Shown here: one piece after another, positions 1 through 64,000 of the stretch
Position numbering within the stretch: the first letter of the stretch is position 1
How the letters are laid out: each line of letters begins with the position of its first letter
DNA from: Candidatus Nomurabacteria bacterium
GTDB lineage: Bacteria; Patescibacteriota; Minisyncoccia; Phycocordibacterales; UBA918
Assembly (NCBI GenBank): GCA_020632095.1
Contig: JACKGF010000001.1
Span: 802,141 to 866,140 of the forward strand
Reading direction: 5' to 3'
DNA length: 64,000 nucleotides
The notes under the pieces: generated by a model
The model's database searches: none
What the model was told of the DNA's origin: nothing
What the model saw: the letters and a program-made list of their open reading frames with translations, nothing else
Made by a program: the position numbers and the translations under genes

Positions 1-243
1 TTGCAAGGCTCGTTTTATGTTTCGGTAGCGTATTTCTAGCTGGGCTAACACTGCTCTTCTTTCGTTCCATTCTTCCACCGCGTCGGCTTCAACATTCTCG
101 TCAGCGTTGCCAAGCTCTTCACTGTCTGGAATAGCTACCCAGTCGTCTGAATCAGGACTGTTTACAGCAATCGTGCTTAGTTCGGCGGTAATTGATTTTA
201 ATTCAGCTTCAAGTTGAATTTGAAATTCTTCGTGTTGTGACAT
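1..243 (-). CDS. partial CDS (N-terminal 81 codons, runs off window edge): DksA/TraR-family zinc-finger protein-like
   Basis: Reverse-strand ATG at 243 gives MSQHEEFQIQLEAELKSITAEL...EEWNERRAVLAQLEIRYRNIKRALQ. This is the acidic coiled-coil typical of DksA/TraR. The C4 finger would lie outside the window. Confidence 0.4.
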   Translation of the reverse strand, partial: MSQHEEFQIQLEAELKSITAELSTIAVNSPDSDDWVAIPDSEELGNADENVEADAVEEWNERRAVLAQLEIRYRNIKRALQ

Positions 244-259
244 ATGTCGTTATTATATC

Positions 260-2053
260 TTAATTAGGAAACCCTAGTTTTACAATTTGTGAGAATTTAC
301 TTTCACTGGTGGTGATGATGACAGTGTTGTGGTTTACTATACCGTAGACAATTTGAGATCCATTTTCAGTTTTCAAGATCCTAACGTCAAAACCAGTAAT
401 TGAAACATCTTTGAATTTTGATTTGTTATCGTTCTCAACAGATAGAAGCTCTGACAAATCTTTGTTCATGGTTGCTTCCCACTTTAGCAATCCCCCTCGA
501 ACTGTGTATTCGTCAGTAAAGCCAAGAATAAGAGCTGGTTCTGATTGGTTTACGCTAACAAAATGAGCAGTGTTGATTGATTGGGTTAAGCTAGGTTCAG
601 TCTTGAACTGTAGAGACTTAAAGATGCTGGCGGAGTCTAATTCGATTCCAGATGATGGCACTACTGATATTTCTACCAATTCACCAGGAATGGTTTTCGC
701 CAATTCAGAAACTTTATCTACTAGTGAAGGATTAACATTGTTTGCAACACCTAGGTTTATTTGTTTGGCGCCCTGAAGAAGTTGTTTTTGGACTATTTCT
801 ACTTTTGGTGCGTCAGTTCCAGGCATGAAGTATTGGAATATGAATTTAACTGAGAATACAAAGGCAACTAAACCTATAACAATCATCAGGACAACAACAG
901 CTTGAGTATTTGTTTCTTGTTGTCGTAGTCTCTGGAGGAAGTTGGCAGGAGAAAGATTCTTAGTTTGGGGTTCTGGAATAGAAACTTCCAGTTCTGGTAC
1001 AGGTTCCTCATAAAAAACTTCTTCTTGCTGCTCAGGAATAAATTCCTCAGGTGTTTCAACATTGATTTCTGGCATTGCTGCAATCGGCGTATTTTCAATC
1101 TTTTGTACAGACTCCTCTTTCACTTCTGGTACTACTGCAGTTGTTACTTCTGGAACTGGTGCAGGAATTTCATCTTCCTTCACTTCTGGAGTGACTGAAG
1201 GAATAGGTGGTGTTGGGAGAGGTGTGGGTGGTTTAACATCATCAATCCTTGCTTGTTTCTTAAACTCAACCTTAATATTCGCTGGTTCGTCAGGCGCTTC
1301 AAGTAGGTTGTATCCAGTTTCAGTAAAAGGTGACCAGCTAGTTTCGGCTTCTTTTTCCTTTTCTTGTAGGCGACGACGTCGAATTTGTTCTTTTATAGTA
1401 TCATTATCGGCAGTGAATATAGTGCCGGTTTTTGAAGTAGCTTTTTGGATAACTCCTTTGCGACGATTGGTTTCTGGTACTGTATAGGTTGGAGTCTTTT
1501 TCTTTTTTCTGCGTTGATTTAACTCCTTGAACCAGGACCTAATAGAATCGATGATTGAAGGCAAAAGTTTGAAACTACTTTCTTTGGTGTCTGTAATAAT
1601 TGTGGCGCCACCACCACCTGTAAATTTCCTAATGGGTTTAATTGTTTCTATATGTCTAGTCGGAACTTTTTTTGGTTCTGAACTTTTTATTTCTGAAGTC
1701 TTGCTAGCGTGTCTTGAAACAATGTTAATTTTACGGTCGTTATTGTTGGGAGATGACGGGTGATGTTTTTTTAGCTCATGAAAAGCCGGTATAGGGTTGT
1801 GTACTGAAGGTTTTTTCTCTGGAGAGAGGTTAGGAACAGTAATCTTAGAAACTGGAACGGGATTTTTTTGCTTAGGAATCATTTCAGAAACAGTCTCTTC
1901 CAGATCCTTTTTATTGCTTAGTTCGATTGGTCTGTTTGGAATGGAATTATTTCTAACTTCCTCCACGTGAGGTTTTTTGTTGGCACGTACAGCATCTAGG
2001 TCCTTCGCAAAAGTGCGAATGTTTGAAAGGTGTTTTTGCTTAGAATCACTCAT
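260..2053 (-). CDS. hypothetical Pro/Lys-rich single-pass membrane protein (597 aa)
   Basis: Long ORF with a low-complexity Pro-rich region, one hydrophobic helix (VVVLMIVIGLVAFVFSVKFIF) and a C-terminal globular region. I recognise no family. Confidence 0.5.
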   Translation of the reverse strand: MSDSKQKHLSNIRTFAKDLDAVRANKKPHVEEVRNNSIPNRPIELSNKKDLEETVSEMIPKQKNPVPVSKITVPNLSPEKKPSVHNPIPAFHELKKHHPSSPNNNDRKINIVSRHASKTSEIKSSEPKKVPTRHIETIKPIRKFTGGGGATIITDTKESSFKLLPSIIDSIRSWFKELNQRRKKKKTPTYTVPETNRRKGVIQKATSKTGTIFTADNDTIKEQIRRRRLQEKEKEAETSWSPFTETGYNLLEAPDEPANIKVEFKKQARIDDVKPPTPLPTPPIPSVTPEVKEDEIPAPVPEVTTAVVPEVKEESVQKIENTPIAAMPEINVETPEEFIPEQQEEVFYEEPVPELEVSIPEPQTKNLSPANFLQRLRQQETNTQAVVVLMIVIGLVAFVFSVKFIFQYFMPGTDAPKVEIVQKQLLQGAKQINLGVANNVNPSLVDKVSELAKTIPGELVEISVVPSSGIELDSASIFKSLQFKTEPSLTQSINTAHFVSVNQSEPALILGFTDEYTVRGGLLKWEATMNKDLSELLSVENDNKSKFKDVSITGFDVRILKTENGSQIVYGIVNHNTVIITTSESKFSQIVKLGFPN

Positions 2054-2114
2054 TAGACTCTAGTATCGCACGATTTTCTGATTTTGTGTGCCGAGTTTTT
2101 CACTGTGTTGTGGG

Positions 2115-4244
2115 CTACTCGGGTTTGCTTGGTGGTGTCAAACCTCGTTTTTTCGCAAATTCGGGGTCAATTTGTTTAATTGAAAGGCCAATTTTGCCAT
2201 CTTCTAACTTTGAGACTAGAACAGACACCACTTCCCCTTCCTTTAAAATACCATCGACAGTTTCAATTCTGAATGGCGCAATTTCAGAAATATGAATCAA
2301 ACCTTCATTGTATGAATCTAATTTAGCAAAGGCACCAAAGGTGGCTAGACGGGTGATGGTAACATCTAGTTTATCTCCGACTTTGTAAATTTTAGTTAAT
2401 GATTTGACTCTTTCGGCTGCTAGTTCAGCTGTGCCATTTTTGCCAGTAATGAAGACAGTGCCATCATCTTCAATATTGATTTCCTCGACACCTGTGCTGT
2501 CTTTTATTTCTTTAATAGTTTTGCCTCCCCCGCCTATTACTAGCCCTATTTGTTCTGGCAGGATTTGTAATACGATGATTTGTGGTGCACGCGGTGAGAT
2601 TGATTTTCTAGGGTTAGCTATTTCAGCGGTGATAACATCGATTATTTGCAATCTAGCAATACGTGCTTTCTCAAGCGCTTCGCCTAATATATGTAGTGGT
2701 ACCCCATCAACTTTTACATCCATTTGAATAGCTGTTACTCCTTCTGTGGTGCCGGCGACTTTGAAATCCATGTCACCAAATTCATCTTCTGGTCCTTGGA
2801 TATCAGTCAAGAGAGCATATTTGTCACCTGAAATCATAACTCCTGAGGCAATGCCGGCCACTGGTCTTGTGATCGGAACTCCGCCATCCATCAAAGCGAT
2901 TGTTGATCCACAAACTGAACCCATGGAACTCGAACCATTACTGGATAGAGTTTCTGATACCAGACGAATGGTGTATGGAAAATCAGTTTTTAAAGGAATT
3001 ACCGGCACTAAAGCTTTTTCTGCTAAAGCTCCATGTCCAATCATGCGTCGGTTAAACCCTCCTACTCGACCAGTTTCTCCAACTGAGTACGGAGGGAAAT
3101 TATAATGATGGATAAAAGTTTTTTTGCTGTCGGGCTCTTCGATTGTATCTATGACTTGTGATGAGTCAGGACCAGCCAAAGTTAGGGCCGAAAAAATATG
3201 TGTGCCACCACGATAAAAAATACCGGAGCCGTGCAGAGCTGGTGAAATGTTTCCAGCCTGTGCAAACAGTTCACGTACAGCATCCATACTTCGCCCGTCC
3301 GCTCGCTTTCCTTCCTCTAATGCTCCTCGATGTAGCTCAGTGTCAATCATGTCTTCAAAAAAATCACCCGCTATAGCTTCACTTAATTCAGCTTCTTTTA
3401 TAATGGTTAAAAATTCAGACTTTAATTCATAGATATGATTTTTACCAGCACGATTGCTAAAAATTGTTTGGGAAAGTTTTGTCTTAAAATCATTTTCAAA
3501 CAAAACTAATATTTCTTTCGGAGTGGTTCGGTCGGGCTCAGCTTGTTTTTGTTTTCCGATTACGGTCACAATTTCCTCTTGCCAATTTTCTAGTTGTTGA
3601 TGAATCTCAACAGAGGCTTCGAAGGCCGAAAGAATTTCTGATTCTGAAATTTCGTAGGCAGCCGTTTCAATCATGTTGATAGTTTTGTCTTTGCCACAAA
3701 CAAATAGTTCAAAGTCGAGCTTACCTTCTTCTCTCGCTTGATAGGTTGGATTAAAAATTATTTTTTTAGTTTCTTTTTCTCTTCCAATTCTTACAGCTCC
3801 AACCGGTCCGCTCCATGGAATGTCTGAAACTGAAAGTGCAAGTGATGTTCCGATAACTGCTAGGACATCAGGATCATCCTCACCTAGAGCGAGGACTGTG
3901 ACAACAATCTGAATATCTTTTCTTCCATGGTGATTGAAGAGTGGTCGAATAGTACGGTCAACAATTCGCGCTGACAAAACAGATTCGTCGCTTGGCTTAC
4001 CTTCTCGTCTGGTGTAGCGGCTACCAAGAATTCTTCCCGCGGCATAGAATTTTTCTTCGAACTCAACTGATAATGGAAAATAATGTACGTGACTATTTTC
4101 TTTTTCACTCATGACGGCTGTTACTAAAATTACTGTCTCGCCATATTTTAAAAGTACTGAACCATTCGCATGAGCAGTAAGATCACTAAACTCTGCTGTC
4201 AAAGTTTTTCCTGCTAGCTCTAGGGTAAAGGTTTGTTTTTTCAT
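2115..4244 (-). CDS. pnp: polyribonucleotide nucleotidyltransferase (PNPase)
   Basis: 709 aa with two RNase PH domains and C-terminal KH and S1 domains. The N-terminus MKKQTFTLELAGKTLTAEF is typical. Confidence 0.95.
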   Translation of the reverse strand: MKKQTFTLELAGKTLTAEFSDLTAHANGSVLLKYGETVILVTAVMSEKENSHVHYFPLSVEFEEKFYAAGRILGSRYTRREGKPSDESVLSARIVDRTIRPLFNHHGRKDIQIVVTVLALGEDDPDVLAVIGTSLALSVSDIPWSGPVGAVRIGREKETKKIIFNPTYQAREEGKLDFELFVCGKDKTINMIETAAYEISESEILSAFEASVEIHQQLENWQEEIVTVIGKQKQAEPDRTTPKEILVLFENDFKTKLSQTIFSNRAGKNHIYELKSEFLTIIKEAELSEAIAGDFFEDMIDTELHRGALEEGKRADGRSMDAVRELFAQAGNISPALHGSGIFYRGGTHIFSALTLAGPDSSQVIDTIEEPDSKKTFIHHYNFPPYSVGETGRVGGFNRRMIGHGALAEKALVPVIPLKTDFPYTIRLVSETLSSNGSSSMGSVCGSTIALMDGGVPITRPVAGIASGVMISGDKYALLTDIQGPEDEFGDMDFKVAGTTEGVTAIQMDVKVDGVPLHILGEALEKARIARLQIIDVITAEIANPRKSISPRAPQIIVLQILPEQIGLVIGGGGKTIKEIKDSTGVEEINIEDDGTVFITGKNGTAELAAERVKSLTKIYKVGDKLDVTITRLATFGAFAKLDSYNEGLIHISEIAPFRIETVDGILKEGEVVSVLVSKLEDGKIGLSIKQIDPEFAKKRGLTPPSKPE

Positions 4245-4380
4245 TGATGATATTTTTTATGAGTTGGACACGATGAGACATTTGATAAATGTTTCAAATA
4301 TCCGGTCGTAACCAACTCGGCAAATAATGTCATGACAATACCAAACATGAAGCTAGCTTGCTAGTGCGACGAGGGTAGAG

Positions 4381-4415
4381 AAAAAGCGTGGCGACCGATG
4401 GTCGTCACGCTTTTT
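4381..4415. terminator. intrinsic terminator hairpin (bidirectional)
   Basis: aaaaagcgtggcgacc-gatg-gtcgtcacgcttttt, a GC stem flanked by A and T runs. Confidence 0.6.
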
Positions 4416-4428
4416 CTTGATTTACAGA

Positions 4429-5064
4429 TTACGCTAAGTAATCTGTATCTGTGCCAACAACGGTATTGGGTTGAGATTTAGTACTTGCCTTGGTCTTTGT
4501 GCCCTGCTTTCCGGAGGCTCTTCCGGTTGTTTTTCTGCCGACTGATTTCTTGGTTGGGCGGTAGCCAATAAGAAAATGTTTAGGGTCATCGTCCATGTCT
4601 ATAAAATCATCAACCACAGACTTTAGTCCAGATGAAGCTGAGCGGCCAAAAGTGATAACTTCCATTTGGCAGCCCTGACTTTTAATGTATTCAACCAGAG
4701 GAATAAAATCACCGTCTCCCGTCGCTAAAATAATAGCATCAACTTTTTTAGATAATTTAATAGCGTCAACTGCCATTCCTACATCCCAGTCGGCTTTCTT
4801 CGCACCACCGTAAAATATTTGTAGGTCTTTAGTTTTGATTTCGATGCCAACTTTTTCTAATGCATCAAAAAAGGCAGATTCTTCTCCTCCTTCTGTATTT
4901 ACTACGTATGAAACAGCTCTAATGAGTTTGCGGTCTTGGACAGCTGCATCAACTACTGCACCGAAGTCAACTTTCGATTTGTATAAATTTTTGGCACTGT
5001 GATACAAGTTTTGTGTATCAATGATCATTGCCACCCTTTGTTCAGGATGTCTAATTACTCCCAT
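4429..5064 (-). CDS. NYN-domain (LabA-like, PIN-like) protein
   Basis: MIIDTQNLYHS...AIILATGDGDFIPLVEYIKSQGCQMEVITFG matches NYN/COG1432. It has a Lys/Thr-rich C-terminal tail. Confidence 0.6.
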   Translation of the reverse strand: MGVIRHPEQRVAMIIDTQNLYHSAKNLYKSKVDFGAVVDAAVQDRKLIRAVSYVVNTEGGEESAFFDALEKVGIEIKTKDLQIFYGGAKKADWDVGMAVDAIKLSKKVDAIILATGDGDFIPLVEYIKSQGCQMEVITFGRSASSGLKSVVDDFIDMDDDPKHFLIGYRPTKKSVGRKTTGRASGKQGTKTKASTKSQPNTVVGTDTDYLA

Positions 5065-5172
5065 AAATTTTAATTAATATATAAATTCGTTCCCTCGTTT
5101 ATGTAAAACGTTCGTTATTAACTATACCGTGAAACAAACAATCGCTCCAGTGTGGAGCGATTGTTATGAAAC

Positions 5173-5439
5173 CTATCTTTTTAGACCTAGTTTCTTGATT
5201 AGTCCCTCGTAAGCAGTCTGACTTTTGCGCTGAAGATATTTCAGGTGCTTGCGCCGGTCGGCTACCATCTGTAGTAATCCACGTCGTGAGTGAAAGTCCT
5301 TCTTATGCTTGCGCAAGTGGTTGGACAATTCTTCAATTTTTCTGGTTAGTAGAGCCACTTGTGCTTCTGGTGATCCAGTGTCGTTGTCGTGTCGACGGGT
5401 ATTTTTTAAGGTGTTCTCAATTATTCGCTTTGATAGCAT
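5173..5439 (-). CDS. rpsO: 30S ribosomal protein S15
   Basis: 88 aa, ...[32 protein letters not shown]... Confidence 0.9.
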
Positions 5440-5621
5440 AGTTAATATTAGTTACGCAGCCTGTAGTATAGATACCCACTTTTATAATGTGGTACCACAT
5501 AGTGCGGTCGATAACCTGCGAAGGTTCTTACTATCATAGCACAAAATAAATAAAAATCAAGAGATTGTGATATGCCTTTTAGCGTGTAACAAAGGAGGTC
5601 GCTTGTTATACTAGAGGCAAT

Positions 5622-6533
5622 ATGGAACTAGAGGAACTGAAACGTCAATTTTTAGAGTACCTCGAAATCGAGCGAGGGAGGAGTGTTAAGACAGTTGAAA
5701 ATTATGATCGTTACCTCGGACGGTTTTTTAACTTTGCGAAAGTCAAAAAACCGTCCGACTTTACTGAGGAACAAATTCGCGAGTTTCGTTTGTATCTCAA
5801 TCGCCAACCCGGCACCAAAGTTGGCGGCCGAGTGGAGTCAATGAAACGACGTACCCAAAATTATTATTTGATCGCCTTGCGCGCATTTCTTAAATTTTTG
5901 CGTAAGCGCGGAGTTGAGGCATTGTCACCTGAACGAATCGAGTTGGCTAAAGTACCGGAGCGTTCACTCGATTTGATTTCAGCTGCTGAGCTGAAAAGAC
6001 TGATGGCTGCTCCAGATAAAAAAACTCTCGAAGGTAAAAGGGATAGCGCAATTTTAGAATTACTTTTTTCTACTGGTCTGCGTATTTCTGAATTGTGTGG
6101 ATTATCAATTGATGATGTAGATTTAAGTCGAGACGAATTTTCTGTCCGTGGTAAGGGAGAAAAAGTTCGAGTGGTTTTTCTCTCTGACACCGCTAGGAGC
6201 GCGCTCGAGGATTATACTAAAAGTCGTAAAGATTTAGACGACGCTATGTTTGTACGGTTAGGAAGAAAAGTTAATGATGGTGGTGATTTACGTTTGTCTC
6301 CACGAGCGGTCCAAAGATTATTAAAACGTTATGCTGCTGAAGCTGGAATCACTCGCAAGGTAACACCACATGTCATTCGTCACAGCTTTGCCACCGACTT
6401 GCTTAGTAACGGCGCTGACCTACGTTCGGTTCAAGCTTTGCTCGGTCATGCCAATATAGGCACCACTCAAGTTTATACTCACGTGACAGATAAACATTTA
6501 AGAGATATTCATAAAAAATTTCATGGCAAATAA
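5622..6533 (+). CDS. tyrosine recombinase, XerC/XerD family
   Basis: It has an N-terminal SAM-like domain and a C-terminal catalytic HVIRHSFATDLL...LGHANIGTTQVYTHV with the R-H-R-Y residues. Confidence 0.85.
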   Translation: MELEELKRQFLEYLEIERGRSVKTVENYDRYLGRFFNFAKVKKPSDFTEEQIREFRLYLNRQPGTKVGGRVESMKRRTQNYYLIALRAFLKFLRKRGVEALSPERIELAKVPERSLDLISAAELKRLMAAPDKKTLEGKRDSAILELLFSTGLRISELCGLSIDDVDLSRDEFSVRGKGEKVRVVFLSDTARSALEDYTKSRKDLDDAMFVRLGRKVNDGGDLRLSPRAVQRLLKRYAAEAGITRKVTPHVIRHSFATDLLSNGADLRSVQALLGHANIGTTQVYTHVTDKHLRDIHKKFHGK

Positions 6534-7503
6534 TTTAACTGAACAAGATAAAGAGATGGTAATCTCTAAAAAATATTTACTATACGTGTATTTAATTTTG
6601 CCAGCACTACTACTAATTTTTTTGGTCGATGTCTTTTATCTAGATTATTTGATTTTCCCCTATGTTGGTATTGAGGGATTACTCTTACCTTTATTTGTGG
6701 TGATATTTAATTTGCCACATGTTATAGCCAGCTTCTTTGGTTTTCTCGATAAGGAATATGTTAGCTATTACCGCAAACATTTGTATTTCTATCTTCCAGT
6801 TATCCTAATAGGAACAGCGCTTCTGCTGTTTGTAGACTACAAACTAGGTTTAGCTTTTTACCTAGTTAATGATGTGTGGCACGGAATAAAACAAAAAGTC
6901 GGTATCGCACTTATTTTGGGAGCAAGACCAGGGTGGCTTCACAAAGCTTGGACATTTTTACCCTTCTTCACATCTAGTGTAGCTTATATATATTTTATTG
7001 TACCAGAGGTTTTAACTGAAAAGTTGATTAATTATATCTCACCCTCCTTACTGATTAGTATGATACTTTTAGTTTTTGTGGTAATTGCTAAATTAAAGCA
7101 ATCTGCACCAGCGGTACGATCGTACATATTTTTAGTTTCCGCACTTTTTTTTCTTAACTATTTATTTATTTTGAATGGATATATATTCTTTGCAATTTTG
7201 GCGTTTCGCTTTGTTCATGATTTCAGCGCTTTTGCTTTTTACATTACTCATGATTACAATCGAAATAAAGATGGATATAAAAATTGGTTTTATAAAATGT
7301 TTTCTTCAATCGGTTTGCCAGTATTAATCATTACTCCGACTTTAGCATTTTTTATTGCTTACTTAGCACGAACAGTAACTAACGGTTTGGAGATTGGTTA
7401 CAGTATTGTGATACTGATTTGTATGACTCATTATTATCTTGAAAGTGTGATGTGGAAGAGAGATTCATTGCATAGGAAACAGATAAAAGTCTCAAGAGAT
7501 TAG
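6523..7503 (+). CDS. polytopic integral membrane protein (about 9 TM), unknown function
   Basis: Highly hydrophobic 326 aa. Its start overlaps the recombinase stop. Confidence 0.5.
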   Translation: MANNLTEQDKEMVISKKYLLYVYLILPALLLIFLVDVFYLDYLIFPYVGIEGLLLPLFVVIFNLPHVIASFFGFLDKEYVSYYRKHLYFYLPVILIGTALLLFVDYKLGLAFYLVNDVWHGIKQKVGIALILGARPGWLHKAWTFLPFFTSSVAYIYFIVPEVLTEKLINYISPSLLISMILLVFVVIAKLKQSAPAVRSYIFLVSALFFLNYLFILNGYIFFAILAFRFVHDFSAFAFYITHDYNRNKDGYKNWFYKMFSSIGLPVLIITPTLAFFIAYLARTVTNGLEIGYSIVILICMTHYYLESVMWKRDSLHRKQIKVSRD

Positions 7504-7510
7504 GATTTAA

Positions 7511-7548
7511 AAACCGGTGCAACCCTTTAAGTCGCACCGGTTTTTAAA
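7511..7548. terminator. bidirectional intrinsic terminator
   Basis: aaaaaccggtgcaaccctttaagtcgcaccggttttt. Confidence 0.65.
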
Positions 7549-7574
7549 TTTTTATTAACTTCTAAGCTACTGCG

Positions 7575-8594
7575 CTAAACTTTCCAAACTAGTTTTACAA
7601 CTTTCCAAATTCCACGCACTACCACTATTACTACTAAGAGGTATACAGCAATCCGTAGTACCCAAAGAATAAAGATTCCAAAAAAGGCTGTTAATCCAAT
7701 TAGGGTGTCGGTATATGTTTCTTTCAATCCTTCCCAAGCCTTCTCCCATTTTTGTGATTCTTTGTTTAGATAGATTGGATAAGAGCGATAGACACTTACG
7801 TAAAATTCTACTACATCAATTCTTTCCTCAAGTTCAGCTGATTGTTGGTACAGATTATTTAGTTGGTTGGTTAAATTTATTTTTCTTTGTGTCAGACTGT
7901 CTACCATGTTTAGTTTTTCTCGAATAGCCTGAGCTAAAGTAGACGCGTCTTTTTGGGTTCGAGAAAATTCAGCGATTTCATCAAATTGAGTTTCGACTTT
8001 AGATAGTGAACTTTCAACGCTTGAAAGTTGCTGGCGTAAAATATCGGTCTGACTTTGGAGTTGGGCTCGGTGTCTAGTGACCGACTCAGTGTTGCGGTTG
8101 ACCTCAACCCCCCGAAAAGCACTGAATGTACTTAGTACAGATTCAGTCTTACTTTCAGCAACATAAAAAGTTGCCTGGCAGTTGTTGAGAGATTCATTTA
8201 TCTGTTTGAAGTGAATGTCAGTACTAGATTTAAGATTTTTAACAGCACTACAAAGTTCGTCAAATTGTTTGGTACGAGCTGTGATGTCGTAGCGTGAAGT
8301 TTCATATTTTTCTAAGTCAGGAGTGAAGCTTACGTCGGGCATTGGCATAGGGCTCGGTGCGTAAAATTCAGAATCTGCAGCCACCATAGATCTTTCCATC
8401 TGACCACCACCAACCCCATTCGATACCATCGGGGCACTAAGACCATAGCTATAATTATCTATAGTTGTGTTAGAAAGACCAGTACTGACTGCAAAAAAGG
8501 AGTTTAAGAAAATTAAAACAAAGAATATTACCAATAAAACTAATAAACCAATACCGGTAAAACGAACGAAACGATTTTGTAAAAAAGGATGCAT
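7575..8594 (-). CDS. membrane-anchored coiled-coil protein (DUF4349-like architecture)
   Basis: It has an N-terminal TM helix, a central heptad-rich region and a C-terminal double TM helix. Naming the family is a guess. Confidence 0.4.
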   Translation of the reverse strand: MHPFLQNRFVRFTGIGLLVLLVIFFVLIFLNSFFAVSTGLSNTTIDNYSYGLSAPMVSNGVGGGQMERSMVAADSEFYAPSPMPMPDVSFTPDLEKYETSRYDITARTKQFDELCSAVKNLKSSTDIHFKQINESLNNCQATFYVAESKTESVLSTFSAFRGVEVNRNTESVTRHRAQLQSQTDILRQQLSSVESSLSKVETQFDEIAEFSRTQKDASTLAQAIREKLNMVDSLTQRKINLTNQLNNLYQQSAELEERIDVVEFYVSVYRSYPIYLNKESQKWEKAWEGLKETYTDTLIGLTAFFGIFILWVLRIAVYLLVVIVVVRGIWKVVKLVWKV

Positions 8595-8650
8595 ACAAAT
8601 TATGTTTAACTAATTATCATAATTGTACCACTTTGTGTTTTGAAGATATT

Positions 8651-8681
8651 AAAAAGGTGATCATACAATGATCACCTTTTT
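8651..8681. terminator. intrinsic terminator
   Basis: aaaaaggtgatcatacaatgatcaccttttt. Confidence 0.6.
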
Positions 8682-8697
8682 AGAGCTTAGGAAAATG

Positions 8698-9597
8698 TTA
8701 CTTCCCGTATATCTGTAGTACAGCCTTGGTGCCAGCTAGGTTTCTTTCCCACTCAACGCTGGTTCTGGTTTCAAGTTCGACAGTCACGGCGGGGATTCCG
8801 ATGGAGGCCAACCAACCTTCCGCATCGCCGGTGATTGGGTAGGCGTTGAAGACTGGTACGGCGCCATAGTTACCGGCGGTTGAATAGGCGCGCATCAGAG
8901 CGAGGGTTTCTGGCAGGACACCATTCTCACATTCTGAGGCATAGACATTGTTGGCTTGGCTGTGCCAAAAGACAACGGACTTAGGTTTGATAGTGGTGAC
9001 ATAATCACGTAGTGTCGCAGCTTCTGGTTCGGAAAAAGCTGAACTTCCAGCACTCACTGTCTTCCCTCGCCAGCTACTTTCGGGTGCCCACTTGCAAGCG
9101 AAGTTGCGATTGAGGTCAACGTCGCGCGAATTAAAGCGTCCGATACCACTGGAGTGCATACTATTATTTGGAATATCAGTAGCCGAGAACTTACCCTCAA
9201 GTCCAGTGGCTAGATATAACCCATCAGGATTTAGATCGGGAATAATATGAATTGTGATGTTGCTTGGAATTTGTTCTGGGTGGCTTTCTAGATAATCCGC
9301 CATGTCGTAAGCTAATAGGATACTGTTCCATTCGTAGCCACCATGCATACCACCAACAAAAAGTAGATTATCGTCACCGGTACCAAAAGTGTAGGCTTCG
9401 ATTTTACGATTTTCTACGGATGTACCGATAGTGGATTTGGTTGTAGTTGGGCTTGTTGCAACCTGGGTTTCTTTAAGGGGTTCTTCTGTAACTGGAGAGA
9501 CGGGTTCATTTGGGGCTTCAGTTTTAAGTAAGAGAATTACAACAACCAAAATAACCACTACCGCTAATACGATCGCACTAATTTTTAGTTTTGACAT
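8698..9597 (-). CDS. M14-like zinc carboxypeptidase / deacylase-fold protein, paralog 1 (membrane anchored)
   Basis: It has an N-terminal TM helix and the motifs GGMHGGYEW, DLNPDG, VDLNRNF (the NRN substrate-binding motif of M14) and FWHSQ (a candidate third Zn ligand). Confidence 0.5.
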   Translation of the reverse strand: MSKLKISAIVLAVVVILVVVILLLKTEAPNEPVSPVTEEPLKETQVATSPTTTKSTIGTSVENRKIEAYTFGTGDDNLLFVGGMHGGYEWNSILLAYDMADYLESHPEQIPSNITIHIIPDLNPDGLYLATGLEGKFSATDIPNNSMHSSGIGRFNSRDVDLNRNFACKWAPESSWRGKTVSAGSSAFSEPEAATLRDYVTTIKPKSVVFWHSQANNVYASECENGVLPETLALMRAYSTAGNYGAVPVFNAYPITGDAEGWLASIGIPAVTVELETRTSVEWERNLAGTKAVLQIYGK

Positions 9598-10544
9598 TAT
9601 TCAGCGTATTTTGCTAGTACAGCCTTTACTCCAGCTAGGTTCTTGGTCCACTCAGTGCTTTTGTGATTAGTTAGCAAGACACTGATAGCTGGAATATTTT
9701 TCTTTGCCATCCAATTCACCATGTCTCCATTGATAGTATAAGCGTCAAATTTTGCATCAGCTGGATAGCCAGCTGCTGTAGCAAAGGCGGCAGCCATTTC
9801 AACAGAGTCTTTACTTGGAGTTGTGTCACAAGCTGACGGATAAACTTTTCCTTCTGCACTAAACCAGACTACGGCGGCGGTTGGTTTGTAGGTTTCTACG
9901 TAATTTTTAATAGCTTCGGCTTCTGGTTCAGAGAAGGCAGTTGAGCCACCACTGACTGTTTCGTTCTGCCATTTACTTGTAGCGCTCCAATCACAATCAA
10001 AGTTTCGGTTCAGGTCTACTTTGTTCGCATTAAACCTGCCGGCTGTTCGAATATCATCACTAACTGCTAAAGCATCAGATTCCTCAAATCTTCCAGTGGT
10101 ACCAACTGTCGCATCCAATCCGTCTGGGTTAGCAACTGGAATAATAGTAACTGTCACATCATCAGGGACAGCATCAGGGTTAGTATCTAGGTAATCAATT
10201 AGTTCGTAGGCTAATAGGCTAGTGTTCCATGAGTAGCCTCCATGGATACCACCAATGAATAATAGTTCGGTATCACCGCTACCAAAGTGATAGGCAGTTA
10301 TATCATTACCATCAACTGAGGAACCAATTACACTTTTGTCTCCACGAGCTTTGACAGTTTCTTCAATTTGTTCAGTATCGCTGGTGGTCGAGTTGTCTTC
10401 AATAACGGTTGAAGTGTCGGTACCATCTCCACTAGGAGTTTCAACCACCATCACTGTTGCATCGTTGGATTTACTCAACATAAAACCAACTGCACCAATT
10501 AGAATTAAGGCTAAAATAACAATCGTAATATTTTTTGTATTCAT
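9597..10544 (-). CDS. M14-like paralog 2, probably a pseudo-enzyme
   Basis: Same architecture and motifs as paralog 1 (GGIHGGYSW, NPDGLDA, VDLNRNF). The positions of the Glu and the later His zinc ligands are replaced (YSW, VWFSA). Confidence 0.45.
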   Translation of the reverse strand: MNTKNITIVILALILIGAVGFMLSKSNDATVMVVETPSGDGTDTSTVIEDNSTTSDTEQIEETVKARGDKSVIGSSVDGNDITAYHFGSGDTELLFIGGIHGGYSWNTSLLAYELIDYLDTNPDAVPDDVTVTIIPVANPDGLDATVGTTGRFEESDALAVSDDIRTAGRFNANKVDLNRNFDCDWSATSKWQNETVSGGSTAFSEPEAEAIKNYVETYKPTAAVVWFSAEGKVYPSACDTTPSKDSVEMAAAFATAAGYPADAKFDAYTINGDMVNWMAKKNIPAISVLLTNHKSTEWTKNLAGVKAVLAKYAE

Positions 10545-10636
10545 ATACTACTATTGTATTCCAGTTAACCAATGTTGGCCAATCTGGCTGAAAATATGGC
10601 TAGTATAAGGATGAATAGTTGTGTACTAAAGCGAAT

Positions 10637-10661
10637 CAAGGGCGGCCTGTGGCCGCCCTTG
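10637..10661. terminator. intrinsic terminator hairpin
   Basis: caagggcggcc-tgt-ggccgcccttg. Confidence 0.55.
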
Positions 10662-10678
10662 AATATGGTTCAGATTGA

Positions 10679-11427
10679 CTAACATCTTTCAAATAAACTT
10701 CTAGTTTCTGCAAAGATTTTTGGATTCACCTCGTATCCAATGTAGGTGCCACCTTCTCTAACGACTTCTCTTCCCAGTCTCCCAGAACCCATAAATGGTT
10801 CAAGGACAGTTTTGTTGGGCCCAAAGCCGTATTTATTGGTAAAGTATTGAACTAAGTCGATGGGAAATGGACAAGGATGGTTTGCTGAAGGAGTGTAGTC
10901 TGTGTATATAATATTACCTTCAGTTTTTTTGAACCTCACTTTTCTGGTGAATTCTAACAGTTGAAGTGTGTTGGAGTGAGTGTCGATTTTTGCTGTACAA
11001 TCACATTCCAATCCCCAGCTTGTTCAGGCAGTTCAATTCCGTCTGAATGTTTTATTACTACAAAACTTCTACTAGTTAATTTGAGGCTTACTGTTTCGGT
11101 AAAAATTTTCTGAAATAGTCTGGCTAGCTCTAAGTATTTTCCCTTAGTGAAGATTGTATCGCTTGCAAGGACTAAGACAGTTCCAGCGGGTGCTAGCACC
11201 CTCTCACATTCTTTAGCGACAGATTCCATCAGGGCTACGTAGGAGTTGATTGACTGTTGGTCAACAACTCCCTTGTATTTGATTCCGACGTTAAATGGTG
11301 GGTCAAGAATGATTGTGTCTACCGAGGAGTTCCGAATGCCGGACATGTCCTCTGATGACTGACAGTACAGTTCATAATTTACTGTTCCGTGTATGTTATC
11401 GTGGATTTTTCTTTTGCCTTCGATCAT
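10679..11427 (-). pseudogene. beta-class N4/N6 DNA methyltransferase split by a frameshift (ORFs 10954..11427 and 10679..11011)
   Basis: The upstream ORF carries motif IV (TIILDPPFNVG). The downstream ORF carries motif I (LEPFMGSGRLG) and HPCPFP. The two frames overlap by about 58 nt around a T5/A5 run at about 10986-10990. Confidence 0.6.
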
Positions 11428-11441
11428 TTTTTACTTTTTGT

Positions 11442-13883
11442 TTAAGTCCCTTGCACCGCCAACTCCGCTTCTGTAAAATCAGATTTTTTTAGATTTATGC
11501 TATCACCTCTTTGGATAGAGCCAGAAATTATCTTTTGTGCTACTTTTTCTTCGATTACATCTTGGATAACTCTCTGCATTGGGCGAGCTCCAAATTCAGG
11601 GCTATAGCCTTTTTCAACTAAAACACCAAGTAAGTCGGCACTAATATCCAAATCATAGCCCTTTTCTTTCACTCTTTCGTATAGACCACCCAACATCAGG
11701 CTGGCGACCTCGGTTTGTTGGCCAACATTTAATGGTTCAAAAATAATTGTACTGTCAAAACGGTTAATAAGTTCCGGTCTATAGGTACCATCTTTAATAA
11801 TACTGTCAATGATTTCTTGCGCTAGGTGGGAAAGTTCTTGGCGTTGCTGAACGGTGCGGAGAATCAATTGACTGCCGGCGTTTGAGGTGGCAATGATTAT
11901 GGTATTACGAGCGTTCACCTTTGTTCCTCTTGAGTCGGTGAACATTCCTTCGTCTAAGACCTGCAAGAAAATATCATGCACTGCTTGAGTAGCTTTTTCA
12001 AACTCATCTAGTAGGAGTACTGAGTAAGGGTGTTCGCGTAGCATGGTTGGCAGTTCTCCTGCTACAACTCCATCACCAATTAATTTTTCCAGAGCATCTG
12101 GTCCGCTGTATTCTGACATGTCGATTCTTTGCATCTTGCCTTCACCACCAAAGAAGACTTTAGCTAAAGCTTTAGCTGTCTCAGTTTTTCCGACTCCGGT
12201 TGGCCCCAAGAAAAGAAATGATCCAATTGGTTTTTCAGACGATTGGATGCCAGCTCTAGCGCGGCGCATAGTGCGAGCGATTGCATTTAAGGCAGCTTGC
12301 TGCCCGATTACTTGTTGGTGGAGTTTGTCTTCTAGGTGAAGAAGTAAATCTCGCTCATGGTCCTGAATCGGACCAGCCGGTACTCCAGTTTTTTCGCTAA
12401 CAATTTTATAAACATAGTCTTCCGTGATAATTGGAACAGCGTTCTGACTGGCTTTGGTGGCGATATCAACAAGAAGCTCGATTGCTTTGTCTGGCATCAC
12501 TCCCTCCACTATGTAACGGTCGGCGGAAAGGGTGATTGCGTTTAGTCCGGCGTAAGTGAAAATGGTGTGATATCGAGTTTCGTTTTGTAGCGCAACACCT
12601 TGAAGTACTCTAGTAGTAGCACTAAGATCAGGACTGTCGATTAATACTTCAGCAAAACGTCTGGCAAATCCACCAAGAGTCTCAAGGTATGTGTGATAGG
12701 CTCCGGGTGTATCAGTAGCGATGATTTGAAGTTGTGGTAGAGCCAAGTATTCATCAAGTAGTTCTGGTATAAAAACTCCCATCGATTCGGCCTCTCTAAT
12801 AAAAGTACTTAGGTTTTCAATCACAATTATAATATTGCCAGCAATAGTGGCTTCATCGAACATTTTTAGAATAGTTGTTTCTAATTCCTGCTTGTCATGA
12901 TGAGTAGCAAACAATCGATTGGTATCAAGCACGACCATTTGTTTTCCAGTGATAGCGGCTAAAGATTGACCAGTACGGATACGTCTTTGCACTTCCATTA
13001 CTAAATCAATCTTACCTACCCCAGCTTCACCAATAATAAGTACATTAGAGGCTTTGGCTCTAATTAGGGAGTTTTCAATTTCGACTATTTTTTCTGTGGC
13101 AAAAGTGCTATCTAAACTCATGGTGGAAAATACCGCACTAGTCCGAATATCTTTTGAAAATTTCTCAAGAAGATAAGCTGTACCATAGGCCCATTCACGT
13201 CCAATACCAGTGGTCCGTGAAAGATTGTCTTTACTCCACCAACGTAAAGCCCGCTTTTCTTGATGATAACTGCCAACTACCCATCGTAGTGAACCAAGAA
13301 ATATTTCTTCGTTTATACCGGCCTCTTTAATCATTGCCTTAAAACTAACGTCATGTATGAGTAGATATTTACCAAGTCCAATTAAGCTGAATATTTCCCT
13401 TTCAGGCATCACCACCATAGCAGTGGTTATTTTTTGACGAGGTGATCTAAGAAAATTATCAATTGTTTCTGGACTTAGTCCAGCTCTTAGTAAAGCAATA
13501 GAACCAAAAGTGGAAGAACAAAAAGTAAAGGCAACGTCGCTTGTGTCTTTTAATACAGCTTCAGCTACGTCGTAGGTTGCTCCATCGATAGATTCCTCTT
13601 CGAGACCAATTAAAGAATTCAAACCACGGAAAAAGTAACTATTATGATAGGAAAAAGTCAGCATTTGCTCAATCCATATAGCGGAAAAAATTAGAGCTAG
13701 ACCAGATAATGGTTGAAGATATTGACTATTGAAAATGTAAGCACTAGCAGCGACGCCAGCTCCACATAATGTAGCACTGGCAAAACAGATAGTACGCAGG
13801 GTTGAAAGTGAAGAACGACTCATTAGAGCAGTGAGACGTATAGCTGGTTGATATTTTTTGATGCTATCTTCGAGGGTATACAT
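11442..13883 (-). CDS. ClpA/ClpC-like AAA+ ATPase with an N-terminal membrane domain
   Basis: D2 is canonical (LFLGPTGVGKTETAKALA..., sensor and arginine finger). D1 reads GEAGVGKIDLV, so the Walker A Thr is replaced by Ile. The first ~130 aa hold two hydrophobic helices where the Clp_N domain would be. Confidence 0.8.
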   Translation of the reverse strand: MYTLEDSIKKYQPAIRLTALMSRSSLSTLRTICFASATLCGAGVAASAYIFNSQYLQPLSGLALIFSAIWIEQMLTFSYHNSYFFRGLNSLIGLEEESIDGATYDVAEAVLKDTSDVAFTFCSSTFGSIALLRAGLSPETIDNFLRSPRQKITTAMVVMPEREIFSLIGLGKYLLIHDVSFKAMIKEAGINEEIFLGSLRWVVGSYHQEKRALRWWSKDNLSRTTGIGREWAYGTAYLLEKFSKDIRTSAVFSTMSLDSTFATEKIVEIENSLIRAKASNVLIIGEAGVGKIDLVMEVQRRIRTGQSLAAITGKQMVVLDTNRLFATHHDKQELETTILKMFDEATIAGNIIIVIENLSTFIREAESMGVFIPELLDEYLALPQLQIIATDTPGAYHTYLETLGGFARRFAEVLIDSPDLSATTRVLQGVALQNETRYHTIFTYAGLNAITLSADRYIVEGVMPDKAIELLVDIATKASQNAVPIITEDYVYKIVSEKTGVPAGPIQDHERDLLLHLEDKLHQQVIGQQAALNAIARTMRRARAGIQSSEKPIGSFLFLGPTGVGKTETAKALAKVFFGGEGKMQRIDMSEYSGPDALEKLIGDGVVAGELPTMLREHPYSVLLLDEFEKATQAVHDIFLQVLDEGMFTDSRGTKVNARNTIIIATSNAGSQLILRTVQQRQELSHLAQEIIDSIIKDGTYRPELINRFDSTIIFEPLNVGQQTEVASLMLGGLYERVKEKGYDLDISADLLGVLVEKGYSPEFGARPMQRVIQDVIEEKVAQKIISGSIQRGDSINLKKSDFTEAELAVQGT

Positions 13884-13895
13884 ATATATGTAAGA

Positions 13896-14285
13896 TTAAG
13901 CTATCAAAAGGCTAATGCCAAAAACTAATAAAGCAATAATGACGGCTGGCGCAAATACCCAAAATACATATACAGCGAGTCCAGCTAAAACCGTAATCAA
14001 TAGTGCAATTAAACCAGCCGCTATTATCACGGTTCGCAACAACCCCCCAACAATACGGGAGATTATGTTAATAATAACGAATCCTGCCAGGTCCTCTAGA
14101 TTCCATTTTTCTCCACGATCTTCTACAATTCGTTTCCAAGGAGACAACCAAGTACGCATCAACTGAGGTAGAGAAAAGAAATTTACTACAAACCAGAGTA
14201 AGTTTAGCCAAACATGAAAAATTTCTAAGAAAGCCCGTGTGTAATGCCAGATAAAATAATGATGCATTATCGAAAGAAAGAGCAT
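13896..14285 (-). CDS. small integral membrane protein
   Basis: 129 aa with 3-4 hydrophobic segments. Confidence 0.4.
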   Translation of the reverse strand: MLFLSIMHHYFIWHYTRAFLEIFHVWLNLLWFVVNFFSLPQLMRTWLSPWKRIVEDRGEKWNLEDLAGFVIINIISRIVGGLLRTVIIAAGLIALLITVLAGLAVYVFWVFAPAVIIALLVFGISLLIA

Positions 14286-14450
14286 GATGGTTTTATTATA
14301 TCAGCTAACTTGTAGTATGGGCGAGTAGTGGTTGATAGTGTTCTAAAAAGTGACTACATTACGAGGTTTGTTTTGATGACACTAATTTTTTCTTGCTTTC
14401 AATAAAAAAAGTAGGTAAAAAGTAGATTGTAAGAACTGTATCCACAAATC

Positions 14451-14484
14451 AAAAGCCGCGCGAGCAAATGCTCGCGCGGCTTTT
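14451..14484. terminator. bidirectional intrinsic terminator
   Basis: aaaagccgcgcgagcaaatgctcgcgcggcttttg. Confidence 0.65.
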
Positions 14485-14499
14485 GATTTGTAACTGAGA

Positions 14500-14748
14500 T
14501 TATTCAGTAGCGTCATCATCACTGGCAACTGGAGCAGCTGCGTCATCTGATGCTCGTTGTACATTTGCTGCAGCAGGACCCTTTGGACCTTCTTCGATTT
14601 CAAATGATACAACATCACCTTCGTTAAGGTCGTCAAATGCGACATCAACTAGAGCTGAAGCATGGAAGAAAACGTCCTTTTCTCCATCAACTGGCTTGAT
14701 AAATCCGTAACCTTCGTCACGCTTTCTAATGATTGATCCTTTCATCAT
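14500..14748 (-). CDS. cspA: cold-shock protein (CspA family) with an acidic C-terminal tail
   Basis: MMKGSIIRKRDEGYGFIKPVDGEKDVFFHASAL, with the RNP1 and RNP2 motifs. Confidence 0.85.
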   Translation of the reverse strand: MMKGSIIRKRDEGYGFIKPVDGEKDVFFHASALVDVAFDDLNEGDVVSFEIEEGPKGPAAANVQRASDDAAAPVASDDDATE

Positions 14749-14928
14749 ATTATGAAAATTTACTTTATTTTTTAACTACAAAACATCACTTCACCTGATC
14801 CATCTTTGATCCTTCAAGAGGAGCTTCGTTTCGTGCTTGAATTAAAGCATATCTAAATATAAATACAAGCTACTAATTTTAACTATATATATGTATGAAT
14901 AGAATTTCTTAATAATATTTAAATTTAA

Positions 14929-15273
14929 TTACCTAGGTAAAAAATCGAAGTCGATAATCTTTAACTCAGTGTCAGGACCAACCCTGTCGCCGTAGTAACT
15001 TCGATATGTTTTATACATATCCTCTTCGCTCTCGTATCTTTCGTGACCAATCCAATCTCCATTTGTAAGTGTACCAAGTGTTTTAATTTTAATCTGGGTA
15101 ATTTGACCAGTACCAAATGTTTCTAAAGTTTCTTTATTAACAAAATCAATTTCATCCCCAACTTCCAGATTTTTGTCGTCAAATAGCCTCCAAGTAGAAG
15201 TTTTGGTACCAGCTAATATTTCACTACACAATTCAGGCTTAAATTTCAGCGTTTTCATTAAACTATTGTACAA
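14929..15273 (-). CDS. ASCH-domain (PUA-like) protein
   Basis: MKTLKFKPELCSEILAGTKTSTWR... is typical of ASCH. Confidence 0.5.
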   Translation of the reverse strand: MYNSLMKTLKFKPELCSEILAGTKTSTWRLFDDKNLEVGDEIDFVNKETLETFGTGQITQIKIKTLGTLTNGDWIGHERYESEEDMYKTYRSYYGDRVGPDTELKIIDFDFLPR

Positions 15274-15371
15274 AATATACCTATTTTATAAAGCGTTAGA
15301 GTAATTAAATATTAACATTAACCATAACACTCAATACCCAAACTCGAAGAATTTTTATAATCAGGTAGACT

Positions 15372-16178
15372 ATGTGTATGAAAATTTATTCTTGGAATGT
15401 GAATGGGATAAGAGCAGTTGAAAAAAAAGGTTTATTACAGCCATTCTTGGCCAAACATCAGCCAGATGTGCTTTGTCTTCAGGAAACTAAGGCTCAACCG
15501 GACCAGATTGACCTGAATTTAGACGGTTACGAGTTGTTTTGGCATTCAGCGGAGAAAAAAGGCTATTCTGGCACAGCCATTTTTACCAAACATGAACCAA
15601 TTGACGTGGTTAATGGCTTGCCGGAAGAGATTAAATCCAAGTATCAATTAACTGACAGTTATGGCGATACAACAATGGAGGGGCGAATTATGACTGCTGA
15701 ATTTGAGCCTTTTTATATCAGTACAGTTTATACTCCCAACGCCAAGGATGATTTGTCGCGAATTCCCATGCGCCAGCAGTGGGATCCGGCCTATTTACAA
15801 TATATGAGTGACTTGCAAAAAATTAAGCCAGTTATTTTTTGTGGTGATTTTAATGTCGCCCACACTGAACTCGATCTAGCTCGACCTAAGCAAAATATTG
15901 GTAAAAAAGGATTTACCTCTGAAGAAAGAGTTGGGATCGATAACATGCTAAAGCATGGATTTGTTGATACTTTGCGACACCTCAATCCAGACACACCCGA
16001 ACTCTACACTTGGTGGTCACACTTTGGCGGGGCGCGCGAACGAAATGTTGGTTGGCGGATTGATTATGTCATGGTGTCAGAAGCCTTAGTACCAGTTATA
16101 AAAAACGCCCGCATCCACCCAGAAGTATTAGGCTCCGACCACTGCCCTGTTTCGATTGAGCTTAGTGTTGAACTCTAG
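15372..16178 (+). CDS. xth: exodeoxyribonuclease III / AP endonuclease
   Basis: MKIYSWNVNGIRA...DVLCLQETK...GDFNVAHTELD...SDHCPV. Confidence 0.9.
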   Translation: MCMKIYSWNVNGIRAVEKKGLLQPFLAKHQPDVLCLQETKAQPDQIDLNLDGYELFWHSAEKKGYSGTAIFTKHEPIDVVNGLPEEIKSKYQLTDSYGDTTMEGRIMTAEFEPFYISTVYTPNAKDDLSRIPMRQQWDPAYLQYMSDLQKIKPVIFCGDFNVAHTELDLARPKQNIGKKGFTSEERVGIDNMLKHGFVDTLRHLNPDTPELYTWWSHFGGARERNVGWRIDYVMVSEALVPVIKNARIHPEVLGSDHCPVSIELSVEL

Positions 16179-16422
16179 ATTTTTACCAAAAAAATTTTGA
16201 GTTTAATTTTTTATTATTCAACAAACGCTAAGACAGCTTAGCTTAAAAGTGCTAGCTTCATTATTAAGTAGTGAAATAGGGCTGTAAATAAGATTAAACT
16301 GAAGTTCAGAGTAATCAAAAACTAACATAACTTACAAAAAATTAATTAGTAAAAAAATAAATTTTAGCTTTTTTATAAAAACACGAAACACAATTTAGTC
16401 AAATGAAATTGTAAAGGACAAG

Positions 16423-16441
16423 TTATCCACAGTTATACACA
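16423..16441 (+). promoter_or_regulatory. tandem DnaA-box-like motifs (TTATCCACA, TTATACACA) at the edge of a very AT-rich stretch
   Basis: A perfect DnaA-box consensus and a one-mismatch box lie adjacent to each other. An AT-rich tract of about 250 bp precedes them (16180-16420). Confidence 0.25.
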
Positions 16442-16845
16442 CCCCTGTCCTTTACACTGTCCTTTAGGATTAGTATATTAATGGTAGGCCCAGAAAGGGC
16501 GAGCAAGCTCTCCCAGAGAACTAACCAGAATCAATTTCCGATTAGTTCCCTGGAAGAGCTCCTTATAGAGTTCTTCCAAAATCCACAAATGAGTTACCTC
16601 CAAAATGATAGCAATATCATTAAACTCAAAACGTTCATAAAACATCCCACCCCCTTAGAAATCAGATCAAGCTCACATCCACAAGAGCGAGATCACAAAA
16701 TGATTTCTACAACAACGTAGAGCTCGGACACGGTTAGCTTCATCAGTAAGCGCCACCCATGACTATTTAGTCACTATAGCTCGCCAAAGGCCCGGAAAGT
16801 CGGCTGACAAGTATCACACTTGCCCATCGACTCCCCGGGCCTTTT

Positions 16846-16933
16846 TTTTGCATGAACAAAGGCCTGAAAGGCCTATTGTGAATGTATGTTGCTAGAAAAT
16901 AATGACTGAAAGGAGTATATTTTATGTATGCTG
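16846..16933 (+). repeat. direct repeat copy 1 (about 88 bp) with a 5' hairpin and an embedded SD-ATG
   Basis: tgaacaaaggcctgaaaggcctattgtgaatgtatgttgctagaaaataatgactgaaaggagtatattttatgtatgctgtgcacaag. Confidence 0.7.
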
Positions 16934-16966
16934 TGCACAAGATTTGTTTTGCCTTGAGCAAATTCT

Positions 16967-17055
16967 GACTCAAGGAACAAATGTCCGAAGGGCATATTGT
17001 GAAAATATGTTGCTAGAAAATAATGACTGAAAGGAGTATATTTTATGTATGCTTG
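16967..17055 (+). repeat. direct repeat copy 2 (121-bp period)
   Basis: It is identical over about 60 nt. Its hairpin has a different sequence (atgtcc-gaa-gggcat, against aggcct-gaa-aggcct in copy 1) but keeps the base-pairing. A 1-nt indel follows the ATG. Confidence 0.7.
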
Positions 17056-17306
17056 TGCACAAGGATCCGCCTCTTTCCTAGGGCGGATTCCTGGACGTGG
17101 AACAATGCTCCGCAAACTCTCTTCCTGGTAGGAAATAACCAAGTAAAATGTTTATATACACCTACCCCCCTAAACCGACCCTAATACAGTTTAGCCTTAC
17201 CAAGGAAGAGTCTAGGTAAAAACTACTTGGTCACCTGAATTGTCCAACCAAGGAAAGGTCTAGGCGAAATTACTAGTCGATTCAATCTCACTTTGTCACC
17301 CCCCAT

Positions 17307-17336
17307 AAGAAAACGGCTCAACTGAGCCGTTTTCTT
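17307..17336. terminator. bidirectional intrinsic terminator
   Basis: aagaaaacggctca-act-gagccgttttctt. Confidence 0.65.
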
Positions 17337-17346
17337 AACCTGTCCT

Positions 17347-18819
17347 TTATAATACCTTATGCTCTCTCGCGATGTCCTTTAGGGCTTCAGCTTCTTCTTC
17401 CGCTTGGCGACGTTTACCTGCCTCCGCCATTGTTTCTAGCTCTACTTCGGGCAATTTAAGTAATTCCAACGCCCTTTGCTCCATATACTCCTCAGTATTC
17501 TTGCTGGCATCATCCAAAGCTTCTTCCAACAGTGCGTGCAGTAGATATCCCAGCTTTTTACCAGGCTTTTCCCCAGAGATTTCCATAATTTTATCCCCAG
17601 AGATTTTAAGCATCTTAACTGAGATTGGGTCGCGTAAAGCTTCGTCCACCATCGCTTTGTATTTACGGAAGCGAAAAGGCTGTTCTTTTGGTCGACCGGT
17701 ACCGATACGGTCACAAACTCTCAGGTTTAATAAATTTTCTATCTGGTCCTCCCCTATTCTGGTAATGGTTCTCCGTACCGCTGAAAGTGTAATTTCGTCT
17801 GGGTCTGAGAAAAACATGTGCCATCGCACTAGGTTCACCACTTCTTCAATCATTTCGCGTGGCAGCTTCAGTCTCTCTAGAATAGATTTAGTCATCCGCG
17901 CGCCCACTACTTCATGACCAAAGAATGTGTACTTCTTATTCTTTCCACCAACTCTTCTGGTGGCTGGCTTTGCGATATCGTGAAATAAGGCGGCCAAACG
18001 TAGATTGAGAGAAAATTCTTTGTCGGCGGCTGCCTGCATGGTGCGTAGTAGGTGTTCATAGACATCAAATGCGTGGATTCCACCTTGTTCGCAACCAATT
18101 GAATCAGCAAATTCAGGGATAAATTGCTTCAGTAGACCTAACTTTTCTAGGAAGATAACCCCTTGCATTGGGGTAGAAGAATTAACGATCCTCAAAAACT
18201 CGGCCGCAATACGTTCAATAGAAATACGGCTCAATTGTTCACTGTTCTTTAAGATAGCAGCCATGGTCTTCCCTTCGATCATAAAGTCCAGTTCAGCCGC
18301 CAAGCGAACGGCCCGCATCATGCGTAAGGCATCTTCCGCAAAACGTTCGTCCGAGTCACCGACTGTTTGTAGTCGTTTTGCTCTGAGGTCGCTAATTCCC
18401 TCAAACAAATCAATTAATTCCGCTGTCGAGATACGATAGGCTAAGGCGTTGATGGTAAAATCACGACGCTTCAGGTCTTCTTCCAGTGAAACACCGAAAG
18501 TAACGTTGTCTGGGCGGCGAGCATCGCTGTATCCACTTTCGGAACGATAAGGAGTGACCTCAATTATCTTTAGTCGTTCATCTTCTGACTCAGTCTTGAT
18601 ACCAATAGTGCCAAAGTCATTGTTCGCATAATGCTCAGGAAAAAGCGCTTGAATATCACTCGGGTGTGCATTGGTGGTAATATCCCAATCCTTCGGAGTC
18701 TTACCTAAAATTAAGTCACGAGTACAACCGCCCACCAAATAGGCTTCAAAACCCTTACTTTCAAGCATATTTGCAACATGAAACACTTCGTCCGGAATAT
18801 CGGTAGTTTTGATAGACAT
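17347..18819 (-). CDS. cca: CCA-adding tRNA nucleotidyltransferase with an HD domain
   Basis: GGCTRDLILGKTPKDWDITT is the PolyA_pol head. It also has the HD motif (HDIAK) and a C-terminal extension. Confidence 0.85.
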   Translation of the reverse strand: MSIKTTDIPDEVFHVANMLESKGFEAYLVGGCTRDLILGKTPKDWDITTNAHPSDIQALFPEHYANNDFGTIGIKTESEDERLKIIEVTPYRSESGYSDARRPDNVTFGVSLEEDLKRRDFTINALAYRISTAELIDLFEGISDLRAKRLQTVGDSDERFAEDALRMMRAVRLAAELDFMIEGKTMAAILKNSEQLSRISIERIAAEFLRIVNSSTPMQGVIFLEKLGLLKQFIPEFADSIGCEQGGIHAFDVYEHLLRTMQAAADKEFSLNLRLAALFHDIAKPATRRVGGKNKKYTFFGHEVVGARMTKSILERLKLPREMIEEVVNLVRWHMFFSDPDEITLSAVRRTITRIGEDQIENLLNLRVCDRIGTGRPKEQPFRFRKYKAMVDEALRDPISVKMLKISGDKIMEISGEKPGKKLGYLLHALLEEALDDASKNTEEYMEQRALELLKLPEVELETMAEAGKRRQAEEEAEALKDIAREHKVL

Positions 18820-18915
18820 GACATTATTCTAGCAGAAATTACTGTTTGGGGTATGTTTATCTATAATTAGCGGTTGAATATTACCGAAAACAATAGTACA
18901 CTGCGACATACTAAT

Positions 18916-18988
18916 GCACCCGTGGCTTAATGGATATAGCACTTGTCTTCGGAACAAGGGGTTGGGGGTTCGAATCCCTCCGGGTGCA
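18916..18988 (+). tRNA. tRNA-Arg (anticodon TCG)
   Basis: The acceptor stem is GCACCCG/CGGGTGC. The anticodon stem is CTTGT/ACAAG with loop CTTCGGA. The T-loop is GTTCGAATC. A hairpin (18997-19020) follows. Confidence 0.85.
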
Positions 18989-19473
18989 CATCTTGACAAT
19001 ACACTATAAATAGTGTATTGTTTGTTATTCCCAATCCCCCACCACCAGCAGAAGCACCTTACATATCAAATAATAAGACAATTTCTCAGAGGAGAGAGTC
19101 TTGATTACTAACCTACAAAGGAAGGTTCAAGTTAAACAATCACTGACAACCCGCAAGGGTTTGAAACAGGCGACTGACTCTCAACTCCGAATTAGTCGCC
19201 CGTTTTCGTTGAAGGAAGCGCGGGAACGAATCAGTGTAATAGATATGTCGTTCTCCCACTTCTCTCAATGAGGAGAGAGTATAGAAGAATGTTTTTTGAA
19301 AATTGGATAACGACTACGTAAACCTTCTCCCAGTGAAGTTTCTAAAATATAATTTGGGGATTTCACTGGGAGAAGGCATAGTGCCGACTTCCCAGAATTC
19401 CAAGCGCCTGCCCGCCTGGTTCACCTAAAAACCGAACCGCGCAGGCAGAGCGCGGAAAAGAAAAGGAGAAAAA

Positions 19474-20886
19474 ATGGGAAGCATTAGATTCATAATCGAC
19501 GGTAGTAAACTCGAGGCGGACTCCGTCTATGGGTATCCGTATAGCCTGAGTATGATCCAAAGGGGTGTCGATTCTCACGATCAGGAGCTCGGTGTCATCG
19601 AGGAGAAACAGGTCCCGGACTACCTAATAAGTGTCTTCCGAGCCATGCAGGTCGCGATCCCGCCGGAGAACATATATACCGGCGCAATCAGCAATCAAGC
19701 TCCAAGCGCGATGGTCGATACTATGTTCGGTGTCGGACGTCGTAGCTCCGCGACCTTCACTTTCCTCCCGACCGAGCTCACGGCTCATGGTCACCGCGCT
19801 TGGGTCAAGCATAAGTACTGGACGGAAGGTGGGGGCGAGTGTTGGATTGGCTCCCTGATAGAGCACAATGCCTACGTCGCCGGTTTCTGGCTCGACGAGC
19901 GGGCCGCCCAGCAGTGGGTGGAGGACCTTACCAAGCACCCGCTCGGTGAGGTCCTGCTCAAGAGCACAACACCCTACGCCGTTGTGTTCCAGGATCACGT
20001 CAATCCGGCCGAGTGGAAAGGTGTGAGGATCAATTATTTCTCGTACTGCCTGCTTTCTGAGGATGACAACTACCTCCTGAACACGATCGGTGGAGGATGT
20101 CCAAAGGGCGTTTACCGTTCATTCGATGTTTCCTTCGAGCAGTGGAACGGAACGGTCTACGTTCACGCGCCCGAGCTCTGGCAGTTGGAGCGAGACAACA
20201 AACGCGACGTCTTCCCACTTAGCCCGTCCTACCTCATTCTTCGTGCCCGCAACGGTGCCCAGGAAGTGCTTCTCACAGGTACCGACCAAGACAAGAACGG
20301 CTGGACGAAATACGTCTATGAGCTTCCTAGGCGTAAGTCCTACAACCCTCTCGACGCCTCGGGCAATTGGGCCACCTTCTGGCCCAGTTACAATGCTTGG
20401 GAGGAATTCGCCTTCGCACAACACATCAAGGCGCGTCAGGTGAGTACCCTCCACAGCGACGACTGGGGCGACGAGGATGACCCCTTCTTCATTCCACTCA
20501 CACAAGAGTACGCGAAGAAGGCCTGGGCCGCGGGCGCTACGAAGCTCCCGGCCGAGAGCATCAAGCTCAAGGTCAGCCAGTTCAAGGCGGGATACGGAGA
20601 GGGAGATCGATTAATCAACGATGAGCAAAACCCTCTGAATGGTGCCGTTATCTACGACGGATTCGACTTTGTCTCGGGTTTAGTGGGCCGGATCGTGGAT
20701 TGGATCTGGCTCAAGAAGGAATCGGCCTGCGTGTTTCTGCCTATGGGTTTCGTAGGCTGGATTCAGTGTCAGAAGGGGCTGGCAATCTCCCATGCCACGG
20801 TGGTTCGTAAGCTCGGCGACAAGTCGCGCGATCCGACTGAAATAACAGTATTTTCGGATGGTAGTTGCATCTACCCCACCACCTAG
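19474..20886 (+). CDS. hypothetical protein (470 aa), compositionally foreign (about 58-60% GC)
   Basis: Long ORF with GC3-rich codons. I recognise no motif. Confidence 0.55.
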   Translation: MGSIRFIIDGSKLEADSVYGYPYSLSMIQRGVDSHDQELGVIEEKQVPDYLISVFRAMQVAIPPENIYTGAISNQAPSAMVDTMFGVGRRSSATFTFLPTELTAHGHRAWVKHKYWTEGGGECWIGSLIEHNAYVAGFWLDERAAQQWVEDLTKHPLGEVLLKSTTPYAVVFQDHVNPAEWKGVRINYFSYCLLSEDDNYLLNTIGGGCPKGVYRSFDVSFEQWNGTVYVHAPELWQLERDNKRDVFPLSPSYLILRARNGAQEVLLTGTDQDKNGWTKYVYELPRRKSYNPLDASGNWATFWPSYNAWEEFAFAQHIKARQVSTLHSDDWGDEDDPFFIPLTQEYAKKAWAAGATKLPAESIKLKVSQFKAGYGEGDRLINDEQNPLNGAVIYDGFDFVSGLVGRIVDWIWLKKESACVFLPMGFVGWIQCQKGLAISHATVVRKLGDKSRDPTEITVFSDGSCIYPTT

Positions 20887-21463
20887 TCGGATTTCAAACG
20901 CACCGTGTCGCGTACAGTTCTTTCACCGAGTTGAGGACACGGTCTCAGCTCGCTACATCGGAGCAAAGATTGACTAGCCGTCACTACTAGTGGAAAAGCC
21001 ACCTGGAGGACGGCTTTTTCTATATTTATACAAGACAAAAGTGTCGAACCAACTCCTGCTCAGCGCACAAAGGTAAAAGAAAAACACGATGCAAATTGCA
21101 TCATGCTTTTCTTTTAGAAAGTAACCTGCGTCACTCTGGGCCTTTGAGCAAGGCGAAGAACTGTTTTCTCCCGCTCCTAGGGAGAAAAAAGTCGAGCCGG
21201 ATGAGTCAGTCTGGGAGACTGATGCAAGACTTTGTCAGCTTTTTTTTGAGGAACGAAGAGAAATCGCGACAAGGTGAGCAGAATTCGTAGAATTCGAGAG
21301 TGCTAAGTAAAATTTGCATTTAGTGCGGAATCATATTAATACTGACCATTAATGCAATCAGTGCTAATGTGTTTAAATGTGGTTTATATGGTCGAGTACA
21401 TGTCAATGACAAAACAAATAAACCAATATATATTAATTACCTGTTCTTTAGGAGGAGTGCCCC

Positions 21464-22003
21464 ATGCAACTTGTCGAACTACCTATATCTGGAAGAGCTT
21501 CCCTTATTCAAGTTCAAGAGATTCTTGCTGAATTTGGTCAGCTGATTCCATGGCTAATGAAAATTGGTGGTCTGTGCTATTCGACCAATCGACGGTATTT
21601 CGAGGAGCAGTTACACCAGAGGATAGGGTGTAAACCGGGTTCCATTTCCCTGTATCAACTCGTAAGTTCTGGTCGTGAGAGAGACTACGTAGGAGGATTA
21701 TTACGCTTTGCAGACGTCCCTGAGAAGTTTTTAGATTCTCGTCTTCAAATGCTCATGGCACAACTCGTTACCCAAGGTGCCATGTACATATCTTGTCTTC
21801 AAGTGCACGGAGTAAAACGTGGCTTGGGATATGGCTATGGCGCAGAAATAGTTCTTAAGGCAATTAAGCGTATCCAGCAAGAGTGGCCGATTGTTTGGGG
21901 AGTTTGTGAACCTAGATTGCTCAAGTGGTATGTTTCATTGGGAGCAGAGGTTCTGGACCCAGGGATTAACCGTGACCATCTGGCCTTAATAGTATGGAGA
22001 TGA
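21464..22003 (+). CDS. hypothetical protein, possible GNAT-like acyltransferase
   Basis: VKRGLGYGYGAEIV resembles GNAT motif A. The call is weak. Confidence 0.35.
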   Translation: MQLVELPISGRASLIQVQEILAEFGQLIPWLMKIGGLCYSTNRRYFEEQLHQRIGCKPGSISLYQLVSSGRERDYVGGLLRFADVPEKFLDSRLQMLMAQLVTQGAMYISCLQVHGVKRGLGYGYGAEIVLKAIKRIQQEWPIVWGVCEPRLLKWYVSLGAEVLDPGINRDHLALIVWR

Positions 22004-22025
22004 GAACCCCGAGCATCTCGTTGCT

Positions 22026-22060
22026 CTAGCCCGCCAATTCTGTTGGCGGGCTAGCTTTTT
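22026..22060 (+). terminator. intrinsic terminator
   Basis: ctagcccgccaattctgttggcgggctagcttttt. Confidence 0.65.
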
Positions 22061-22080
22061 ACCCACAGGCATATTATTTT

Positions 22081-22380
22081 GTGGAAGTATTTGTTAAGCT
22101 ACGTTATATGGAACTATCAGAACGCTACATCCAAAAGCTTGAAAATGAAGGGTTTGCTTCGGTATATGAGGGGCAGGACGCGGCTGGTAAGGTCTATTCG
22201 GAACGGATTTCCAAAGGAAAGCTATCAATCTTGGTGACCGATGGTTCCCTCACTTTCACCATGTCTGGACGAGAGAAAGTTGTGGCGGCTGGTCAACGCT
22301 TCGATATACCGCCATCAACAACATACTCACAAGTCGCTGGTCCCCTGGGAGCGATTTATATTGTGGGTGAAATGGACTAA
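22081..22380 (+). CDS. small hypothetical protein (cupin-like?)
   Basis: 99-aa ORF. The start codon is uncertain. Confidence 0.3.
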   Translation: MEVFVKLRYMELSERYIQKLENEGFASVYEGQDAAGKVYSERISKGKLSILVTDGSLTFTMSGREKVVAAGQRFDIPPSTTYSQVAGPLGAIYIVGEMD

Positions 22381-22384
22381 GGGT

Positions 22385-23095
22385 TTAAATATCCTTATAA
22401 AACCGTATTTTTTCGTCAGGCTCGAAGCTGTTTTTTAATATTTCTTGAGTATTTGGCAGGTCACTTTTTTCGTAGAAATCTTCCGCATCATTGTGTGATC
22501 GGCCGCCAGCCATATGTCGGGCGACCACATTGGCTCGCATGGTTGATAAATCACCAACCACCGCTAGTTGGTAGCTACACAAATCACGAATTTTGGCCCA
22601 TTCGCGGTTTTTTCTGAGTAGCCATTGCCCTTCAAGTAGGAGTAGAGTATTGCTGTCGTGTATGGAAATAGCGTCTGGTATCGGATTATGAGTAGTTCTG
22701 GAATACGTTGGGAAGGAAACGTCTTCTCCGGCGGTGAAGGATTGTAGTTTTTTGGTTAGAAGCGGAAGATTGTAGGTATCGTATCTACCTTTCACCGCTC
22801 GCAGATTCATTCCATCTAGAACATCATTTGTATAATGAAAAGCATCCAGGCCGACAGGCACATATTCGAAGGGTAAATTGCGAGCTTTAAAGAAATGACC
22901 TACTAAAGCCACAGTCACAGATTTTCCCGACCCAGCTGGTCCACTTAGTCCAAATACTTGCCTGCCCTTTCCTTTATCATTATATATCTCGCTAATTTTA
23001 TCGACCAAACTCTCATAGTATTTAATTTGTTCGTCTGAAAGTGCTGACAAATCTACAGCTTGCCCCGCCACTTCTATTGTTGATGGGATTTTCAT
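22385..23095 (-). CDS. P-loop nucleoside/nucleotide kinase-like protein (PRK/uridine-kinase-like)
   Basis: Walker A is FGLSGPAGSGKS. The size and layout resemble PRK-family kinases. Confidence 0.45.
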   Translation of the reverse strand: MKIPSTIEVAGQAVDLSALSDEQIKYYESLVDKISEIYNDKGKGRQVFGLSGPAGSGKSVTVALVGHFFKARNLPFEYVPVGLDAFHYTNDVLDGMNLRAVKGRYDTYNLPLLTKKLQSFTAGEDVSFPTYSRTTHNPIPDAISIHDSNTLLLLEGQWLLRKNREWAKIRDLCSYQLAVVGDLSTMRANVVARHMAGGRSHNDAEDFYEKSDLPNTQEILKNSFEPDEKIRFYKDI

Positions 23096-23252
23096 ACCTA
23101 CATTCTACCAGTTGTTGCAAACAATCCGAATTCAATACAAAGAGAAAGAAAAGCACATAGGTCAAAAACTAACTTAGCCCACTCAATATTGTGCTGGTAT
23201 TGTTTACAACTCAAATCGAACTTATGTAATTAGTATATAATATACGAACAGT

Positions 23253-23912
23253 ATGGTACGGAATCAAGTGAATTATGAACAAGCTATCAATCTTCGGAAA
23301 CGTGGTTTTACTTTAGCTGAGATAGCTAAAGTGTGCGATATATCTAAGTCCACCGCTTCATTATGGTTGAAAAATAAGGCTTTTTCGGAGCTGGTAACTA
23401 AACAAAATATAAAACGCGCTGGCCAAGAAAACGCCAAAAGATTGAGTCTAATCAGCAAAGCGCGCGGTGGTGAACGCAAGCAAAGATACTTAGACGCACA
23501 AACATCAGCTAAGACAGAGTTTGCCCACTACAAGGCCAATCCTGCCTTTGTAGCGGGTGTAATGGCCTATGTGATGTCGGGAGACATGAGTGATGAGCAT
23601 ACTATCAGACTCAGTCATACTTCCCTGTCAGCCCACCGTATGTTTATCAGCTTTGCTACTAAGTTCCTGGGAGTAGAAAAAAACCGGATTCATTTATGGC
23701 TACACCTCTATGAAGGTGCATCAGAAGAAAGAATGATGAAAAAATGGTCTAAAATAACCACTATTCCCTTCTCTCAGTTCTATAAAAATCAATTTGTTAA
23801 TAAAACCAGCCGCAAACCATTGCACTCTGGCGTCGGAAATACTATAATCGGCAGCACCTATCATAAACAAAAGCTAAAAGCCTGGGTGCATTTAGCGGAA
23901 AAAGAATGGTAG
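23253..23912 (+). CDS. HTH-domain protein, unknown function
   Basis: It has an N-terminal helix-turn-helix (RGFTLAEIAKVCDISKSTASLWLK). Confidence 0.45.
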   Translation: MVRNQVNYEQAINLRKRGFTLAEIAKVCDISKSTASLWLKNKAFSELVTKQNIKRAGQENAKRLSLISKARGGERKQRYLDAQTSAKTEFAHYKANPAFVAGVMAYVMSGDMSDEHTIRLSHTSLSAHRMFISFATKFLGVEKNRIHLWLHLYEGASEERMMKKWSKITTIPFSQFYKNQFVNKTSRKPLHSGVGNTIIGSTYHKQKLKAWVHLAEKEW

Positions 23913-23925
23913 AATAGACATATAA

Positions 23926-23996
23926 GCGGCCATGGTTAAGTGGTATAACGGGTCCTTGCCAAGGATCAGTCGGGGTTTCGATTACCCCTGGCCGCA
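23926..23996 (+). tRNA. tRNA-Gly (anticodon GCC)
   Basis: The acceptor stem is GCGGCCA/TGGCCGC. The anticodon loop is TTGCCAA. The T-arm is GGGGT-TTCGATT-ACCCC. A hairpin at 24003-24022 follows. Confidence 0.85.
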
Positions 23997-24022
23997 CAAA
24001 TATAAAGACCCGCAATGGTCTT

Positions 24023-24186
24023 TAGGCGTCTGTGGCCAGGGAGCAAGCAAACTGCTTTGCTTGCGGGTAATCGAAACCGCCGGAGTGATGTATTTTGCTC
24101 TTTTCCTAGAGCAAAATACGAGCGAGGTGTGACCCGTGGCACTTATGAGCAAAGCGAATTTGTGACCGTCAGGTTTCGATAATTTT
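24023..24186 (+). other. tRNA-linked structured element A (homologous to element B)
   Basis: It shares blocks with 25961-26129: gcaaactgctttgc inside a 9-bp covarying stem, aatcgaa.cgccggag.gatgt, cgagcgaggtgtgacccgtggcactt, gagcaaagcgaa and gtgaccgtcagg. It ends with ggtttcgat, which echoes the tRNA-Gly T-arm. Confidence 0.4.
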
Positions 24187-24412
24187 TAGGGTGATGTCCG
24201 TACATAATAGACCTAGTAAAGATGAGCGTGTGCGAATGTAAGTAGACAATTAGTTTCTATAGAGTGCATAACTGGGGATAAGGAGTGGATAGGTGGATAA
24301 AGGACAAAAAGGGTTATAAAAGGCACTTGTCCTTTATATATTCTTGGTATAATAAACAAAATCATGTTTCATTTCACATGAAACGGGAAATATTTGTAAA
24401 TACTAAGTTTCA

Positions 24413-24827
24413 TATGAAACAAACTGATAAACAAGGCAGAAAAAACGAAATTGGAGCCTACGGGGAAGAAATTGCTATAAATTACCTTAAAAAGCTAGGT
24501 TTTACTATTTTAGATACAAATTATCTTAAAAAATGGGGTGAAATTGACATTGTGGCACGTGAAACAGACAAAATTCACTTTATTGAGGTAAAAACAGTTT
24601 CATATGAAACAAAGATTGACTTAAAAAATGCTATTTCACGTGGCACCTGGCGCCCAGAAGAAAACGTACACGTTTCTAAGATACAAAGACTGAACCGAGC
24701 GATTGAAAGTTGGATTATGGAAAATAACTATAATGATGAGTGGGAAATCGACGTTATAGCGGTGCGAATGGTTCCACGTGAAAAATACGCTACCGTTAAA
24801 TACATAGAAAGTGTCGTTTTTGGTTGA
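24413..24827 (+). CDS. YraN-family (UPF0102) PD-(D/E)xK endonuclease-like protein
   Basis: GAYGEEIAINYLKKLGFTILDTNY...GEIDIVARETDKIHFIEVKTV matches YraN. The likely start is the ATG at 24413 inside a palindrome. The listed ORF (24285) begins earlier. Confidence 0.55.
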
Positions 24828-24845
24828 TTGTGATAAGATTTTTGT

Positions 24846-25076
24846 ATGAGTGATTTAAAACTTGGTAAGTACAAGCATTACAAAGGTAATTTCTATGAAG
24901 TTATTGGTTGTGCCAGACATAGTGAGACCTTAGAAGAGTTAGTGGTTTATAAAGCGCTGTACATATCAAATGATTTCGGGAAAGACGCATTGTGGGTCAG
25001 ACCAAAAGCTATGTTTATGGAAAGCATTGAATTGAAGGGCGTAATGGTTCCTAGATTTGAGTACATCCGTCAATAA
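24846..25076 (+). CDS. DUF1653-domain protein
   Basis: KYKHYKGNFYEVIG...VVYKALY is typical of DUF1653. Confidence 0.55.
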   Translation: MSDLKLGKYKHYKGNFYEVIGCARHSETLEELVVYKALYISNDFGKDALWVRPKAMFMESIELKGVMVPRFEYIRQ

Positions 25077-25091
25077 TTTCACATGAAACAT

Positions 25092-25121
25092 GCTAAAACG
25101 TTTCACGTGAAACGTTTTAGC
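25092..25121. promoter_or_regulatory. 30-bp perfect palindrome gctaaaacgtttcacgtgaaacgttttagc (operator and/or terminator)
   Basis: Its core TTTCACGTGAAA belongs to a palindrome family that recurs at about 24366-24384, 24407-24420, 24554-24565, 24597-24610, 24635-24647, 24774-24786 and 25077-25089. Confidence 0.4.
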
Positions 25122-25152
25122 AAATTTATGTATGTTAGTTTATAATATTTAG

Positions 25153-25537
25153 ATGAAATTTTATATTGCTGCACGAACGTCGCAAATTCCTAGAGTTAGG
25201 GAATATATCACAATGCTTGAAGAAAAAGGTCATGTTTGTACGCATGATTGGACTCAGCACGAGAAAGCAGAGTTGCAAAGACCCTACGAGGAACATTTAG
25301 AACTAGCTTCTGAGTTTGCAGTGAAGGACGTGGGGGGGGGTAGTTGAGGCTGAAGTTTTCATAATACTGGGTGATCAGTCTGGTTCAGGTATGTATGTTG
25401 AAATGGGAGCTGCTTTAGCTAGCAATACGAAAATATATGCAATTGGAGATTTTAATGATGCTACCGTTTTCCATTTCCATCCTTTGGTGACAAGAGTAAA
25501 CACGTTCGAAGAGGTGTTACTAGATTTGGGTACTTAA
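25153..25537 (+). pseudogene. nucleoside 2-deoxyribosyltransferase-like protein interrupted at a G9 homopolymer
   Basis: The N-terminal part reads MKFYIAARTS... and the C-terminal part reads EAEVFIILGDQSGSGMYVEMGAALASNTKIYAI. Together they match the NDT/DNPH1 family. They are in different frames on either side of G9 at 25332-25340. Removing one G fuses them into about 128 aa. Confidence 0.5.
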
Positions 25538-25683
25538 AACTCGCTTTTTTTCTGACTAGATGTTATATTTTGCAGACTTTGATCGTACTTTGGCGGTCAA
25601 GGAAGCGGGGTAGATAGCTGGGTGTATGCGAAGCATACAACCTCTCTTCACTCGGTCATAGTGTGCTGCAAGCAAAGCTTGCT

Positions 25684-25745
25684 CCAGTAAATTTAAATAC
25701 TTAAAATTAAAGTTCACTTTCATTTTAAGTATTTAAATTTACTGG
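25684..25745. repeat. long perfect hairpin (24-bp arms, about 14-nt loop)
   Basis: ccagtaaatttaaatacttaaaat ... attttaagtatttaaatttactgg. Confidence 0.6.
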
Positions 25746-25846
25746 ATTCAGCACCCTGCGACTCTCGCTCATCGGGGTGTAAGCAGAAGCTTCCACCCCC
25801 ACGTTCGGAAAGTAAATATAAGCAAGCTTTCATTTATTCCCTCACT

Positions 25847-25917
25847 CGGGGTGTAGCATAGTGGTAGTGTACTCGGTTTGGGACCGAGCGGTCCGGGTTC
25901 GATTCCCGGCTCCCCGA
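25847..25917 (+). tRNA. tRNA-Pro (anticodon TGG)
   Basis: The anticodon stem is CTCGG/CCGAG with loop TTTGGGA. The T-arm is CCGGG-TTCGATT-CCCGG. The acceptor stem is CGGGGTG/CTCCCCG with one T-T mismatch. A 19-bp-arm palindrome (25918-25960) follows. Confidence 0.8.
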
Positions 25918-25960
25918 CAAAATTATAAAATCCTAGCCTTTGGCTAGGATTTTATAATTT

Positions 25961-26129
25961 GAGAGGGGAGAAGAGGCAAACTGCTTTGCCTCTGTCCGGA
26001 ATCGAACGCCGGAGCGATGTGAGCCTGCGAACGAGTGAGGTGTGTCACGCGGCACTTGCTAGTTTGTGAGCAAAGCGAAACAAACTAGCTTAGTGACCGT
26101 CAGGACGATTCCCGGCTCCCCGACAAAAT
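25961..26129 (+). other. tRNA-linked structured element B, ending in an exact 24-bp copy of the tRNA-Pro 3' end
   Basis: It shares blocks with element A. The stem agaggcaaa-ctgc-tttgcctct covaries with gcaagcaaa-ctgc-tttgcttgc in A. Positions 26106-26129 (cgattcccggctccccgacaaaat) equal 25900-25923. Confidence 0.45.
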
Positions 26130-26165
26130 AAAAATCACCCTCGGTTTGTTCCGAGGGTGATTTTT
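26129..26165 (+). terminator. intrinsic terminator
   Basis: aaaaatcaccctcggtttgttccgagggtgatttttg. Confidence 0.65.
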
Positions 26166-26179
26166 GTTATACTTTTTGA

Positions 26180-27274
26180 ATGAAAGATTCTCAACAAAAA
26201 CACTTTTTTGATAAGCAGATCTCACTGACAGAATGGTTTGGGTCGATGAATCATGCTGATAGTGAACTACATCGTGAGGAGGATAATCAAAAAAGGGAAA
26301 GATTGGCGGTTCTCAATAAGATTTCTGGTTTACCTTTCGATCGCCCGGTCCAATTTGATTTAGTCGACGTGGTTAATCCTACTGAAGATTTTAAGGTTTA
26401 TTATGACTCTCATATTGACCATAAGTGTGCTTTACGTCTAATTCCTAAGAATGTAAGTTTGCCAAAATTACGAATGCGGGGTCAGACTGTGGGTGAGGTG
26501 GTGACAGGGTGGCTAGCTCAACAGGAAATCGACGTTTCTCAATATCGAGCAGATTTCATTCCACATTCTGACATATCATACTGGGCAACTATTTTTGTTG
26601 TAAATAATGAGGGGATACGAGGTGAAATTATTGCCGATAGGCACGAAAAACTCACGCAAGGTTACTACGAGCAAGAAAAACCTATTGCTTTTTCTTACGA
26701 TTTTGCAAGTCGTGTTTGGAAATTGACCCCAGAGAGTGACAAGGCGGAAAAACACCTTGAACAAATTATCAAACATCTTTTTTTTACACCTGAACAACAA
26801 TTAGAAGTGGAGGAGATGTTGCAAGGTAGATTTGTCGATGGCTTTTTGCAGGGCTATTTTGAGACGGTTGATACTGATCAGGGATTTTGGTTTATTGATT
26901 ACAATCGCCTGATATCTACCGAAGTACCAACTCAATTAACTGGTAGAAAAGAAGATTTTGTTGTTTGTGGAAGCGTTGCATCTTCAGGTGAATATAAAGG
27001 TAGTGTTATTGTTGTTTCAGATCCGTCTGATACTAATTTCATCCCAGGTTCAGTACTGGTGTGCGATATGACTTCGCCAGATTATTTACCACTGATGCAA
27101 AAGGCTGGGGCGATTGTGACTAATCGGGGAGGGGTGACTTGCCACGCGGCAATCGTGGCTCGAGAATTGGGTAAACCTTGCATTGTTGGTACAGGCAACG
27201 CTACAGAAGTGCTTAAAAATGGTGATTTGGTGCTGGTGAATGCAACACAAGGAACGGTGAAACTGATTAAGTAA
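26180..27274 (+). CDS. PEP-utilising enzyme mobile (phosphohistidine swivel) domain protein
   Basis: The C-terminal TNRGGVTCHAAIVARELGKPCIVGTG is the PEP-utiliser His domain. The N-terminal roughly 250 aa are unassigned. Confidence 0.6.
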   Translation: MKDSQQKHFFDKQISLTEWFGSMNHADSELHREEDNQKRERLAVLNKISGLPFDRPVQFDLVDVVNPTEDFKVYYDSHIDHKCALRLIPKNVSLPKLRMRGQTVGEVVTGWLAQQEIDVSQYRADFIPHSDISYWATIFVVNNEGIRGEIIADRHEKLTQGYYEQEKPIAFSYDFASRVWKLTPESDKAEKHLEQIIKHLFFTPEQQLEVEEMLQGRFVDGFLQGYFETVDTDQGFWFIDYNRLISTEVPTQLTGRKEDFVVCGSVASSGEYKGSVIVVSDPSDTNFIPGSVLVCDMTSPDYLPLMQKAGAIVTNRGGVTCHAAIVARELGKPCIVGTGNATEVLKNGDLVLVNATQGTVKLIK

Positions 27275-27334
27275 GTCTGTGAAAAAACAAAACTACAGGT
27301 AACATTTTCTCTCTGTAGTTATCAAGTAAATTTT

Positions 27335-27949
27335 ATGAAACAACAAGTATTTTATATTCATGGGGGGAATGCTTATACCCGGTATGAAGATTTATTGGCT
27401 GATTTAAGGACAGCTACCATCTATGATTTGCCTTGGGATAAGCCAGTGGTGCGTTGGACTAATACTTTACGCGAAGATCTTGGGGATTCTTATGAAGTAT
27501 TCAAGCCTACGATGCCAAACAGTAAGAATTCTAAGTATCAAGAGTGGAGGATTTGGTTTGAGCGGCACTTTGAATATTTGCACGACGACATAATTTTGGT
27601 TGGCTGGTCACAAGGGGGAATGTTTCTAACTAAGTATTTACTCGAAGAAACCTTACCTTTTAGTGTTAAAGCCTTGTTTTTAATAGCTGCACCGTTTAAG
27701 GCGGATGATTTTGGGGGTGAAGATGGTGGAGATTTTATTTTTGATGTAACTAGAGTAGGGGAGTTGGCTGAAAAGGTCGGTAAAATAAGCATTTTCCACT
27801 CAAAAGACGACTTTGTAGTGCCATATGAACATGCTTTGAAATATAAAGAAGTATTGCCGGAGGCGGAATTTGTTAGCTTCGAGGATAAAAACCACTTTTT
27901 AGTGGCGGAATTACCGGAATTGATAGAGAGGATTAAGGATATTGGGTAG
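27335..27949 (+). CDS. alpha/beta-hydrolase (RBBP9/YdeN-like serine hydrolase)
   Basis: It has the nucleophile elbow GWSQGG and is about 200 aa. Confidence 0.55.
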   Translation: MKQQVFYIHGGNAYTRYEDLLADLRTATIYDLPWDKPVVRWTNTLREDLGDSYEVFKPTMPNSKNSKYQEWRIWFERHFEYLHDDIILVGWSQGGMFLTKYLLEETLPFSVKALFLIAAPFKADDFGGEDGGDFIFDVTRVGELAEKVGKISIFHSKDDFVVPYEHALKYKEVLPEAEFVSFEDKNHFLVAELPELIERIKDIG

Positions 27950-27962
27950 GATAAGGTGGTGA

Positions 27963-28007
27963 AACCGGTCAGAAAATCTTCTTTAGAAGATTTTCTGACC
28001 GGTTTGG
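27963..28007. terminator. bidirectional terminator (nested inverted repeat)
   Basis: aaaccggtcagaaaatcttctttagaagattttctgaccggttt. Confidence 0.6.
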
Positions 28008-28058
28008 GTTGCTTTTGATTAATAATGATTATGTCAAAGACTCTAGCTAAGTTACTCC

Positions 28059-28691
28059 GTGAAAGAATGTGCTTGTTCGTCCGTCTACGTATATAATGGT
28101 CACTACATGGCGGAGCAGACAAATAACAATGTAAGTGACCACGAAGCTCGTTTTTTGAAAGCTTTCGAGGAATATAATGACGCTTTGTTTCGGCACGCGC
28201 ATATGCGTATTAGTAACCGAGAAAAGGCAGTTGACTTGGTGCACGACACGTTCACTAAAGTTTGGTCATATATTCGCGATGGCTACGAGATAGATAACTT
28301 TCGTCCATTTTTATATAAAGTACTCAATAATTTAATTATTGATGAGTATCGCAAACGAAAGGAAGCATCGCTCGATGCCATGCTGGAAGTTGAAGGAGTC
28401 GATGAGGGTTCATTTGAGGAATTGTCGGAGAGTACGGTGGAAGTATTAGCGGCCACTATCGACGGCCGCAAAGCCTTCGAGTTACTTGAAGAACTGCCAG
28501 ACCAATACCGAGAAGTTATTCTCCTTCGTTTCGTCGACCAGCTTGGACCAAGGGAGATCAGTGAGTTGATAGAAGAAAGTGAAAATGTCATCTCGGTTAG
28601 AATCCATCGCGGTCTAAAACTACTAAGGCAGAAAATTGAAGCTAAAGACGAATACGCCGAGGAGCAACGTAAAGCCAAACAAAAAAAATAA
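28059..28691 (+). CDS. ECF-type RNA polymerase sigma factor (sigma-70 regions 2 and 4)
   Basis: Region 2 is DLVHDTFTKVW...FRPFLYKVLNNLIIDEYRKRK. Region 4 is REVILLRFVDQLGPREISELIEESENVISVRIHRGLKLLRQ. The true start is probably the ATG at about 28107. Confidence 0.8.
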   Translation: MKECACSSVYVYNGHYMAEQTNNNVSDHEARFLKAFEEYNDALFRHAHMRISNREKAVDLVHDTFTKVWSYIRDGYEIDNFRPFLYKVLNNLIIDEYRKRKEASLDAMLEVEGVDEGSFEELSESTVEVLAATIDGRKAFELLEELPDQYREVILLRFVDQLGPREISELIEESENVISVRIHRGLKLLRQKIEAKDEYAEEQRKAKQKK

Positions 28692-28698
28692 CAACAAC

Positions 28699-30120
28699 AT
28701 GAAACGATTTAGCGAACAGCTACATAAAAAGGCCATGACTGTAAAATTACAGGCGGCTGAAAAAAATGAACTGCGAGAGCGGTTGGTTTCATATATGGAA
28801 TATCACCCGTTGCCGGCTGAGCTAAAGACTGTCCCAGAGAAAAACACTTTGGCTTCCAAGGTACCAATTTTTGCTGAGCCATTCCGAGTGGTAACACTAC
28901 CTTTTTCAATAATATTTAAATCTTCGGCGGTAGCAGCAGCTCTAGTGTTGATTGTGATCCCTTTTGTAGCGGAAAAAGCTGTACCAGGGGATACTTTGTA
29001 TGCAGTTAAGGTTGGTTTTAATGAAGGGTTGCGTAGCACCCTTACTTTTGACTCATATCAGAAAGTTGAGTGGGAAACTAAGATGCTTAATCGTCGGATT
29101 GCCGAGGTTCATTTGCTAGAAAGCGAAGGACGTTTGACTGATGAGATTGAAGCTGAAGTGGCAGAAGCGGTGAAGACTCACACTGAGAACGCACAGCGGG
29201 AAATTGAGGCTTTACGAACTGAAGATGCTGATGCAGCGACGATTGCTTCTATTGCTTTTGACACCACTCTTGAAGTGCAATCAAATTCTCTTCGAAATGG
29301 GGAAGGAGTAGATGTGGTCGAGGGAGATTTGGAAGCGTTTTCTTCACGAGGATCTAGTTTGATTGCTGGGGTGATTGATAAATCTCGAAGTGAATCTGAG
29401 GCTAAGAACGCGTCTACTACACTACCGTCTTATGATAAGTTGATGGCTCGGGTGGAGCAAAATACCACTCGTATATACGAGCTTCTAGATAGTATCAAAC
29501 AAACTACCGACTCAACTCAACTGGTTGATGTGACTAGGCGGATTGAAGACATTGAGCGTTCTATTCAAGCTGTAATCGAACAGTCTGATGAAGATGGTGT
29601 TCAGGCTAGGAAAGATTTGGTAGGAATTTTGCAACGGACACAAAAACTGATTGTCTTTGTAACAGAGTTAGATATTTCTAACACGGTTGATATTGAAACT
29701 TTAGTACCAGTAGTAATGACTGAGGCAGAAGAGTTGGCGGTCACTGAACGGATGACAAATGAATTGAATACAAAATTAGAAAAAATTGAGCTAGTGCTAG
29801 CTACTATGAAGGAAGGTGATGTGAAGGCTAAGGTGAAGTTTGCGGTCAACTCAATAACAGAGTCTTCAGTAAAGATGGGAGAGTCAACAGAGTTTACCAA
29901 CTTCGAGGCAATTGCTAAGGATGCTCTTGTCTTAGCAAACGATACAATTACTTTACTTGAACAAAATAAGTATAATCTGAATCAGAGTATTGAGTCTGAA
30001 ACAGCTTCTTCAACTGAGGCTGTGGGTGGAAGAGGAACCACGACTGCTTCTTCAACTATTGAAACTCCAGTAGTTGAGTCTGTATCTACAGAAAGAGGTA
30101 CTTCCATGGAGTGGGAATAA
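28699..30120 (+). CDS. putative anti-sigma factor (single TM, DUF5667-like extracytoplasmic domain)
   Basis: It follows the sigma gene. It has a TM helix (AALVLIVIPFV) and the PGDTLYAVKVGFNEGLRS motif of DUF5667 partners. The listed ORF starts at 28636 but the likely ATG is at 28699. Confidence 0.5.
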   Translation: MKRFSEQLHKKAMTVKLQAAEKNELRERLVSYMEYHPLPAELKTVPEKNTLASKVPIFAEPFRVVTLPFSIIFKSSAVAAALVLIVIPFVAEKAVPGDTLYAVKVGFNEGLRSTLTFDSYQKVEWETKMLNRRIAEVHLLESEGRLTDEIEAEVAEAVKTHTENAQREIEALRTEDADAATIASIAFDTTLEVQSNSLRNGEGVDVVEGDLEAFSSRGSSLIAGVIDKSRSESEAKNASTTLPSYDKLMARVEQNTTRIYELLDSIKQTTDSTQLVDVTRRIEDIERSIQAVIEQSDEDGVQARKDLVGILQRTQKLIVFVTELDISNTVDIETLVPVVMTEAEELAVTERMTNELNTKLEKIELVLATMKEGDVKAKVKFAVNSITESSVKMGESTEFTNFEAIAKDALVLANDTITLLEQNKYNLNQSIESETASSTEAVGGRGTTTASSTIETPVVESVSTERGTSMEWE

Positions 30121-30300
30121 GCAGGTCAAGTATTATTGAAATGTTGACTTTTTAAGGATCAAAAAGTATATTAGGAACATATGTCATACGCATATACAAC
30201 AACTGTACAAACAGAAAGGATTGGTCAATCTTGGTTTTTCTTTTTTATGTTTGCTTGCGCTCTCTTTAGCGGGTTGGTTGGTATATAGAATGAAATTATT

Positions 30301-30341
30301 CTCTAAAAATAATCAACCCGCTTTCGCCAGAAAGCGGGTTG
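30301..30341 (+). terminator. intrinsic terminator
   Basis: aatcaacccgctttcgccagaaagcgggttgattatttttt. Confidence 0.65.
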
Positions 30342-30372
30342 ATTATTTTTTGGGAAGAAGGGAAAGGGGTGA

Positions 30373-30414
30373 GGTCGGGTGGATAATTGAAGGCCTTCAA
30401 TTATCCACCCGACC
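30373..30414. repeat. 42-bp perfect palindrome with no spacer
   Basis: ggtcgggtggataattgaagg|ccttcaattatccacccgacc. Confidence 0.6.
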
Positions 30415-30585
30415 AACCAGTTGTTCGCTGCTGGTATTGGAACAAGGAGATTCCAGTGTCGTCAGCGGATTGCAGGTCGTCCTTGGACGCAAGAGCAGCC
30501 GTAAAAAGTAGGACCTGAAAAGGACGACCTGCGAGGTTCTATACAATTCTGGATCAACCAGATATAAACTGATGGAGGGAAGGTT

Positions 30586-31569
30586 ATGAAAGGCATTGAA
30601 AATTTTGTTAGTCACATTGGTTCAGAATTAGAGATTTGGCTTAGGTATAGAGAAAAGGAACTACCCAAAGTCTCTGTTTTTGGAGGTGCTGTAAAGTGTG
30701 AGGCTTCACCCGATATGTGTGAGGGGGTAACTGAGCCACGTCAATCAGTTGTTGAGTCTGTCGGCATCTTGAGAGAGATGTTGAGGCAGATTGGTAAAAC
30801 AAATGTGATTTTAACTTCAAGGAGACCGGCATATCTGGTAAATGATAGTGAAGACTATTGGAGTAATGCCGAACGCTACAATCAGTTAAGGGAGAAGTTA
30901 GCAGAGGAAGCTGTTCCCAGTTTTGCACACTTGATAGATGCTATGGTTCACAATTGCTCATTTCAGTTAAGTATGAGCGGTTTCTTTGATCCACGTGTTG
31001 CCGGTGTATTCCTGATTAACATCTTCAATAATATGTTTCCGTACTTCGCTCAAGTAATCCATAGGGAGGTTGGACAAGGGTATGGACATTTGGCGGTGTG
31101 GCAAAAGTTTGCTGGTGCTGGACGTCTTCCTGATCCTAACCGCTGGCCTGCTGATTTTGATGCTATGGCCGAGTTCATTAGTAGGATACCTCGCATCTTG
31201 AGTGCTGACGGAGGAGTGGTGCCAGCTGGTCAAATGATGAGTGTTGATTGTCCGCTGGATCTCAGTACCTTGTGGTGGCATGTGAGATTCAAAATCTCAC
31301 CAGCAGGCGTGCCGTATATTGAGTTTCGTGGTATGCCTTCAATGTCTCTTGAACATTGTCAAAAGTTTGGCCAGATGTTGGTCGACGCTGTCAATGTGTT
31401 GTTGACTTGGTTTTACGGCGCGAACAAAGGTCGTCCAGTTAGCACTCTAAGAGAAGCTCGTCCAGCGTTTGAGTTTTTGGCGGATTGTTTCCGTGGAACT
31501 GCTTATCAAGGGTATTTTCCAGATAGGCCGCAAACTGAGGAGGAGTGGAGGGGGTCTATTCTCAAGTGA
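30586..31569 (+). CDS. hypothetical protein (327 aa), GC elevated (about 48-50%)
   Basis: I recognise no family. It is co-oriented with the downstream amidotransferase. Confidence 0.45.
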   Translation: MKGIENFVSHIGSELEIWLRYREKELPKVSVFGGAVKCEASPDMCEGVTEPRQSVVESVGILREMLRQIGKTNVILTSRRPAYLVNDSEDYWSNAERYNQLREKLAEEAVPSFAHLIDAMVHNCSFQLSMSGFFDPRVAGVFLINIFNNMFPYFAQVIHREVGQGYGHLAVWQKFAGAGRLPDPNRWPADFDAMAEFISRIPRILSADGGVVPAGQMMSVDCPLDLSTLWWHVRFKISPAGVPYIEFRGMPSMSLEHCQKFGQMLVDAVNVLLTWFYGANKGRPVSTLREARPAFEFLADCFRGTAYQGYFPDRPQTEEEWRGSILK

Positions 31570-31693
31570 CCGAACCGGTGGTGCGAAGCACCACCGGTTT
31601 ACAACCCTTCATCAGTTTTAGTTCCCAGATCGGAAGTGCTTAACTTCTGATTTGAGAACTGATGCGTAGTATTATTAAAGTGTATTAAGAAGT

Positions 31694-32503
31694 ATGAGAC
31701 CGAAAATTTTAGCCATTCAATTCCGGATTAACAAACTAATGATTGCAACTGAGCGAGCTAGTATTGAGCGTGAGGCGGGTGTTTATACCGATATAACATT
31801 TATTGATGTCCTTGACGATGGTAACGATTGGGGAAACCCAGAAAAAATGATGCTTGGTTATGACGGAGTGATTCTCGGCGGTTCGGGTGACTTTGATTTC
31901 GATGGCAATCGTCCAGCTGATGATGAATCTCGAATTATGACTTATTCAATCTTGAATAAACTCAGGCTACTGTTTCAATATATTTTTGATAATGACATAC
32001 CCACCTTGGGTATTTGTTATGGCCACCAACTTCTCGGTGCCTTTGCTGGAGCCCAAGTACGGTATGATGCTACGCAAAGAAAAACCTGTTCTCATATGGT
32101 TAAATTGATGGTAAGTCAAAATGATCATTTTTTGTTCTCAGATTTACCAGATAGTTTTCCGGCACATTATGCCCATAAAGACACCCTCGACCGAGTACCA
32201 GAAGGGGCGGTGCTAGTACTTGAGGGAGGAGATAGGTGCAAGGTAGCTGCTCTACAGTATAGAAATAACATTTATTCCACCCAGTTTCATCCAGAATTAA
32301 ACTATAAGGATGCTGTGGAACGAATGAAAAATTCCCCCGGTTATTTGCCTGAGGGAATAATTACTGAGGAAATATTCTTAGATAATCCTGATTCGAATAA
32401 GATAATGCAGAATTTTAGTAAGTTTGTAGCGCAACAAGCTGAATTTAAGAAAGAACAAAGTGTAGTAAGCGAAGTTGTGGCGGAGATGGCGGAGGGGGTG
32501 TAG
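31694..32503 (+). CDS. class-I glutamine amidotransferase-like protein
   Basis: It has the catalytic Cys in GICYGHQLL and STQFHPE. Confidence 0.65.
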   Translation: MRPKILAIQFRINKLMIATERASIEREAGVYTDITFIDVLDDGNDWGNPEKMMLGYDGVILGGSGDFDFDGNRPADDESRIMTYSILNKLRLLFQYIFDNDIPTLGICYGHQLLGAFAGAQVRYDATQRKTCSHMVKLMVSQNDHFLFSDLPDSFPAHYAHKDTLDRVPEGAVLVLEGGDRCKVAALQYRNNIYSTQFHPELNYKDAVERMKNSPGYLPEGIITEEIFLDNPDSNKIMQNFSKFVAQQAEFKKEQSVVSEVVAEMAEGV

Positions 32504-32762
32504 GGATTTTTGGGCACCAGATTGCTGTATAAATTCAGACAAGAGAAAAGCCGCTCGGTCCCAACCGAACGGCTTTCTCTAAATTCTGTGAATTACGTAA
32601 TTCTGCTTCATTCTCGAAAGAACAGTCTTCCTGCGGCCATAAATGCATCCGAGGAACGAACATCATACACCCACTCTTTGCTGTAAAAAGTGATGACCTG
32701 TGTACATTGAGTCTCTAGTGAATATTTGTTAAGGTTACAACATATTAGATAAGATTTACCTT

Positions 32763-33875
32763 ATGTTTGACCAAATGTCCGCCAATGCCATAACTGGTCT
32801 TCTGCCTAGTTTGACCTATTCCTTACCTTATTTTGGTGAGGTTAATTTCCAGAGAGTGGTTGGAGCAGTAATTGTTTTTGTTGTTCTGACCTTAGGTTTT
32901 TGGATTTTGCGTATGATAATTCTCACACGAGCTAGGATGTTGGCTGAAAAAACCTCGGGCCTTCTTGATGATGTGGTGGTTGACGCTATTCAAAATATTC
33001 GTGCTTGGGTATACAGTTTGGTGGCTCTATACGCGGCTCTGCAATTCTTCTCCTTTCCAACCGTGGTAGATAAAGTGTTTGCAGGCATATTCTACTTCGC
33101 CATTGTTTGGCAAGCGATTGAAGTTGCTAGTCGATTTGTTGAATACTTCACTACTCAGTATATGGAAAAAGATGAAGATGGTGATGGAATAATTGACCCT
33201 AATTCAGCCACTGCTTCCCATATGGTGACTTTAATCGCGCGGATAGTACTTTGGTCACTCGGAACTTTGTTTGTCTTATCAAATCTTGGTATCGAAATCA
33301 CCTCTTTGATTGCTGGCTTGGGGATTGGTGGGGTAGCGGTAGCCTTTGCTTTGCAGGGAGTGCTTGGTGATTTGTTTGCTTCTTTCTCAATTTACTTTGA
33401 TAAGCCATTTCGAATTGGAGATTTTATTGTGATTGGAAATGACTTAGGTACAGTGGAGAAAATTGGTATTAAATCGACTCGAATCAAAACTTTGCAAGGA
33501 GAAGAATTGGTGGTGTCTAATGCTGAATTAACATCAACTAGAGTACAGAATTTCAAGAAGATGGAACATCGTCGAATTGTAATTAAATTCGGTGTTACCT
33601 ACGAAACCCCACAGGAAAAAGTACGAGAAATTCCAAGTGTAGTCACTAAAATATTTGAGTCTATAGAAAACGCAGCTTTGGACCGAGCCCACTTTATAAG
33701 TTTTGGCGATTCAGCATTGATTTTTGAAGTGGTATATATTGTAGATACTCCTGATTACAATGAGTATATGGACATTCAACAAGCTTTCAATTTTGCTTTA
33801 CTGAAGCAGTTGAATGATTTAGGTATCAATTTTGCATATCCGACTCAGACTCTATATACCAAGGTTATCTCCTAA
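32763..33875 (+). CDS. small-conductance mechanosensitive channel (MscS family)
   Basis: It has N-terminal TM helices and FRIGDFIVIGNDLGTVEKIGIKSTRIKTLQGEELVVSNAEL. Confidence 0.8.
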   Translation: MFDQMSANAITGLLPSLTYSLPYFGEVNFQRVVGAVIVFVVLTLGFWILRMIILTRARMLAEKTSGLLDDVVVDAIQNIRAWVYSLVALYAALQFFSFPTVVDKVFAGIFYFAIVWQAIEVASRFVEYFTTQYMEKDEDGDGIIDPNSATASHMVTLIARIVLWSLGTLFVLSNLGIEITSLIAGLGIGGVAVAFALQGVLGDLFASFSIYFDKPFRIGDFIVIGNDLGTVEKIGIKSTRIKTLQGEELVVSNAELTSTRVQNFKKMEHRRIVIKFGVTYETPQEKVREIPSVVTKIFESIENAALDRAHFISFGDSALIFEVVYIVDTPDYNEYMDIQQAFNFALLKQLNDLGINFAYPTQTLYTKVIS

Positions 33876-33931
33876 TGTTAGTAATTATCTTAGTAAAAAC
33901 AGCAGTGTTACGACACTGCTGTTTTTGCTAA

Positions 33932-35023
33932 CTAATTTTGACTCTGTTGGAGGATGGCTACCAGAAAAGGGGTGAGGGTGTTGGCATAGATTTGGGCGCG
34001 GTAGGGCAGGTTACCATTGAGGTTTTCTTTTAGGGAGAAGCCAGTTTCTTGTTTGATAGTTCTATCTATATGAGATAGAGTGATGGCTCGTAAGCTGCCT
34101 TTACCATCTGTGGAGTCATCACCGCGTGTAGAAATCATGCCAATGACTGCGCCCGCTTCATTTAAGACAGGTCCGCCAGAAGAACCTTCCGCCCCGACCG
34201 AACTGCCGCGAATAGAGAAGACATCGGCGTAATTAGAACCAAAGGTATATAACTCGGAAATAGAAGTGGTGGCTCGCTTGGGAATTAGGTCAGCACTAGC
34301 ACCGTGGGCGATTAAGTCGCTAGCGGGGTAGCCAGCAGCTAGGACAGGATGGTTTTTGATTGAGGTGACTAAAAGTGAAGTGTCGAAATCAAGAGCTGGA
34401 AAAATGGCTGGTAATGGAGTGTTTCCGATGCTGGAACTAACGTAAAGCAGGGCATAATCACGTTCGCCAGTACCCATTGGGACAGCATCATTAATAACTT
34501 TTGCATTGTTTTGTATCCAAGCTGGCGGTAGGTAGAGTAGTTTAGCGTGATATTTTGGTGAAGCCGGGTTGCCGCTTCTAACGATACATTCAGTATGTCC
34601 ATCTTTCTCGGTGGCTTCAAGAAGGAGAAATTGAGCGACATGAGCGTTGGTCATAATGACACCGTCTGGGTCGATAAAGAAACCAGTGCCGGTAGTGGTA
34701 CGAATGTACTTACTAGTGGTAAAGGTACAGAAAATATTAACTATGGCGTCTAAGGGTTCTCGGGTGTTGGCTCCACTTAAGTCGCTGGCGCTACCAAGAG
34801 CGGCTTGTTGATATTCAGCACTACGGAGGAAAATGTCAGGAATCACTTGTCCGATAAGACTTGGTAGGGAGGTGATTTTTTCTATTACATCCGGCTCATT
34901 TTTAACTACTGCTATCGAAGTTTCTTCAGATGGCAATAGAGCGATTATTTCGTTGGCAAGAAAGTTTGTAAAAGTTAAGTAAGCAGTCAGAATAGCGACT
35001 AGAAAATCGGTAAGAAAATGCAT
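33932..35023 (-). CDS. membrane-anchored trypsin-like (S1) serine protease
   Basis: It has an N-terminal TM helix and the MTNAHV (His), GERDYALL (Asp) and EGSSGGPVL (Ser) motifs. Confidence 0.7.
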   Translation of the reverse strand: MHFLTDFLVAILTAYLTFTNFLANEIIALLPSEETSIAVVKNEPDVIEKITSLPSLIGQVIPDIFLRSAEYQQAALGSASDLSGANTREPLDAIVNIFCTFTTSKYIRTTTGTGFFIDPDGVIMTNAHVAQFLLLEATEKDGHTECIVRSGNPASPKYHAKLLYLPPAWIQNNAKVINDAVPMGTGERDYALLYVSSSIGNTPLPAIFPALDFDTSLLVTSIKNHPVLAAGYPASDLIAHGASADLIPKRATTSISELYTFGSNYADVFSIRGSSVGAEGSSGGPVLNEAGAVIGMISTRGDDSTDGKGSLRAITLSHIDRTIKQETGFSLKENLNGNLPYRAQIYANTLTPFLVAILQQSQN

Positions 35024-35113
35024 ATTGCCAAGTATACCATCAGATTTTTTGAAACGGGTAGGTAATTAAGATTATTATAAGAAAAATCCTGCATCGGTAA
35101 GATGCAGGGGGGA

Positions 35114-35710
35114 TCAAAGGAGCGATTTTTTTGTTGAAGGAAGAACAAATATCCATGCACAATTCTTCCCGTATTTTGTATCTGGATTTGCGTGATAAAT
35201 ACCAATTTTTTTAATTCCGAAATCATTCCACAGTTGGTGTACTTTGAGACTGCCAGCTGGTTCAATTAGAGGAGTCATGGCTACCAAACAAGCTTCGTCC
35301 AGTGCAAGTAAACCAGGGTTTTGTATCCACAGGTCATAACTTACCCAGGAAGGACAAAGATTTAAACCGACGGCTAAAGCTTTGGTGTAAATCATTTTTA
35401 GGGTAGACCCGTCAGGTAACCCAAGGTCTGAGACCGTAATTTTGGTAAAACTATGTTGCTCTAGCCCAATTACAGGCTTTAAGTCTTCCTGTTTAATAAG
35501 GCTAAGTAAACCTGGGGTCGCAATGATTTTCTTACTAACCATTTCATGACGAAGAGTCTCAAGAGAAATATGCGCCAACCGAAAGCCTGTTTGCCAGAGA
35601 CTAAATGCGGCCCTATTTTTATCAGTAGGGCGCCTTATTGCTCCGGAGATTACTGGCAGACATTTTGTCGGCTTGTCTGAATTTTTAATCAAATACATTA
35701 ATACCTCCAC
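35114..35710 (-). CDS. hypothetical protein (198 aa)
   Basis: ORF co-oriented with its neighbours. No family recognised. Confidence 0.45.
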   Translation of the reverse strand: MEVLMYLIKNSDKPTKCLPVISGAIRRPTDKNRAAFSLWQTGFRLAHISLETLRHEMVSKKIIATPGLLSLIKQEDLKPVIGLEQHSFTKITVSDLGLPDGSTLKMIYTKALAVGLNLCPSWVSYDLWIQNPGLLALDEACLVAMTPLIEPAGSLKVHQLWNDFGIKKIGIYHANPDTKYGKNCAWIFVLPSTKKSLL

Positions 35711-35979
35711 CGAAGTTGAAAATAGATTTATTGCAGCCTCTAGCTAGTTTTATAGCATAAATAGATATATTGTACAGGATATAATCGGCGAAGTTATAAT
35801 AAATAAGTTTGACGCTTGATTGAAACAAACTGATCAGATTTACGACGTAACTGAAGTTAGTCGAGGTTACTGGCGGTAGAAATAGCAGAAAACTTAGGCT
35901 ATTAACAAAAAAACAGATAGTAGTATAAAAAAAGCCGGCTGGTGGGGACCAGTCGGCGGGTTTTAGAAACGGAGAATTG

Positions 35980-37170
35980 CTATTCAGCAGAAACTTCTTC
36001 CGTGACGGTTTTGATGCGGTACCGCAAGGTGGTTTTGTTAGACAAAACCATGCGATTCCAATCAGTTCTGCCACGTGGAGTGCGATAGCCACTTTCCCAA
36101 CTACTTTGACCCATCCAGTGAGCCACGAATTTGGTTTTATGACCAAACTGGAAATAAGCGGCCTCGTCAGCTCGAATGACAAACTGCACCAATGGCTTCA
36201 GAGTGTACGTAAACAGTTTATGCATATGGTAAGCCTCCACTAGACCAGCTTCCGAATCGGAAACCGACGAGTAGAAATAGCGATACCGAGGCATATCCAG
36301 CACCATTTCCAAAGTTTCGACCGCAATTTTTTCGGTCGAGCCAAGGGACACTGGAGCTTCGTACTCCGCTTTTTCTCCTTGGGGGAGAGTAAAGCCGAGG
36401 GCTTCCAAACGTTGCATTTCACGACGGTAAAATTTTGCTTCGTCGGTAATGCGATTTGAAAGCATCTTCAGCAGAAGATACGGAGCGCCAAATACACTTT
36501 GACGGCGATTGGGGTGCACGTAGTACTTGAAGGAAACTGAGTTGCTAGTCCAGAGCTTGTTTTGTGCCAAGAAGGCATTTTCAGCTCGGGAAGGATCCCA
36601 AACAATGCTGTTCCAACCGTCGTGCCAACGACCGTCGCAGTCAACCAGCATGTAGTTCCGCCAAGCACCAACGGTTTCTTGTTCAGTTTCGAGATTTTTT
36701 GCAATGACCGACTGGTCACGGATTCGAACTGAAAAAGAAAACACGTCTTGATTGGAGGTCAGTCCAGTGATTTGACCAAAGCGGCTTTGGCCAACTTTAC
36801 GCTCACTAGCTTTTTTGACCACCGGCCGACGACTTTTGTAAGTCGGGAGCTCAATGACAGCACCACGCGTGACCAAAGGAACCATAAACGAAAGCAGGTC
36901 CAAGTCAGTGCCGATGAAGTTTTCAGCTTCATCGAGAGCCGGGGTAGGATGACGACCTTCCCAAGAGAAAATCGAACGATTCACCACCGACCGGACAAAA
37001 TCAAGGTCGATATTCTGCGAACGATCAAGAATTACTTGAGCCAGCGGATGAGTGCCGTCGGCAACCGTTTTGACAGTGTTAGCGATCTCGCGATTTTCAT
37101 CTGCATAGTCACAAACAGTAGCTAGATTGGAATACATTTTGCACCTCCTGAGGGCAGTAGTGTTGCGCAC
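35980..37170 (-). CDS. hypothetical protein (about 385-396 aa)
   Basis: Long ORF. The likely start is MYSNLATV at about 37137. No family recognised. Confidence 0.45.
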   Translation of the reverse strand: MRNTTALRRCKMYSNLATVCDYADENREIANTVKTVADGTHPLAQVILDRSQNIDLDFVRSVVNRSIFSWEGRHPTPALDEAENFIGTDLDLLSFMVPLVTRGAVIELPTYKSRRPVVKKASERKVGQSRFGQITGLTSNQDVFSFSVRIRDQSVIAKNLETEQETVGAWRNYMLVDCDGRWHDGWNSIVWDPSRAENAFLAQNKLWTSNSVSFKYYVHPNRRQSVFGAPYLLLKMLSNRITDEAKFYRREMQRLEALGFTLPQGEKAEYEAPVSLGSTEKIAVETLEMVLDMPRYRYFYSSVSDSEAGLVEAYHMHKLFTYTLKPLVQFVIRADEAAYFQFGHKTKFVAHWMGQSSWESGYRTPRGRTDWNRMVLSNKTTLRYRIKTVTEEVSAE

Positions 37171-37320
37171 AGTTGCGCGGGTAGCGTATGGACCAAAGGC
37201 TCATACGCGGGGCTTCTTTAAGAAGAATGTTTCGGTTGTGAAGAACTTACTGCTGGGAACAATAGCGGTAATTCAAAATATAGTAAAACTGTTGACGATT
37301 TTCGACAACTAATCTAAAAT

Positions 37321-38079
37321 ATGATAATGAAAATGCTTGAAACTGCACTAGTTAATCTCGGTTTAATTCAGTCGGCGCGAACCGTCTACACCTCGCTTTT
37401 ACTAGAAGGTGATACCAGTGCCCGCCTACTGGCCAAGCGTACCGGTCTCACTCGACCATCAGTTTATGATCAATTAAAAGACTTGCGTAATCGAGGGTTG
37501 GTGGTTGAGCGTGATGTTGAAGGTAAGACATTATTTTCGGCTACGGAGGTGAGTCGGCTCGATGGTTTACTGCGTGACAAAATTGAATTACTAGAAGCCA
37601 GTCGAAATGCTCTCGAAGAAGATTTACCGGCTTTACTAGCGCAGGCTCAATCAGTCCAACCCAAGATTCAGTTTTTTGAAGGGACGGAAGGAGTGCAGCA
37701 ATTAATGAAAGACATGTTGTGGTTTGACGATATTATCGTGAAAGCTTTCTGGCCGTACCGTGAAATGGTTGAAATTCTCGGTGAAGATTTTTTAAGTTGG
37801 TTTAATGAAAGGCGGATTAAACGCCAGATTCACATTCATTCAATCTGGCCGCATGCCGATAAGAAGATTTCCAATATCTTTACCGGACAAGATGATTTTG
37901 TCACCAAGCGCTATGCGCTACCAACCCAAAAAACTAAAATGAGTTATTTAATCTACGGTGACAAAACCATATTCATCAGTTCCACCAATGAAGCCTTCGG
38001 CTTTTTAGTACAAAGCGCCGAGTACGCAAAGTTGATGGAAGTGCAGTTTGATTCGCTCTGGTCCACAGCAAAAAAATAG
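37321..38079 (+). CDS. TrmB-family transcriptional regulator (paralog 1)
   Basis: It has the N-terminal wHTH LAKRTGLTRPSVYDQLKDLRNRGLV and a TrmB-like C-terminal domain. Confidence 0.55.
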   Translation: MIMKMLETALVNLGLIQSARTVYTSLLLEGDTSARLLAKRTGLTRPSVYDQLKDLRNRGLVVERDVEGKTLFSATEVSRLDGLLRDKIELLEASRNALEEDLPALLAQAQSVQPKIQFFEGTEGVQQLMKDMLWFDDIIVKAFWPYREMVEILGEDFLSWFNERRIKRQIHIHSIWPHADKKISNIFTGQDDFVTKRYALPTQKTKMSYLIYGDKTIFISSTNEAFGFLVQSAEYAKLMEVQFDSLWSTAKK

Positions 38080-38147
38080 TAAGAGTTGTGGTTTAAGGTG
38101 TGAAAATATAACAATGTACCTTACATGCCACTTATTCAAGTTGAATG

Positions 38148-38342
38148 TTAAATTTTGAAGAGGCTTAAACCTTGCCTAATGTAGTTTTTTAAGAATAGAA
38201 AAGCGGGGAGGGTAGACTTGTCCCAGGAATCATTCCCAACCTCACCTTTTTCTGGTTTGAGTAATTTGGGTTCGTCAGACTCCCAATCGGCTGCCATGAT
38301 TGCAGTGATGTAATGTTTATTATCTTGTTGTAACAAAAACAC
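38148..38342 (-). pseudogene. NUDIX hydrolase C-terminal fragment (remnant paralog of 42863..43291)
   Basis: DNKHYITAIMAADWESDEPKLLKPEKGE..WDKSTLPAFLFLKNYIRQG matches EDKHYITMLVTADWSSVEPQLLEPEKCERWDWFSWDKLPSPLFLPMQNHIDQG. The NUDIX box is absent. Confidence 0.5.
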
Positions 38343-38461
38343 CTACCCCAACACTAGGAATGTCAGTAATTGGTGATTACAAAAAAAGTAAAAAGCTGAG
38401 CCTAAAAAGTATAGCTTTTTAGGTTAAAATAATTTATTAAATAAGTTATACTTAAAGTTAT

Positions 38462-39022
38462 ATGGAACCAGAAAAAATAAATTTTGAGCCAGAATTACAT
38501 TATAGTATAAATGAAGTAACCCCTTTATCAAAATACCTAGCTATGGTGTTGTTTGTTATCCTGCCTTTTCTCGGAGGGTGGATTGGTTATGTGTATGCTC
38601 CAGATAAGATTGTGGTGGAAGAGAAGGTTATTTATAAGGAGGTTAAAGAGATAGATCAGTCTCAAAATGCTCAGGAATTTGATAAGGTAGAAATATCAGA
38701 TAATGCAGATGTTCCGGCTACAGAAAAAGTTGAAGTAAAATCAGTACCAGGCGGTCCTTCAGTTGAAAATAAGAATGTTGTAGTCAGTCCAGAATCTAAG
38801 CCGCCATATTACATTGAAAGTGGAGAGGTAAAGGTTAATAAAAATAATAAAACATTTGAAGCAAAAGTTATGTTTGGTTTGGCAGATATAATTACAATTC
38901 AGGGTGTTTACTTGAGTGAGGCGAACCTCTTAGATGAGGTTCTTCAACAGATAGTTTCTAAGTCAGGACGGAATGCGAAATATGTTGATAAAAATAACAT
39001 AACTATTTCCTATGTTCAGTAG
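38462..39022 (+). CDS. hypothetical membrane-anchored protein
   Basis: It has an N-terminal TM helix (LAMVLFVILPFLGGWIGYVYA). Confidence 0.4.
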   Translation: MEPEKINFEPELHYSINEVTPLSKYLAMVLFVILPFLGGWIGYVYAPDKIVVEEKVIYKEVKEIDQSQNAQEFDKVEISDNADVPATEKVEVKSVPGGPSVENKNVVVSPESKPPYYIESGEVKVNKNNKTFEAKVMFGLADIITIQGVYLSEANLLDEVLQQIVSKSGRNAKYVDKNNITISYVQ

Positions 39023-39141
39023 TTAACTTGCTTGTATTGCTGCTTAAACCAAAACCCCGTAAGGGGTTTTGTTCTATGAGGTGAAAGGTATGAACTATTA
39101 AAAATAGAGGTTACTTTAAAATTCAAAAAATAAAACACTTT

Positions 39142-39471
39142 TTATTCCATCTCTAAGAGTTGAACAAAATCTATAGCTACTTCTTCATATGGGTGATGAA
39201 TTTTAACTATTTCTATGAGCTTTGGAATCTTGTTTTCTTCACAAATGAATTGAATAGCTACTTCGTCGACTTCTTCCAGCTGCCCGCTTTCACCAATGGT
39301 TGGGTTCGCTTGGCTGTTCGGTTTGAAATACCCTTTTCCTTTAGTGACAAAGGTGCAGTGAGAGTAATTGCCGATATTGCTAATATCGGCGTCCCCGATC
39401 TGCATTCTGAGATTTTCAGATTCTGGCTCCGGACAAGTTAGCCAAACCTTAATTCTTGAAGATTTTTTCAT
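39142..39471 (-). CDS. small hypothetical protein
   Basis: 109-aa ORF with a terminator-like hairpin downstream. Confidence 0.3.
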   Translation of the reverse strand: MKKSSRIKVWLTCPEPESENLRMQIGDADISNIGNYSHCTFVTKGKGYFKPNSQANPTIGESGQLEEVDEVAIQFICEENKIPKLIEIVKIHHPYEEVAIDFVQLLEME

Positions 39472-39551
39472 TTTTTGAGTATAACAGGGAGTTGGGCAGA
39501 GATAAAATACAATATTTAGCGAGTATGATATTTAATTATACTTTTAAATAA

Positions 39552-40523
39552 CTATTCTGTTTGTGTGATAAGTGTTCGCAATCTTGCGTTTACATCAAAC
39601 TTCTTTGAATTGTCTTGGATGAACTTGAACATAGACAGAATGAGTTTTTGCATTTCGGAGTTACGGATTTCAATTACGATTTCCTCGTTCACAGCTATCA
39701 GATATAAGGAGCTTTTAAAAATAAATATTTGACCGCCATGCTTGAAATAATCCTCATGGATTTCGTTTGATATGGCCATGCGTCCTTCGAAGTTTTTAGC
39801 CCATTCCGCGCCGTGTGATGGGTACATCCTTTCGAAAAGACCGACTGGAAATATCATTTCAGTAATTATCTTGTTGTCTTTGATTGAGAGATTCCATCGA
39901 TCAAAACTTTCGTTATCAAACATGTTTCTCCAGCCCTCCGCCGCACTGTCTCCTTGAAGTGCAAAAAGGCGTTCTTGCTTGTGCTCTTTGGTGAGGTTGC
40001 CTAAGAGCGTTTTAACAGCAATGTTGCCGCGATGAACAAGTACGGTCGAGTCTGATACGCCTTTAATTTCTTCAGTACCCTCTGGTATAGCTAAGAGCTC
40101 TGTCTTGGTTAAGTACAACTCCTGCTCAATATTTCTATCAGTGGTTTGTGTCCAATATTTTTTACCGCTTCGAATATAAGTGTTGATTAAGCCTCGTTTG
40201 TGTAATCTTTGTAGTGTTTCGTAGACTGTGGTGCGGGAAATCTTTGTGTGTCTGGTGATTAATAGGGGAGTATTGTATTTGTTGCGTAAGGAATCAAGCA
40301 CTTTGATTTCTGAACGCGATAAACCAAGTAGTTTGATATTAGTTTTGGACAGCTTCATCAGTGAATGGTAGCAATTGTAGTCAGTTCTGTCCAGAAAATC
40401 CGACATAATTAGTATCAATATAACCTTTAATAATATGTCCAGAAATGAGATAAGTAAATATAATGCAATAAATTTATACTTTAGTTCATATAGGAATAAG
40501 CTGTATACGGGTAAGTTAACCAA
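39552..40523 (-). CDS. TrmB-family transcriptional regulator (paralog 2)
   Basis: Its HTH is ITRHTKISRTTVYETLQRLHKRGLI. Its C-terminal domain is about 60% identical to 49303..50121. The N-terminal extension in the listed ORF may not be translated. Confidence 0.55.
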   Translation of the reverse strand: MVNLPVYSLFLYELKYKFIALYLLISFLDILLKVILILIMSDFLDRTDYNCYHSLMKLSKTNIKLLGLSRSEIKVLDSLRNKYNTPLLITRHTKISRTTVYETLQRLHKRGLINTYIRSGKKYWTQTTDRNIEQELYLTKTELLAIPEGTEEIKGVSDSTVLVHRGNIAVKTLLGNLTKEHKQERLFALQGDSAAEGWRNMFDNESFDRWNLSIKDNKIITEMIFPVGLFERMYPSHGAEWAKNFEGRMAISNEIHEDYFKHGGQIFIFKSSLYLIAVNEEIVIEIRNSEMQKLILSMFKFIQDNSKKFDVNARLRTLITQTE

Positions 40524-40543
40524 TCAATCTGAAGGAGAGTGAT

Positions 40544-41488
40544 ATGACGTACACGACAGACTTGTTGGAGAAGGGGTACTTTTCTGAGGTCAGCGATCCG
40601 GCGCTGGTAATAGTTTCTATAGAGAGTGCTTGTAACCTAGAATGCCTGCATTGCTACTGGGAACATGGATTAACTAAGTCTCCAGAGAGGGATTGGTCAA
40701 AACAATTGAATGCTATCGCGAGGTGGGGTTCCGACCTGCTGTTCGCAGGAAGAATTTTGTCTCCTCAAGGTGCAAAACTCATCCGAGACTTCTACAATCT
40801 CACTGGCAAAAAGATTGGGATAATTGACAATGGCTACACTATTCTTGATCCTAGATATCGTGATCTATTAGATATATATGATGAAGTTAATGTTTCCATT
40901 GATGGAGTTGCAGCCGACCATGACCGTCAGCGGGGGAAAGTCGGTTCCTCTCGCGACGCTTGGCGAGCAATTCATGTCTTGAAAGAGGCTGGACTGGACC
41001 CGATCGTCTCGAGTTGTGTCTCACCTATCAACATCGATCGGTGGAGTGAATTTGAGGCAGAGCTGTACCAATACGATGTACCATTGTCGTGCACTCCTGT
41101 CTTGGGGATTGGTGGAAATATCGGCAGGATGCCCGTGTTCTCGTCCAAGGAGTTGATTAAAGCTTTCGAGTTTCTTTTAGCTGGAGTTCCAAAGCTGATT
41201 AATCTGTTGGATCCGAAGCATATGCAAGTGCTCTTACCATTACTCAAGGAATTCGAGTGGCAGATTGAAGACGATGGTTATACAGCAGTTGTAAACAGTG
41301 TGCTTGTAAAATACAGGCCGTATAGTCTGTCAACAATAAGGGAATTGAATTTGCAATGGGATGGTGAATTTTATCCTTTCATGGATGTGTTGTCTGGTGG
41401 AAAACCAGTCACCAAAGATCGAGTGCTTGATACTGCGAATTCATTCGCGAGAATGGAGCACTCGTTGGTGAGGACGCTTTTTGAGTGA
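40544..41488 (+). CDS. radical SAM protein, function unknown (about 55% GC)
   Basis: It has the CxxxCxxC motif in SACNLECLHCYW. Confidence 0.65.
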   Translation: MTYTTDLLEKGYFSEVSDPALVIVSIESACNLECLHCYWEHGLTKSPERDWSKQLNAIARWGSDLLFAGRILSPQGAKLIRDFYNLTGKKIGIIDNGYTILDPRYRDLLDIYDEVNVSIDGVAADHDRQRGKVGSSRDAWRAIHVLKEAGLDPIVSSCVSPINIDRWSEFEAELYQYDVPLSCTPVLGIGGNIGRMPVFSSKELIKAFEFLLAGVPKLINLLDPKHMQVLLPLLKEFEWQIEDDGYTAVVNSVLVKYRPYSLSTIRELNLQWDGEFYPFMDVLSGGKPVTKDRVLDTANSFARMEHSLVRTLFE

Positions 41489-41579
41489 AGGGGTATAAGG
41501 CTAGTTTCACGCAAGCTTCTGGTCGAATAAAATTCAGTTTAAAATTTTATAAATTTTCAATTCAATAATAATTCTGAAT

Positions 41580-41851
41580 CAAGGGTAGATCGTTGCTGTA
41601 ACAACGTCTAATCTTGAAGGACGAAAGTTTCAAGACCCGTAGCCAGTCAAGGGCACACTGGCAGGAGAAGGGTCATGCTGACAGCGGCCATCGCGGGCTC
41701 CAAAAAAACCAAACCTCCGCGCCCGACCAGTTAGTTTAAGGTTAGCCTGAATCAGCTTCGGAGCCGGAAATCATGCACGGCTTGGCAACAGAAGTGTCTA
41801 GTAGTTAGACACACAGCATTAGCAGGGGTGAAACATATCCCTGCTTTTTTG
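41580..41851 (+). ncRNA. candidate structured leader/ncRNA ending in an intrinsic terminator
   Basis: It lies in a 410-nt intergenic region and has multiple hairpins: cgttg-ctgta-acaacg, gccagt..actggc nested in gaccc..gggtc, and gtgtcta-gtagt-tagacac. The terminator is agcaggggtgaaacatatccctgctttttt at 41821-41851. Confidence 0.25.
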
Positions 41852-41900
41852 TTTGGTAATAAATACTGTTATTGAATTGGAACAAGTTATAATAAATGAT

Positions 41901-42743
41901 ATGTATATTATTTTTGATATTGGCGGTACTAATACAAGGGTTGCGGCCGGTAAGGATTTAGAGACTTTCGGGGAACCGATTAAATTCAAGACCCCGCTGG
42001 GGTACAGTGATGGTATTCAGGCAATGCACGAAGCGATTAAAGAGTTATCCAAGGGAGAAGAAATCGAAGGTATCGCAGGCGGTATTAGAGGGCCACTTAA
42101 TCAAAACAAGACAGGGATTGTGAGTGAAGTCATACTGCATGATTGGGTTGATCACAACATCACGTCAGATATTGCTGCACCGTTCGGAACCTCTGCCTAT
42201 TTAGAAAATGACACTGCTATCGTTGGTCTGGGCGAAGTTCATTACGGAGGAGGCCGAGGATACCAAATTGTGGCGTATCATACTGTTAGTACAGGGGTAG
42301 GCGGAGCTAGATTCATTGATGGCAATCTTGATCTGGCTAGAGTTGGCTTTGAACCCGGACACCAAATTCTTGATTTTGACCGAAGTTTTCTAGAAACTAA
42401 TACATTACCTACTTTAGAAAATTTAGTGTCTGGTGCGGCTCTGGAGCGTATGAAAGGGGTAAAGCCTTATGAGGTTCCGCAAGATGATGTTGTGTGGGTG
42501 GAATTAGCTATGCGTCTGGCTGCAGGTTTACGAAATACAATTGTCTATTGGTCACCGGATGTAATTGTGCTCGGGGGATCAATGATAGTAGGTGATCCGC
42601 GTATCCGGCTAGAGGATATCCGTACTTATACAGAGGGTATCATGAAAGACTTCATGCCCTGCCCAAAAATTGTTGATGCAGAGCTCGGAGATGACGGAGG
42701 ATTGTATGGTGCTATGGCTATGTTGAAACAAAGAGAAGTGTAG
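41901..42743 (+). CDS. ROK-family sugar kinase / transcriptional-regulator-like protein
   Basis: MYIIFDIGGTNTRVA is the ROK ATP-binding start. The ATG at 41901 is preferred over the listed TTG at 41853, which sits inside the terminator T-tract. Confidence 0.65.
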   Translation: MYIIFDIGGTNTRVAAGKDLETFGEPIKFKTPLGYSDGIQAMHEAIKELSKGEEIEGIAGGIRGPLNQNKTGIVSEVILHDWVDHNITSDIAAPFGTSAYLENDTAIVGLGEVHYGGGRGYQIVAYHTVSTGVGGARFIDGNLDLARVGFEPGHQILDFDRSFLETNTLPTLENLVSGAALERMKGVKPYEVPQDDVVWVELAMRLAAGLRNTIVYWSPDVIVLGGSMIVGDPRIRLEDIRTYTEGIMKDFMPCPKIVDAELGDDGGLYGAMAMLKQREV

Positions 42744-42862
42744 GTTTTAGGTGGAACTGGAGGGTGTATGGTTTCTAGTTATTATTTTTTATCTCAATCA
42801 AAAGTAGTCCCATTGGGACAACTTTTCATGTTGGCTGTGCGGTGTATTCAACGACTTTAGAA

Positions 42863-43291
42863 TTATTTTTGAAAAGGGTTGTAGCCCTGATCAATATGAT
42901 TCTGCATAGGAAGAAACAGCGGAGAAGGTAATTTGTCCCAAGAAAACCAATCCCACCGCTCACATTTCTCAGGTTCAAGAAGCTGAGGTTCAACAGAGCT
43001 CCAGTCTGCAGTCACTAACATAGTTATGTAGTGCTTGTCTTCTTCTCTGAAGAAATCTTCTGTAAAAACTGGTGTTTGAATATTTTTAAGATTTACACCT
43101 ACCTCTTCTAGAGTTTCTCTAATCGCACAAGCTTCTATGGTCTCCATAAATTCTAAATGACCTCCTGGAGGAGACCAGCTTCCTGTTCCGTGGGCGTTTT
43201 TTCGTTTACCCAGTAAAACTTTCCCCTCTCGTTTAATGATAACTCCTACTCCAATCCTTGGTATTTTTCCCATATTTATTAATTTTAGCAA
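42863..43291 (-). CDS. NUDIX hydrolase
   Basis: The NUDIX box is GGHLEFMETIEACAIRETLEEVGV. Confidence 0.8.
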   Translation of the reverse strand: MLKLINMGKIPRIGVGVIIKREGKVLLGKRKNAHGTGSWSPPGGHLEFMETIEACAIRETLEEVGVNLKNIQTPVFTEDFFREEDKHYITMLVTADWSSVEPQLLEPEKCERWDWFSWDKLPSPLFLPMQNHIDQGYNPFQK

Positions 43292-43364
43292 AGTTATAGG
43301 ATGGTAACTACTTCAGTCAATCTGCCAACAATAAAACCCCCTAAATAGTGGTTCATTGTATCTG

Positions 43365-43435
43365 TGCGGGTGAGAGGAATCGAACCCCCGACTACTGCTT
43401 GGAAGGCAGTCGTTTTACCACTAAACTACACCCGC
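43365..43435 (-). tRNA. tRNA-Gly (anticodon TCC)
   Basis: Reverse-complement acceptor stem GCGGGTG/CACCCGC. The anticodon stem is ACTGC/GCAGT with loop CTTCCAA. The T-loop is TTCGATT. Confidence 0.8.
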
Positions 43436-43471
43436 GAAATGAGTACTTGGGGCGTTTGGGTGCGTAGCTTT

Positions 43472-43531
43472 CGAGAAGTAATTATTAATGAAACAGATGC
43501 TTGTATATGTTTCATTAATAATTACTTCTCG
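43472..43531. repeat. long perfect hairpin (24-bp arms, about 12-nt loop)
   Basis: cgagaagtaattattaatgaaaca ... tgtttcattaataattacttctcg. Confidence 0.6.
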
Positions 43532-43876
43532 ATACAGGCTTTGCCTGTATACCCAAACATTTCAGGCGAACGAGAGGGTGTATCCTTAGATACACCCGCG
43601 TGTGTCTGTATGCTCCACTCTGAACCAAGGGTTGGCTCAAAGTTAAACGATTCTAGCATATTAGGCTGATAATTCAATCTGTGGAGGAAAAACAAAAGTC
43701 TCCGGCTGAGGAGACTTTTGTTTTTTGTGATGGGAAATAGCGAACAACGCCCTTCTTTATCCACATAGCGTTACCTCCGCTACTTAAATATTATAGCACA
43801 CAGATTAGAGAAGGTGGTAGGTATAACAAATGCCGTGTGAGACTTTGGTCCCACACGGCATTTGTTTGAGAGTAAA

Positions 43877-44149
43877 TTACTTTACTGAATCCTTCAGGGC
43901 CTTCGCTGCTCGGAACTTTGGTACTCGCATAGCGGGTACTGATACAGTCTCACCAGTTCGTGGGTTTCGAGCTTCACGAGCTGCTCGCATCTTGGCTTCG
44001 AAAATACCAAATCCTGCAACTGATACTTGTGTGCCGTCCTTCATAGCTGCTTCGATGCTGTCAAATACAGCGTCAACTGCACGTTCTGCATCAGCCTTTG
44101 TTGTGTCGAGTACTTCGTGCACTTTGCTGATGATGTCTGCTTTATTCAT
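43877..44149 (-). CDS. hup: DNA-binding protein HU
   Basis: MNKADIISKV...GFGIFEAKMRAAREARNPRTGETVSVPAMRVPKFRAAKALK. Confidence 0.85.
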   Translation of the reverse strand: MNKADIISKVHEVLDTTKADAERAVDAVFDSIEAAMKDGTQVSVAGFGIFEAKMRAAREARNPRTGETVSVPAMRVPKFRAAKALKDSVK

Positions 44150-44334
44150 AGTTCAGAAATTATTTTCTAAGAGCGTTTAAATGTGGGCTGATAGTTATTT
44201 CAGCACCGTGCCTTTTTGGTGGCTTGAAAACATTATATATCAACGTATTTATGCTGCAACGACTACACAAGTCTTATTTGTGTTGTGTAATGTTTTTGAC
44301 CAAATTTTTTGTTAAACGATATAATTAAAAAATT

Positions 44335-44880
44335 ATGAAAATTGGAGTCATGGGAGCTAAAGGAAGTTTCTCGGAGCAAGCCGGCGAGACGTATTTGTCT
44401 AGCGGTGAAATTATTCCTTTGGTTAGCGCTGAGAACGTTTTAAGCGCTTTAAATAAGGGTGAAATTGACCGAGGAATTTTTCCAATTGAGAATAGCAATG
44501 GTGGAATTGTGCTTGAGGCGGTCTATGCGATGGCGAAATATACGTTCGAAATCGAACGTATGTTTGAGTTAGATATTCACCATATGTTGTTAGTGAAGCA
44601 TGGAGTAACTGCTTCCCGTATTCAATCGATATCCTCACATGACCAAGCTTTGAAGCAGTGTCGTATGTATTTGAAGCGAGTTTGGCCAGCAGCTGATATC
44701 AATCCTTATGCTGATACAGCTAAGGCGGCGGAAGATTTGGCGAGTGGAATTTTGCCGGAGACAACCGCAGTGATTGCACCAAGGCAATGTGCAGAGTTGT
44801 ATGGACTAGATATTTTGGATGAGTCGATTCAGGATTTGAAATTTAATTACACGACTTTTGTGGTGGCGGTGAAGGGGTAA
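44335..44880 (+). CDS. prephenate dehydratase catalytic (PDT) domain protein, no ACT domain
   Basis: MKIGVMGAKGSFSEQA...IFPIENS is the PDT domain. The protein is only 181 aa. Confidence 0.6.
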   Translation: MKIGVMGAKGSFSEQAGETYLSSGEIIPLVSAENVLSALNKGEIDRGIFPIENSNGGIVLEAVYAMAKYTFEIERMFELDIHHMLLVKHGVTASRIQSISSHDQALKQCRMYLKRVWPAADINPYADTAKAAEDLASGILPETTAVIAPRQCAELYGLDILDESIQDLKFNYTTFVVAVKG

Positions 44881-44932
44881 GTGGAAATTAAAAAAGGTCG
44901 GCCCTACAGGGCCGACCTTTTTTAATTTCCAC
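44881..44932. terminator. extended bidirectional terminator hairpin
   Basis: gtggaaattaaaaaaggtcggccc-tac-agggccgaccttttttaatttccac. It has the same build as 58448-58502. Confidence 0.65.
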
Positions 44933-46462
44933 TTACCGAGCGTAACTAATCACTCTAGTTTCACGAATAACATGAACTTTAATTTCTCCGGGGTAACGCA
45001 ACTGGGCTTCGATAGTGGTAGCTATCGTGCGGGCTAGGGCGTTGGTTTCAAAATCATTGAGAGTGGTTGGGTTTACCAGTACTCTGATTTCTCGACCGGC
45101 TGCAATCGCAAAGGCTTTGTCTACTCCAGCTAGGTTTGTGGCAATATTTTCTAGGTCAGACAATCTTTTGACATAGTTCTCTAGGGAATCACGTCTAGCG
45201 CCTGGTCGTCCGCCTGAGATTGAGTCGGCTACTTGGACGATGATTGATTCAGGTGTCTCGTACGGATATTCCTCGTGGTGAGCGCGCATGGCCAGGATGA
45301 CTTTCTGGTCGACACCATATTTCTCCAGAATCCGGATACCGATTTCAACGTGGGTACCGGCTACCTCATGACTGACCGTCTTTCCGATATCGTGGAGCAA
45401 AGCTCCAGCGCGGGCAATACCGACATCAGCCCCCACTTCTTCTGCGATTACTCCAGCGATATGTGCCATTTCCACTGAGTGCCAGAGAACGTTTTGGCCA
45501 TAGCTAGTCCGGAAATGAAGACGGCCAAGGATGGTAAGTAGGTCAGGGTGAAGATTTGGCACATTGGCTTCGTAAGCCGCCTTTTCGCCCATGGCTCGCA
45601 CTGTTTTGGCTACTTCAGAGCGAGCCTTCTCTACTTCCTCCTCAATCTTGGCTGGTTGAATTCGCCCGTCCTTAAGAAGAGTTTCGAGAGCTACGCGAGC
45701 AATCTCGCGGCGGATTGGGTCAAACGAAGACAAGACAATGTAGCCGGGTGATTCATCGATTAGGACATCGACCCCAGTGGCTCGCTCGAAGGCGCGCACG
45801 TTTCTACCTTCTTTTCCAATCACCTTACCCTTTAGGTCATCACTTGGAATTTCTACATGAGCTGTCATCAGGTTGGGTGACACTGTGTTACCAGCGCGAT
45901 GAATAGCTGCCATTAAGATATTTTGAGCTTTTTGCTCGTACTGTTCTTCACCCAAGCGGTCTAGTTTTTCCAAACGAGCGCGCAGGTCGCCCTCTCGTTC
46001 TATTTCAACTACTTTCATCAGCTTTTCAACCGCTTCGTCCTTGGTTAATCCCGCTACAGCCTCCAGCTTTTTGTCGGCTTCATCAACTCGGGTATCGAGT
46101 TGAGCTTTGATAGATTTAATCTGTTCAACTTTGTCTTGCAATGATTCTTTTTGGGAATCAATGTCGATTTGTCGGTCGTCTAGAATTTCCTCTCTTTTTG
46201 ATAGTCGGGTTTCCTTTTGTTCCAGTTTTTCCTCCAAGTGCTTTCGTTCGGCTTTTGCTTCGGCCTCGATACGTTCGGCTTTGTTTTCAGCTTCCTCAAT
46301 GATAGCTAACGCCTTTTTCTCGGCGTCAATTTCTTTCTCTTTCAGGTCTAATTCAATCGAGTTTTTCTTTGAGTGAGCGTGCAGGTAGCGCACATAATAA
46401 CCAGCTCCAATACCGAGAAATAAAGCAACTGCCAGAGCGACCATAAATGTTTGTGGTGGCAT
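44933..46462 (-). CDS. rny: ribonuclease Y
   Basis: It has an N-terminal TM helix, a coiled coil, a KH domain and an HD domain (LLHDIGK). Confidence 0.85.
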   Translation of the reverse strand: MPPQTFMVALAVALFLGIGAGYYVRYLHAHSKKNSIELDLKEKEIDAEKKALAIIEEAENKAERIEAEAKAERKHLEEKLEQKETRLSKREEILDDRQIDIDSQKESLQDKVEQIKSIKAQLDTRVDEADKKLEAVAGLTKDEAVEKLMKVVEIEREGDLRARLEKLDRLGEEQYEQKAQNILMAAIHRAGNTVSPNLMTAHVEIPSDDLKGKVIGKEGRNVRAFERATGVDVLIDESPGYIVLSSFDPIRREIARVALETLLKDGRIQPAKIEEEVEKARSEVAKTVRAMGEKAAYEANVPNLHPDLLTILGRLHFRTSYGQNVLWHSVEMAHIAGVIAEEVGADVGIARAGALLHDIGKTVSHEVAGTHVEIGIRILEKYGVDQKVILAMRAHHEEYPYETPESIIVQVADSISGGRPGARRDSLENYVKRLSDLENIATNLAGVDKAFAIAAGREIRVLVNPTTLNDFETNALARTIATTIEAQLRYPGEIKVHVIRETRVISYAR

Positions 46463-46585
46463 ATTGTGTATTTCTTAAATAATATTCGTAACAGTACAAA
46501 ATCAACTGTACTAGACAATGAGGGATTTGTAAAACTGGTCGGTGATACGAGAATCACCGACCAGCTGTTCTGGTTCAGACTACTG

Positions 46586-47137
46586 TTACTGCAAGCCGAG
46601 AAAGGCTTTTATCATTTCTTTTGTGATCTTACCCTTGCTTTTTCTTATGAGAACAATCAGTTCGGCCAGATTGTCTGTCGGTAGCGGGTTTCTGCTTGTT
46701 TGGTAACATTCGGCAATTACCTCGACCAAAGGAAGAAAAGCTAGAGAAACCAATTCTTTACACGTGACACCAGGCTCGTCGGTTATGGAGTCCACAAAGA
46801 AATAGTTCTTAAGATTTATCACGTTACCCTTCGTTGGTAGCGTGTAGGCTCCTAGCCACCGGTCAATTGTCGCGATTGAAATTGACGTTTGGTGAGCAAA
46901 ATCCTGCTTGTTGCCGAAGGTTGCAAAGAGGTTCGATAAGGCTGTGGCAACAGGTTTGTTATTTGTGAGACCAGCTCTAGCTTCTGTAACCGCATGTTCG
47001 AACACTCCCCAAAGTTCTGAGACCGATTGAGTATTTGTCATTGTTTCACTCCTGTTTGTTGAATGCGGATTGATTGAAGAACTCCCAGATACACTGAGTA
47101 TGTTTAATAATATGTAGCAAATGGATGGAAATGGCAA
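46586..47137 (-). CDS. hypothetical protein
   Basis: ORF. The likely start is MTNTQSVSELW at about 47042. Confidence 0.4.
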   Translation of the reverse strand: MPFPSICYILLNILSVSGSSSINPHSTNRSETMTNTQSVSELWGVFEHAVTEARAGLTNNKPVATALSNLFATFGNKQDFAHQTSISIATIDRWLGAYTLPTKGNVINLKNYFFVDSITDEPGVTCKELVSLAFLPLVEVIAECYQTSRNPLPTDNLAELIVLIRKSKGKITKEMIKAFLGLQ

Positions 47138-47356
47138 GTGATATGAAAACCAAGTAGAAAAAATTGTGAGGGGACTGAAAGACTATATAAAAGCCCTAGC
47201 TGCCGAAATTGGCTACTTAGGACTTATCGTAGCAAATTAAATTGCTATCTTATTATTCTGTTTTTTGTGATACTTTTTCTATTTCTTACAAGTTTTTGAT
47301 ATAAAACATTTATAACATTACTTCAGAAACAAACTCTGACACTCACTTGCTAGACG

Positions 47357-47722
47357 TTAGCAATCAAAAATAAGTGTCATCACTTCTTCACGGTTGGTAG
47401 CTGTAAATTTATTACCAGGCCAAGAATGAATGCTTTTGCGTTCGAAAACAACATTGGTCGGCTCAACTACTCGTTCGAAGTTGTCAAATTTTAATTCAGG
47501 GTACCACTCCTCCTCATCATATTCACGTTGTACGTATGATAGGAGTTGAGTGAATCTCCACCAAACACCGAGGACACAAATAAACCAAGTTTCTTGTTCC
47601 TCAAAAGAATAGGATAACTCACTACCTCTTTCCGTGTAGAAAAGTACATCGATGTCAATCTCTTCTCCAAGTATTGCTTGTGAATCAACAACATGAATGT
47701 CTATTTCGGTAACATGAGACAT
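47357..47722 (-). CDS. hypothetical protein
   Basis: 121-aa ORF followed by a terminator at about 47829-47875. Confidence 0.4.
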   Translation of the reverse strand: MSHVTEIDIHVVDSQAILGEEIDIDVLFYTERGSELSYSFEEQETWFICVLGVWWRFTQLLSYVQREYDEEEWYPELKFDNFERVVEPTNVVFERKSIHSWPGNKFTATNREEVMTLIFDC

Positions 47723-47893
47723 GAAGAACTCCTTTTCGGTTTTGAGCCCGAGAATTCGGAACTCGTCTTCAATAATAGCATGAAATCATGAAAAGTCAAG
47801 CGTGGAGCGTGGATTTTGGGGTGAGTTTAGTAAAACAGGGTGGGATTTTCTTAAGAAAATCCCACCCTGTTTTTGATCTCGGTTGCTTCGATT

Positions 47894-48502
47894 CTATTTA
47901 TAAATCGCGTCAACAATTCCGTAGGCTTTAGCTTCATCGGCATCCATGAAGAGGTCGCGGTCGACATCTTGCTCAACTTTGGCTAGCTTTTGCCCAGTAG
48001 CCTTGGCGAGCATTTTGTTGAGTCGTTCTCGGGTCTTTATGATGTGCTTAGCGGTGATATCAATATCAGAAGCTTGGCCGTAGGCGCCACCACTGGGTTG
48101 GTGAATCATTACCTCGGCGTTGGGTAGAATAAAACGCTTACCTTTCTCTCCTTGCGATAGAATCAAAGAACCCATTGAAGCAGCCATCCCAACACACACC
48201 GTCGCCACGTGAGGCTTGATGTGGTGCATGGTGTCAATAATCGACAAGCCAGCGGTCACACTACCGCCCGGTGAATTAATGTATAAGAAAATATCCTTCT
48301 TGGGATCGTCAGATTCTAGGAAGAGTAATTGCGCCACAATCAGGTTGGACATATGGTCTTCAATCTGTCCAGTAATAAAAATTATCCGTTCTTTTAACAG
48401 GCGGGAAAAGATATCGAAAGCGCGTTCGCCACCCGCGGTTTTTTCAATCACCATTGGGACTAGGTTAGCACTTGGTAGTTCTGTTTGTTTTTCAGTTTGC
48501 AT
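47894..48502 (-). CDS. clpP: ATP-dependent Clp protease proteolytic subunit
   Basis: [11 protein letters not shown] and MIHQPSGG give the catalytic Ser and His. Confidence 0.9.
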
Positions 48503-48670
48503 AAGTTTTCAAAATTAATGATTCTGCGACAATAAGCTCGGTGCAGACTCTAATCGTACTCAATTATCTCTATAAAAGCAAAATATATAATTCGAGGTAT
48601 TAGAGATTATGTTTTTTTGTCAGGATAAACAAAGTCATCCAACAAGGTCGAATGACTTTGTTGGATGGGG

Positions 48671-49084
48671 CTAAATCTTTAGGTGCATTTTTACCTCTTG
48701 TAGTGCAAGCCGATGAAATCCAAGCTGGATTTGATTCAGCGCATCTTCAATACTATGGAGTTCTACAAAAGGGTGTAGTTTTTTGTCGTCATCAAACATG
48801 CTGAAATTATTGACAAGCCAAATGGTGTACACATCGACAGCTTTCCTCGATGAATAGAGAATGCGGTCTTCGATGAGGAGAAAGCGATAAAGCTTTAATG
48901 TCTGGCCAGTTTCTTTATGCATCATGCGTCGTACAGCTCTCCTTCGGGTTTCTCCAAAACGACATGAGCAGATAGGAAGTCCAAGAAGTACCCTTTTGAG
49001 AGCCTTACCTTCATATCGCCTCAGAGTAACAACTTGATTGTCTGGTGTAAGGGCAACGACAATATTGAAATATCTGCTGGTCAC
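48671..49084 (-). CDS. hypothetical protein (possible degenerate NUDIX fold)
   Basis: GLPICSCRFGETRRRAVRRMMHKETG weakly resembles a NUDIX box. Confidence 0.3.
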   Translation of the reverse strand: MTSRYFNIVVALTPDNQVVTLRRYEGKALKRVLLGLPICSCRFGETRRRAVRRMMHKETGQTLKLYRFLLIEDRILYSSRKAVDVYTIWLVNNFSMFDDDKKLHPFVELHSIEDALNQIQLGFHRLALQEVKMHLKI

Positions 49085-49149
49085 GTGCTTCTCCTCGTTG
49101 ATTGAACTGGTGATAATGTACTTTGGTAGGGGATATTAGTCAAATATTT

Positions 49150-49301
49150 AAAACCGGTGCGAGACATTGTCTCGTACCGGTTTAACAATTCACTCTTTAG
49201 TTTACTTCTACTTCGATTCCAGCATCTTCAGCACTTCTTCATTCAGTAAGACTGATGCGACATACAGGCGGACGCGGTGTTCGTCGGCGTCTTTGAGGTG
49301 T
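49150..49301 (-). pseudogene. diverged duplicate of the tig 3' end plus its terminator (matches 53276..53437 at about 90%)
   Basis: aaaaccggtgcgagacattgtctcgtaccggtttaacaattcactctttagtttacttctacttcg... aligns with the region around the tig stop codon. Confidence 0.6.
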
Positions 49302-49302
49302 G

Positions 49303-50121
49303 TTAGGAGTTATACGTTTTAGCTAGTAGTTCTCGCAATCTAGCGTTCACGTCAAATTTTCTTGAGTTGTCTTTGATGAATTCAAACATCGATTTTATCA
49401 ATTTCTGGATTTCTGAATGGCGGATTTCAATAATGATTTCCTCGTTCATCGCGATTAAATAAACTGAGTTCTTAAACATCCAAATCTGCCCAGCGTGTTG
49501 AAAGTAGTCACCTGCAATTTCATGCGAAATAGCCGACCGACCTTCAAATTCTTCCGCCCACTTTTTACCCAGCAATTCAGTCTGCCTCTCAAACCAGCCA
49601 AAGGGCATAATGGTCTCCACAATAATCGCGTTCTTTTTGATGAATCTATTAATTTCATTCGTTTGCTCGGTACCAAAAACTTTTTCCCAACCAATCACGA
49701 CCACGTCTCCCTGAATCGCCAGTAACCGTTGTTCCTTATGGTCTTTGATGATTCCGTAAAGAAGCTGGCGGATGGCCTCACCACCGCGGTGAATCATAAC
49801 GGTTGAATCAGATAGTCCGTGCACCTCCTCAACTCTTTCATCTATATTGAATAGTTGTTTCTTCGTATTGTATAGATTTTGTTCAATATCTTTTTCCTTA
49901 GCCTGCGACCAATATTTTTTACCATTAACAATATTGGTTTTTACCAACCCTCTTTTGTGCAGCTTAACCAGAATCTCATAAATAGCGGGGCGGGATACTT
50001 TAATAGCCTTGTTAATCAACAGTGGGGTATTGTTTCCAGCCCGCAAAGCATCCAACACCTTAATCTCTTTGGTGGATAATCCCAGTAATTTTATCTGTTC
50101 AGCGTCTAATTTCATACCCAC
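49303..50121 (-). CDS. TrmB-family transcriptional regulator (paralog 3)
   Basis: Its HTH is INKAIKVSRPAIYEILVKLHKRGLV. Its C-terminal domain is closely similar to 39552..40523. Confidence 0.55.
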   Translation of the reverse strand: MGMKLDAEQIKLLGLSTKEIKVLDALRAGNNTPLLINKAIKVSRPAIYEILVKLHKRGLVKTNIVNGKKYWSQAKEKDIEQNLYNTKKQLFNIDERVEEVHGLSDSTVMIHRGGEAIRQLLYGIIKDHKEQRLLAIQGDVVVIGWEKVFGTEQTNEINRFIKKNAIIVETIMPFGWFERQTELLGKKWAEEFEGRSAISHEIAGDYFQHAGQIWMFKNSVYLIAMNEEIIIEIRHSEIQKLIKSMFEFIKDNSRKFDVNARLRELLAKTYNS

Positions 50122-50196
50122 ATAGTACCAATATTTGCATTATTGTAAAGTTTTACCTACATAGTTACAGATAAATCCACGGCTTAAAACATATTT

Positions 50197-51204
50197 TTCC
50201 CCCAGACACCTTTGAAGTAGGACAGCTATAAAGTAAATTAGCTGTCTATGAAAACATACAGACACATACAATTTGAGGAGCGTTTCGTAATTGAAAAGTT
50301 ATTGAACGCAGGGAGTTTGATCAGAGAAATAGCCATCTTCCTCAAACGTAGTCCCAACACCATCAGTCAGGAACTAAAGAAGAATAGGGTTAATGGAGTC
50401 TATGACGCCAAGCAAGCCCAACTAAAAGTGAACCAGCGTCGTTGGCGCGCTAAACGTCAGTGTCTCAAGGTGGCAATGGATAGTTTCCTAGTAAGCTTCG
50501 TAGAAGACAAACTAGAGCAGAAGTGGACCCCTAAACAAATCAGTGGACATCTCAAACGAGAGCTCGGTGTTACCTGTTCCGCCAAAGCTATATACAAGTT
50601 CATAGAAAGTCGTGGTCTGGAATATCGACTATTCTGGCGTTGGAACAAAAAGAAAAGTGGTCCGAAACGGACCACACATAAACCAGCTGATGATGGCCGT
50701 AAATATATAGATATTCGTCCTCTTGGTAGCCATGAGCTAGGTCACTATGAACTAGACTTCATTGTCTCTAAGTACAGTCCATACGTACTTCTAGTGGCTA
50801 CTGACCGTTTAACTAAATACAGCTTGGTACGTCAGTTACCCAATAGAAAACGCCACACAATCAGTGCAGCGTTCTCTAAAATGTTTAGCAATATTATAGT
50901 CAAGAGTATCACCACCGACAACGACATTGCATTCCGTCACTGGACGGAACTAGAACAAATCATACAGGCTCCAATCTATTTCTGCCACCCTTATCATTCT
51001 TGGGAGAAGGGACTGGTAGAGAATACTAATCGTTGGATTAGATGCTTTGTTCCAAAGCGGAGAGACATTGCGTCTGTTACTCAAGAAGAATTGAATGAGA
51101 TTCATACCTTCTTGAATGACCGACCGAAAGAGTGTATTGATTTTAGGATTTCGAGTGAGTATTATTATGAGCAATCTGTCCTACTTGAGGGGTAGCTGGA
51201 GGTT
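50197..51204 (+). mobile_element. IS30-family insertion sequence, copy 1 (about 1.0 kb)
   Basis: It is identical to 60664..61671 apart from 2-3 substitutions. It has imperfect terminal inverted repeats (..aagtaggacag..) and encodes a DDE transposase. Confidence 0.8.
50248..51195 (+). CDS. IS30-family DDE transposase
   Basis: 315 aa with an N-terminal HTH and a C-terminal integrase-core region (HPYHSWEKGLVEN). Confidence 0.85.
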   Translation: MKTYRHIQFEERFVIEKLLNAGSLIREIAIFLKRSPNTISQELKKNRVNGVYDAKQAQLKVNQRRWRAKRQCLKVAMDSFLVSFVEDKLEQKWTPKQISGHLKRELGVTCSAKAIYKFIESRGLEYRLFWRWNKKKSGPKRTTHKPADDGRKYIDIRPLGSHELGHYELDFIVSKYSPYVLLVATDRLTKYSLVRQLPNRKRHTISAAFSKMFSNIIVKSITTDNDIAFRHWTELEQIIQAPIYFCHPYHSWEKGLVENTNRWIRCFVPKRRDIASVTQEELNEIHTFLNDRPKECIDFRISSEYYYEQSVLLEG

Positions 51205-51282
51205 TTTCACACACTGAGCCTAAAACCACAGATAAATTGTACTGTCAACTAATTTTACCCTATACTATTCGCAGTTAGTTCT

Positions 51283-51720
51283 TTGACACGCGGAATAATT
51301 CCGCACCCGCGCCTCGGGGTACTGGGGTTGGAGACAAGCATGAGCAAGTACGAAAATGTCGAAAGCTTCAGCATTGAGGTTGATGGATTTGCGGGAGAGG
51401 TCAAAATGACCTATGTCCCAAACAGAATCGACTCCGACGGCTCCGCCTTCGGGCGCCACCTGAAGAGCTGTGAGGTCAGTCTCACCGACCCGAGCGGTCA
51501 GGTGTGGTGCGCGGAGTTGGGAGCGTCCGGAGGTGGCGGCGGATCCTGGAGCGCGGCGTCAACCGAATTCTTCTGGAAGACGGTTGAGCGAGTTGGTGGC
51601 ACCCTGGTACTGGGCGGAGATGAAGTGACCATCTTCGAGACATATAACGCTCGAAATGCGTTTTCTGGTGGGTGGTCAACCTCCCGCCGTGTAAAACACA
51701 TCGAGGTCGTTTTGGAGTAG
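51283..51720 (+). CDS. hypothetical protein in very high-GC DNA (about 65-70% GC); likely start at about 51340
   Basis: ORF with GC-rich codons and a Gly run (GASGGGGGSW). Confidence 0.3.
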   Translation: MTRGIIPHPRLGVLGLETSMSKYENVESFSIEVDGFAGEVKMTYVPNRIDSDGSAFGRHLKSCEVSLTDPSGQVWCAELGASGGGGGSWSAASTEFFWKTVERVGGTLVLGGDEVTIFETYNARNAFSGGWSTSRRVKHIEVVLE

Positions 51721-51895
51721 TCGGTCGCCGCGCTGAGCCCAGTCTGACAGCGCGCTAAAAATAAATGGGTGCTCGAGAGCGGGCAGATGGAGGGATAACA
51801 GACTAAATCCCCATCAAGAGCTTCTGGTAGATTAGCTTAGACTACCCGTTTGACCTTACGTGAAAGTGTCTTGGCGAGTTGAATGTTCACACCTC

Positions 51896-51944
51896 CTCGC
51901 CATCTTTATCAAGTTCATCAGTTAATGGTGAATTTGTAGAGATG
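51896..51944 (+). repeat. 49-bp direct repeat copy 1
   Basis: ctcgccatctttatcaagttcatcagttaatggtgaatttgtagagatg. It is repeated exactly at 52674..52722. Confidence 0.7.
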
Positions 51945-52472
51945 TTCTTTAAAAAATGACCGTAAGAGCCCAATTCTCAGGATATCTGAGAACCTACATG
52001 ACAGGTCAGGCAAATGTCATAAGGGTCGCAAACGCGATAGGGTCTAACAAGATTGTGTGGGTCTGTCCAAGACCATTACATGCGTAAGGCGCATGTATAT
52101 CTGACAAACCTCAGATTTTTTGAGGCAACAGATGATCTTGAAGGAGCCCCCTTCAGGATGCGTGTCCTGCTAGCGGACACAGGGACTATCGGTGCTTGAA
52201 CAAAACGCCGAGAAGGACACAGAAAAGGAAAGCATATTGTGTCCATGCATAATGGCGAGCAACACACCGCTCGCCATTTTCACCAAGTCCACAACCTATT
52301 TGCAGGTACGGCCGAGCTGAGGATCTCGAAAAACTCCTTGCTGTTCACGAGTGTGTACTCGTGCTGATGAGCTCAAAAGAGCGAAACAGAAAAGTTCTTT
52401 ACAACACCTTGGTGTGTGAAATCTGCCAGTTTACTAAATTGTTGGTAGATTCCACATACCAAGGAGAAACAA

Positions 52473-52646
52473 ATGGAAAAGATGCACATTGAAGTAGCTG
52501 GGGGCACGGTCATTCATTTGCCAGTTGCCGAGCTTCCTGCCGGAGCTCCTAGCGAGGAGTATCTCGCGCGACGGAAAGCAGCCGGGGCTAAGCTCCCGAT
52601 TCTTAATGTTCCATTACCAATTGAGGAGGGTCATGAGGATACATGA
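52473..52646 (+). CDS. small ORF (57 aa) with a strong RBS
   Basis: aaggagaaacaaATG gives MEKMHIEVAGGTVIHLPVAELPAGAPSEEYLARRKAAGAKLPILNVPLPIEEGHEDT. Confidence 0.3.
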   Translation: MEKMHIEVAGGTVIHLPVAELPAGAPSEEYLARRKAAGAKLPILNVPLPIEEGHEDT

Positions 52647-52673
52647 TAAGCAGTTCTGGCGAGCAACACACCG

Positions 52674-52722
52674 CTCGCCATCTTTATCAAGTTCATCAGT
52701 TAATGGTGAATTTGTAGAGATG
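52674..52722 (+). repeat. 49-bp direct repeat copy 2
   Basis: It is preceded by ggcgagcaacacaccgctcgccat. That 24-mer is also present at 52254..52277. Confidence 0.7.
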
Positions 52723-52741
52723 AATCTAAATGAAAGCTATT

Positions 52742-52782
52742 AAAAAACTGGTGTGATTCCGTAGGAATCACACCAGTTTTTT
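52742..52782. terminator. bidirectional terminator
   Basis: aaaaaactggtgtgattccgtaggaatcacaccagtttttt. It is near-identical in design to 56487..56528. Confidence 0.65.
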
Positions 52783-52876
52783 AACGTAATTCTAATGATA
52801 GGGTTTAGTATTAATTGTGCATAATAATGTCAGTGGCAGAGAGGATTTCTATATGATACATTGACGATGGAACGCT

Positions 52877-53257
52877 GTGTTCAGTGATACATCTTACACA
52901 AGACAAGGGGTGAATATGATGAGTAAAAAATTCGAGATCTTTCCGGATGGAACTACACCTACATCTACGATGGGTCCAGAAGAAACACGACGCTTTCTTG
53001 ACAGCTTTGCTGCAGATATGGATGCAGAAAAAGAACGAAAAGAGAGGCTTCGAAGGCCGTTCAAGATTGAAGTAGGTAAGTGCTTGTGTGGGGACCGCAT
53101 CATGTACTCGCGAAGTTTTAAGTGCACTGAAAGATTGTGCATTGGTGGTCCATCTGAGGAAGTTTGGGAATGCTACTGTGTGCATTGTGGACTGAGATAT
53201 CATAGAGACGCCAAGTTGATTGCACCTGTTATCCGGAGTTACTTAGACAGTTTGTGA
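52877..53257 (+). CDS. small Cys-rich protein (zinc-ribbon-like)
   Basis: GKCLCGDRIMYSRSFKCTERLCIGGPSEEVWECYCVHCG. The start is probably at about 52913. Confidence 0.4.
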   Translation: MFSDTSYTRQGVNMMSKKFEIFPDGTTPTSTMGPEETRRFLDSFAADMDAEKERKERLRRPFKIEVGKCLCGDRIMYSRSFKCTERLCIGGPSEEVWECYCVHCGLRYHRDAKLIAPVIRSYLDSL

Positions 53258-53333
53258 CAACGGGAGCAGACATCGAAAACCGGTGCGAGACAATGTCTCG
53301 CACCGGTTTAACAATTCACTCTTTAGTTTACTT

Positions 53334-54467
53334 CTACTTCGCTTCCAACATCTTCAGTACTTCTTCATTTAGTAGGACAGATGCTACATACAGGCGGACG
53401 CGGTGTTCGTCGGCGTCTTTGAAGCGGGTTAGGAGTTCCTTGGTTTGGGCGTCTAGTTGTTCTTTGTTTGGGATCACTTCTTCCTTCTTAGCGATTTCGT
53501 TGAGGATTAGTTGGAGTTTGGCGCGCATTTCGGCGGCTGGCTTCCATTCAGCCGCTAGGTCATCTTTAGTTTTCTTAATGTGGGTCAAATAGTCTTCCAT
53601 CTTCAACTCTGACCGATTGAGGTCTTCTTGCATTTGAGCGAACATTTGGTTGATTTCAGATTCAACTAAAATCTTTGGAAGTTTGATTTCGGTTTTGGCG
53701 ATGATGCCGTCGGTGATGTCAGCTCGATGCTTAGCGGCGTTAGTTTGTTTCTTTTCAATTTCGACGTGTTCTCGAAGTTTAGCTTTGAAATCAGCAACGG
53801 TTTCAAATTGTCCAGGTTGACCAAGCGTCTTCACGTACTCGTCAGTTAGTTCTGGTAGGGGAGCGTCTTTGTCGTCTTCTGCTTTAGCGGCTTCTGATTC
53901 GGGAGTTGGGAGGTCGGTGGCTCCGTCAGCCTCTGGAGCTTTTTGGTTGGCCAGATTTTGCATTCGCTCGTAGGCACGCTTTTGGGTCTGAATCTCCTTT
54001 ATTTTTTCATCCAGTTCAGCCTCGGTTACTTCATCACTTGGACGCTTTTTGTTTACCTCTTTTGCAATCGCTTCGTAGTCGGGCAAAGTAAATTTGGGAA
54101 TGATAGCCACGGTCGCGGTAAAGCCCAGGGGATTTTCGGGAGCAATTTTGGTAACTTCGATTTGGGGTTGTCCGATGGCTTCGATTTTGTGTTCTTCGAT
54201 AATGTGTGGGTAGGCGTGAGCGATAGCTCGTTCAGCCATTTCGGTCATGATAGCCATTTCTCCAATGTGCTTTTCTAACACAGGAGTAGGGATGTGACCT
54301 TTACGAAAACCATCCAAGGTAACGTTTTTGCCTAGAGCTACTACAGCTGCTGTGCGCTCACTTTGTAACTCAGCGTAAGGAAGTTCACCAGAAATCTTAA
54401 CTTGTGAATCTGGTAGTTCCTCAACGGTAAAAGCGGTTTTGTAATCTAAAGAATGTGAATGTGACAT
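53334..54467 (-). CDS. tig: trigger factor (short form without an obvious PPIase domain)
   Basis: It has the ribosome-binding motif LDGFRKGHIPTPVLEKHIG and the N-terminal and C-terminal chaperone arms. It is 377 aa. Confidence 0.75.
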   Translation of the reverse strand: MSHSHSLDYKTAFTVEELPDSQVKISGELPYAELQSERTAAVVALGKNVTLDGFRKGHIPTPVLEKHIGEMAIMTEMAERAIAHAYPHIIEEHKIEAIGQPQIEVTKIAPENPLGFTATVAIIPKFTLPDYEAIAKEVNKKRPSDEVTEAELDEKIKEIQTQKRAYERMQNLANQKAPEADGATDLPTPESEAAKAEDDKDAPLPELTDEYVKTLGQPGQFETVADFKAKLREHVEIEKKQTNAAKHRADITDGIIAKTEIKLPKILVESEINQMFAQMQEDLNRSELKMEDYLTHIKKTKDDLAAEWKPAAEMRAKLQLILNEIAKKEEVIPNKEQLDAQTKELLTRFKDADEHRVRLYVASVLLNEEVLKMLEAK

Positions 54468-54556
54468 AATGCTGGCCAGTGTACGAAACTGAGCGAAAAT
54501 TGCAACTTCGTTGAGTAAATATGTTATAAAAAGTCATTAATTACTAAGTTTGCATT

Positions 54557-55402
54557 ATGTTGGCAGTAAAAAATATTTTGACTGGAGAAGTGGGTGAGAT
54601 TGAGTCGGCCTATGTTGTAGTTGAGAGGAATTTGCCTTTGGTGATTTCTACTCCTCATAGTGGTAGGTGCGTTCTCGAAAAATATGCCGATCACTTTACC
54701 TTTGGAGATGGTTTTAGAGTCGATAATGATATGTATACTGGCGAGCTTTACCCTTTGGAACTTGGTAGTTCAATCTCTGGAAATCTTAGTCAACACCAAG
54801 TTAACATGAATCGTTCTTGGGAGTTGATTGAAGGGCGCGACCCTCTAATGACAATCTCTTTTTTATCTGAAGACGATATTTATACCAAACCATGGAGTGA
54901 TGTTGAGCGGGAGGAGTTGCGTCTGATGCACAAGGCTTACCATAGTGATTTGGCCCGCTTGATGAAACAGATGAAAGAAACATACGGATATGCATTATTG
55001 ATTGATTGTCACTCACTTAATTCCCGAGCGCTTAGTAATACACCAGACGCTGGTAGTATTGATAGAGCCGATTTCGTGATCGGTTCGTTGGATGGAGCTT
55101 CAGCTGATAGTCGGGTGGTAGATGTTTTTCATGAAGCGTTGGAGAAACAGGCGACTCCTCGGGGGCTAAAAGTAGTCAGAAATAATCCATATAAAGGTGG
55201 ATGGATAACAAAAACTTGGGCCCGTCCAGAAGAAGGATTCCATGTTTTGCAATTAGAAATCAAAAAGAAGATGTATATGTATGAGGGGATTGATGATGAT
55301 GGCGAGAAAGCTTTTCAAAAACGTGATAGTTTTGCCGATATACAAAAAGTCCTAGAAAAAGCTTTTAGAGAAACCCGTGATTTTGCGAGTACGATTTTGT
55401 AG
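54557..55402 (+). CDS. N-formylglutamate amidohydrolase-family protein
   Basis: ISTPHSGRCV and the overall size resemble FGase (PF05013). Moderate confidence. Confidence 0.5.
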   Translation: MLAVKNILTGEVGEIESAYVVVERNLPLVISTPHSGRCVLEKYADHFTFGDGFRVDNDMYTGELYPLELGSSISGNLSQHQVNMNRSWELIEGRDPLMTISFLSEDDIYTKPWSDVEREELRLMHKAYHSDLARLMKQMKETYGYALLIDCHSLNSRALSNTPDAGSIDRADFVIGSLDGASADSRVVDVFHEALEKQATPRGLKVVRNNPYKGGWITKTWARPEEGFHVLQLEIKKKMYMYEGIDDDGEKAFQKRDSFADIQKVLEKAFRETRDFASTIL

Positions 55403-55546
55403 GGAAGGATGACAAATGTTTAAATAGGCAACTAAGTGTTGCGAAGGGCATTAAAACATCACCATGAGCAATTGACAATGTCTGTTTCTTATGATATCAT
55501 CTAAAATGAGCTGTACTTCGTAACATAAACATTTGAAGGAGCTATC

Positions 55547-56407
55547 ATGACTCTTACTGAACTGCTGCGAATCGGCGACAAAGTCGTTTTCAAGGTTAGT
55601 CCCGACAATCGTCAGTGGGCTGATACCTACAGTAACGTACCTGATGGTACGGTGGGTGTAGTCTGCGGGTTTTACGACGCTGTGATGTACGAAAGCCGGG
55701 TGCAAGTCTTGGCGAATGAGCCTGGTGTTTATCACCGTAAGGGTGCGGTGTCGGTCTGGTTGGCAGATGGACGCATTGTTCCCGGTGGCTACAGTGTTGA
55801 AATGGTAGATAAGGAGGAAGAAAAACGCCGCGATGCACTTTATCGTGATGAGCGCGGCATCTTCTGTAGAAATAAGGACCAGGTTCGTCTCGGCGACTTG
55901 CCCCCTACAACTTTTTGGGAGGGAGACAAGGTTCGTGTTCGCTTTCCTAGCGAGGCTGAAGTACAAGAGATGACGATTCAGGGTATTGACTATCATCAAA
56001 TGCACGAAAAGCGTTGTGATGGTTCGCCTTACCCTTTCTACAGAGTCGGTTTCCAAGACGGACGTTCGATCGCCGCTGAGGAATCTTGGATTGAGCTCAT
56101 CGAAAGAGGTAATGTTTGGAAGTACTACCACCAAGAACCTCTCGCATTCGATAGCCTCAAAGACGAATCTGTCTTTTTCACGATGATTGGTCGCACGGAG
56201 GAAGTGCGTAATCCCGAAACTGACAATTATCGTTGGACCTTGGACCAGGCGCTTAAAGCCATCAAGGAAGGCCTCGGCCACGGTTTCACCAATTGGATGA
56301 TTCCGTTTTCTAACAATCAAAGAATTTCAGTAATCAAATTTCTCGATGAAGACCTCGGAAGTCGCGTGGCTGCCGAAACCCTCAAAGGGTTTGAAGTCAC
56401 CGCTTGA
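55547..56407 (+). CDS. hypothetical protein (about 48% GC)
   Basis: 286-aa ORF. No family recognised. Confidence 0.45.
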   Translation: MTLTELLRIGDKVVFKVSPDNRQWADTYSNVPDGTVGVVCGFYDAVMYESRVQVLANEPGVYHRKGAVSVWLADGRIVPGGYSVEMVDKEEEKRRDALYRDERGIFCRNKDQVRLGDLPPTTFWEGDKVRVRFPSEAEVQEMTIQGIDYHQMHEKRCDGSPYPFYRVGFQDGRSIAAEESWIELIERGNVWKYYHQEPLAFDSLKDESVFFTMIGRTEEVRNPETDNYRWTLDQALKAIKEGLGHGFTNWMIPFSNNQRISVIKFLDEDLGSRVAAETLKGFEVTA

Positions 56408-56486
56408 TTCACTCGCCGTCCAACCAGGAGGCTGTCTGGCTCTCGGGTTGGGCGGTTTCTTTTTTTTAGTTTTGGTTGATAAATAA

Positions 56487-56528
56487 TAAAACTGGTGGGA
56501 TTCACGGAGTGAATCCCACCAGTTTTTT
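56487..56528. terminator. bidirectional terminator
   Basis: aaaactggtgggattcacggagtgaatcccaccagtttttt. Confidence 0.65.
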
Positions 56529-56545
56529 GTTTTGAAGATTTAGTT

Positions 56546-56968
56546 CTATGGTGCTTCTTGTGCCGCTGCTTCTAATTCTGCGTCTATGGCGTTTAGTTCA
56601 GCGTCTAGGGAATCTAGATTGGTAGCTTCTAAGTCTGACTCAATAGCACTGATTTCGTCTGAGGTACTGACCGCTTGCATAGTTTCTACTTGAGCTTCGG
56701 CTGTAGTGCTCTCCGGCTCGTTATTCATTTCTGGAGTTGGACGTTCGATAGTAGGCATTACGTTCGGAGTATTGTTCATCTTGGCAAACCAATAATACAT
56801 TCCACCAAGAATTGCGATTAGAAGGATTGTTAGGATGAGTAAAACTGGACCGCCAACCACACTGCTTGGTTTTTCGGCTACATCTGGTTGGATGTCTGTA
56901 TTTTCTGGCATCTTCATTTCCTCGCCGGAAAAGTCTGGTGCTTGAATATCTTTGTTTTCTTCGTTCAT
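56546..56968 (-). CDS. hypothetical single-pass membrane protein with an acidic N- and C-terminus
   Basis: It has a TM helix (LLILTILLIAILGGMYYWFA). Confidence 0.4.
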   Translation of the reverse strand: MNEENKDIQAPDFSGEEMKMPENTDIQPDVAEKPSSVVGGPVLLILTILLIAILGGMYYWFAKMNNTPNVMPTIERPTPEMNNEPESTTAEAQVETMQAVSTSDEISAIESDLEATNLDSLDAELNAIDAELEAAAQEAP

Positions 56969-56986
56969 ATAATAGTAGTTAGGTTA

Positions 56987-57772
56987 TTAAGAAGGTTCTT
57001 GATTAGCCTTGGCTTCAGCAGCAGCCTCTTTGAGTGCAGTGACAGATGCGCGGAGTTCAGTGTGGGCAGTTTTGATGTGGTTTCTAATGCTGGTGAAACT
57101 GGCTTTGGCTGTTTCCCAGCCGGCTCTAGCGTCTTCGCTACTGACAGCAGTGTTAACTGTTGTGTCTATGGTAGCAATCTCGGCTTTAGCGGAGTTGATA
57201 GAAGCTTTGGCTGAATTTAATGACGCAGTTGCTTTGGATGTATCCACTCCAATTTCTTCTAGTCGCTGCATGCGGGTTTCGATTCGAGCGATAATATTAT
57301 CAATCCGAGCGATAACGGCATCCATCCGGTTGCTCATATTGGCAGCCAAGTTGGTGATACGTTCTTGAGTGCGAGCTTGCAGAGCAACTTTTCTTTCAGT
57401 AATTCGGTCTTGCATTTCTACTCGATTTTCTTGAAATTGGGCTTGAGCTTCGGTCTGGTTCTCGATGCGATCGGCTTGACCTGCGGCCCGCTTTGCTTCC
57501 ATCTCTTCACGTTTTTCTTGGAATTGCTCCTGCATGTCAGTCTTATTTTGTTCAAGGGCGGCTCGTCTTGCTTCTTTGTCTTGACTATTAGCGCTTGTAC
57601 TAGTTTCTGAGGAAACAGAAACATCCTCCTCTCCAGTAGCTGAAGCAGAGACTGATGTCTCGGTCTCGATACTCGCTGAGTTTGTTTCTTCTTGAGCAAA
57701 AGCTATACTCGCTCCAGTTAAAAGAGAGATAATAAGCAATGTCGATATAGTTGGTTGTGATAATGATTTCAT
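56987..57772 (-). CDS. secreted coiled-coil protein
   Basis: It has a signal peptide (LLIISLLTGASIAFAQ) and long heptad and Ala/Glu/Arg-rich repeats. Confidence 0.45.
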   Translation of the reverse strand: MKSLSQPTISTLLIISLLTGASIAFAQEETNSASIETETSVSASATGEEDVSVSSETSTSANSQDKEARRAALEQNKTDMQEQFQEKREEMEAKRAAGQADRIENQTEAQAQFQENRVEMQDRITERKVALQARTQERITNLAANMSNRMDAVIARIDNIIARIETRMQRLEEIGVDTSKATASLNSAKASINSAKAEIATIDTTVNTAVSSEDARAGWETAKASFTSIRNHIKTAHTELRASVTALKEAAAEAKANQEPS

Positions 57773-57870
57773 AATTTTATTCAGTACATTTAGTTAAAAT
57801 TGGCTGATGGTAAAAGTATAGCGCCGCTTCGGAACATCCGAAGCGGCGCTATACACAGGGTGAGTAATGG

Positions 57871-58395
57871 TTAAGATTTCTTTGGCTCCTTGTACATCTC
57901 ACAACTCTTGATAAAGGCTTCTTTGGCGGCTGTGGCACCACCCCAAGCCCCAACTGAAACCTCTTTATTCTGCACTTTTTTGTAGGTTTCAAAGAAGTGA
58001 GTAGTTTCTTTAATAAAGTGTTTGTTGAGGTCTGCAACATCTTTAAGGTCATCAAAGCGGGGGTCATCGACCGGTACAGCGATAACTTTGTCGTCTCGGT
58101 CACCACCATCAATCATTTCCATAATAGCGACCGGGCGAGCTTTGACCAAGATACCAGGTGCTAGTGGGTAGGTGGTGAGTAAAACAACGTCAAGAGCGTC
58201 ACCGTCGTCAAATAGAGTTTGCGGTACAAAACCATAGTCAAAGGGGTAGTCTTGCGCAGTATGCATGACACGATCAAGGGCGATCAAGCCAGTTTCCTTA
58301 TCAATCTCGTATTTGTTTTTTGAAAATTTAGGGATTTCGACAATAACATTCATTTCATCAGCGGTTCCGGCTGGTACGTCGTGTAGTAGGTTCAT
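57871..58395 (-). CDS. ppa: inorganic pyrophosphatase
   Basis: EIPKFSKNKYEIDKETG...DGDALDVVLL. Confidence 0.9.
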   Translation of the reverse strand: MNLLHDVPAGTADEMNVIVEIPKFSKNKYEIDKETGLIALDRVMHTAQDYPFDYGFVPQTLFDDGDALDVVLLTTYPLAPGILVKARPVAIMEMIDGGDRDDKVIAVPVDDPRFDDLKDVADLNKHFIKETTHFFETYKKVQNKEVSVGAWGGATAAKEAFIKSCEMYKEPKKS

Positions 58396-58447
58396 ATTAT
58401 TTATGGGTTATATATTACGGTAAATATCCAGTATCCTAACTTGTTGG

Positions 58448-58502
58448 AGGAGAAATGTAAAAAGGTCGGCGCCGAAAGGCGCCGACCTTTTACATTTCTC
58501 CT
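58448..58502. terminator. extended bidirectional terminator hairpin
   Basis: ggagaaatgtaaaaaggtcggcgcc-gaaa-ggcgccgaccttttacatttctcc. Confidence 0.65.
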
Positions 58503-58509
58503 CAAATCA

Positions 58510-59958
58510 CTATTTAGTATCTTCTTTTTCTTTAGTTTCTTCCTCAGTTATTTCTTCAGCTGATTCTTCAAGTTGTTCTTCTGCTTCTTCTGGAGTGTCT
58601 ACCTCATCCTCTTCTTCCATGTCTGTAGATACATCACGATCTTTTGTTTCGTCAGATTCTTCCAAAATATCTTCGATATCTGGATTGGTAGTAGTAGCCT
58701 CCTCACTTTCTAGTATCTCATCATCAGCTCCAACTTCAGTATCGGCGGGAGCTTCGAGAGAGATATTTCCTTCTGCATCAGCTTCGGCTAGTTCTTCACC
58801 AGTATTGGCAGAGATAATATCAATCTTCCAGCCGGTAAGTTTAGCAGCCAGCCGGACGTTTTGTCCGCCTCGACCAATAGCGAGAGATTGTTGGTCGTTT
58901 GCTACTTCGGCTATTGCATGACCGCGTTCGCCGGTTTCTGCATTTGGTTCTGACTGGATAGTTACACTCATTACTTGAGCTGGAGAAAGTGAATCCTCAA
59001 GGAATTCAACTATGTCTGGAGACCATTCAATAATGTCGATTTTTTCACCGCCCAGTTCACTCATAACGGTCGATACACGGACTCCTCTTTGTCCGACCAG
59101 TGAACCAACAGGGTCGATGTGTTCGTCAACAGCGTGCACAGCAATCTTAGTTCGAGCGCCAGCTTCACGAGCCACCGCTTTTACCTCAACTGCGCCACTT
59201 TGTAGCTCCGGTGCTTCGATGGTGAATAGATTTACCAAGAAGTCTGGGTGTGAGCGCGACAACTTAAGAAAGATCCCGCGAGGGGTTTCCTCTACTGCCA
59301 ATAAGAGTGCGCGGATTCTTTCACCCGGTTTGAAGCGTTCGCCAGGAATTTGTTCTTCGTAGGGCATGATGGCTGTTACGCGACCAAGGTCGACGTAGAG
59401 ATTACCACGTTCAAAGCGTTGGGCTTGACCGATTACAATGTCGCCTGCCTTTTGTCCAAATTCGGCCAAAGCGGCTTCTTTTTCGGCTTCGCGAATTTTC
59501 TGCATAATCACTTGCTTGGCGGTTTGGGCGGCAATGCGGCCAAAGTCGTCTTTTGGTTCTAGTGGGAAAGTGAGTTCATCACCAACTTGCACGTCTTTCT
59601 TAATCATGCGAGCAGTGTTAATCATGATGTGCTTTTCTTCTTCAAAACGCACTTTCTTCACACCGTCTTCACTCTCTTCCTCTTCATCAGTTTCGTCAAT
59701 TATCTCTTCACCATTTTCGTCTAGCTCTGGTTCTGGCTTGAGCATAGACTCATCAACCACGATTTTTACTTGGTTGAAATTGGTAGTACCAGTTTCCATG
59801 TCGAATTCAGCCGTGATGATTTGACCACGCTTCCCGAATTCTTTTTTGTAGGCGGTGGCGAGTGATTGAGCGATGGCATCAATCATTTTTTCTCGGGGAA
59901 TCCCGCGTTCTTCTTCCATTTCGGTTAAGACCGAGTTAATTACTTTTAGATCAAACAT
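58510..59958 (-). CDS. nusA: transcription termination/antitermination factor NusA (acidic C-terminal tail)
   Basis: It has an N-terminal domain, an S1 domain and two KH domains, with the typical MFDLKVINSVLTEMEEERGIPREKMIDAIAQSLATAYKK. Confidence 0.9.
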   Translation of the reverse strand: MFDLKVINSVLTEMEEERGIPREKMIDAIAQSLATAYKKEFGKRGQIITAEFDMETGTTNFNQVKIVVDESMLKPEPELDENGEEIIDETDEEEESEDGVKKVRFEEEKHIMINTARMIKKDVQVGDELTFPLEPKDDFGRIAAQTAKQVIMQKIREAEKEAALAEFGQKAGDIVIGQAQRFERGNLYVDLGRVTAIMPYEEQIPGERFKPGERIRALLLAVEETPRGIFLKLSRSHPDFLVNLFTIEAPELQSGAVEVKAVAREAGARTKIAVHAVDEHIDPVGSLVGQRGVRVSTVMSELGGEKIDIIEWSPDIVEFLEDSLSPAQVMSVTIQSEPNAETGERGHAIAEVANDQQSLAIGRGGQNVRLAAKLTGWKIDIISANTGEELAEADAEGNISLEAPADTEVGADDEILESEEATTTNPDIEDILEESDETKDRDVSTDMEEEDEVDTPEEAEEQLEESAEEITEEETKEKEDTK

Positions 59959-60159
59959 ACCATTTTTGTTATTTTGCGAAGCAACTCATTGTATTGAGTT
60001 TTATCATTGGTGATGGATTGCTTCGTCTCTTCTAATATTTAATTGTCTACATTATTCACTTTACGAAGACTGCTCGGCCAAAAGGCCGAGCAGTCATCTT
60101 CAGATATATAAACTATACTCTCGCGTCGGGTAAATGTCAAAAAATAGGTAGGATTGGGT

Positions 60160-60194
60160 GGCTGGGCTGGGGCGCGCAGCGCCCCAGCCCAGCC
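60160..60194. repeat. GC-rich palindrome ggctgggctggggcgcgcagcgccccagcccagcc inside a high-GC fragment
   Basis: A related copy, ggctggggcgtgcagcgctccagcc, lies at 61762..61786 on the other side of IS30 copy 2. Confidence 0.6.
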
Positions 60195-60663
60195 AATACC
60201 TTACCTCTTGGATTTTAAAAACCAATCCAAAATTTAGAATGAAAATGGCCGCCTTCCCTGAAGGGTTGGCGGCCGGTTGCGTCCGTGCTGGCGGTTTGTT
60301 GACCGCTAGCTAGGGACTGGTTGAAAGGACATTCGCCTCCGAAGCCTGAGCGATGTAGTCGCGGGGCAAACTTCGGGGCGGGCGATCAGAAGTCCATCAG
60401 CTACCGCAGGTGCCGTCGATCGGCTGGCGGAAGGCGATGTTTCTGGTGCTACTTCGCGAGCCCAGGTCGAATCAGATGTTGATATCGACCGGCGTGGCCG
60501 CGTCAGCCGCTGGCGTGCTTGCCGGCGCCGGACAGGAAGGAAAGGTAATAACAATTGTTGTCTCCGGTGGTCACCGGCGGTGTTCGCTTGCTATTCATGC
60601 GTCGCTCCTTGTTTGTACTTCGTTTCAAAAACGTCGCTTAACGATGGTCAGCTTCCTCTCCAT

Positions 60664-61671
60664 TCCCCCCAGACACCTTTGAAGTAGGACAGCTATAAAG
60701 TAAATTAGCTGTCTATGAAAACATACAGACACATACAATTTGAGGAGCGTTTCGTAATTGAAAAGTTATTGAACGCAGGGAGTTTGATCAGAGAAATAGC
60801 CATCTTCCTCAAACGTAGTCCCAACACCATCAGTCAGGAACTAAAGAAGAATAGGGTTAATGGAGTCTATGACGCCAAGCAAGCCCAACTAAAAGTAAGT
60901 CAACGTCGTTGGCGGGCTAAACGTCAGTGTCTCAAGGTGGCAATGGATAGTTTCCTAGTGAGCTTCGTAGAAGACAAACTAGAGCAGAAGTGGACCCCTA
61001 AACAAATCAGTGGACATCTCAAACGAGAGCTCGGTGTTACCTGTTCCGCCAAAGCTATATACAAGTTCATAGAAAGTCGTGGTCTGGAATATCGACTATT
61101 CTGGCGTTGGAACAAAAAGAAAAGTGGTCCGAAACGGACCACACATAAACCAGCTGATGATGGCCGTAAATATATAGATATTCGTCCTCTTGGTAGCCAT
61201 GAGCTAGGTCACTATGAACTAGACTTCATTGTCTCTAAGTACAGTCCATACGTACTTCTAGTGGCTACTGACCGTTTAACTAAATACAGCTTGGTACGTC
61301 AGTTACCCAATAGAAAACGCCACACAATCAGTGCAGCGTTCTCTAAAATGTTTAGCAATATTATAGTCAAGAGTATCACCACCGACAACGACATTGCATT
61401 CCGTCACTGGACGGAACTAGAACAAATCATACAGGCTCCAATCTATTTCTGCCACCCTTATCATTCTTGGGAGAAGGGACTGGTAGAGAATACTAATCGT
61501 TGGATTAGATGCTTTGTTCCAAAGCGGAGAGACATTGCGTCTGTTACTCAAGAAGAATTGAATGAGATTCATGCCTTCTTGAATGACCGACCGAAAGAGT
61601 GTATTGATTTTAGGATTTCGAGTGAGTATTATTATGAGCAATCTGTCCTACTTGAGGGGTAGCTGGAGGTT
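60664..61671 (+). mobile_element. IS30-family insertion sequence, copy 2
   Basis: It is identical to copy 1 except for a few substitutions. Confidence 0.8.
60715..61662 (+). CDS. IS30-family DDE transposase (copy 2)
   Basis: It differs from the copy-1 protein at 2 residues (N/S and T/A). Confidence 0.85.
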   Translation: MKTYRHIQFEERFVIEKLLNAGSLIREIAIFLKRSPNTISQELKKNRVNGVYDAKQAQLKVSQRRWRAKRQCLKVAMDSFLVSFVEDKLEQKWTPKQISGHLKRELGVTCSAKAIYKFIESRGLEYRLFWRWNKKKSGPKRTTHKPADDGRKYIDIRPLGSHELGHYELDFIVSKYSPYVLLVATDRLTKYSLVRQLPNRKRHTISAAFSKMFSNIIVKSITTDNDIAFRHWTELEQIIQAPIYFCHPYHSWEKGLVENTNRWIRCFVPKRRDIASVTQEELNEIHAFLNDRPKECIDFRISSEYYYEQSVLLEG

Positions 61672-61925
61672 CGTCGGACGTGCGTATATCCTAGCATATC
61701 TAAAATATTTGTCAAGCATTTTTTGAGGGCTTGAAATAAGGGGTTTTGGGGGGAGGGTTGAGGCTGGGGCGTGCAGCGCTCCAGCCCTGCGGGGTTTTGA
61801 CAGTGTTTTTGGAGGTAAAAGTTGGTGGGGTGATTGGCTTGGTATAACAGATAGGGGGAGGAGCTTTGCTCCTCCCCCTATTACTGTCTACAAAAAACGT
61901 GCAGAAAAAATTAACACCCGCTACT

Positions 61926-63347
61926 TCAAAGTTTTTCAATCAACATCGTGTTGGTGGCGCCAGAGGTTCCAAAAGGGATGCCGGCGCCGAGGATGAAACT
62001 GTCGCCAGTTTGAGCTAGATTGCGATCAAGGATGATTTTACGAGCCAGCTTTCTGGCGGTGTTAAGGTCTTTTACTCTTTTAATTAAAACCGGTTCACAA
62101 CCAAACACCACTAGCATTTTGTTGAATGTTTCCTGCTGGGGGGTGAGAACTAAGATTGGTGTGCTTGGTCGGTGACGAGCAATCATGCGGCCAGTGTGAC
62201 CGCTTTCGCTCAAGGCGACTATTACTTTGGCATTGGTCGATTTAACACTGCGGGCAATTGAGAGGGTAACAGCGTCACAGACGGTTAAGTTGGAAGACTC
62301 CCAATTTTTCCTGTGGTCAGCAAAGTACTGATCATTTTCTACTTCAAAAGCCACTTGCGACAATATCTCCACTGCTCGTTCTGGATGTTCGCCAACGGCT
62401 GATTCGTCGGAGAGCATTACCGCGTCGGTACCATCGAGTATGGCGTTGGCGATGTCAGTCACTTCGGCACGGGTCGGGGTAGTTGCTACGCGCATGGAGT
62501 CGAGCATTTGGGTGGCGGTAATCACTGGTTTGCCAGCATGGTTACAAAGTTGAATAATTTTCTTTTGTAGCAACGGGACTTTTTCCAGAGGCATTTCAAT
62601 CGCGAGGTCGCCACGGGCCACCATGATCACATCGGAAGCAGCGATGATTTCTTCCAGATTTTCAATCGCTTGTTTGGTTTCGATTTTGGCCACAATCGCT
62701 ACATCCCTTTGCTTGCCAACCAGTTTGCGCAATAGATGAATATCGGCCGCGGTGCGGACAAAAGATAAAGTAACAAAATCAACGTTCTGAGCGAGACCAA
62801 ACTTCAAATCTTTACGGTCTTTAGGAGTGAGGGAAGAAATAGAAAGGTTGCCGTCTGGAATATTGACCCCGCGCCGTCCACGGATCGTACCACCGGCCAA
62901 AATGGTGGTATGAATTTCCGTGTCAGTTATTTTGTCCACCACCAATTTCTGCTTCCCGTCGTTCAGGTAAATATTCATACCGACTTCAACTTCTTGGGGA
63001 AGTTGACTGTAGTTTACAAACACTCGTTCCACCGTGCTGGCGCAGGTTTCTGTGGTGAGGGTGAGTTTACAGCCTTTAATTAAAGTGACTTCTTCGGTAG
63101 TAAAATTACCGATGCGAATTTTGGGGCCGGACAAATCTTGCAAGATAGCCAACGGTCGCTTGGTGCGCTTAGCGGCTGCGCGAGCGTTTTTGATAACTGC
63201 CGCATGGGTCTCATGGTCGCCATGACTCATATTGACTCGCGCCACCGTCAAGCCGTTTTCTAACATTTGTTCGATAGTAGAAACTGATGAAGATTTCGGT
63301 CCCAACGTAGCTACAATCTTAGTCTTAATTTTGAAAGTCTTGTTCAT
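61926..63347 (-). CDS. pyk: pyruvate kinase
   Basis: KIVATLGP...MSHGDHETH... Confidence 0.9.
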   Translation of the reverse strand: MNKTFKIKTKIVATLGPKSSSVSTIEQMLENGLTVARVNMSHGDHETHAAVIKNARAAAKRTKRPLAILQDLSGPKIRIGNFTTEEVTLIKGCKLTLTTETCASTVERVFVNYSQLPQEVEVGMNIYLNDGKQKLVVDKITDTEIHTTILAGGTIRGRRGVNIPDGNLSISSLTPKDRKDLKFGLAQNVDFVTLSFVRTAADIHLLRKLVGKQRDVAIVAKIETKQAIENLEEIIAASDVIMVARGDLAIEMPLEKVPLLQKKIIQLCNHAGKPVITATQMLDSMRVATTPTRAEVTDIANAILDGTDAVMLSDESAVGEHPERAVEILSQVAFEVENDQYFADHRKNWESSNLTVCDAVTLSIARSVKSTNAKVIVALSESGHTGRMIARHRPSTPILVLTPQQETFNKMLVVFGCEPVLIKRVKDLNTARKLARKIILDRNLAQTGDSFILGAGIPFGTSGATNTMLIEKL

Positions 63348-63524
63348 AAAATTTACAGTTAATTTAGTGGTTGCAGTATAGCATTTGCATAATTTTCAGT
63401 TAATTTTTGATTTATTAGGTATTGGGGGTGGACTAGTTTTTTCAACTAGTGAATAGCTGAGCAGATTTATTTTGCTCGGTGGTATACTTAACAATAATAA
63501 GTACCGGAGGTAATGGTCCTTTTT

Positions 63525-64000
63525 TGAAAATATTGTGCGTATTCAAGACGAACAACTCAAAAGATTTATTCTCGATGCTGGTTTGATTACCAAAGCCGAT
63601 ATTTCCGCGGCGGAAAAAATCGCTAAGGAAGAAAAGCGTACACTTAGTGAAGCGTTGATTGCTCACGGTCATATGACCGAGGATGACATGCGCCGGGTGG
63701 AGTCTTATGTACTAGGGATTCCTTTTGTGTCACTAAAGGATATGAAGATTGATTTTGAAGTCCTGACCTTAATTCCGGAACCAGTGGCCCGCAATCACAA
63801 TATTATTGCTTACAAAAAGAGCGAAGACACGCTGGAGGTGGCGATGCTCGACACAGCCGACTTACCGGCGATTGATTTTATTAAGAAAAAAGTAGGGCTC
63901 CGAATACAATCACGTTTGACCGACACAGATTCAATGCGCATAGCTTTGCGTCAGTACCAAAAGACTCTCAAGGATGAGTTTGGAGACTTGATAATGAAGG
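63525..64000 (+). CDS. pilB: partial CDS: type IV pilus / type II secretion ATPase (PilB/GspE) N-terminal domain; the start codon is ambiguous
   Basis: ENIVRIQDEQLKRFILDAGLITKADISAAEKIAKEEKRTLSEALIAHGHMTEDDMRRVESYVLGIPFVSL is the GspE N-terminal domain. The ORF runs off the window. Confidence 0.6.

Follow-up and report, generated by a model that had tools for sequence, protein, structure and literature searches.

How three genes for TrmB-like regulators came to share one 13-kb stretch of a Candidatus Nomurabacteria genome (Parcubacteria, CPR), and which genes they might control, is the question raised by this locus. CPR genomes encode few regulators, and we know of almost none that have been studied; a search of a paper library found none that brings up TrmB in connection with the candidate phyla radiation or Patescibacteria. 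An earlier note had read the cluster as a local expansion of one regulator family, in which each copy is paired with distinct and partly foreign neighbours. We analyzed 64 kb of the genome (the window) together with related loci from other genomes. The reading that we consider probable is that the three genes encode TrmB-like proteins predicted to be autoregulated, two of them (P1 and P2) being old residents of a syntenic neighbourhood and the third (P3) having arrived by insertion.

The three ORFs are present at 37321-38079 (P1), 39552-40523 (P2) and 49303-50121 (P3). Because of the conserved promoter/operator geometry and the N-termini of orthologs, we place the likely true starts at 37327, 40358 and 50115, respectively. 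P1 (37327-38079, plus strand) would begin at M3 of an ORF that opens at 37321 and comprise 250 aa, P2 (39552-40358, minus strand), with its ATG at 40358, would comprise 268 aa, and P3 (49303-50115, minus strand) 270 aa. The first 55 aa of the P2 ORF, an N-terminal extension, probably remain untranslated. Searches of the 64-kb window with tblastn and with family HMMs in six frames found no further members of either regulator family beyond P1, P2 and P3.

The description of all three ORFs as a TrmB-type winged HTH joined to a related C-terminal domain holds. Rather than falling into different HTH families, they all match the Pfam TrmB HTH profile PF01978 above its gathering cut-off of 25.6 bits (P1 36.8, P2 30.7 and P3 33.1 bits). 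The domain order is the same in each: a TrmB-type winged HTH, a putative coiled-coil dimerization helix (long in P1) and a single non-catalytic PLD-like domain, which corresponds to the first effector subdomain of TrmB, a beta-sheet flanked by helices. In AF2 models (pLDDT 85 and 91), the helix directly follows the wing (residues 78-110 of P1 and 74-88 of P3). P2 and P3 are indeed related, but their similarity is not confined to the last ~100 residues as had been thought: they are 57% identical over 267 aa, their full length. P1 is a member of family B, a distant sister family to family A (P2 and P3), and the two family profiles align at 98.7% probability. Family A is assigned to the TrmB family because of its Pfam match and fold; against the PDB, its profile gave no significant sequence match to TrmB, and the best match was ZitR (E 0.002). 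In the TrmB family, the recognition helix carries a Tyr with an Asp or Glu as the next residue, as in TrmB (Y50/D51) and TrmBL3 (Y50/E51) (PMC4158304). P1 RPSVYD aligns with TrmB NRVYD and TrmBL2 PRTYD, its VYD matching Y50-D51 of TrmB, and the aligned residues are RTTVYE in P2 and RPAIYE in P3. The Tyr is invariant across both family alignments. Together, these features suggest that P1, P2 and P3 are short-form DNA-binding proteins of one TrmB superfamily with a shared C-terminal domain.

Comparison with archaeal relatives indicates what the proteins lack. P1-P3 resemble TrmB and TrmBL1 (Tgr) of Thermococcales (PDB 3qph and 2f5t; 338-341 aa) in PF01978, the Tyr-Asp/Glu pair, the PLD-like first subdomain and, as predicted, a coiled-coil dimer, but at 250-270 aa the CPR proteins stop after this first effector subdomain. 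The second effector subdomain of TrmB/TrmBL1 is a beta-barrel with sugar-binding residues G320 and E326 (PMC4158304); P1-P3 have no equivalents of these residues and gave no PF11495 match even at E values up to 1, and therefore sugar sensing is not expected. A sugar-sensing TrmB identity was thus rejected for P1-P3, and the regulators' neighbours, in contrast to those of TrmB/TrmBL1, are not sugar transporters. Without the C-terminal sugar-binding barrel, the proteins have the architecture of TrmBL2 (TK0471) of Thermococcales (PDB 5bpd; 264 aa), which is equally short. In archaea, TrmBL2 is an abundant chromatin protein that also acts as a global repressor, and it binds coding as well as intergenic DNA (PMC4158304). 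P1-P3, in contrast, are bacterial, their sequence similarity to TrmBL2 is limited to the DNA-binding domain, and one conserved palindrome marks each of their own promoters, a layout that points to site-specific autoregulation.

The common operator that the earlier note had suggested looking for was recovered as a shared geometry, an 18-bp palindrome over each regulator's own -35 box. The P1 operator candidate, TGTTGACGATTTTCGACA (37290-37307), lies over the P1 -35 box and over the back-to-back -35 box of a divergent gene for a 385-aa protein. A promoter scan placed the P1 promoter, TTGACG-17-TAAAAT, at 37292-37320; the divergent promoter, TTGTCG-17-TACTAT on the minus strand, was read from the sequence. 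With a PWM from other genomes, this palindrome gave the highest score in the window (27.5). Among 56 family-B loci, about 50 have the palindrome TGTCGACGAATTTCGACA once each, upstream of the regulator gene, and it was found nowhere else in 393 kb. For P2, the candidate TGTCGGATTTTCTGGACA (minus strand, 40388-40405) covers the -35 box TGGACA, which the promoter scan joins over 17 nt to a TACCAT ending 6 nt before the ATG, and it aligns with orthologous operators. The P3 candidate, TGTAGGTAAAACTTTACA (minus strand, 50144-50161), covers TTTACA, which lies 16 nt from TACTAT in the same scan. A family-A PWM trained on other genomes only, with the window sequences left out, scored the P3 site best in the 64 kb (19.5; 50141-50163), followed by the P2 site (15.6; 40385-40407), and the next best site reached 9.7. 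TGTC-N10-GACA is found 40-50 nt upstream of the start in 16/20 family-A upstream regions (L004-L022); it is farther away in L005 and L008, has N9 spacing in L007b and precedes the preceding ORF in L006. The 338 kb of family-A loci contain this motif almost exclusively before the regulator gene itself.

Across both families, the 18-bp palindromes on the regulators' own -35 boxes are conserved in about 70 loci and occur almost nowhere else; for P1, P2 and P3, this pattern points to autorepression through the palindromes at their own promoters. Part of the palindrome conservation could reflect promoter conservation, because the palindromes overlap -35 boxes. In L036 and L038, however, the family-B palindrome has left the -35 box and sits downstream of the -10 box, which makes its conservation independent of the promoter boxes. 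No second target site for the regulators was found in the window or the compared loci. The candidate layout is similar to that of TrmB/TrmBL1, which are autoregulated and have palindromic operators (TACT-N3-AGTA; TATCAC-N5-GTGATA) over core promoter elements (PMC4158304). The candidate equivalents in the CPR families differ in sequence, with TGTC-N10-GACA in family A and TGTCGA-N6-TCGACA in family B.

We propose that each regulator, as a dimer, would bind its one palindrome over its own -35 box and repress itself, and that the regulator transcripts are probably leaderless. P1 would also co-repress the divergent 385-aa gene, because the palindrome carries the -35 box of that promoter as well. 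Co-regulation of a divergent radical-SAM gene by P2 is possible, because the P2 operator candidate lies in the 185-nt region that the two genes share. The well-conserved PLD-like domain probably forms a second dimer interface and may bind a ligand; variants of 435-463 aa have two tandem C-domains, which we count in favour of a dimerizing C-domain.

The surroundings of P1 and P2 follow a gene order that is common across Parcubacteria: tig, clpP, RNase Y, radical SAM, regulator, HU and trypsin-like protease. The HU gene (43877-44149, minus strand; Bac_DNA_binding E 6.8e-31) lies within the conserved RNase Y - regulator - HU order. Of the genes that the earlier note had placed opposite P1, the one for the 385-aa protein (35980-37137, minus strand; ATG at 37137 after an AGGAGG ribosome-binding site) is a conserved partner, whereas the S1 protease is not. 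A P1 ortholog with a divergent, adjoining homolog of the 385-aa protein (29-60% identity) is present at 19 other loci; the protein has no match in Pfam, NCBIfam, PADLOC, PHROGs or PDB. The radical-SAM gene (40544-41488, plus strand) encodes a protein with a PF04055 match of 30.7 bits and a CxxxCxxC motif at residues 30-37, and its further matches are weak and of the SPASM or viperin type. Its divergent pairing with the regulator recurs in eight other loci (L007, L011, L012, L014, L015, L017, L093 and L094), including L093 with a 62% identical homolog and an identical 185-nt gap to the regulator. In several genomes the two genes are separated by a small ORF or by over 500 nt, and we regard P2 and the radical-SAM gene as apparently linked only by adjacency. 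The elevated GC content ascribed to this gene, by contrast, did not stand up: at 45.3% it is close to tig (45.8%), clpP (46.1%) and RNase Y (47.8%), in a window of 42.4% GC. One strain variant (L031) has an integrative element at the tRNA-Gly gene, 3 kb from P2.

P3 lies elsewhere, in a unit of ~4 kb (4.1 kb) inserted between tig and clpP (47894-48502, minus strand; Pfam). The clpP gene is normally found directly downstream of tig, and the two are adjacent in relatives L013, L025 and L030; here they are parted by the P3-bearing insert. Direct repeats of 171 nt, 91% identical, bracket the insert. Copy A (49141-49311, minus strand) is an orphan tig 3' end (the last 33 codons and a terminator hairpin) that follows the P3 stop codon without a gap. 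Copy B (53267-53437, minus strand) belongs to the intact tig gene (53334-54467; tig Pfam domains) and forms its 3' end together with the terminator. A comparison with L025 favoured neither tig copy as the resident one. Seven of the ten codon changes between the copies are synonymous, and therefore both 3' ends diverged while coding; the copies appear to be allelic-type versions of the tig 3' end. As had been noted, P3 overlaps this tig repeat (copy A) by 9 nt (49303-49311) and abuts an IS30-family element (50196-51204, plus strand), which is 80 nt from the P3 start and 34 nt from the P3 operator candidate. The element has 27-nt inverted repeats (50199-50225 and 51176-51202; 78% complementarity) and a transposase gene (50248-51195) with HTH_38 (E 9.9e-12) and rve (24.7 bits, below the cut-off of 32.6) matches. 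A further copy lies at 60663-61671 (99.2% identity, 1009 bp). The remaining ~2 kb (51205-53266) is degenerate sequence of 47% GC with internal 39-49-nt repeats and stops in all six frames; it contains no convincing gene, its longest ORFs have no Pfam, PADLOC or PHROGs match, and no match to phage or plasmid DNA was found.

The P3 unit resembles integrative elements that supply a replacement gene 3' end (attL/attR) in being flanked by direct repeats of the tig 3' end and terminator. It differs from such elements in that its repeat copies are long and match at only 91%, degenerate sequence makes up half of the insert, IS30 is present, and no integrase or recombinase domain apart from the IS30 transposase was found in the ORFs of 49312-53266. 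An integrase once present could have decayed. The neighbours of P3 in this genome are IS30, the degenerate sequence and a strain-specific ORF. P3 orthologs elsewhere have neighbours that are unrelated among loci, with no conserved cargo. Genes of the P3 clade adjoin toxin-antitoxin, ParA-like and type IV secretion genes in other genomes.

The sequence comparisons do not support a local expansion through duplication. Other Parcubacteria have proteins that match P3 at up to 74% identity, whereas P2 matches it at 57%. The best foreign match of P2 is P0068 (64% identity), its sister at 99% bootstrap in a tree in which P3 is poorly placed, and therefore P2 and P3 are not sisters. On these alignments and this tree, P2 and P3 did not arise by recent copying at this locus. 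The family-B gene P1 and the family-A gene P2 would be vertically inherited residents of a conserved Parcubacterial neighbourhood, and P3 a second, anciently diverged family-A copy brought on the ~4 kb inserted at the tig 3' end. This could have occurred through an element integrating with its own tig 3' end or through recombination with related-lineage DNA, and IS30 would have landed beside P3 later.

Modular units of regulator plus cargo that arose by local duplication or by joint acquisition with partly foreign neighbours are an unlikely explanation of the cluster as a whole. The conserved pairs of P1 and P2 (P3 has none), the inserted DNA and IS30 beside P3, the L031 element near P2, and the mobile-type neighbours of P3-clade genes would all fit this explanation. 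However, P1, P2 and their partners belong to the Parcubacteria-wide order, which largely refutes it for these two genes; the radical-SAM GC equals that of housekeeping genes; and P2 and P3 are each nearer to foreign proteins than to one another. Acquisition survives for P3 alone, as a gene in inserted DNA, and even P3 lacks conserved cargo, with no family-A members found in viral contigs.

It is quite improbable that the regulators are nucleoid proteins that coat DNA with little specificity, their palindromes being mere promoter elements (-35 boxes and A-tracts). The small number of regulators in CPR genomes would favour such a role, as would the overlap of the palindromes with -35 hexamers and the position of the family-A/B gene slot next to HU in many genomes. 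The architecture of TrmBL2, in which the sugar-binding subdomain is missing (PMC4158304), points the same way. Against this, each family has its own motif, which is essentially restricted to the gene of the regulator itself and absent from other promoters, and a single such site per locus argues against non-specific coating. Moreover, the upstream half-site TGTC falls outside the -35 box, and the L036/L038 palindrome has kept its sequence downstream of the -10 box. That the PLD-like domain is an active nuclease or phosphodiesterase, making these HTH-targeted enzymes such as defence or toxin proteins, is extremely improbable. In contrast to single-domain PLD-superfamily proteins (Nuc, NucT, Zucchini and FAM83 DUF1669), P1-P3 have no HKD and carry the domain fused to a DNA-binding domain. 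A regex search found no HxK(x)4D motif in P1, P2 or P3, and the sole HxK/HxR triplets of P2 and P3 fall inside the HTH. PADLOC matches do not extend beyond the N-terminal winged HTH (residues 2-101 in proteins of 252-270 aa), as with Csa3/CasR, and TrmB itself has the same inactive fold.

TrmB-like regulators predicted to be autoregulated, with P1 and P2 in old synteny and P3 probably inserted, are an ordinary, newly described regulator set, and no new kind of system is revealed. What is new is two CPR-wide TrmB-like families, each with a defined candidate operator and promoter layout, and a conserved candidate target gene for one of them. The candidate operators offer a cheap, directly testable entry to transcriptional control in uncultured CPR bacteria. 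The locus also illustrates how old synteny together with a single insertion can produce a paralog cluster that resembles local expansion. A more ambitious joint reading, which we consider doubtful, would make families A and B core Parcubacteria transcription factors, self-repressing, leaderless and TrmBL2-shaped, with an 18-bp operator and a PLD-like domain that senses a metabolite. Family B would control the 385-aa protein, found only beside family B; free-standing C-terminal mini-proteins of 73-91 aa and tandem-C-domain fusions would modulate the regulators by mixed dimerization; and P3 would mark a new class of small integrative elements targeting the tig 3' end in CPR. The two family-A genes of this genome differ in one further respect: P2 sits in the syntenic slot, yet its sequence is the more divergent, and P3 is canonical for family A in sequence and non-canonical in location.

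The three ORFs that an earlier note had described as TrmB-type regulators are all present. Each scores above the gathering threshold of PF01978 (TrmB winged-HTH), and six-frame searches with tblastn and family HMMs found no other such gene in the 64-kb window. P2 (39552-40358, minus strand; H6784_04105) and P3 (49303-50115, minus strand; H6784_04165), whose locus tags come from exact-match database entries, share 57% identity over 267 residues, the full length, and represent family A. Of 1.84 billion cluster representatives, this family accounts for 75 at E ≤ 1e-30 and 398 at E ≤ 1e-10, and all of its named matches are from Parcubacteria or Patescibacteria. P1 (37327-38079, plus strand) represents family B and is only 22% identical to P3. 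It is tied to P2 and P3 by the alignment of the two family profiles (98.7% probability, E = 2e-16), by the match of the P1-family HMM to P3 residues 16-260 (E = 1.6e-14), and by AlphaFold models of P1 and P3 (pLDDT 91 and 85, respectively), which retrieve identical fold matches.

In these models, a winged HTH is predicted to lead through a helix (residues 74-88 in P3, 78-110 in P1) into a single alpha/beta domain. P1, P2 and P3 all lack HxK(x)4D, the catalytic motif of PLD enzymes. TrmB and TrmBL2 are the top PDB sequence matches of the P1-family profile, and the invariant Y49-D50 of P1 aligns to TrmB Y50-D51, a DNA-contacting pair (PMC4158304); P2 and P3 have Tyr-Glu at this position. None of the three proteins matches PF11495, and all end after the first effector subdomain. 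Therefore, they have the architecture of TrmBL2 and TrmBL3, which are 264 aa long (PMC4158304), and differ from the sugar-sensing TrmB in having no second effector subdomain. Within the TrmB family, P1-P3 are short-form members from bacteria, with membership, fold and a dead PLD site established in silico. Our literature search turned up no paper that connects TrmB to CPR or Patescibacteria.

Some family-A variants of 435-463 aa (P0002-P0004, P0141) carry a second PLD-like C-domain behind the first, and residues 293-457 of P0002 are 63% identical to residues 103-266 of P3. These variants fit a C-domain that usually associates with a second copy of itself, as happens in single-domain PLD proteins, and the tandem would be the covalent counterpart of the presumed C-domain dimer. 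There are also free-standing genes of 73-91 aa that cover nothing but the final third of the C-terminal domain of family A (L003 7098-7319 and L025 8031-8264, in two comparison loci; proteins P0243, P0245 and P0248), one of them directly downstream of a full-length regulator. Since such genes turn up in several lineages, they may encode genuine mini-proteins rather than fragments, possibly acting as dimerisation modulators.

Family-A genes are preceded by ATGTCnnAAAAACTTGACAGA, which lies 40-50 nt before the start in 16 of the 20 upstream regions examined (L004-L022). This TGTC-N10-GACA palindrome provides the -35 box with its right arm and is followed by an (extended) -10 box that ends 6-7 nt before the ATG. 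When a family-A PWM trained solely on other genomes was run on the window, it returned exactly two strong sites, at the promoters of P2 (40385-40407, score 15.6) and P3 (50141-50163, score 19.5). The next-best match scored 9.7, shuffled sequences gave 0-3 matches at a score of at least 8, and no additional operator stood above chance. Over the 338 kb of family-A loci, occurrences of the motif are almost confined to the region in front of the regulator itself. The family-B motif, TGTCGACGAATTTCGACA, is present in about 50 of 56 loci, each time as a single copy immediately upstream of the regulator, with no occurrence elsewhere in 393 kb; upstream of P1 it takes the form TGTTGACGATTTTCGACA (37290-37307, family-B PWM score 27.5). 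The second-best family-B match (3595-3612) falls within the PNPase gene and was taken as chance, not as a regulon site. A degenerate TGTM-N10-KACA pattern was not enriched (4 matches versus 3.5 expected). The two motifs have a common 18-bp frame, TGTC...GACA, as expected from homologous recognition helices. The common operator that the earlier note had suggested looking for is borne out as a common geometry: in silico, both families carry conserved, family-specific TGTC...GACA palindromes at their own promoters.

The short distance between -10 box and ATG indicates that the regulator transcripts are probably leaderless. The same geometry of promoter and operator makes 37327 (P1), 40358 (P2) and 50115 (P3) the likely starts, and makes a 55-codon N-terminal extension of P2, and the 284-aa database call for it, unlikely. 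Where a family-B gene has a divergent partner, its palindrome accommodates two -35 boxes back to back: TTGACG serves the regulator, and TTGTCG-17-TACTAT the divergent gene. One bound dimer could therefore shut both promoters.

The comparison of gene neighbourhoods drew on species-representative genomes for family A (27 loci), on metagenomes for family B (54 loci), and on targeted contigs. In many Parcubacteria the order tig, clpP, RNase Y, opposite-strand radical-SAM gene, regulator, HU, MgsA/RarA and trypsin-like protease recurs, and P2 occupies the syntenic regulator position. A family-B gene often lies a few kb from the family-A gene (L008, L009, L015, L019, L020, L021, L023), and in L049, L055, L067, L070, L074 and L076 it is the family-B gene that holds the slot between RNase Y and HU. 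The HU gene of the window, a conserved neighbour of the regulator slot, is at 43877-44149 on the minus strand (Bac_DNA_binding, E = 6.8e-31); a 116-aa plus-strand ORF at 43830-44180 is spurious. Rfam reports tRNAs and no other RNA family in the region. Three kb from P2, the 3' end of tRNA-Gly-TCC (43363/43364) marks the point at which a contig from another sample (L031; ENA ERZ27248697) diverges after 100% identity to 50337-43363. Beyond it, L031 6976-9444 encodes a large serine recombinase and a Rep-like gene, and constitutes a strain-level integrative element at tRNA-Gly.

The partner genes of P1 and P2 recur with their regulators. A radical-SAM gene is the divergent partner of family-A genes in L007, L011, L012, L014, L015, L017, L093 and L094, and in L093, which carries the closest relative of P2, it is 62% identical to the gene of the window (40544-41488, plus strand) and separated from the regulator by an identical 185-nt gap. 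Conservation within this intergenic region is confined to the operator and promoter beside the regulator. The earlier note had described the radical-SAM gene as having elevated GC, but a foreign origin on this ground was rejected: its GC content is 45.3%, similar to that of tig, clpP and RNase Y, and it does not look foreign. The protein could not be assigned to a specific family, giving just weak generic SPASM-type or viperin-type matches far under the cut-offs. For P1, the conserved divergent partner is not the protease named previously, but the 385-aa gene at 35980-37137 (minus strand), homologs of which (29-60% identity) lie divergently beside a P1 ortholog in 19 loci. Its product had no match in a PDB sequence search, and the neighbours at 35980-37137, 35114-35710, 38462-39022, 39142-39471 and 48671-49084 had none in Pfam, NCBIfam, PADLOC or PHROGs. 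The minus-strand 5' UTR of the 385-aa gene contains a GC-rich hairpin, GCGTATG-N11-CATACGC (37184-37208), in an AT-rich leader between the divergent promoter and an AGGAGG ribosome-binding site; orthologous leaders are likewise long (100-390 nt). Thus, the proposed pairing of regulators with neighbours holds for P1 and P2, but the neighbours of P3 orthologs are unrelated and variable, and include toxin-antitoxin, ParA-like and type IV secretion genes. Partner genes, synteny and the allelic repeats around P3 described below are likewise established in silico.

In the relatives L013, L025 and L030, clpP directly follows tig, whereas in the window an insert separates the two. Read on the minus strand, the intervening segment comprises, in turn, a degenerate stretch of about 2 kb (47% GC, stops in all frames), a 1009-bp IS30 element (50196-51204), P3, whose promoter and operator are undisturbed at 34 nt from the IS end, an orphan tig end (49141-49311) made up of the last 33 codons and terminator hairpin, and a strain-specific ORF of 137 aa. 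Identity between the orphan and the real tig end (53267-53437) is 91%, and 7 of the 10 differing codons are synonymous (P ~0.01 by our own binomial estimate, with about 28% of random changes synonymous). Both ends therefore diverged within working tig genes and are two alleles. One of them appears to have arrived with foreign DNA from a related lineage; an integrative element that brought its own replacement 3' end, or recombination, could account for this. Comparison with the relative CP060229.1 does not tell which copy is native. No integrase remains among the insert ORFs. A phage or plasmid origin was rejected, given that the insert DNA matched nothing in phage and plasmid collections and no family-A relatives were found in viral contigs. 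The degenerate segment harbors an exact 49-nt repeat (51896-51944 and 52674-52722) and a 90%-identical 39-nt repeat (52253-52291 and 52657-52695). A second IS30 copy (60663-61671, 99.2% identity) lies in direct orientation 10.5 kb away, and the pair brackets core genes including tig and a formylglutamate amidohydrolase-like gene. Two such similar copies around core genes suggest that the element is probably active.

Local expansion of one regulator family, as the earlier note had it, does not agree with the descent of these genes. P3 is 60-74% identical to many proteins of other genomes, above its identity to P2, and a neighbour-joining tree joins P2 to its closest foreign match, P0068 (64% identity), with 99% bootstrap. 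This means that P2 and P3 are not sisters, and a recent tandem or local duplication was rejected on these identities and the tree. Their split would be older than this lineage, or one copy was imported. A Parcubacterial genome (L007; CAZTTV010000003.1) also has two family-A copies, at 7953-8819 and 10338-11156, 1.5 kb apart, one divergent from a radical-SAM gene and the other beside clpP-tig; a periplasmic-binding-protein gene comes after each. In a separate tree the two copies are sisters, which suggests an independent duplication that resembles the window in layout.

We propose that a dimer of each regulator would bind its palindrome and repress its own gene, and that the PLD-like domain would sense a ligand. 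P1 would also co-repress the 385-aa gene, and P2 might control the radical-SAM gene. Cross-talk between P2 and P3 is possible; their sites share a frame and differ in their arms (TGTC/GACA versus TGTA/TACA). This predicted operator-over-promoter logic resembles that of TrmB/TrmBL1 (PMC4158304). That the palindromes are merely promoter elements is improbable: in L036 and L038, which lack the 385-aa partner gene, the family-B palindrome lies downstream of a TATAAT box, which argues that it is conserved as the site itself and not merely as a -35 element. An active nuclease is also improbable given the missing HxK(x)4D motif, and we assign a low probability to a non-specific chromatin role like that of TrmBL2, which P1-P3 resemble in shape (PMC4158304). 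The earlier model of regulator and cargo acquired together as modules is also unlikely. Acquisition is supported for P3 alone, but P3 has no recognisable cargo; the underlying observation was correct and its interpretation partly wrong. The finding is useful mainly in that it provides testable candidate operators for regulators from a group that has hardly been studied.

Elsewhere in the window, GC content reaches 50-55%, compared with 42% on average for the whole window, at 19001-21000, just downstream of tRNA-Arg (18916-18989), where Rfam reported no family. A 79-nt unit is repeated 121 nt apart at 16854-16932 and 16975-17053 with 91% identity. In both copies a small hairpin (GGCCTGAAAGGCC) occurs together with an ATG and the ribosome-binding site AAAGGAG. 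The unit looks like the start of a gene that was duplicated, or like part of a short family of tandem genes.

Follow-up and report, generated by a model that had tools for sequence, protein, structure and literature searches.

In this uncultivated, Nomurabacteria-like Patescibacterium, the tig-clpP region contains a 4.1-kb block of accessory DNA with a diverged copy of the tig 3' end at either edge. The arrangement could represent a recombinant joint between two related tig-clpP haplotypes, one block-bearing and one block-less, a reading to which we give about an even chance. Features are listed by their position in the window (the whole 64-kb stretch of DNA that was analyzed).

47894-48502, minus strand: clpP, downstream backbone gene (PF00574, 272 bits)
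48671-49084, minus strand: degenerate NUDIX-like ORF, 137 aa
49141-49311, minus strand: copy A, promoterless tig 3'-end relic (codons -33 to stop 49208-49309, 3'UTR, terminator hairpin 49151-49183)
49303-50115, minus strand: TrmB-family winged-helix regulator, 270 aa (PF01978, residues 13-70, 33.1 bits, cut-off 25.6)
50199-51202, plus strand: IS30-family insertion sequence, 1004 bp (transposase 50248-51195; NF033563)
51340-51720, plus strand: GC126, GC-rich ORF, 126 aa (GC 0.564, GC3 0.661)
51735-51914, plus strand: S1, conserved non-coding 3' element, ending in hairpin GGCGAG-N17-CTCGCC (51873-51901)
51945-52722, plus strand: 778-bp unit, bounded by direct repeats 51896-51944 and 52674-52722
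52053-52199 and 52473-52646, plus strand: small ORFs inside the 778-bp unit
52254-52275 and 52658-52679: hairpins inside the 778-bp unit
52740-52784, no strand assigned: terminator-like bidirectional hairpin with a perfect 21-bp stem
52916-53257, plus strand: Cys113, Cys-rich ORF, 113 aa, convergent with tig
53267-53437, minus strand: copy B, functional tig 3' end (last 33 codons 53334-53435, 3'UTR, terminator hairpin 53277-53309)
53334-54467, minus strand: tig (trigger factor, 377 aa; Trigger_N and Trigger_C domains)

Gene order around the block is conserved, as the first-pass annotation of this DNA had expected: in all 24 related Patescibacteria genomes compared (34-84% amino acid identity to the window tig, 80-90% for clpP), tig and clpP adjoin on one strand within the backbone order o140-tig-clpP-RNase Y. 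The block itself was found in 0/24, and since the backbone order is kept without it, we interpret the DNA between the 171-nt repeats as an insertion, in agreement with that annotation. The accompanying picture of a disrupted, tight tig-clpP pair was overdrawn, however: the spacer spans 101-3921 nt in the relatives (median 877), lineage-specific genes also occupy the o140-tig and clpP-rny spacers of the source genome, and all three spacers flanking tig and clpP are variable within the lineage. The tig product, identical to NCBI H6784_04185, matched only PF05697 and PF05698 in Pfam, with no PPIase domain detected.

The repeat-bounded insert measures 4126 bp (3955 bp of it unique) rather than the 4.8 kb first proposed, and holds the TrmB-family regulator, the IS30 element and four small plus-strand ORFs. 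The NUDIX-like ORF, previously counted as inserted, sits outside the repeats; NUDIX genes occupy an equal position and strand between tig and clpP in three relatives (L018, L029 and L020), so this ORF is probably an old, ancestral resident of the spacer. Its match to Pfam NUDIX is below threshold (E = 0.18; 12.3 bits, cut-off 21.1) and the NUDIX box (GX5EX7REUXEEXGU) reads GETRRRAVRRMMHKETG, with RE changed to RR, EE changed to KE and the catalytic Glu residues replaced. BLASTP links the ORF to the NUDIX ORF at the equivalent position in L018 (E = 0.002). Gene callers differ over this ORF, for which an exact-protein look-up returned no match.

Nor did the block prove compositionally foreign, as had been supposed from a reported 1.6 kb at 65-70% GC. 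The high-GC part covers only about 0.5 kb at 56-58%, a single 100-nt window reaching 69%. Mean GC is 48% across the 1.6 kb that separates the IS from the 52740-52784 hairpin and 42% across the whole 64 kb, where two other places match the GC of the block's high-GC stretch. GC and GC3 are native throughout the block except in the 381-nt GC126 ORF, its sole compositional outlier (GC3 z = 3.4), a pattern compatible with a donor from the same lineage. The idea that the entire block came from a distant high-GC donor was rejected, given a single outlier ORF whose homologs lie in contigs of ~50% GC, one of them from a Patescibacteria MAG. Scans of the block ORFs against Pfam, NCBIfam, PHROGs and PADLOC found no recombinase, returning only the IS30 DDE transposase, and the cargo ORFs, when scanned with PADLOC and PHROGs, gave only the HTH of TrmB. 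Distant blastn searches of phage and plasmid collections yielded no match to the block, and positions 47500-55000 had nothing but chance matches to Rfam at E ≤ 1.

The two repeats that bound the insert are 171 nt long, directly oriented and 91% identical without gaps, each containing the 33 final codons of tig together with its stop, 3'UTR and terminator. The first-pass annotation had thus correctly recognized a duplicated tig 3' end, although the coding part is 33 codons plus the stop and not about 55 codons. Only four repeat families of at least 40 nt occur in the window, and a repeat of this kind cannot be put down to chance. Both terminator hairpins fold stably (copy A, -20.7 kcal/mol, z = -4.1; copy B, -30.7 kcal/mol, z = -6.2). 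Two substitutions in copy A, R->H and F->L, hit positions that are invariant in relatives. Mismatches between A and B fall in patches, leaving perfect tracts of 37 and 40 nt in an otherwise imperfect match.

At the far edge of copy A, the TrmB gene borrows its last two codons, stop (49303-49305), 3'UTR and terminator from the relic. The joint reads ...ACG TAT|AAC TCC TAA, in which AACTCCTAA is tig's (G)AA CTC CTA A; the TrmB stop is fused to tig codon -33, with microhomology of at most 1-2 nt. Seven residues follow ARLR in a TrmB paralog and in the closest TrmB homolog (L038, 73%), compared with nine here, the two extra ones being tig-derived, and we take the native TrmB stop to have been replaced by tig-derived sequence. 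With its start taken as the ATG at 50115, the TrmB protein is an exact match to NCBI H6784_04165, and the C-terminal 200 residues had no Pfam match. A TrmB1-type gene is also fused to tig in the far more distant L039 lineage, whose TrmB is 63% identical; there it joins the last 12 tig codons at a different joint.

The IS30 element is a later, secondary insertion into the block, carried as a passenger. Its IS30-type DDE transposase scores 199.7 bits on NCBIfam NF033563 (cut-off 80), and the element has terminal inverted repeats of 27 nt (50199-50225 and 51176-51202; 78% complementary) and a 3-bp target duplication, TTT, at 50196-50198 and 51203-51205. This intact duplication points to simple transposition. 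A second copy, ~99% identical (7 mismatches in ~1 kb), lies 10.5 kb away at 60666-61669 with the target duplication TTC. Target duplications in the IS30 family are usually 2-3 bp. An IS target-site duplication was rejected as the source of the 171-nt repeat, since the IS ends (50199 and 51202) do not abut the repeat copies but lie 888 and 2065 nt from them; the earlier annotation had also discounted this origin, consistent with the element having its own TTT 0.9 kb from the nearest copy.

GC126 belongs with only two other homolog clusters among 5.8 billion proteins, and its all-beta AF2 model (pLDDT 83) matched no PDB fold with TM > 0.4. Cys113, a Cys-rich ORF that had been noticed before, has one homolog, P0124, which is 91% identical and lies beside the tig 3' end in L040; its AF2 model is poor (pLDDT 52) and it matched no family in Pfam, NCBIfam, PHROGs or PADLOC. 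The apparently structured S1 element (~180 nt, about once per locus) had no Rfam match and occurs at seven other loci, there 3' of unrelated ORFs (nhmmer E = 1e-44 to 1e-54). The ORFs ahead of the S1-type element are unrelated to one another: GC126 in the window, and ORFs of 95 aa in L040, 220 aa in L014 and 111 aa in L038. The window and L040 also share a conserved 5' leader upstream of the ORF. The direct repeats previously reported in the block are a plain, perfect 49-nt pair; they contain a terminator-like hairpin and bound a strain-variable 778-bp unit, missing in contigs L001 and L040 and present in L002. An integron-like cassette array was rejected as an explanation of this unit, as no integrase or attC was found in the block. 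The 52740-52784 hairpin has a related copy at 56488-56528 with compensatory changes.

Divergence between copies A and B bears on the age of the event. Of their 10 coding differences, 7 are synonymous and 3 non-synonymous (pS 0.28 versus pN 0.04, Fisher p = 0.002), and synonymous divergence exceeds that of the adjacent 58 non-coding nt (p = 0.003). The A-type ending 'LESK' is present in the functional tig of L040, a 93%-related strain in which the tig-Cys113 side of the block is also present. Three-way comparison over 140 nt gave star-like branches with 4, 5 and 5 private changes in A, B and L040, respectively, equal pairwise distances (A-B = A-L040 = B-L040), and a relic branch that is neither longer than the functional tig ends nor enriched in non-synonymous change. 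Relatives at 66-84% tig identity could not be used to polarize the A/B differences, their synonymous sites being saturated, and L040 alone was close enough. The earlier view of the insertion as an old event is therefore uncertain: the unelongated relic branch fits two already-diverged alleles that were brought together rather recently.

We regard the anatomy, the joint, the lack of the block in relatives, the independence from IS30 and the reproducible structure as demonstrated; the origin of the two copies from two alleles and the route of DNA entry are inferred. One haplotype would have carried an accessory module straight after tig, consisting of Cys113, small-ORF cassettes, GC126 and the divergently transcribed TrmB-family regulator, and the other tig with its terminator, the NUDIX-like ORF and clpP. 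A homologous exchange within tig, combined with a single illegitimate joint linking the TrmB stop codon to codon -33 of tig from the other haplotype, would yield an intact tig (copy B), the 4.1-kb block and a 171-nt promoterless relic (copy A), which may now serve TrmB as stop codon, 3'UTR and terminator. This could have happened either by homology-facilitated illegitimate recombination (HFIR) of a linear fragment acquired by transformation or by single crossover of a circularized fragment. HFIR joins one homologous and one illegitimate end, and single crossover of recircularized DNA leaves 109-950-bp duplications of the homologous segment (PMC3240628); genes for competence and homologous recombination have been reported in Patescibacteria (PMC12455944). 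IS30 would later have moved into the TrmB/GC126 intergenic region, and the 778-bp unit would have been gained or lost via recombination between the 49-nt repeats, with neither an integrase needed nor IS30 as the cause.

Recombination between two haplotypes requires just one new joint, and the terminator-side homology ends where the haplotypes differ. We also count in its favor the 171-nt repeats, the lack of a recombinase, the intact IS30 duplication, pS > pN, LESK in the L040 tig, the absence of the block from the 24 relatives, three of which have a NUDIX gene, the native composition and the tig-Cys113 side in L040. Counting against it, exact-protein look-ups (tig, clpP, TrmB and tig variants) found no strain of this species that lacks the block, with 4/4 metagenome samples filled, and neither a circular form nor a donor genome was observed. 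Furthermore, a model of in-situ duplication in which one copy is constrained and the other neutral gives P = 0.054 for at least 7/10 synonymous changes, at small numbers; use of both terminators could explain the non-coding conservation; and the distant L039 TrmB-tig fusion could reflect an ancient joint followed by gene conversion.

That last point leads to a somewhat unlikely alternative, in which the TrmB module entered tig at codon -33 before the split of the window, L040 and perhaps L039 lineages, and gene conversion across 4 kb has kept the relic ~91% similar. The patchy A/B differences and the two perfect tracts would suit conversion, the relic resembles the own-lineage tig type in each lineage, the tig-proximal part of the block is common to L040, and the L039 fusion can be derived from the window by a ~90-nt deletion between 'ELL' and 'VLL' codons. 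The equal distances among A, B and L040, however, imply no gene conversion after the strain split, the relic branch lacks the expected length and non-synonymous excess over the 140 nt compared, and L038 has its TrmB homolog without a relic and away from tig.

Loss of an integrase from a site-specific island, with the repeats as attL and attR and a replacement tig 3' end carried in, is quite improbable. An intact gene followed by an island and a displaced 3' fragment is the architecture of 3'-end integrators, tig is intact with its perfect 37- and 40-nt tracts, and in L012 the edge of a retroelement cassette is similarly marked by a clpP 3' relic; but the repeats are both long and imperfect, neither the block nor the L012 insert yielded a tyrosine or serine recombinase, and searches of phage and plasmid collections turned up nothing comparable. 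Moreover, one end cuts the TrmB stop codon, which argues against a defined element end, and the L039 joint is different. Composite transposition or recombination mediated by IS30 is very improbable: one copy does lie in the block with the second 10.5 kb away, and an IS30-like end lies near the L039 fusion, yet the target duplication is intact, the ends are 0.9 and 2.1 kb from the repeats, and the family makes duplications of 2-3 bp (3 bp here), not 171 bp. MAG assemblies may misjoin at repeats, but the likelihood of an assembly artefact is practically negligible, since independent contigs assembled from short-read metagenomes of four samples (MEGAHIT, Logan) contain both duplication junctions at 99.8-100% identity, with tig-copy B-Cys113 spanned by L001, L002 and L041 and TrmB-copy A-o137-clpP by L003/L005, L004 and L007.

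Taken alone, the locus appears to be a commonplace scar of recombination within a variable spacer rather than an element of a new kind. It nonetheless offers a clean, well-bounded case of accessory gene gain in a streamlined ~1 Mb genome with few mobile-element genes, although the cargo genes have no assignable function. If two haplotypes did recombine, a single homologous exchange within a conserved gene and a single illegitimate joint would have sufficed, with the scar reused as stop codon and terminator. Like architecture at two other Patescibacteria loci hints at a common route of gene gain in this phylum, for which natural competence has been reported. More broadly, though we regard this as unlikely, Patescibacteria might gain and exchange small accessory modules without integrases, through RecA-type recombination anchored in housekeeping 3' ends that leaves ~160-170-nt relics, with flanking repeats allowing pop-out and re-entry into related genomes and unrelated small ORFs swapped ahead of a ~180-nt 3' element. 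Three cases fit such integrase-free gain: the tig relic in the window, the L039 TrmB-tig fusion and the L012 clpP relic, which is 157 nt long and adjoins a diversity-generating retroelement.

Several known systems resemble parts of this locus. Integron-like or polymorphic small-ORF cassette loci share with it unrelated small ORFs ahead of a conserved 3' element and a repeat-bounded unit (here 778 bp) that varies among strains; unlike in those loci, neither an integron integrase nor a recognizable attC was found in the block, its 3' element of ~180 nt occurs about once per locus, and ordinary homologous recombination in conserved flanks can explain the exchange. The element at 50199-51202 is typical of the IS30 family in its transposase, terminal inverted repeats and 3-bp target duplication, but it is a passenger of the block and not the source of the 171-nt duplication. 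Islands and prophages that integrate in gene 3' ends (tRNA, tmRNA or protein-coding) also leave the target intact and a displaced 3' fragment as a direct repeat at the far edge, whereas here there is no integrase, the edge falls inside a cargo stop codon, and the repeats are long and imperfect and have no short identical core.

Campbell-type single crossover and HFIR, described in E. coli, S. pneumoniae, A. baylyi and P. stutzeri (PMC3240628), likewise combine one homologous anchor with one illegitimate joint of little or no microhomology, and involve no dedicated recombinase; products of the single crossover carry duplications of 109-950 bp, compared with 171 bp here. The tig-clpP case differs in being a natural event deduced from the sequence of an uncultivated Patescibacterium, and in its anchor, a housekeeping gene's 3' end with its terminator, the two copies of which differ by 9%.

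The 3' end of tig occurs twice in the tig-clpP region, as a gapless 171-nt direct repeat of 91% identity: copy B (53267-53437) is the 3' end of the functional gene, while copy A (49141-49311) is a promoterless relic, and the two bound a block of 4126 bp. The repeat comprises the tig codons from -33 to the stop, 27 nt of 3' UTR and the terminator hairpin, beyond which the flanks begin AAATATTTGACTAATATCC (copy A) and CGATGTCTGCTCCCGTTG (copy B). The first-pass annotation had reported a diverged duplicate of the tig 3' end here; the duplicate is real, with both of its sides found in independent contigs, although several accompanying details needed correction.

Features of the tig-clpP region
47894-48502, minus strand: clpP
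48671-49084, minus strand: o137, a NUDIX-like ORF (137 aa)
49141-49311: copy A, the tig 3'-end copy (171 nt)
49303-50115, minus strand: TrmB-family gene
50199-51202: IS30-family element
51340-51720, plus strand: GC126, a GC-rich ORF (126 aa), followed by a conserved non-coding element
51945-52722: 778-bp unit, bounded by perfect 49-nt direct repeats (51896-51944 and 52674-52722)
52740-52784: perfect bidirectional hairpin
52916-53257, plus strand: Cys113, a Cys-rich ORF (113 aa), convergent with tig
53277-53309: tig terminator hairpin
53334-54467, minus strand: tig (377 aa)

Short-read contigs assembled independently from four metagenome samples contain both sides of the duplication at 99.8-100% identity. 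The side running from tig through copy B to Cys113 is covered by L001, L002 and L041, and the side running from TrmB through copy A and o137 to clpP by L003/L005, L004 and L007; the samples with the window species are the runs behind ERZ27248697, ERZ27309364 and ERZ28655857, and also SRR8206192. NCBI proteins H6784_04165, 04175 and 04185 (Candidatus Nomurabacteria) likewise match the window. In public gene calls the Cys-rich ORF is 164 aa long (L001:8265-8759, L002:1608-2102), against 113 aa under table 11; these calls pass through TGA codons, so a non-standard code was apparently used. The trigger factor itself has only N- and C-terminal domains, with no FKBP-type PPIase domain detected in its 377 aa, and is of similar length in relatives. 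At tRNA-Gly (tcc; 43363-43435), same-species contig L005 carries a 5.3-kb insert (6975-12275) that the window lacks; it encodes a serine recombinase, a Rep-like protein, an HTH protein and a GIY-YIG protein, and is probably a small integrative element.

Homology between the copies starts at AACTCCTAAC. There the tig frame reads (G)AA CTC CTA AC (E L L T), and the identical bases of copy A, in the TrmB frame, read AAC TCC TAA (N S stop). TrmB homologs end seven residues past ARLR, as TLITQTE-stop in a window paralog (39552-40361) and SLIEKED-stop in related locus L038, while the block TrmB ends ELLAKTY plus NS-stop; this places the joint at the native stop codon of TrmB. The paralog, 57% identical to the block TrmB, adjoins a radical-SAM gene and keeps a native C-terminus (...ARLRTLITQTE-stop). 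The relic's 3' UTR and terminator would now be used by TrmB; the copy A hairpin still has a stable predicted fold, of -20.7 kcal/mol (z=-4.1), compared with -30.7 for the tig copy. On the terminator side, homology ends past the U-tract, where copy B runs into Cys113 and copy A into the o137 spacer. Judged from these junctions, one illegitimate joint would be enough for the whole structure.

The IS30 element is a passenger within the block. Its transposase (NF033563, 199.7 bits) lies between 27-nt terminal inverted repeats in the divergent TrmB/GC126 intergenic region, and a second copy (60666-61669; target duplication TTC) differs by just 7 mismatches in ~1 kb. Because the block element has its own 3-bp target duplication (TTT) and sits far from the 171-nt repeats, the earlier view that the tig duplicate is not an IS target duplication is borne out.

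The differences between the copies fit the juxtaposition of two already-diverged functional alleles that have putatively decayed little since. Of the 10 differences in the 33 codons, 7 are synonymous and 3 are non-synonymous (pS 0.28, pN 0.04; Fisher p=0.002), and the 58 non-coding nt hold only 2 (p=0.003 versus synonymous sites). Two of the three non-synonymous changes (R->H and F->L) fall in the relic at positions invariant among relatives; the third, A/S (LEAK/LESK), is a natural polymorphism. The A-type LESK is found in the functional tig of L040, a strain from SRR19984972 whose sequence matches the tig-Cys113 side of the block at 92.7% identity. Over the 140 nt common to all three, private changes number 4 in copy A, 5 in copy B and 5 in L040, and the relic branch does not exceed the functional ones in length. 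If the duplicate had arisen in situ, with one copy constrained and the other neutral, at least 7 synonymous differences out of 10 would have P=0.054, in a test of low power.

Relatives were scanned at one genome per species, which gave 26 Patescibacteria loci whose tig is 34-84% identical; among these the order NusA-PPase-o261-o140-tig-clpP-RNase Y is conserved (o261 and o140 being backbone ORFs). In 24 loci tig and clpP are adjacent on the same strand, separated by 101-3921 nt (median 877), and none of these 24 contains the block; the proposal that an insertion marked by the tig duplicate separates the two genes thus holds in outline. In this spacer a distant TrmB-like gene (31-33% identity) is present in L012 and L014, and a NUDIX gene on the tig strand in L018, L029 and L020. 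With a Pfam E of 0.18 and a BLASTP E of 0.002 to the L018 ORF, o137 is probably a degenerate NUDIX relative. Given this relationship, the stretch from copy A through its terminator and o137 to clpP seems to be the older arrangement, with the 4126 bp enclosed by the repeats as the probable insert. Genes that are specific to this lineage and missing from relatives also occupy the o140-tig spacer (FGase and a 286-aa ORF; 54557-56407) and the clpP-rny spacer (121-aa and 183-aa ORFs; 46586-47722), and every spacer of the NusA-to-RNase Y backbone appears variable in this lineage.

The block interior has features of its own. The non-coding element S1 (51735-51914), which has no Rfam match, recurs after unrelated ORFs in L040 (336-526), L036/L037 (L036:519-745), L014 (11232-11478), L038 (2441-2644) and L035 (2812-3009), with nhmmer E of 1e-44 to 1e-54. 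It is ~180-240 nt long, ends in a GGCGAG...CTCGCC hairpin, shows compensatory changes at some base pairs, and is preceded by small unrelated ORFs in several Patescibacteria loci. Between a conserved 5' leader and S1, the 126-aa ORF of the window is swapped for an unrelated 95-aa ORF in L040. The 778-bp unit holds small plus-strand ORFs, and after each of them comes a GGCGAG...CTCGCC hairpin. Both the window and L002 have this unit; from L001 and L040 it is precisely absent, which makes it a natural presence/absence polymorphism. Together, these observations suggest that the interior may be a variable locus of a cassette-like type; the block showed no integron features. A long terminator-like hairpin is present in two copies (52740-52784 and 56488-56528; AAAAAACTGGTG.GATTC...GAATC.CACCAGTTTTTT) with compensatory stem changes.

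Composition is native throughout the block, one ORF excepted. The first-pass description of 1.6 kb of very high GC was overstated: that stretch averages 48% against a window mean of 42%, only ~0.5 kb reaches 56-58%, and 69% is found in one 100-nt window. The strongest compositional outlier of the window, exceeding the block's GC-rich ORF, is a 470-aa ORF at 19474-20886 (GC3 0.69). A 79-nt direct repeat of 91% identity (16854-16932 and 16975-17053, spaced 121 nt apart), with a hairpin, a Shine-Dalgarno-like motif and an ATG inside, looks like duplicated small-gene starts.

The block lies between direct repeats of the homologous segment, has a single illegitimate joint and, save one ORF, native composition, and its ORFs include no recombinase. 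A block-bearing and a block-less haplotype would be expected to yield this anatomy through one homologous exchange and one illegitimate end-joining. The DNA may have been linear or circular, and either haplotype could have been the recipient. The main alternative, which we consider less likely, is that the joint is ancient and that gene conversion has kept each relic similar to the resident tig. This would follow if JGI metagenome contig L039 (1-1021) were a deletion derivative of a window-like arrangement: there a TrmB1-type gene (63% identity) continues in frame into the last 12 codons of tig (...ARLKKLLNEEVMKSLEAK-stop), followed by a different terminator and an IS30-like end at 899. The fusion may instead be an independent event. 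The closer TrmB homolog of L038 (73%) lacks a relic and is not near tig.

A comparable arrangement occurs in L012, a related Nomurabacteria genome, where a diversity-generating-retroelement-like cassette (15478-18873) lies between clpP and RNase Y. Its reverse transcriptase carries a YADD motif, its target ORF is 276 aa long, and its 119-nt, 85%-identical repeats (17229-17347 and 17688-17806) look like a template/variable pair. A 157-nt, 82%-identical clpP 3'-end relic forms the cassette boundary, an architecture identical to that of the tig relic. The importance of the tig relic would grow only if such relic-flanked, integrase-free architecture proves general in Patescibacteria, for which competence and homologous-recombination functions have been reported (PMC12455944). 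As it stands, the phenomenon is a known kind of recombination scar, and the spacer in which it lies is generally variable in the lineage. The proposed exchange has experimental precedents (PMC3240628): homology-facilitated illegitimate recombination joins DNA by one homologous and one illegitimate end, and single crossovers of recircularised DNA produced duplications of the homologous segment 109-950 bp long.

Follow-up and report, generated by a model that had tools for sequence, protein, structure and literature searches.

Two copies of a small IS30-family element lie beside predicted promoters in a Candidatus Nomurabacteria genome

We propose that two direct copies of an insertion sequence (IS) in a ~1-Mb Patescibacteria genome labelled Candidatus Nomurabacteria arose by two separate insertions of one IS30-family element, each just downstream of a promoter, and that the element itself chose these sites. 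We consider this explanation, taken as a whole, to be likely. Each copy would have entered alone and in the manner usual for the family, in which a DDE transposase acts and a staggered cut leaves a 3-bp duplication. Both would have come to lie a short way past a promoter, in accessory DNA specific to the lineage, one at each edge of a nusA-ppa-x-x-tig-clpP core. The right end of the IS would lie toward a sigma70-type promoter, 18 to 19 nt past the -10 box and at about +9 to +11 relative to the start of transcription. Firing antisense into the transposase gene, that promoter would be separated from the gene that it formerly served.

Results

The IS and its two copies

Self-BLAST of the window, the 64,000-nt stretch of DNA analyzed here, revealed one 1,009-bp direct repeat (50196-51204 and 60663-61671, 99.2% identity) and no third copy of the IS within the window. 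Protein records point to five or more copies on the 997-kb source contig as a whole (locus tags H6784_). The identity of 11 outside contigs to the IS ends precisely at CCCCCAGACA...TAGCTGGAGG, which fixes the length of the element at 1,004 bp. The repeat that a first-pass annotation had placed at 50197-51204 and 60664-61671 is real, but the 2 to 3 extra bases that it included on each side are target duplications, and the IS proper is shorter (Table 1). The left inverted repeat (IRL) is complementary to the right end at 21 of 27 positions, with the core AAGTAGGACAG, which is kept in IS relatives of 65 to 75% identity. The transposase stop codon falls within the right inverted repeat (IRR), and the final 22 nt of IRR, CTACTTGAGGGGTAGCTGGAGG, were found exactly in 85 metagenome contigs. 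Neither solo inverted repeats nor further remnants of the IS were detected in the window or in the tig loci of relatives.

Table 1. Features of the IS copies, their flanks, and the interval between them (window coordinates).
Feature	Position	Strand	Remarks
TrmB-like gene	49303-50121	-	cut off by copy 1 from promoter-like site
Target-site duplication, copy 1	50196-50198 and 51203-51205		TTT
IS copy 1	50199-51202	+	1,004 bp; rarer allele (transposase N62, T287)
IRL, copy 1	50199-50225	+	27 bp; identical sequence at 60666-60692 in copy 2
Transposase gene, copy 1	50248-51195	+	315 aa; NCBI record MCB9814583.1, "IS30 family transposase"
IRR, copy 1	51176-51202	+	identical sequence at 61643-61669 in copy 2
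Interval between copies	51203-60665		9,463 bp
Promoter-like site at copy 1	51220-51248	-	TTGACA (51248-51243), 17-nt spacer, TGG-TTTTAG (51228-51220)
GC-rich 126-aa ORF	51340-51720		island DNA in interval
Cys-rich ORF	52877-53257		island DNA in interval
tig	53334-54467	-	Pfam
N-formylglutamate amidohydrolase-like (FGase-like) gene	54557-55402	+	Pfam
ppa	57871-58395	-	Pfam
nusA	58510-59958	-	Pfam
GC-rich 0.5-kb stretch	60200-60660		after nusA
Target-site duplication, copy 2	60663-60665 and 61670-61672		TTC
IS copy 2	60666-61669	+	1,004 bp; common allele (S62, A287)
Transposase gene, copy 2	60715-61662	+	NCBI record MCB9814593.1
Promoter at copy 2	61688-61715	-	TTGACA-16-TAGGAT with upstream TG; predicted

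The element is a normal member of the IS30 family, as both copies had been called, and is already annotated so in the public record. Its transposase scored 199.7 bits against NCBIfam NF033563 (IS30 family transposase; cutoff, 80) over profile positions 1 to 266 of 267; the IS481, IS21, and IS630 models all scored far under their cutoffs. Pfam domains HTH_38 (residues 4 to 46) and rve (integrase-core DDE, residues 163 to 251) are present. The predicted DDE residues D170, D224, and E258 lie in the motifs HYELDF, TTDND, and LVENTN at spacings of 53 and 33 and are probably catalytic. Profile, domains, 27-bp inverted repeats, and a 3-bp target duplication all agree with the family. Like IS30 of Escherichia coli and its relatives IS1655, ISApl1, and ISAba125, this IS has a single transposase with an N-terminal HTH domain, a DDE core in which 33 residues separate the second D from the E, and the inverted repeats (20 to 30 bp in the family) and short target duplication (2 to 3 bp) of that group, but at 1,004 bp and 315 aa it is smaller than IS30 (~1.2 kb, 383 aa). 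IS30 transposes by a copy-out-paste-in route via a circle or joined inverted repeats (PMC9333248), and family membership suggests that this IS does the same.

The two copies differ at seven positions, not the 2 to 3 nt counted in the first-pass annotation. Six of the seven fall within IS nt 232 to 295, and two change amino acids of the transposase (N62S and T287A). The 1,004 bp of copy 1 recur without mismatch in one outside contig (L001), and copy 2 is 100% identical to the IS in 11 others (L002 to L011 and L075). Other samples and another MAG contain a 100% identical IS, next to at least 11 right flanks that differ from one another; GCA_020632175.1 has the identical IS in a stretch that shares no genes with the window. 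Target duplications of 2 to 3 bp had been proposed as something to look for, and 3-bp duplications were found at all six IS sites that could be reconstructed (TTT, TTC, GAT, ATA, GCT, and TAA), including both copies in the window. IS alleles combine a small set of variable sites in shuffled arrangements. These sequence data support the earlier suggestions that the element is mobile and that its copies exchange sequence.

For neither copy was an empty-site allele recovered. Exact-protein look-ups with nusA, tig, pyk, the TrmB-like gene, and the GC-rich ORF returned solely contigs with the same IS junctions, and related MAGs lack the islands and hence a homologous empty site. Because no empty allele was recovered, we infer insertion from the duplications and from synteny.

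A predicted promoter faces the right end of the IS

We compared 80 distinct right flanks of this IS and of relatives that are 65 to 75% identical to it, applying a strict promoter rule to 75 of them; all promoters discussed here are predictions from sequence alone. A predicted sigma70-type promoter, with the consensus TTGAC-17-TGnTATAAT, points into the right end of the IS. GTCAA, which is TTGAC on the promoter strand, lies at flank positions 41 to 43 in 42 of the 80 flanks and occurs once elsewhere in the first 60 nt. Under the strict rule, the -10 box ends at position 18 (25 flanks) or 19 (9 flanks) in 34 of 75, against 11 matches at other positions of the same strand (one at position 16), 9 on the other strand, and a background of ~0.1 match per position. 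None of 20 left flanks had a promoter in register. The association with predicted promoters is thus specific in both position and orientation, and the pattern is common to relatives with only 65 to 75% DNA identity. The preference is a strong one without being absolute: neither box is in register in ~10 of the 80 right flanks. A few insertions fall inside genes (L006/L008, in a Vut_1 gene). Short-read contigs supplied many of the flanks and can be shown to mix left with right flanks over the repeat; this leaves the right-flank statistics unaffected but limits the pairing of the two sides.

Both copies in the window follow the pattern. The promoter-like site at copy 1, read from the sequence, is in register with a weak -10 box (TTTTAG), and the predicted promoter at copy 2, with 10 of 12 matches in a promoter scan, is also in register, its -10 box ending 19 nt from the IS. 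An antisense terminator-like hairpin in the IS (50675-50657) was considered as an adaptation to incoming transcription and rejected, as it is not conserved in relatives.

The first-pass annotation had suggested that the IS arrived with the GC-rich DNA beside both copies or targets such DNA. The patches are there (GC of 0.54 to 0.59 at ~51200 to 51800 and 0.57 at ~60200 to 60600, against a window mean of 0.424), but neither suggestion held: the IS boundaries exclude this DNA, the GC of the IS (0.425) is that of the genome (0.424), and flanks elsewhere have a GC of 0.33 to 0.47. The one exception, the left flank of L004 (0.55), is copy 2's own left flank. With high-GC targeting set aside, the feature common to the insertion sites is a promoter facing the right end.

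We infer that this association reflects target choice rather than later selection, and we lean toward an asymmetric reader of the promoter, which could be RNA polymerase or sigma factor already bound there or else an additional DNA-binding surface on the transposase. A different reading of the same flanks, possible but in our judgment doubtful, is that the transposase recognizes its own DNA motif, for example an inverted-repeat-like sequence, and that this motif only looks like a promoter. The targets of IS30 itself fall into two classes defined by sequence, hot spots that are nearly palindromic and the inverted repeats of IS30 (PMC9333248), and the -35 box TTGACA has GACA in common with the inverted-repeat core GGACAG. 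Across the flanks, we found no trade-off between the strength of the -35 box and the extended -10 TG motif; such compensation would have favored functional promoters over a sequence motif. However, two boxes, a canonical 17-nt spacer, and a TG extension together match the specificity of the sigma70 holoenzyme, and the signal is asymmetric and reaches 46 nt from the cut, at a fixed distance and in one orientation, whereas the hot spot of IS30 is symmetric, centered, and near-palindromic. Centered symmetric targets are usual for DDE transposases generally. On inspection, nothing similar within the IS ends is in register with the boxes, and we rejected mimicry of the inverted repeat by the target on that ground.

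Target choice by the element also accounts for the flanks better than survivorship, in which insertion is near random and only copies in 5' leaders persist in a gene-dense genome. These genomes are indeed compact, and both copies in the window sit beside accessory genes, where a loss of expression would be tolerable. Yet a peak 1 to 2 nt wide, at a fixed distance from the -10 box and in a single orientation, is beyond what selection would produce, and insertions elsewhere in leaders or upstream of promoters are absent, so we regard survivorship as improbable.

The enclosed genes belong to a conserved block

As first described, the copies enclose a 9.5-kb segment that contains tig, ppa, and nusA together with hypothetical ORFs, the named genes being identified by Pfam; several ORFs in the interval had no family match. 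In relatives, the genes (T2SSE-like gene)-nusA-ppa-orf261-orf140-tig-clpP-RNase Y are collinear. Synteny was compared with 26 related loci, and nusA-ppa-orf-orf-tig-clpP forms a single conserved block in 20 or more related genomes. The related MAGs lack pyk, the GC-rich pieces, and the IS there. The block extends beyond copy 1 to clpP and RNase Y, and both IS copies lie in lineage-specific islands at the edges of this conserved core. Within the interval, the FGase-like gene and orf286 form an insert (54557-56407) that is followed, before ppa, by two conserved small ORFs. The GC-rich 126-aa ORF had no match in Pfam, NCBIfam, or PHROG and just 3 homologues among 5.8 billion proteins, and 60130-60665 yielded no Rfam match of note and no phage DNA match. 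A predicted hammerhead ribozyme (52326-52406, + strand) is located in an ORF-poor stretch of island DNA between the 126-aa ORF and the Cys-rich ORF.

The arrangement had also been read as a possible composite transposon, with both copies and the intervening 9.5 kb having arrived, or being able to move, as a single unit. The segment is indeed flanked by an intact and apparently active IS in two direct copies, as in the IS30-family composite transposons ISApl1-mcr-1 and ISAba125-blaNDM, and IS30-family elements are known to join the ends of distant copies (PMC9333248). Here, however, each copy has its own matching duplication (TTT/TTT and TTC/TTC) in place of a single outer one, the outer flanks differ (TTT and TTC), and the segment is ancestral core genome and not imported cargo: nusA-ppa-orf261-orf140-tig has the same order and orientation in 20 or more related loci without the IS, and the block runs on past copy 1. 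We therefore consider a composite transposon very improbable. Going by gene order, the pair brackets housekeeping genes by accident of position, and nusA, ppa, and tig were not carried in by the IS. Deletion or amplification of the interval between the direct repeats is possible in principle; deletion would probably be lethal, as nusA and ppa would be lost.

The least probable alternative of all is an assembly artefact, named in the first-pass annotation as what would refute it, in which a single IS was placed twice or the repeat was mis-joined: chimeras across the 1-kb repeat are frequent among short-read contigs of this IS, but contigs from independent metagenome assemblies cross all four junctions (copy 1 left, L046 and L047; copy 1 right, L016, L044, and L045; copy 2 left, L013, L012, and L004; copy 2 right, L043), which rules it out, and the seven differences between copies, the independent occurrence of both alleles in other samples, the matching duplications at each copy, and the gene order collinear with relatives through both copies contradict it as well. 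The 997-kb source contig of the window was also counted in favor of both copies. The only alternative junction seen, in L004, is indistinguishable from a short-read chimera.

Discussion

We searched the literature for IS30-family elements that target promoters and for IS30 in Patescibacteria, with no result. The IS pair itself is ordinary, and promoter specificity appears to be new, and apparently unreported, for the IS30 family. We saw small IS30-family elements of this lineage in Patescibacteria as well as in numerous metagenomes from fresh water, groundwater, and digesters, and the samples included activated sludge; related transposases number ~3,300 clusters. Whether this large lineage as a whole selects sigma70-type promoters, in a fixed orientation and ~10 bp past the transcription start, is in our view evenly balanced. 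Such a lineage may read promoter-bound RNA polymerase or the DNA where polymerase leaves the promoter. A variable patch at transposase residues 62 to 91, which separates the two HTH regions, is a candidate for the part that goes with the trait.

The sole precedent that we found for promoter-directed insertion is that of TnGBS and ISLre2/ISKra4 (Mutator-like, p-MULT transposases), which insert 15 to 17 bp upstream of the -35 box, a trait found through position-specific enrichment of predicted promoters in their flanks (PMC3942029). The association reported here was detected in the same way, and it likewise consists of position- and orientation-specific sigma70-type promoters beside one inverted repeat. 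Those elements belong to another transposase superfamily, however, and leave the promoter connected to its gene, whereas this IS, with its IS30 transposase, sits downstream of the -10 box (~+10), where the promoter points into the IS and is severed from its gene. Assignment to the TnGBS/ISLre2 type was rejected on these grounds.

Two other elements offer partial parallels. IS1630 of Mycoplasma fermentans, also of the IS30 family, selects a transcription signal and not a palindromic hot spot, but it targets terminator hairpins and makes long duplications (~19 to 26 bp), in contrast to the promoter and 3 bp seen here. The yeast retroelement Ty3 integrates within a few bases of the transcription start and so resembles this IS in its proximity to the start site; it differs as a eukaryotic element at RNA polymerase III genes, where it is directed by the transcription machinery, a role that is only putative for this IS.

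The pair itself is of little import, and the housekeeping genes that it brackets are not mobilized by it. If the lineage as a whole does select promoters, bacteria would have a second case of promoter-directed transposition, one that is distinct in mechanism. Promoter-directed DDE insertion is on record for one other superfamily, in which it was termed unusual and takes place upstream of the promoter, and a second lineage with the opposite geometry would be a natural counterpart for comparing the ways in which transposases read such signals. The finding also bears on the persistence of mobile elements in very compact genomes. To our knowledge, there is little direct promoter mapping for uncultured Patescibacteria, and as a practical by-product the insertion sites would mark promoters and approximate transcription starts in these organisms.

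Identity of the IS30 family copies

Comparison of the window with itself gave a single long repeat in direct orientation (50196-51204 and 60663-61671; 99.2% identity) and no third copy within the 64 kb. Exact-protein look-ups retrieved eleven outside contigs with the same element in other contexts. All 11 match it from CCCCCAGACA at the left end to TAGCTGGAGG at the right end and no further, which makes the IS 1,004 bp long. Its 315-aa product scores 199.7 bits against NCBIfam NF033563, IS30 family transposase (cutoff, 80), and contains an N-terminal HTH_38 domain and an integrase core; D170, D224, and E258, the last two separated by 33 residues, are likely the catalytic residues. The IS ends in 27-bp imperfect inverted repeats (21/27 matching). 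Target-site duplications, which the first-pass annotation proposed looking for, are 3 bp long at copy 1 (TTT/TTT), at copy 2 (TTC/TTC), and at four more sites reconstructed from outside contigs (GAT, ATA, GCT, and TAA), a length that fits the IS30 family. On every criterion that could be tested, the element belongs to this family, whose members move by copy-out-paste-in via joined inverted repeats (PMC9333248); by analogy, the present IS may do the same.

Both proteins are already in the public record as "IS30 family transposase" (MCB9814583.1 and MCB9814593.1; Candidatus Nomurabacteria bacterium, 997,259-bp contig), and several further accessions in the same 90% protein cluster suggest that the source genome has at least five IS copies and that another MAG, GCA_020632175.1, has one. 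More than 3,200 protein clusters match at E ≤ 1e-20, which makes this a very large subfamily. The best 120 of these clusters are 73 to 99% identical, nearly all 313 to 319 aa long, and mostly from contigs of ~1 to 1.4 kb, which is typical for repeats in short-read assemblies.

The copies differ at 7 positions, not the 2 to 3 nt first counted; six lie within IS nt 232 to 295, and two amino acid changes (N62S and T287A) result. Across the window and other samples, allele differences cluster in a ~90-nt patch (IS nt 232 to 320) coding for residues 62 to 91, between two helix-turn-helix regions. The protein cluster contains alleles that combine N/S62, MVS/LIR at 77 to 83, Q/K91, and T/A287 in shuffled ways, which indicates that copies exchange sequence by recombination or gene conversion and makes the earlier wording, "recent or homogenised," a fair one.

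An assembly artifact can be rejected, because both alleles are present independently in other samples, contigs of other samples cross all four IS junctions (copy 1 left, L046 and L047; copy 1 right, L016, L044, and L045; copy 2 left, L013, L012, and L004; copy 2 right, L043), the duplications match, and the genes on either side of each copy are collinear with those of relatives. With the IS as a 1-kb repeat, short-read contigs mix up its left and right flanks, so an alternative right junction in L004 is not readable as a true rearrangement.

Features of the window discussed in the text
Feature	Position	Strand	Remarks
470-aa ORF	19474-20886	+	just downstream of tRNA-Arg (18916-18989)
tRNA-Gly(tcc)	43363-43435		L046 6976-7035
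clpP	47894-48502		left of IS pair
162-nt duplicate	49150-49311 and 53276-53437		
TrmB-like regulator	49303-50121		left of IS pair
IS copy 1	50199-51202		1,004 bp; identity limits versus outside contigs
Variable patch, IS nt 232-320	50430-50518 and 60897-60985		
Predicted promoter at copy 1	51248-51220		TTGACA-17-TGGTTTTAG; weak -10 box
57-nt direct repeats	51888-51944 and 52667-52722		third, partial copy at 52253-52288
Putative hammerhead ribozyme	~52338-52396	+	type III
tig	53334-54467	-	between copies
N-formylglutamate amidohydrolase-like gene	54557-55402	+	between copies
Same gene plus 286-aa ORF	54557-56407		opposite strand; GC ~0.50
ppa	57871-58395	-	between copies
nusA	58510-59958	-	between copies
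Predicted nusA promoter	60140-60112		
GC-rich stretch	60130-60660		GC 0.57
Palindrome, perfect stem	60159-60195		37 nt; in GC-rich stretch
Second hairpin	60246-60275		in GC-rich stretch
41-aa ORF	60503-60628		AAGGAG ribosome-binding site; in GC-rich stretch
IS copy 2	60666-61669		1,004 bp; identity limits versus outside contigs
Predicted promoter at copy 2	61715-61688		TTGACA-16-TAGGAT
Pyruvate kinase (pyk)	61926-63347		right of IS pair

Two insertions in an ancestral gene block

Self-comparison, gene families, and NF033563 agree with the first description of direct, near-identical IS30 family copies bracketing tig, ppa, and nusA. The interval is 9,463 bp, and several ORFs inside it have no family match. 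The observation of the pair is thus correct; as a pair, it is ordinary and already annotated.

The pair had also been proposed as a possible composite transposon. With the trigger factor (tig) protein as query, species-representative genomes yielded 26 related Patescibacteria loci (34 to 84% protein identity), in which the order is T2SSE-like gene-nusA-ppa-orf261-orf140-tig-clpP-RNase Y, on one strand with short spacers; orf261 and orf140 are conserved small ORFs. Relative to this order, the source genome has three lineage-specific additions: pyk and 0.5 kb of GC-rich DNA in the space from the T2SSE-like gene to nusA, housing copy 2; the amidohydrolase-like gene and the 286-aa ORF between orf140 and tig; and ~4 kb between tig and clpP, housing copy 1. 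Since the order is conserved in relatives, the bracketed housekeeping genes are ancestral. The conserved block runs past copy 1, and each copy has its own duplication, which together leave the composite transposon unsupported and point to two independent insertions rather than an imported unit. The direct repeats could in principle recombine; a deletion would cost nusA and ppa and would be expected to be lethal.

GC-rich patches do lie beside both copies, as first reported (GC 0.54 to 0.59 and 0.57, versus a window mean of 0.424). The further idea that the IS arrived with or targets such DNA finds no support, as the GC of the IS (0.425) matches the genome's own and flanks of the identical IS elsewhere are at 0.33 to 0.47; the exception, the left flank in L004 (0.55), is copy 2's own left flank. 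The GC-rich stretch between copy 2 and the nusA promoter holds two hairpin-forming sequences and only short ORFs, and it has no Rfam or phage DNA match.

Other features around tig-clpP and elsewhere

The tig 3' end and its terminator hairpin are duplicated as a 162-nt sequence (92.6% identical, copies 4.1 kb apart); most of the differences are synonymous when read in frame with tig. The duplicates flank an island with the TrmB-like gene, copy 1, a GC-rich ORF, the hammerhead stretch, and a Cys-rich ORF; they look like what an insertion arriving with a tig 3' end of its own would leave behind. The 4.1-kb stretch lacks an integrase.

The tig-clpP spacer also contains a predicted canonical type III hammerhead ribozyme, which reads, in order, CUGU-U, CACGAGU-GUGU-ACUCGUG, CUGAUGA, GCUC-AAAA-GAGC, GAA, and ACAG. 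In Rfam it has just a weak partial HH9 match (21.8 bits). Its 24-nt core plus stem II is exact in 27 IMG/VR viral contigs, with stem I covarying, and the same spacer of a related MAG has a homologue in which stems I and III carry compensatory changes (L022 12229-12321). Direct repeats of 57 nt (49 nt exact) bound a 779-bp unit, inside which lie the hammerhead and a 57-aa ORF preceded by a good ribosome-binding site; both repeats and the third, partial copy contain a hairpin, GGCGAGC-N8-GCTCGCC. The unit is missing from L012 (sample ERZ27248697) and present in L016, L044, and L045, and it looks like a presence/absence polymorphism.

The 286-aa ORF has no family match; every related locus examined has orf140 next to tig. 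Contig L046 matches window positions 43363 to 50337 at 100% identity and departs exactly at the tRNA-Gly(tcc) gene, where it encodes a large serine recombinase (Resolvase/Recombinase/Zn_ribbon_recom), suggesting a strain-variable integrated element. The 470-aa ORF has no assigned function; the 2 kb around it have a GC of 0.50 to 0.55 and are probably another acquired island.

Predicted promoters at the insertion sites

Wherever the identical IS was found, it lies shortly upstream of a gene on the opposite strand, and a -10-like hexamer stands in the right flank at a fixed offset. The final 22 nt of the IS, used to scan metagenome contigs, picked out 85 loci of this IS or relatives (997 to 1,027 bp; 65 to 75% identical in DNA); with the earlier loci and the window, these gave 80 distinct right flanks. 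Counted outward from the IS, their information content has only two peaks, ATTATAcCA at positions 18 to 26 and GTCAA at 42 to 46. Read on the opposite strand, these are TTGAC, a 17-nt spacer, and TGnTATAAT, a predicted sigma70-type promoter with an extended -10 box directed into the IS. Exact GTCAA falls at positions 41 to 43 in 42 of the 80 flanks; within the first 60 nt it has one further occurrence in the whole set.

Under a strict rule (at least 4/6 per hexamer and 9/12 in total, the second base of the -10 box being A and its sixth T), this box ends at position 18 in 25 flanks or 19 in 9 flanks (34/75). Outside these positions, only 11 matches lie on the same strand over 120 nt, including one at position 16; the opposite strand has 9. 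The 20 distinct left flanks all lack a promoter in register, and many show the ribosome-binding site and start codon of the downstream gene. A C at flank position 10 (G on the promoter strand) would fit a transcription start at about position 10 to 11, placing the 3-bp target at roughly +9 to +11. Copies 1 and 2 both conform to the pattern. The flanks showed no -35/extended -10 compensation.

Probable target choice and its possible consequences

We infer that the promoter association reflects target choice, because selection after insertion cannot yield a peak 1 to 2 nt wide in a single orientation. The signal is asymmetric, reaches 46 nt from the cut, and matches holoenzyme specificity (two boxes, 17-nt spacer, and TG extension). 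These properties favor an asymmetric reader of the promoter, which may be RNA polymerase or sigma factor bound there or a transposase surface dedicated to DNA binding.

Known IS30 targets are nearly palindromic hot spots or the element's own inverted repeats (PMC9333248). We found no report of promoter targeting in the IS30 family, or of IS30 elements in Patescibacteria, in the part of the literature that could be searched. As a precedent, TnGBS, ISLre2, and ISKra4 insert at sigma-A promoters, 15 to 17 bp upstream of the -35 box and with their right inverted repeat adjoining the promoter; the authors of that work call such targeting unusual (PMC3942029). In contrast to the present IS, these elements have the opposite insertion geometry and belong to another superfamily with a different transposase family.

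Insertion would separate a promoter from its gene by 1 kb, and the cut-off promoter would transcribe antisense over the transposase gene, which could damp transposition. The genes affected in the window appear to be accessory (the TrmB-like regulator and the small ORFs of the GC-rich stretch), and nusA would retain its own predicted promoter. Promoter-directed, oriented insertion is the part that deserves follow-up.
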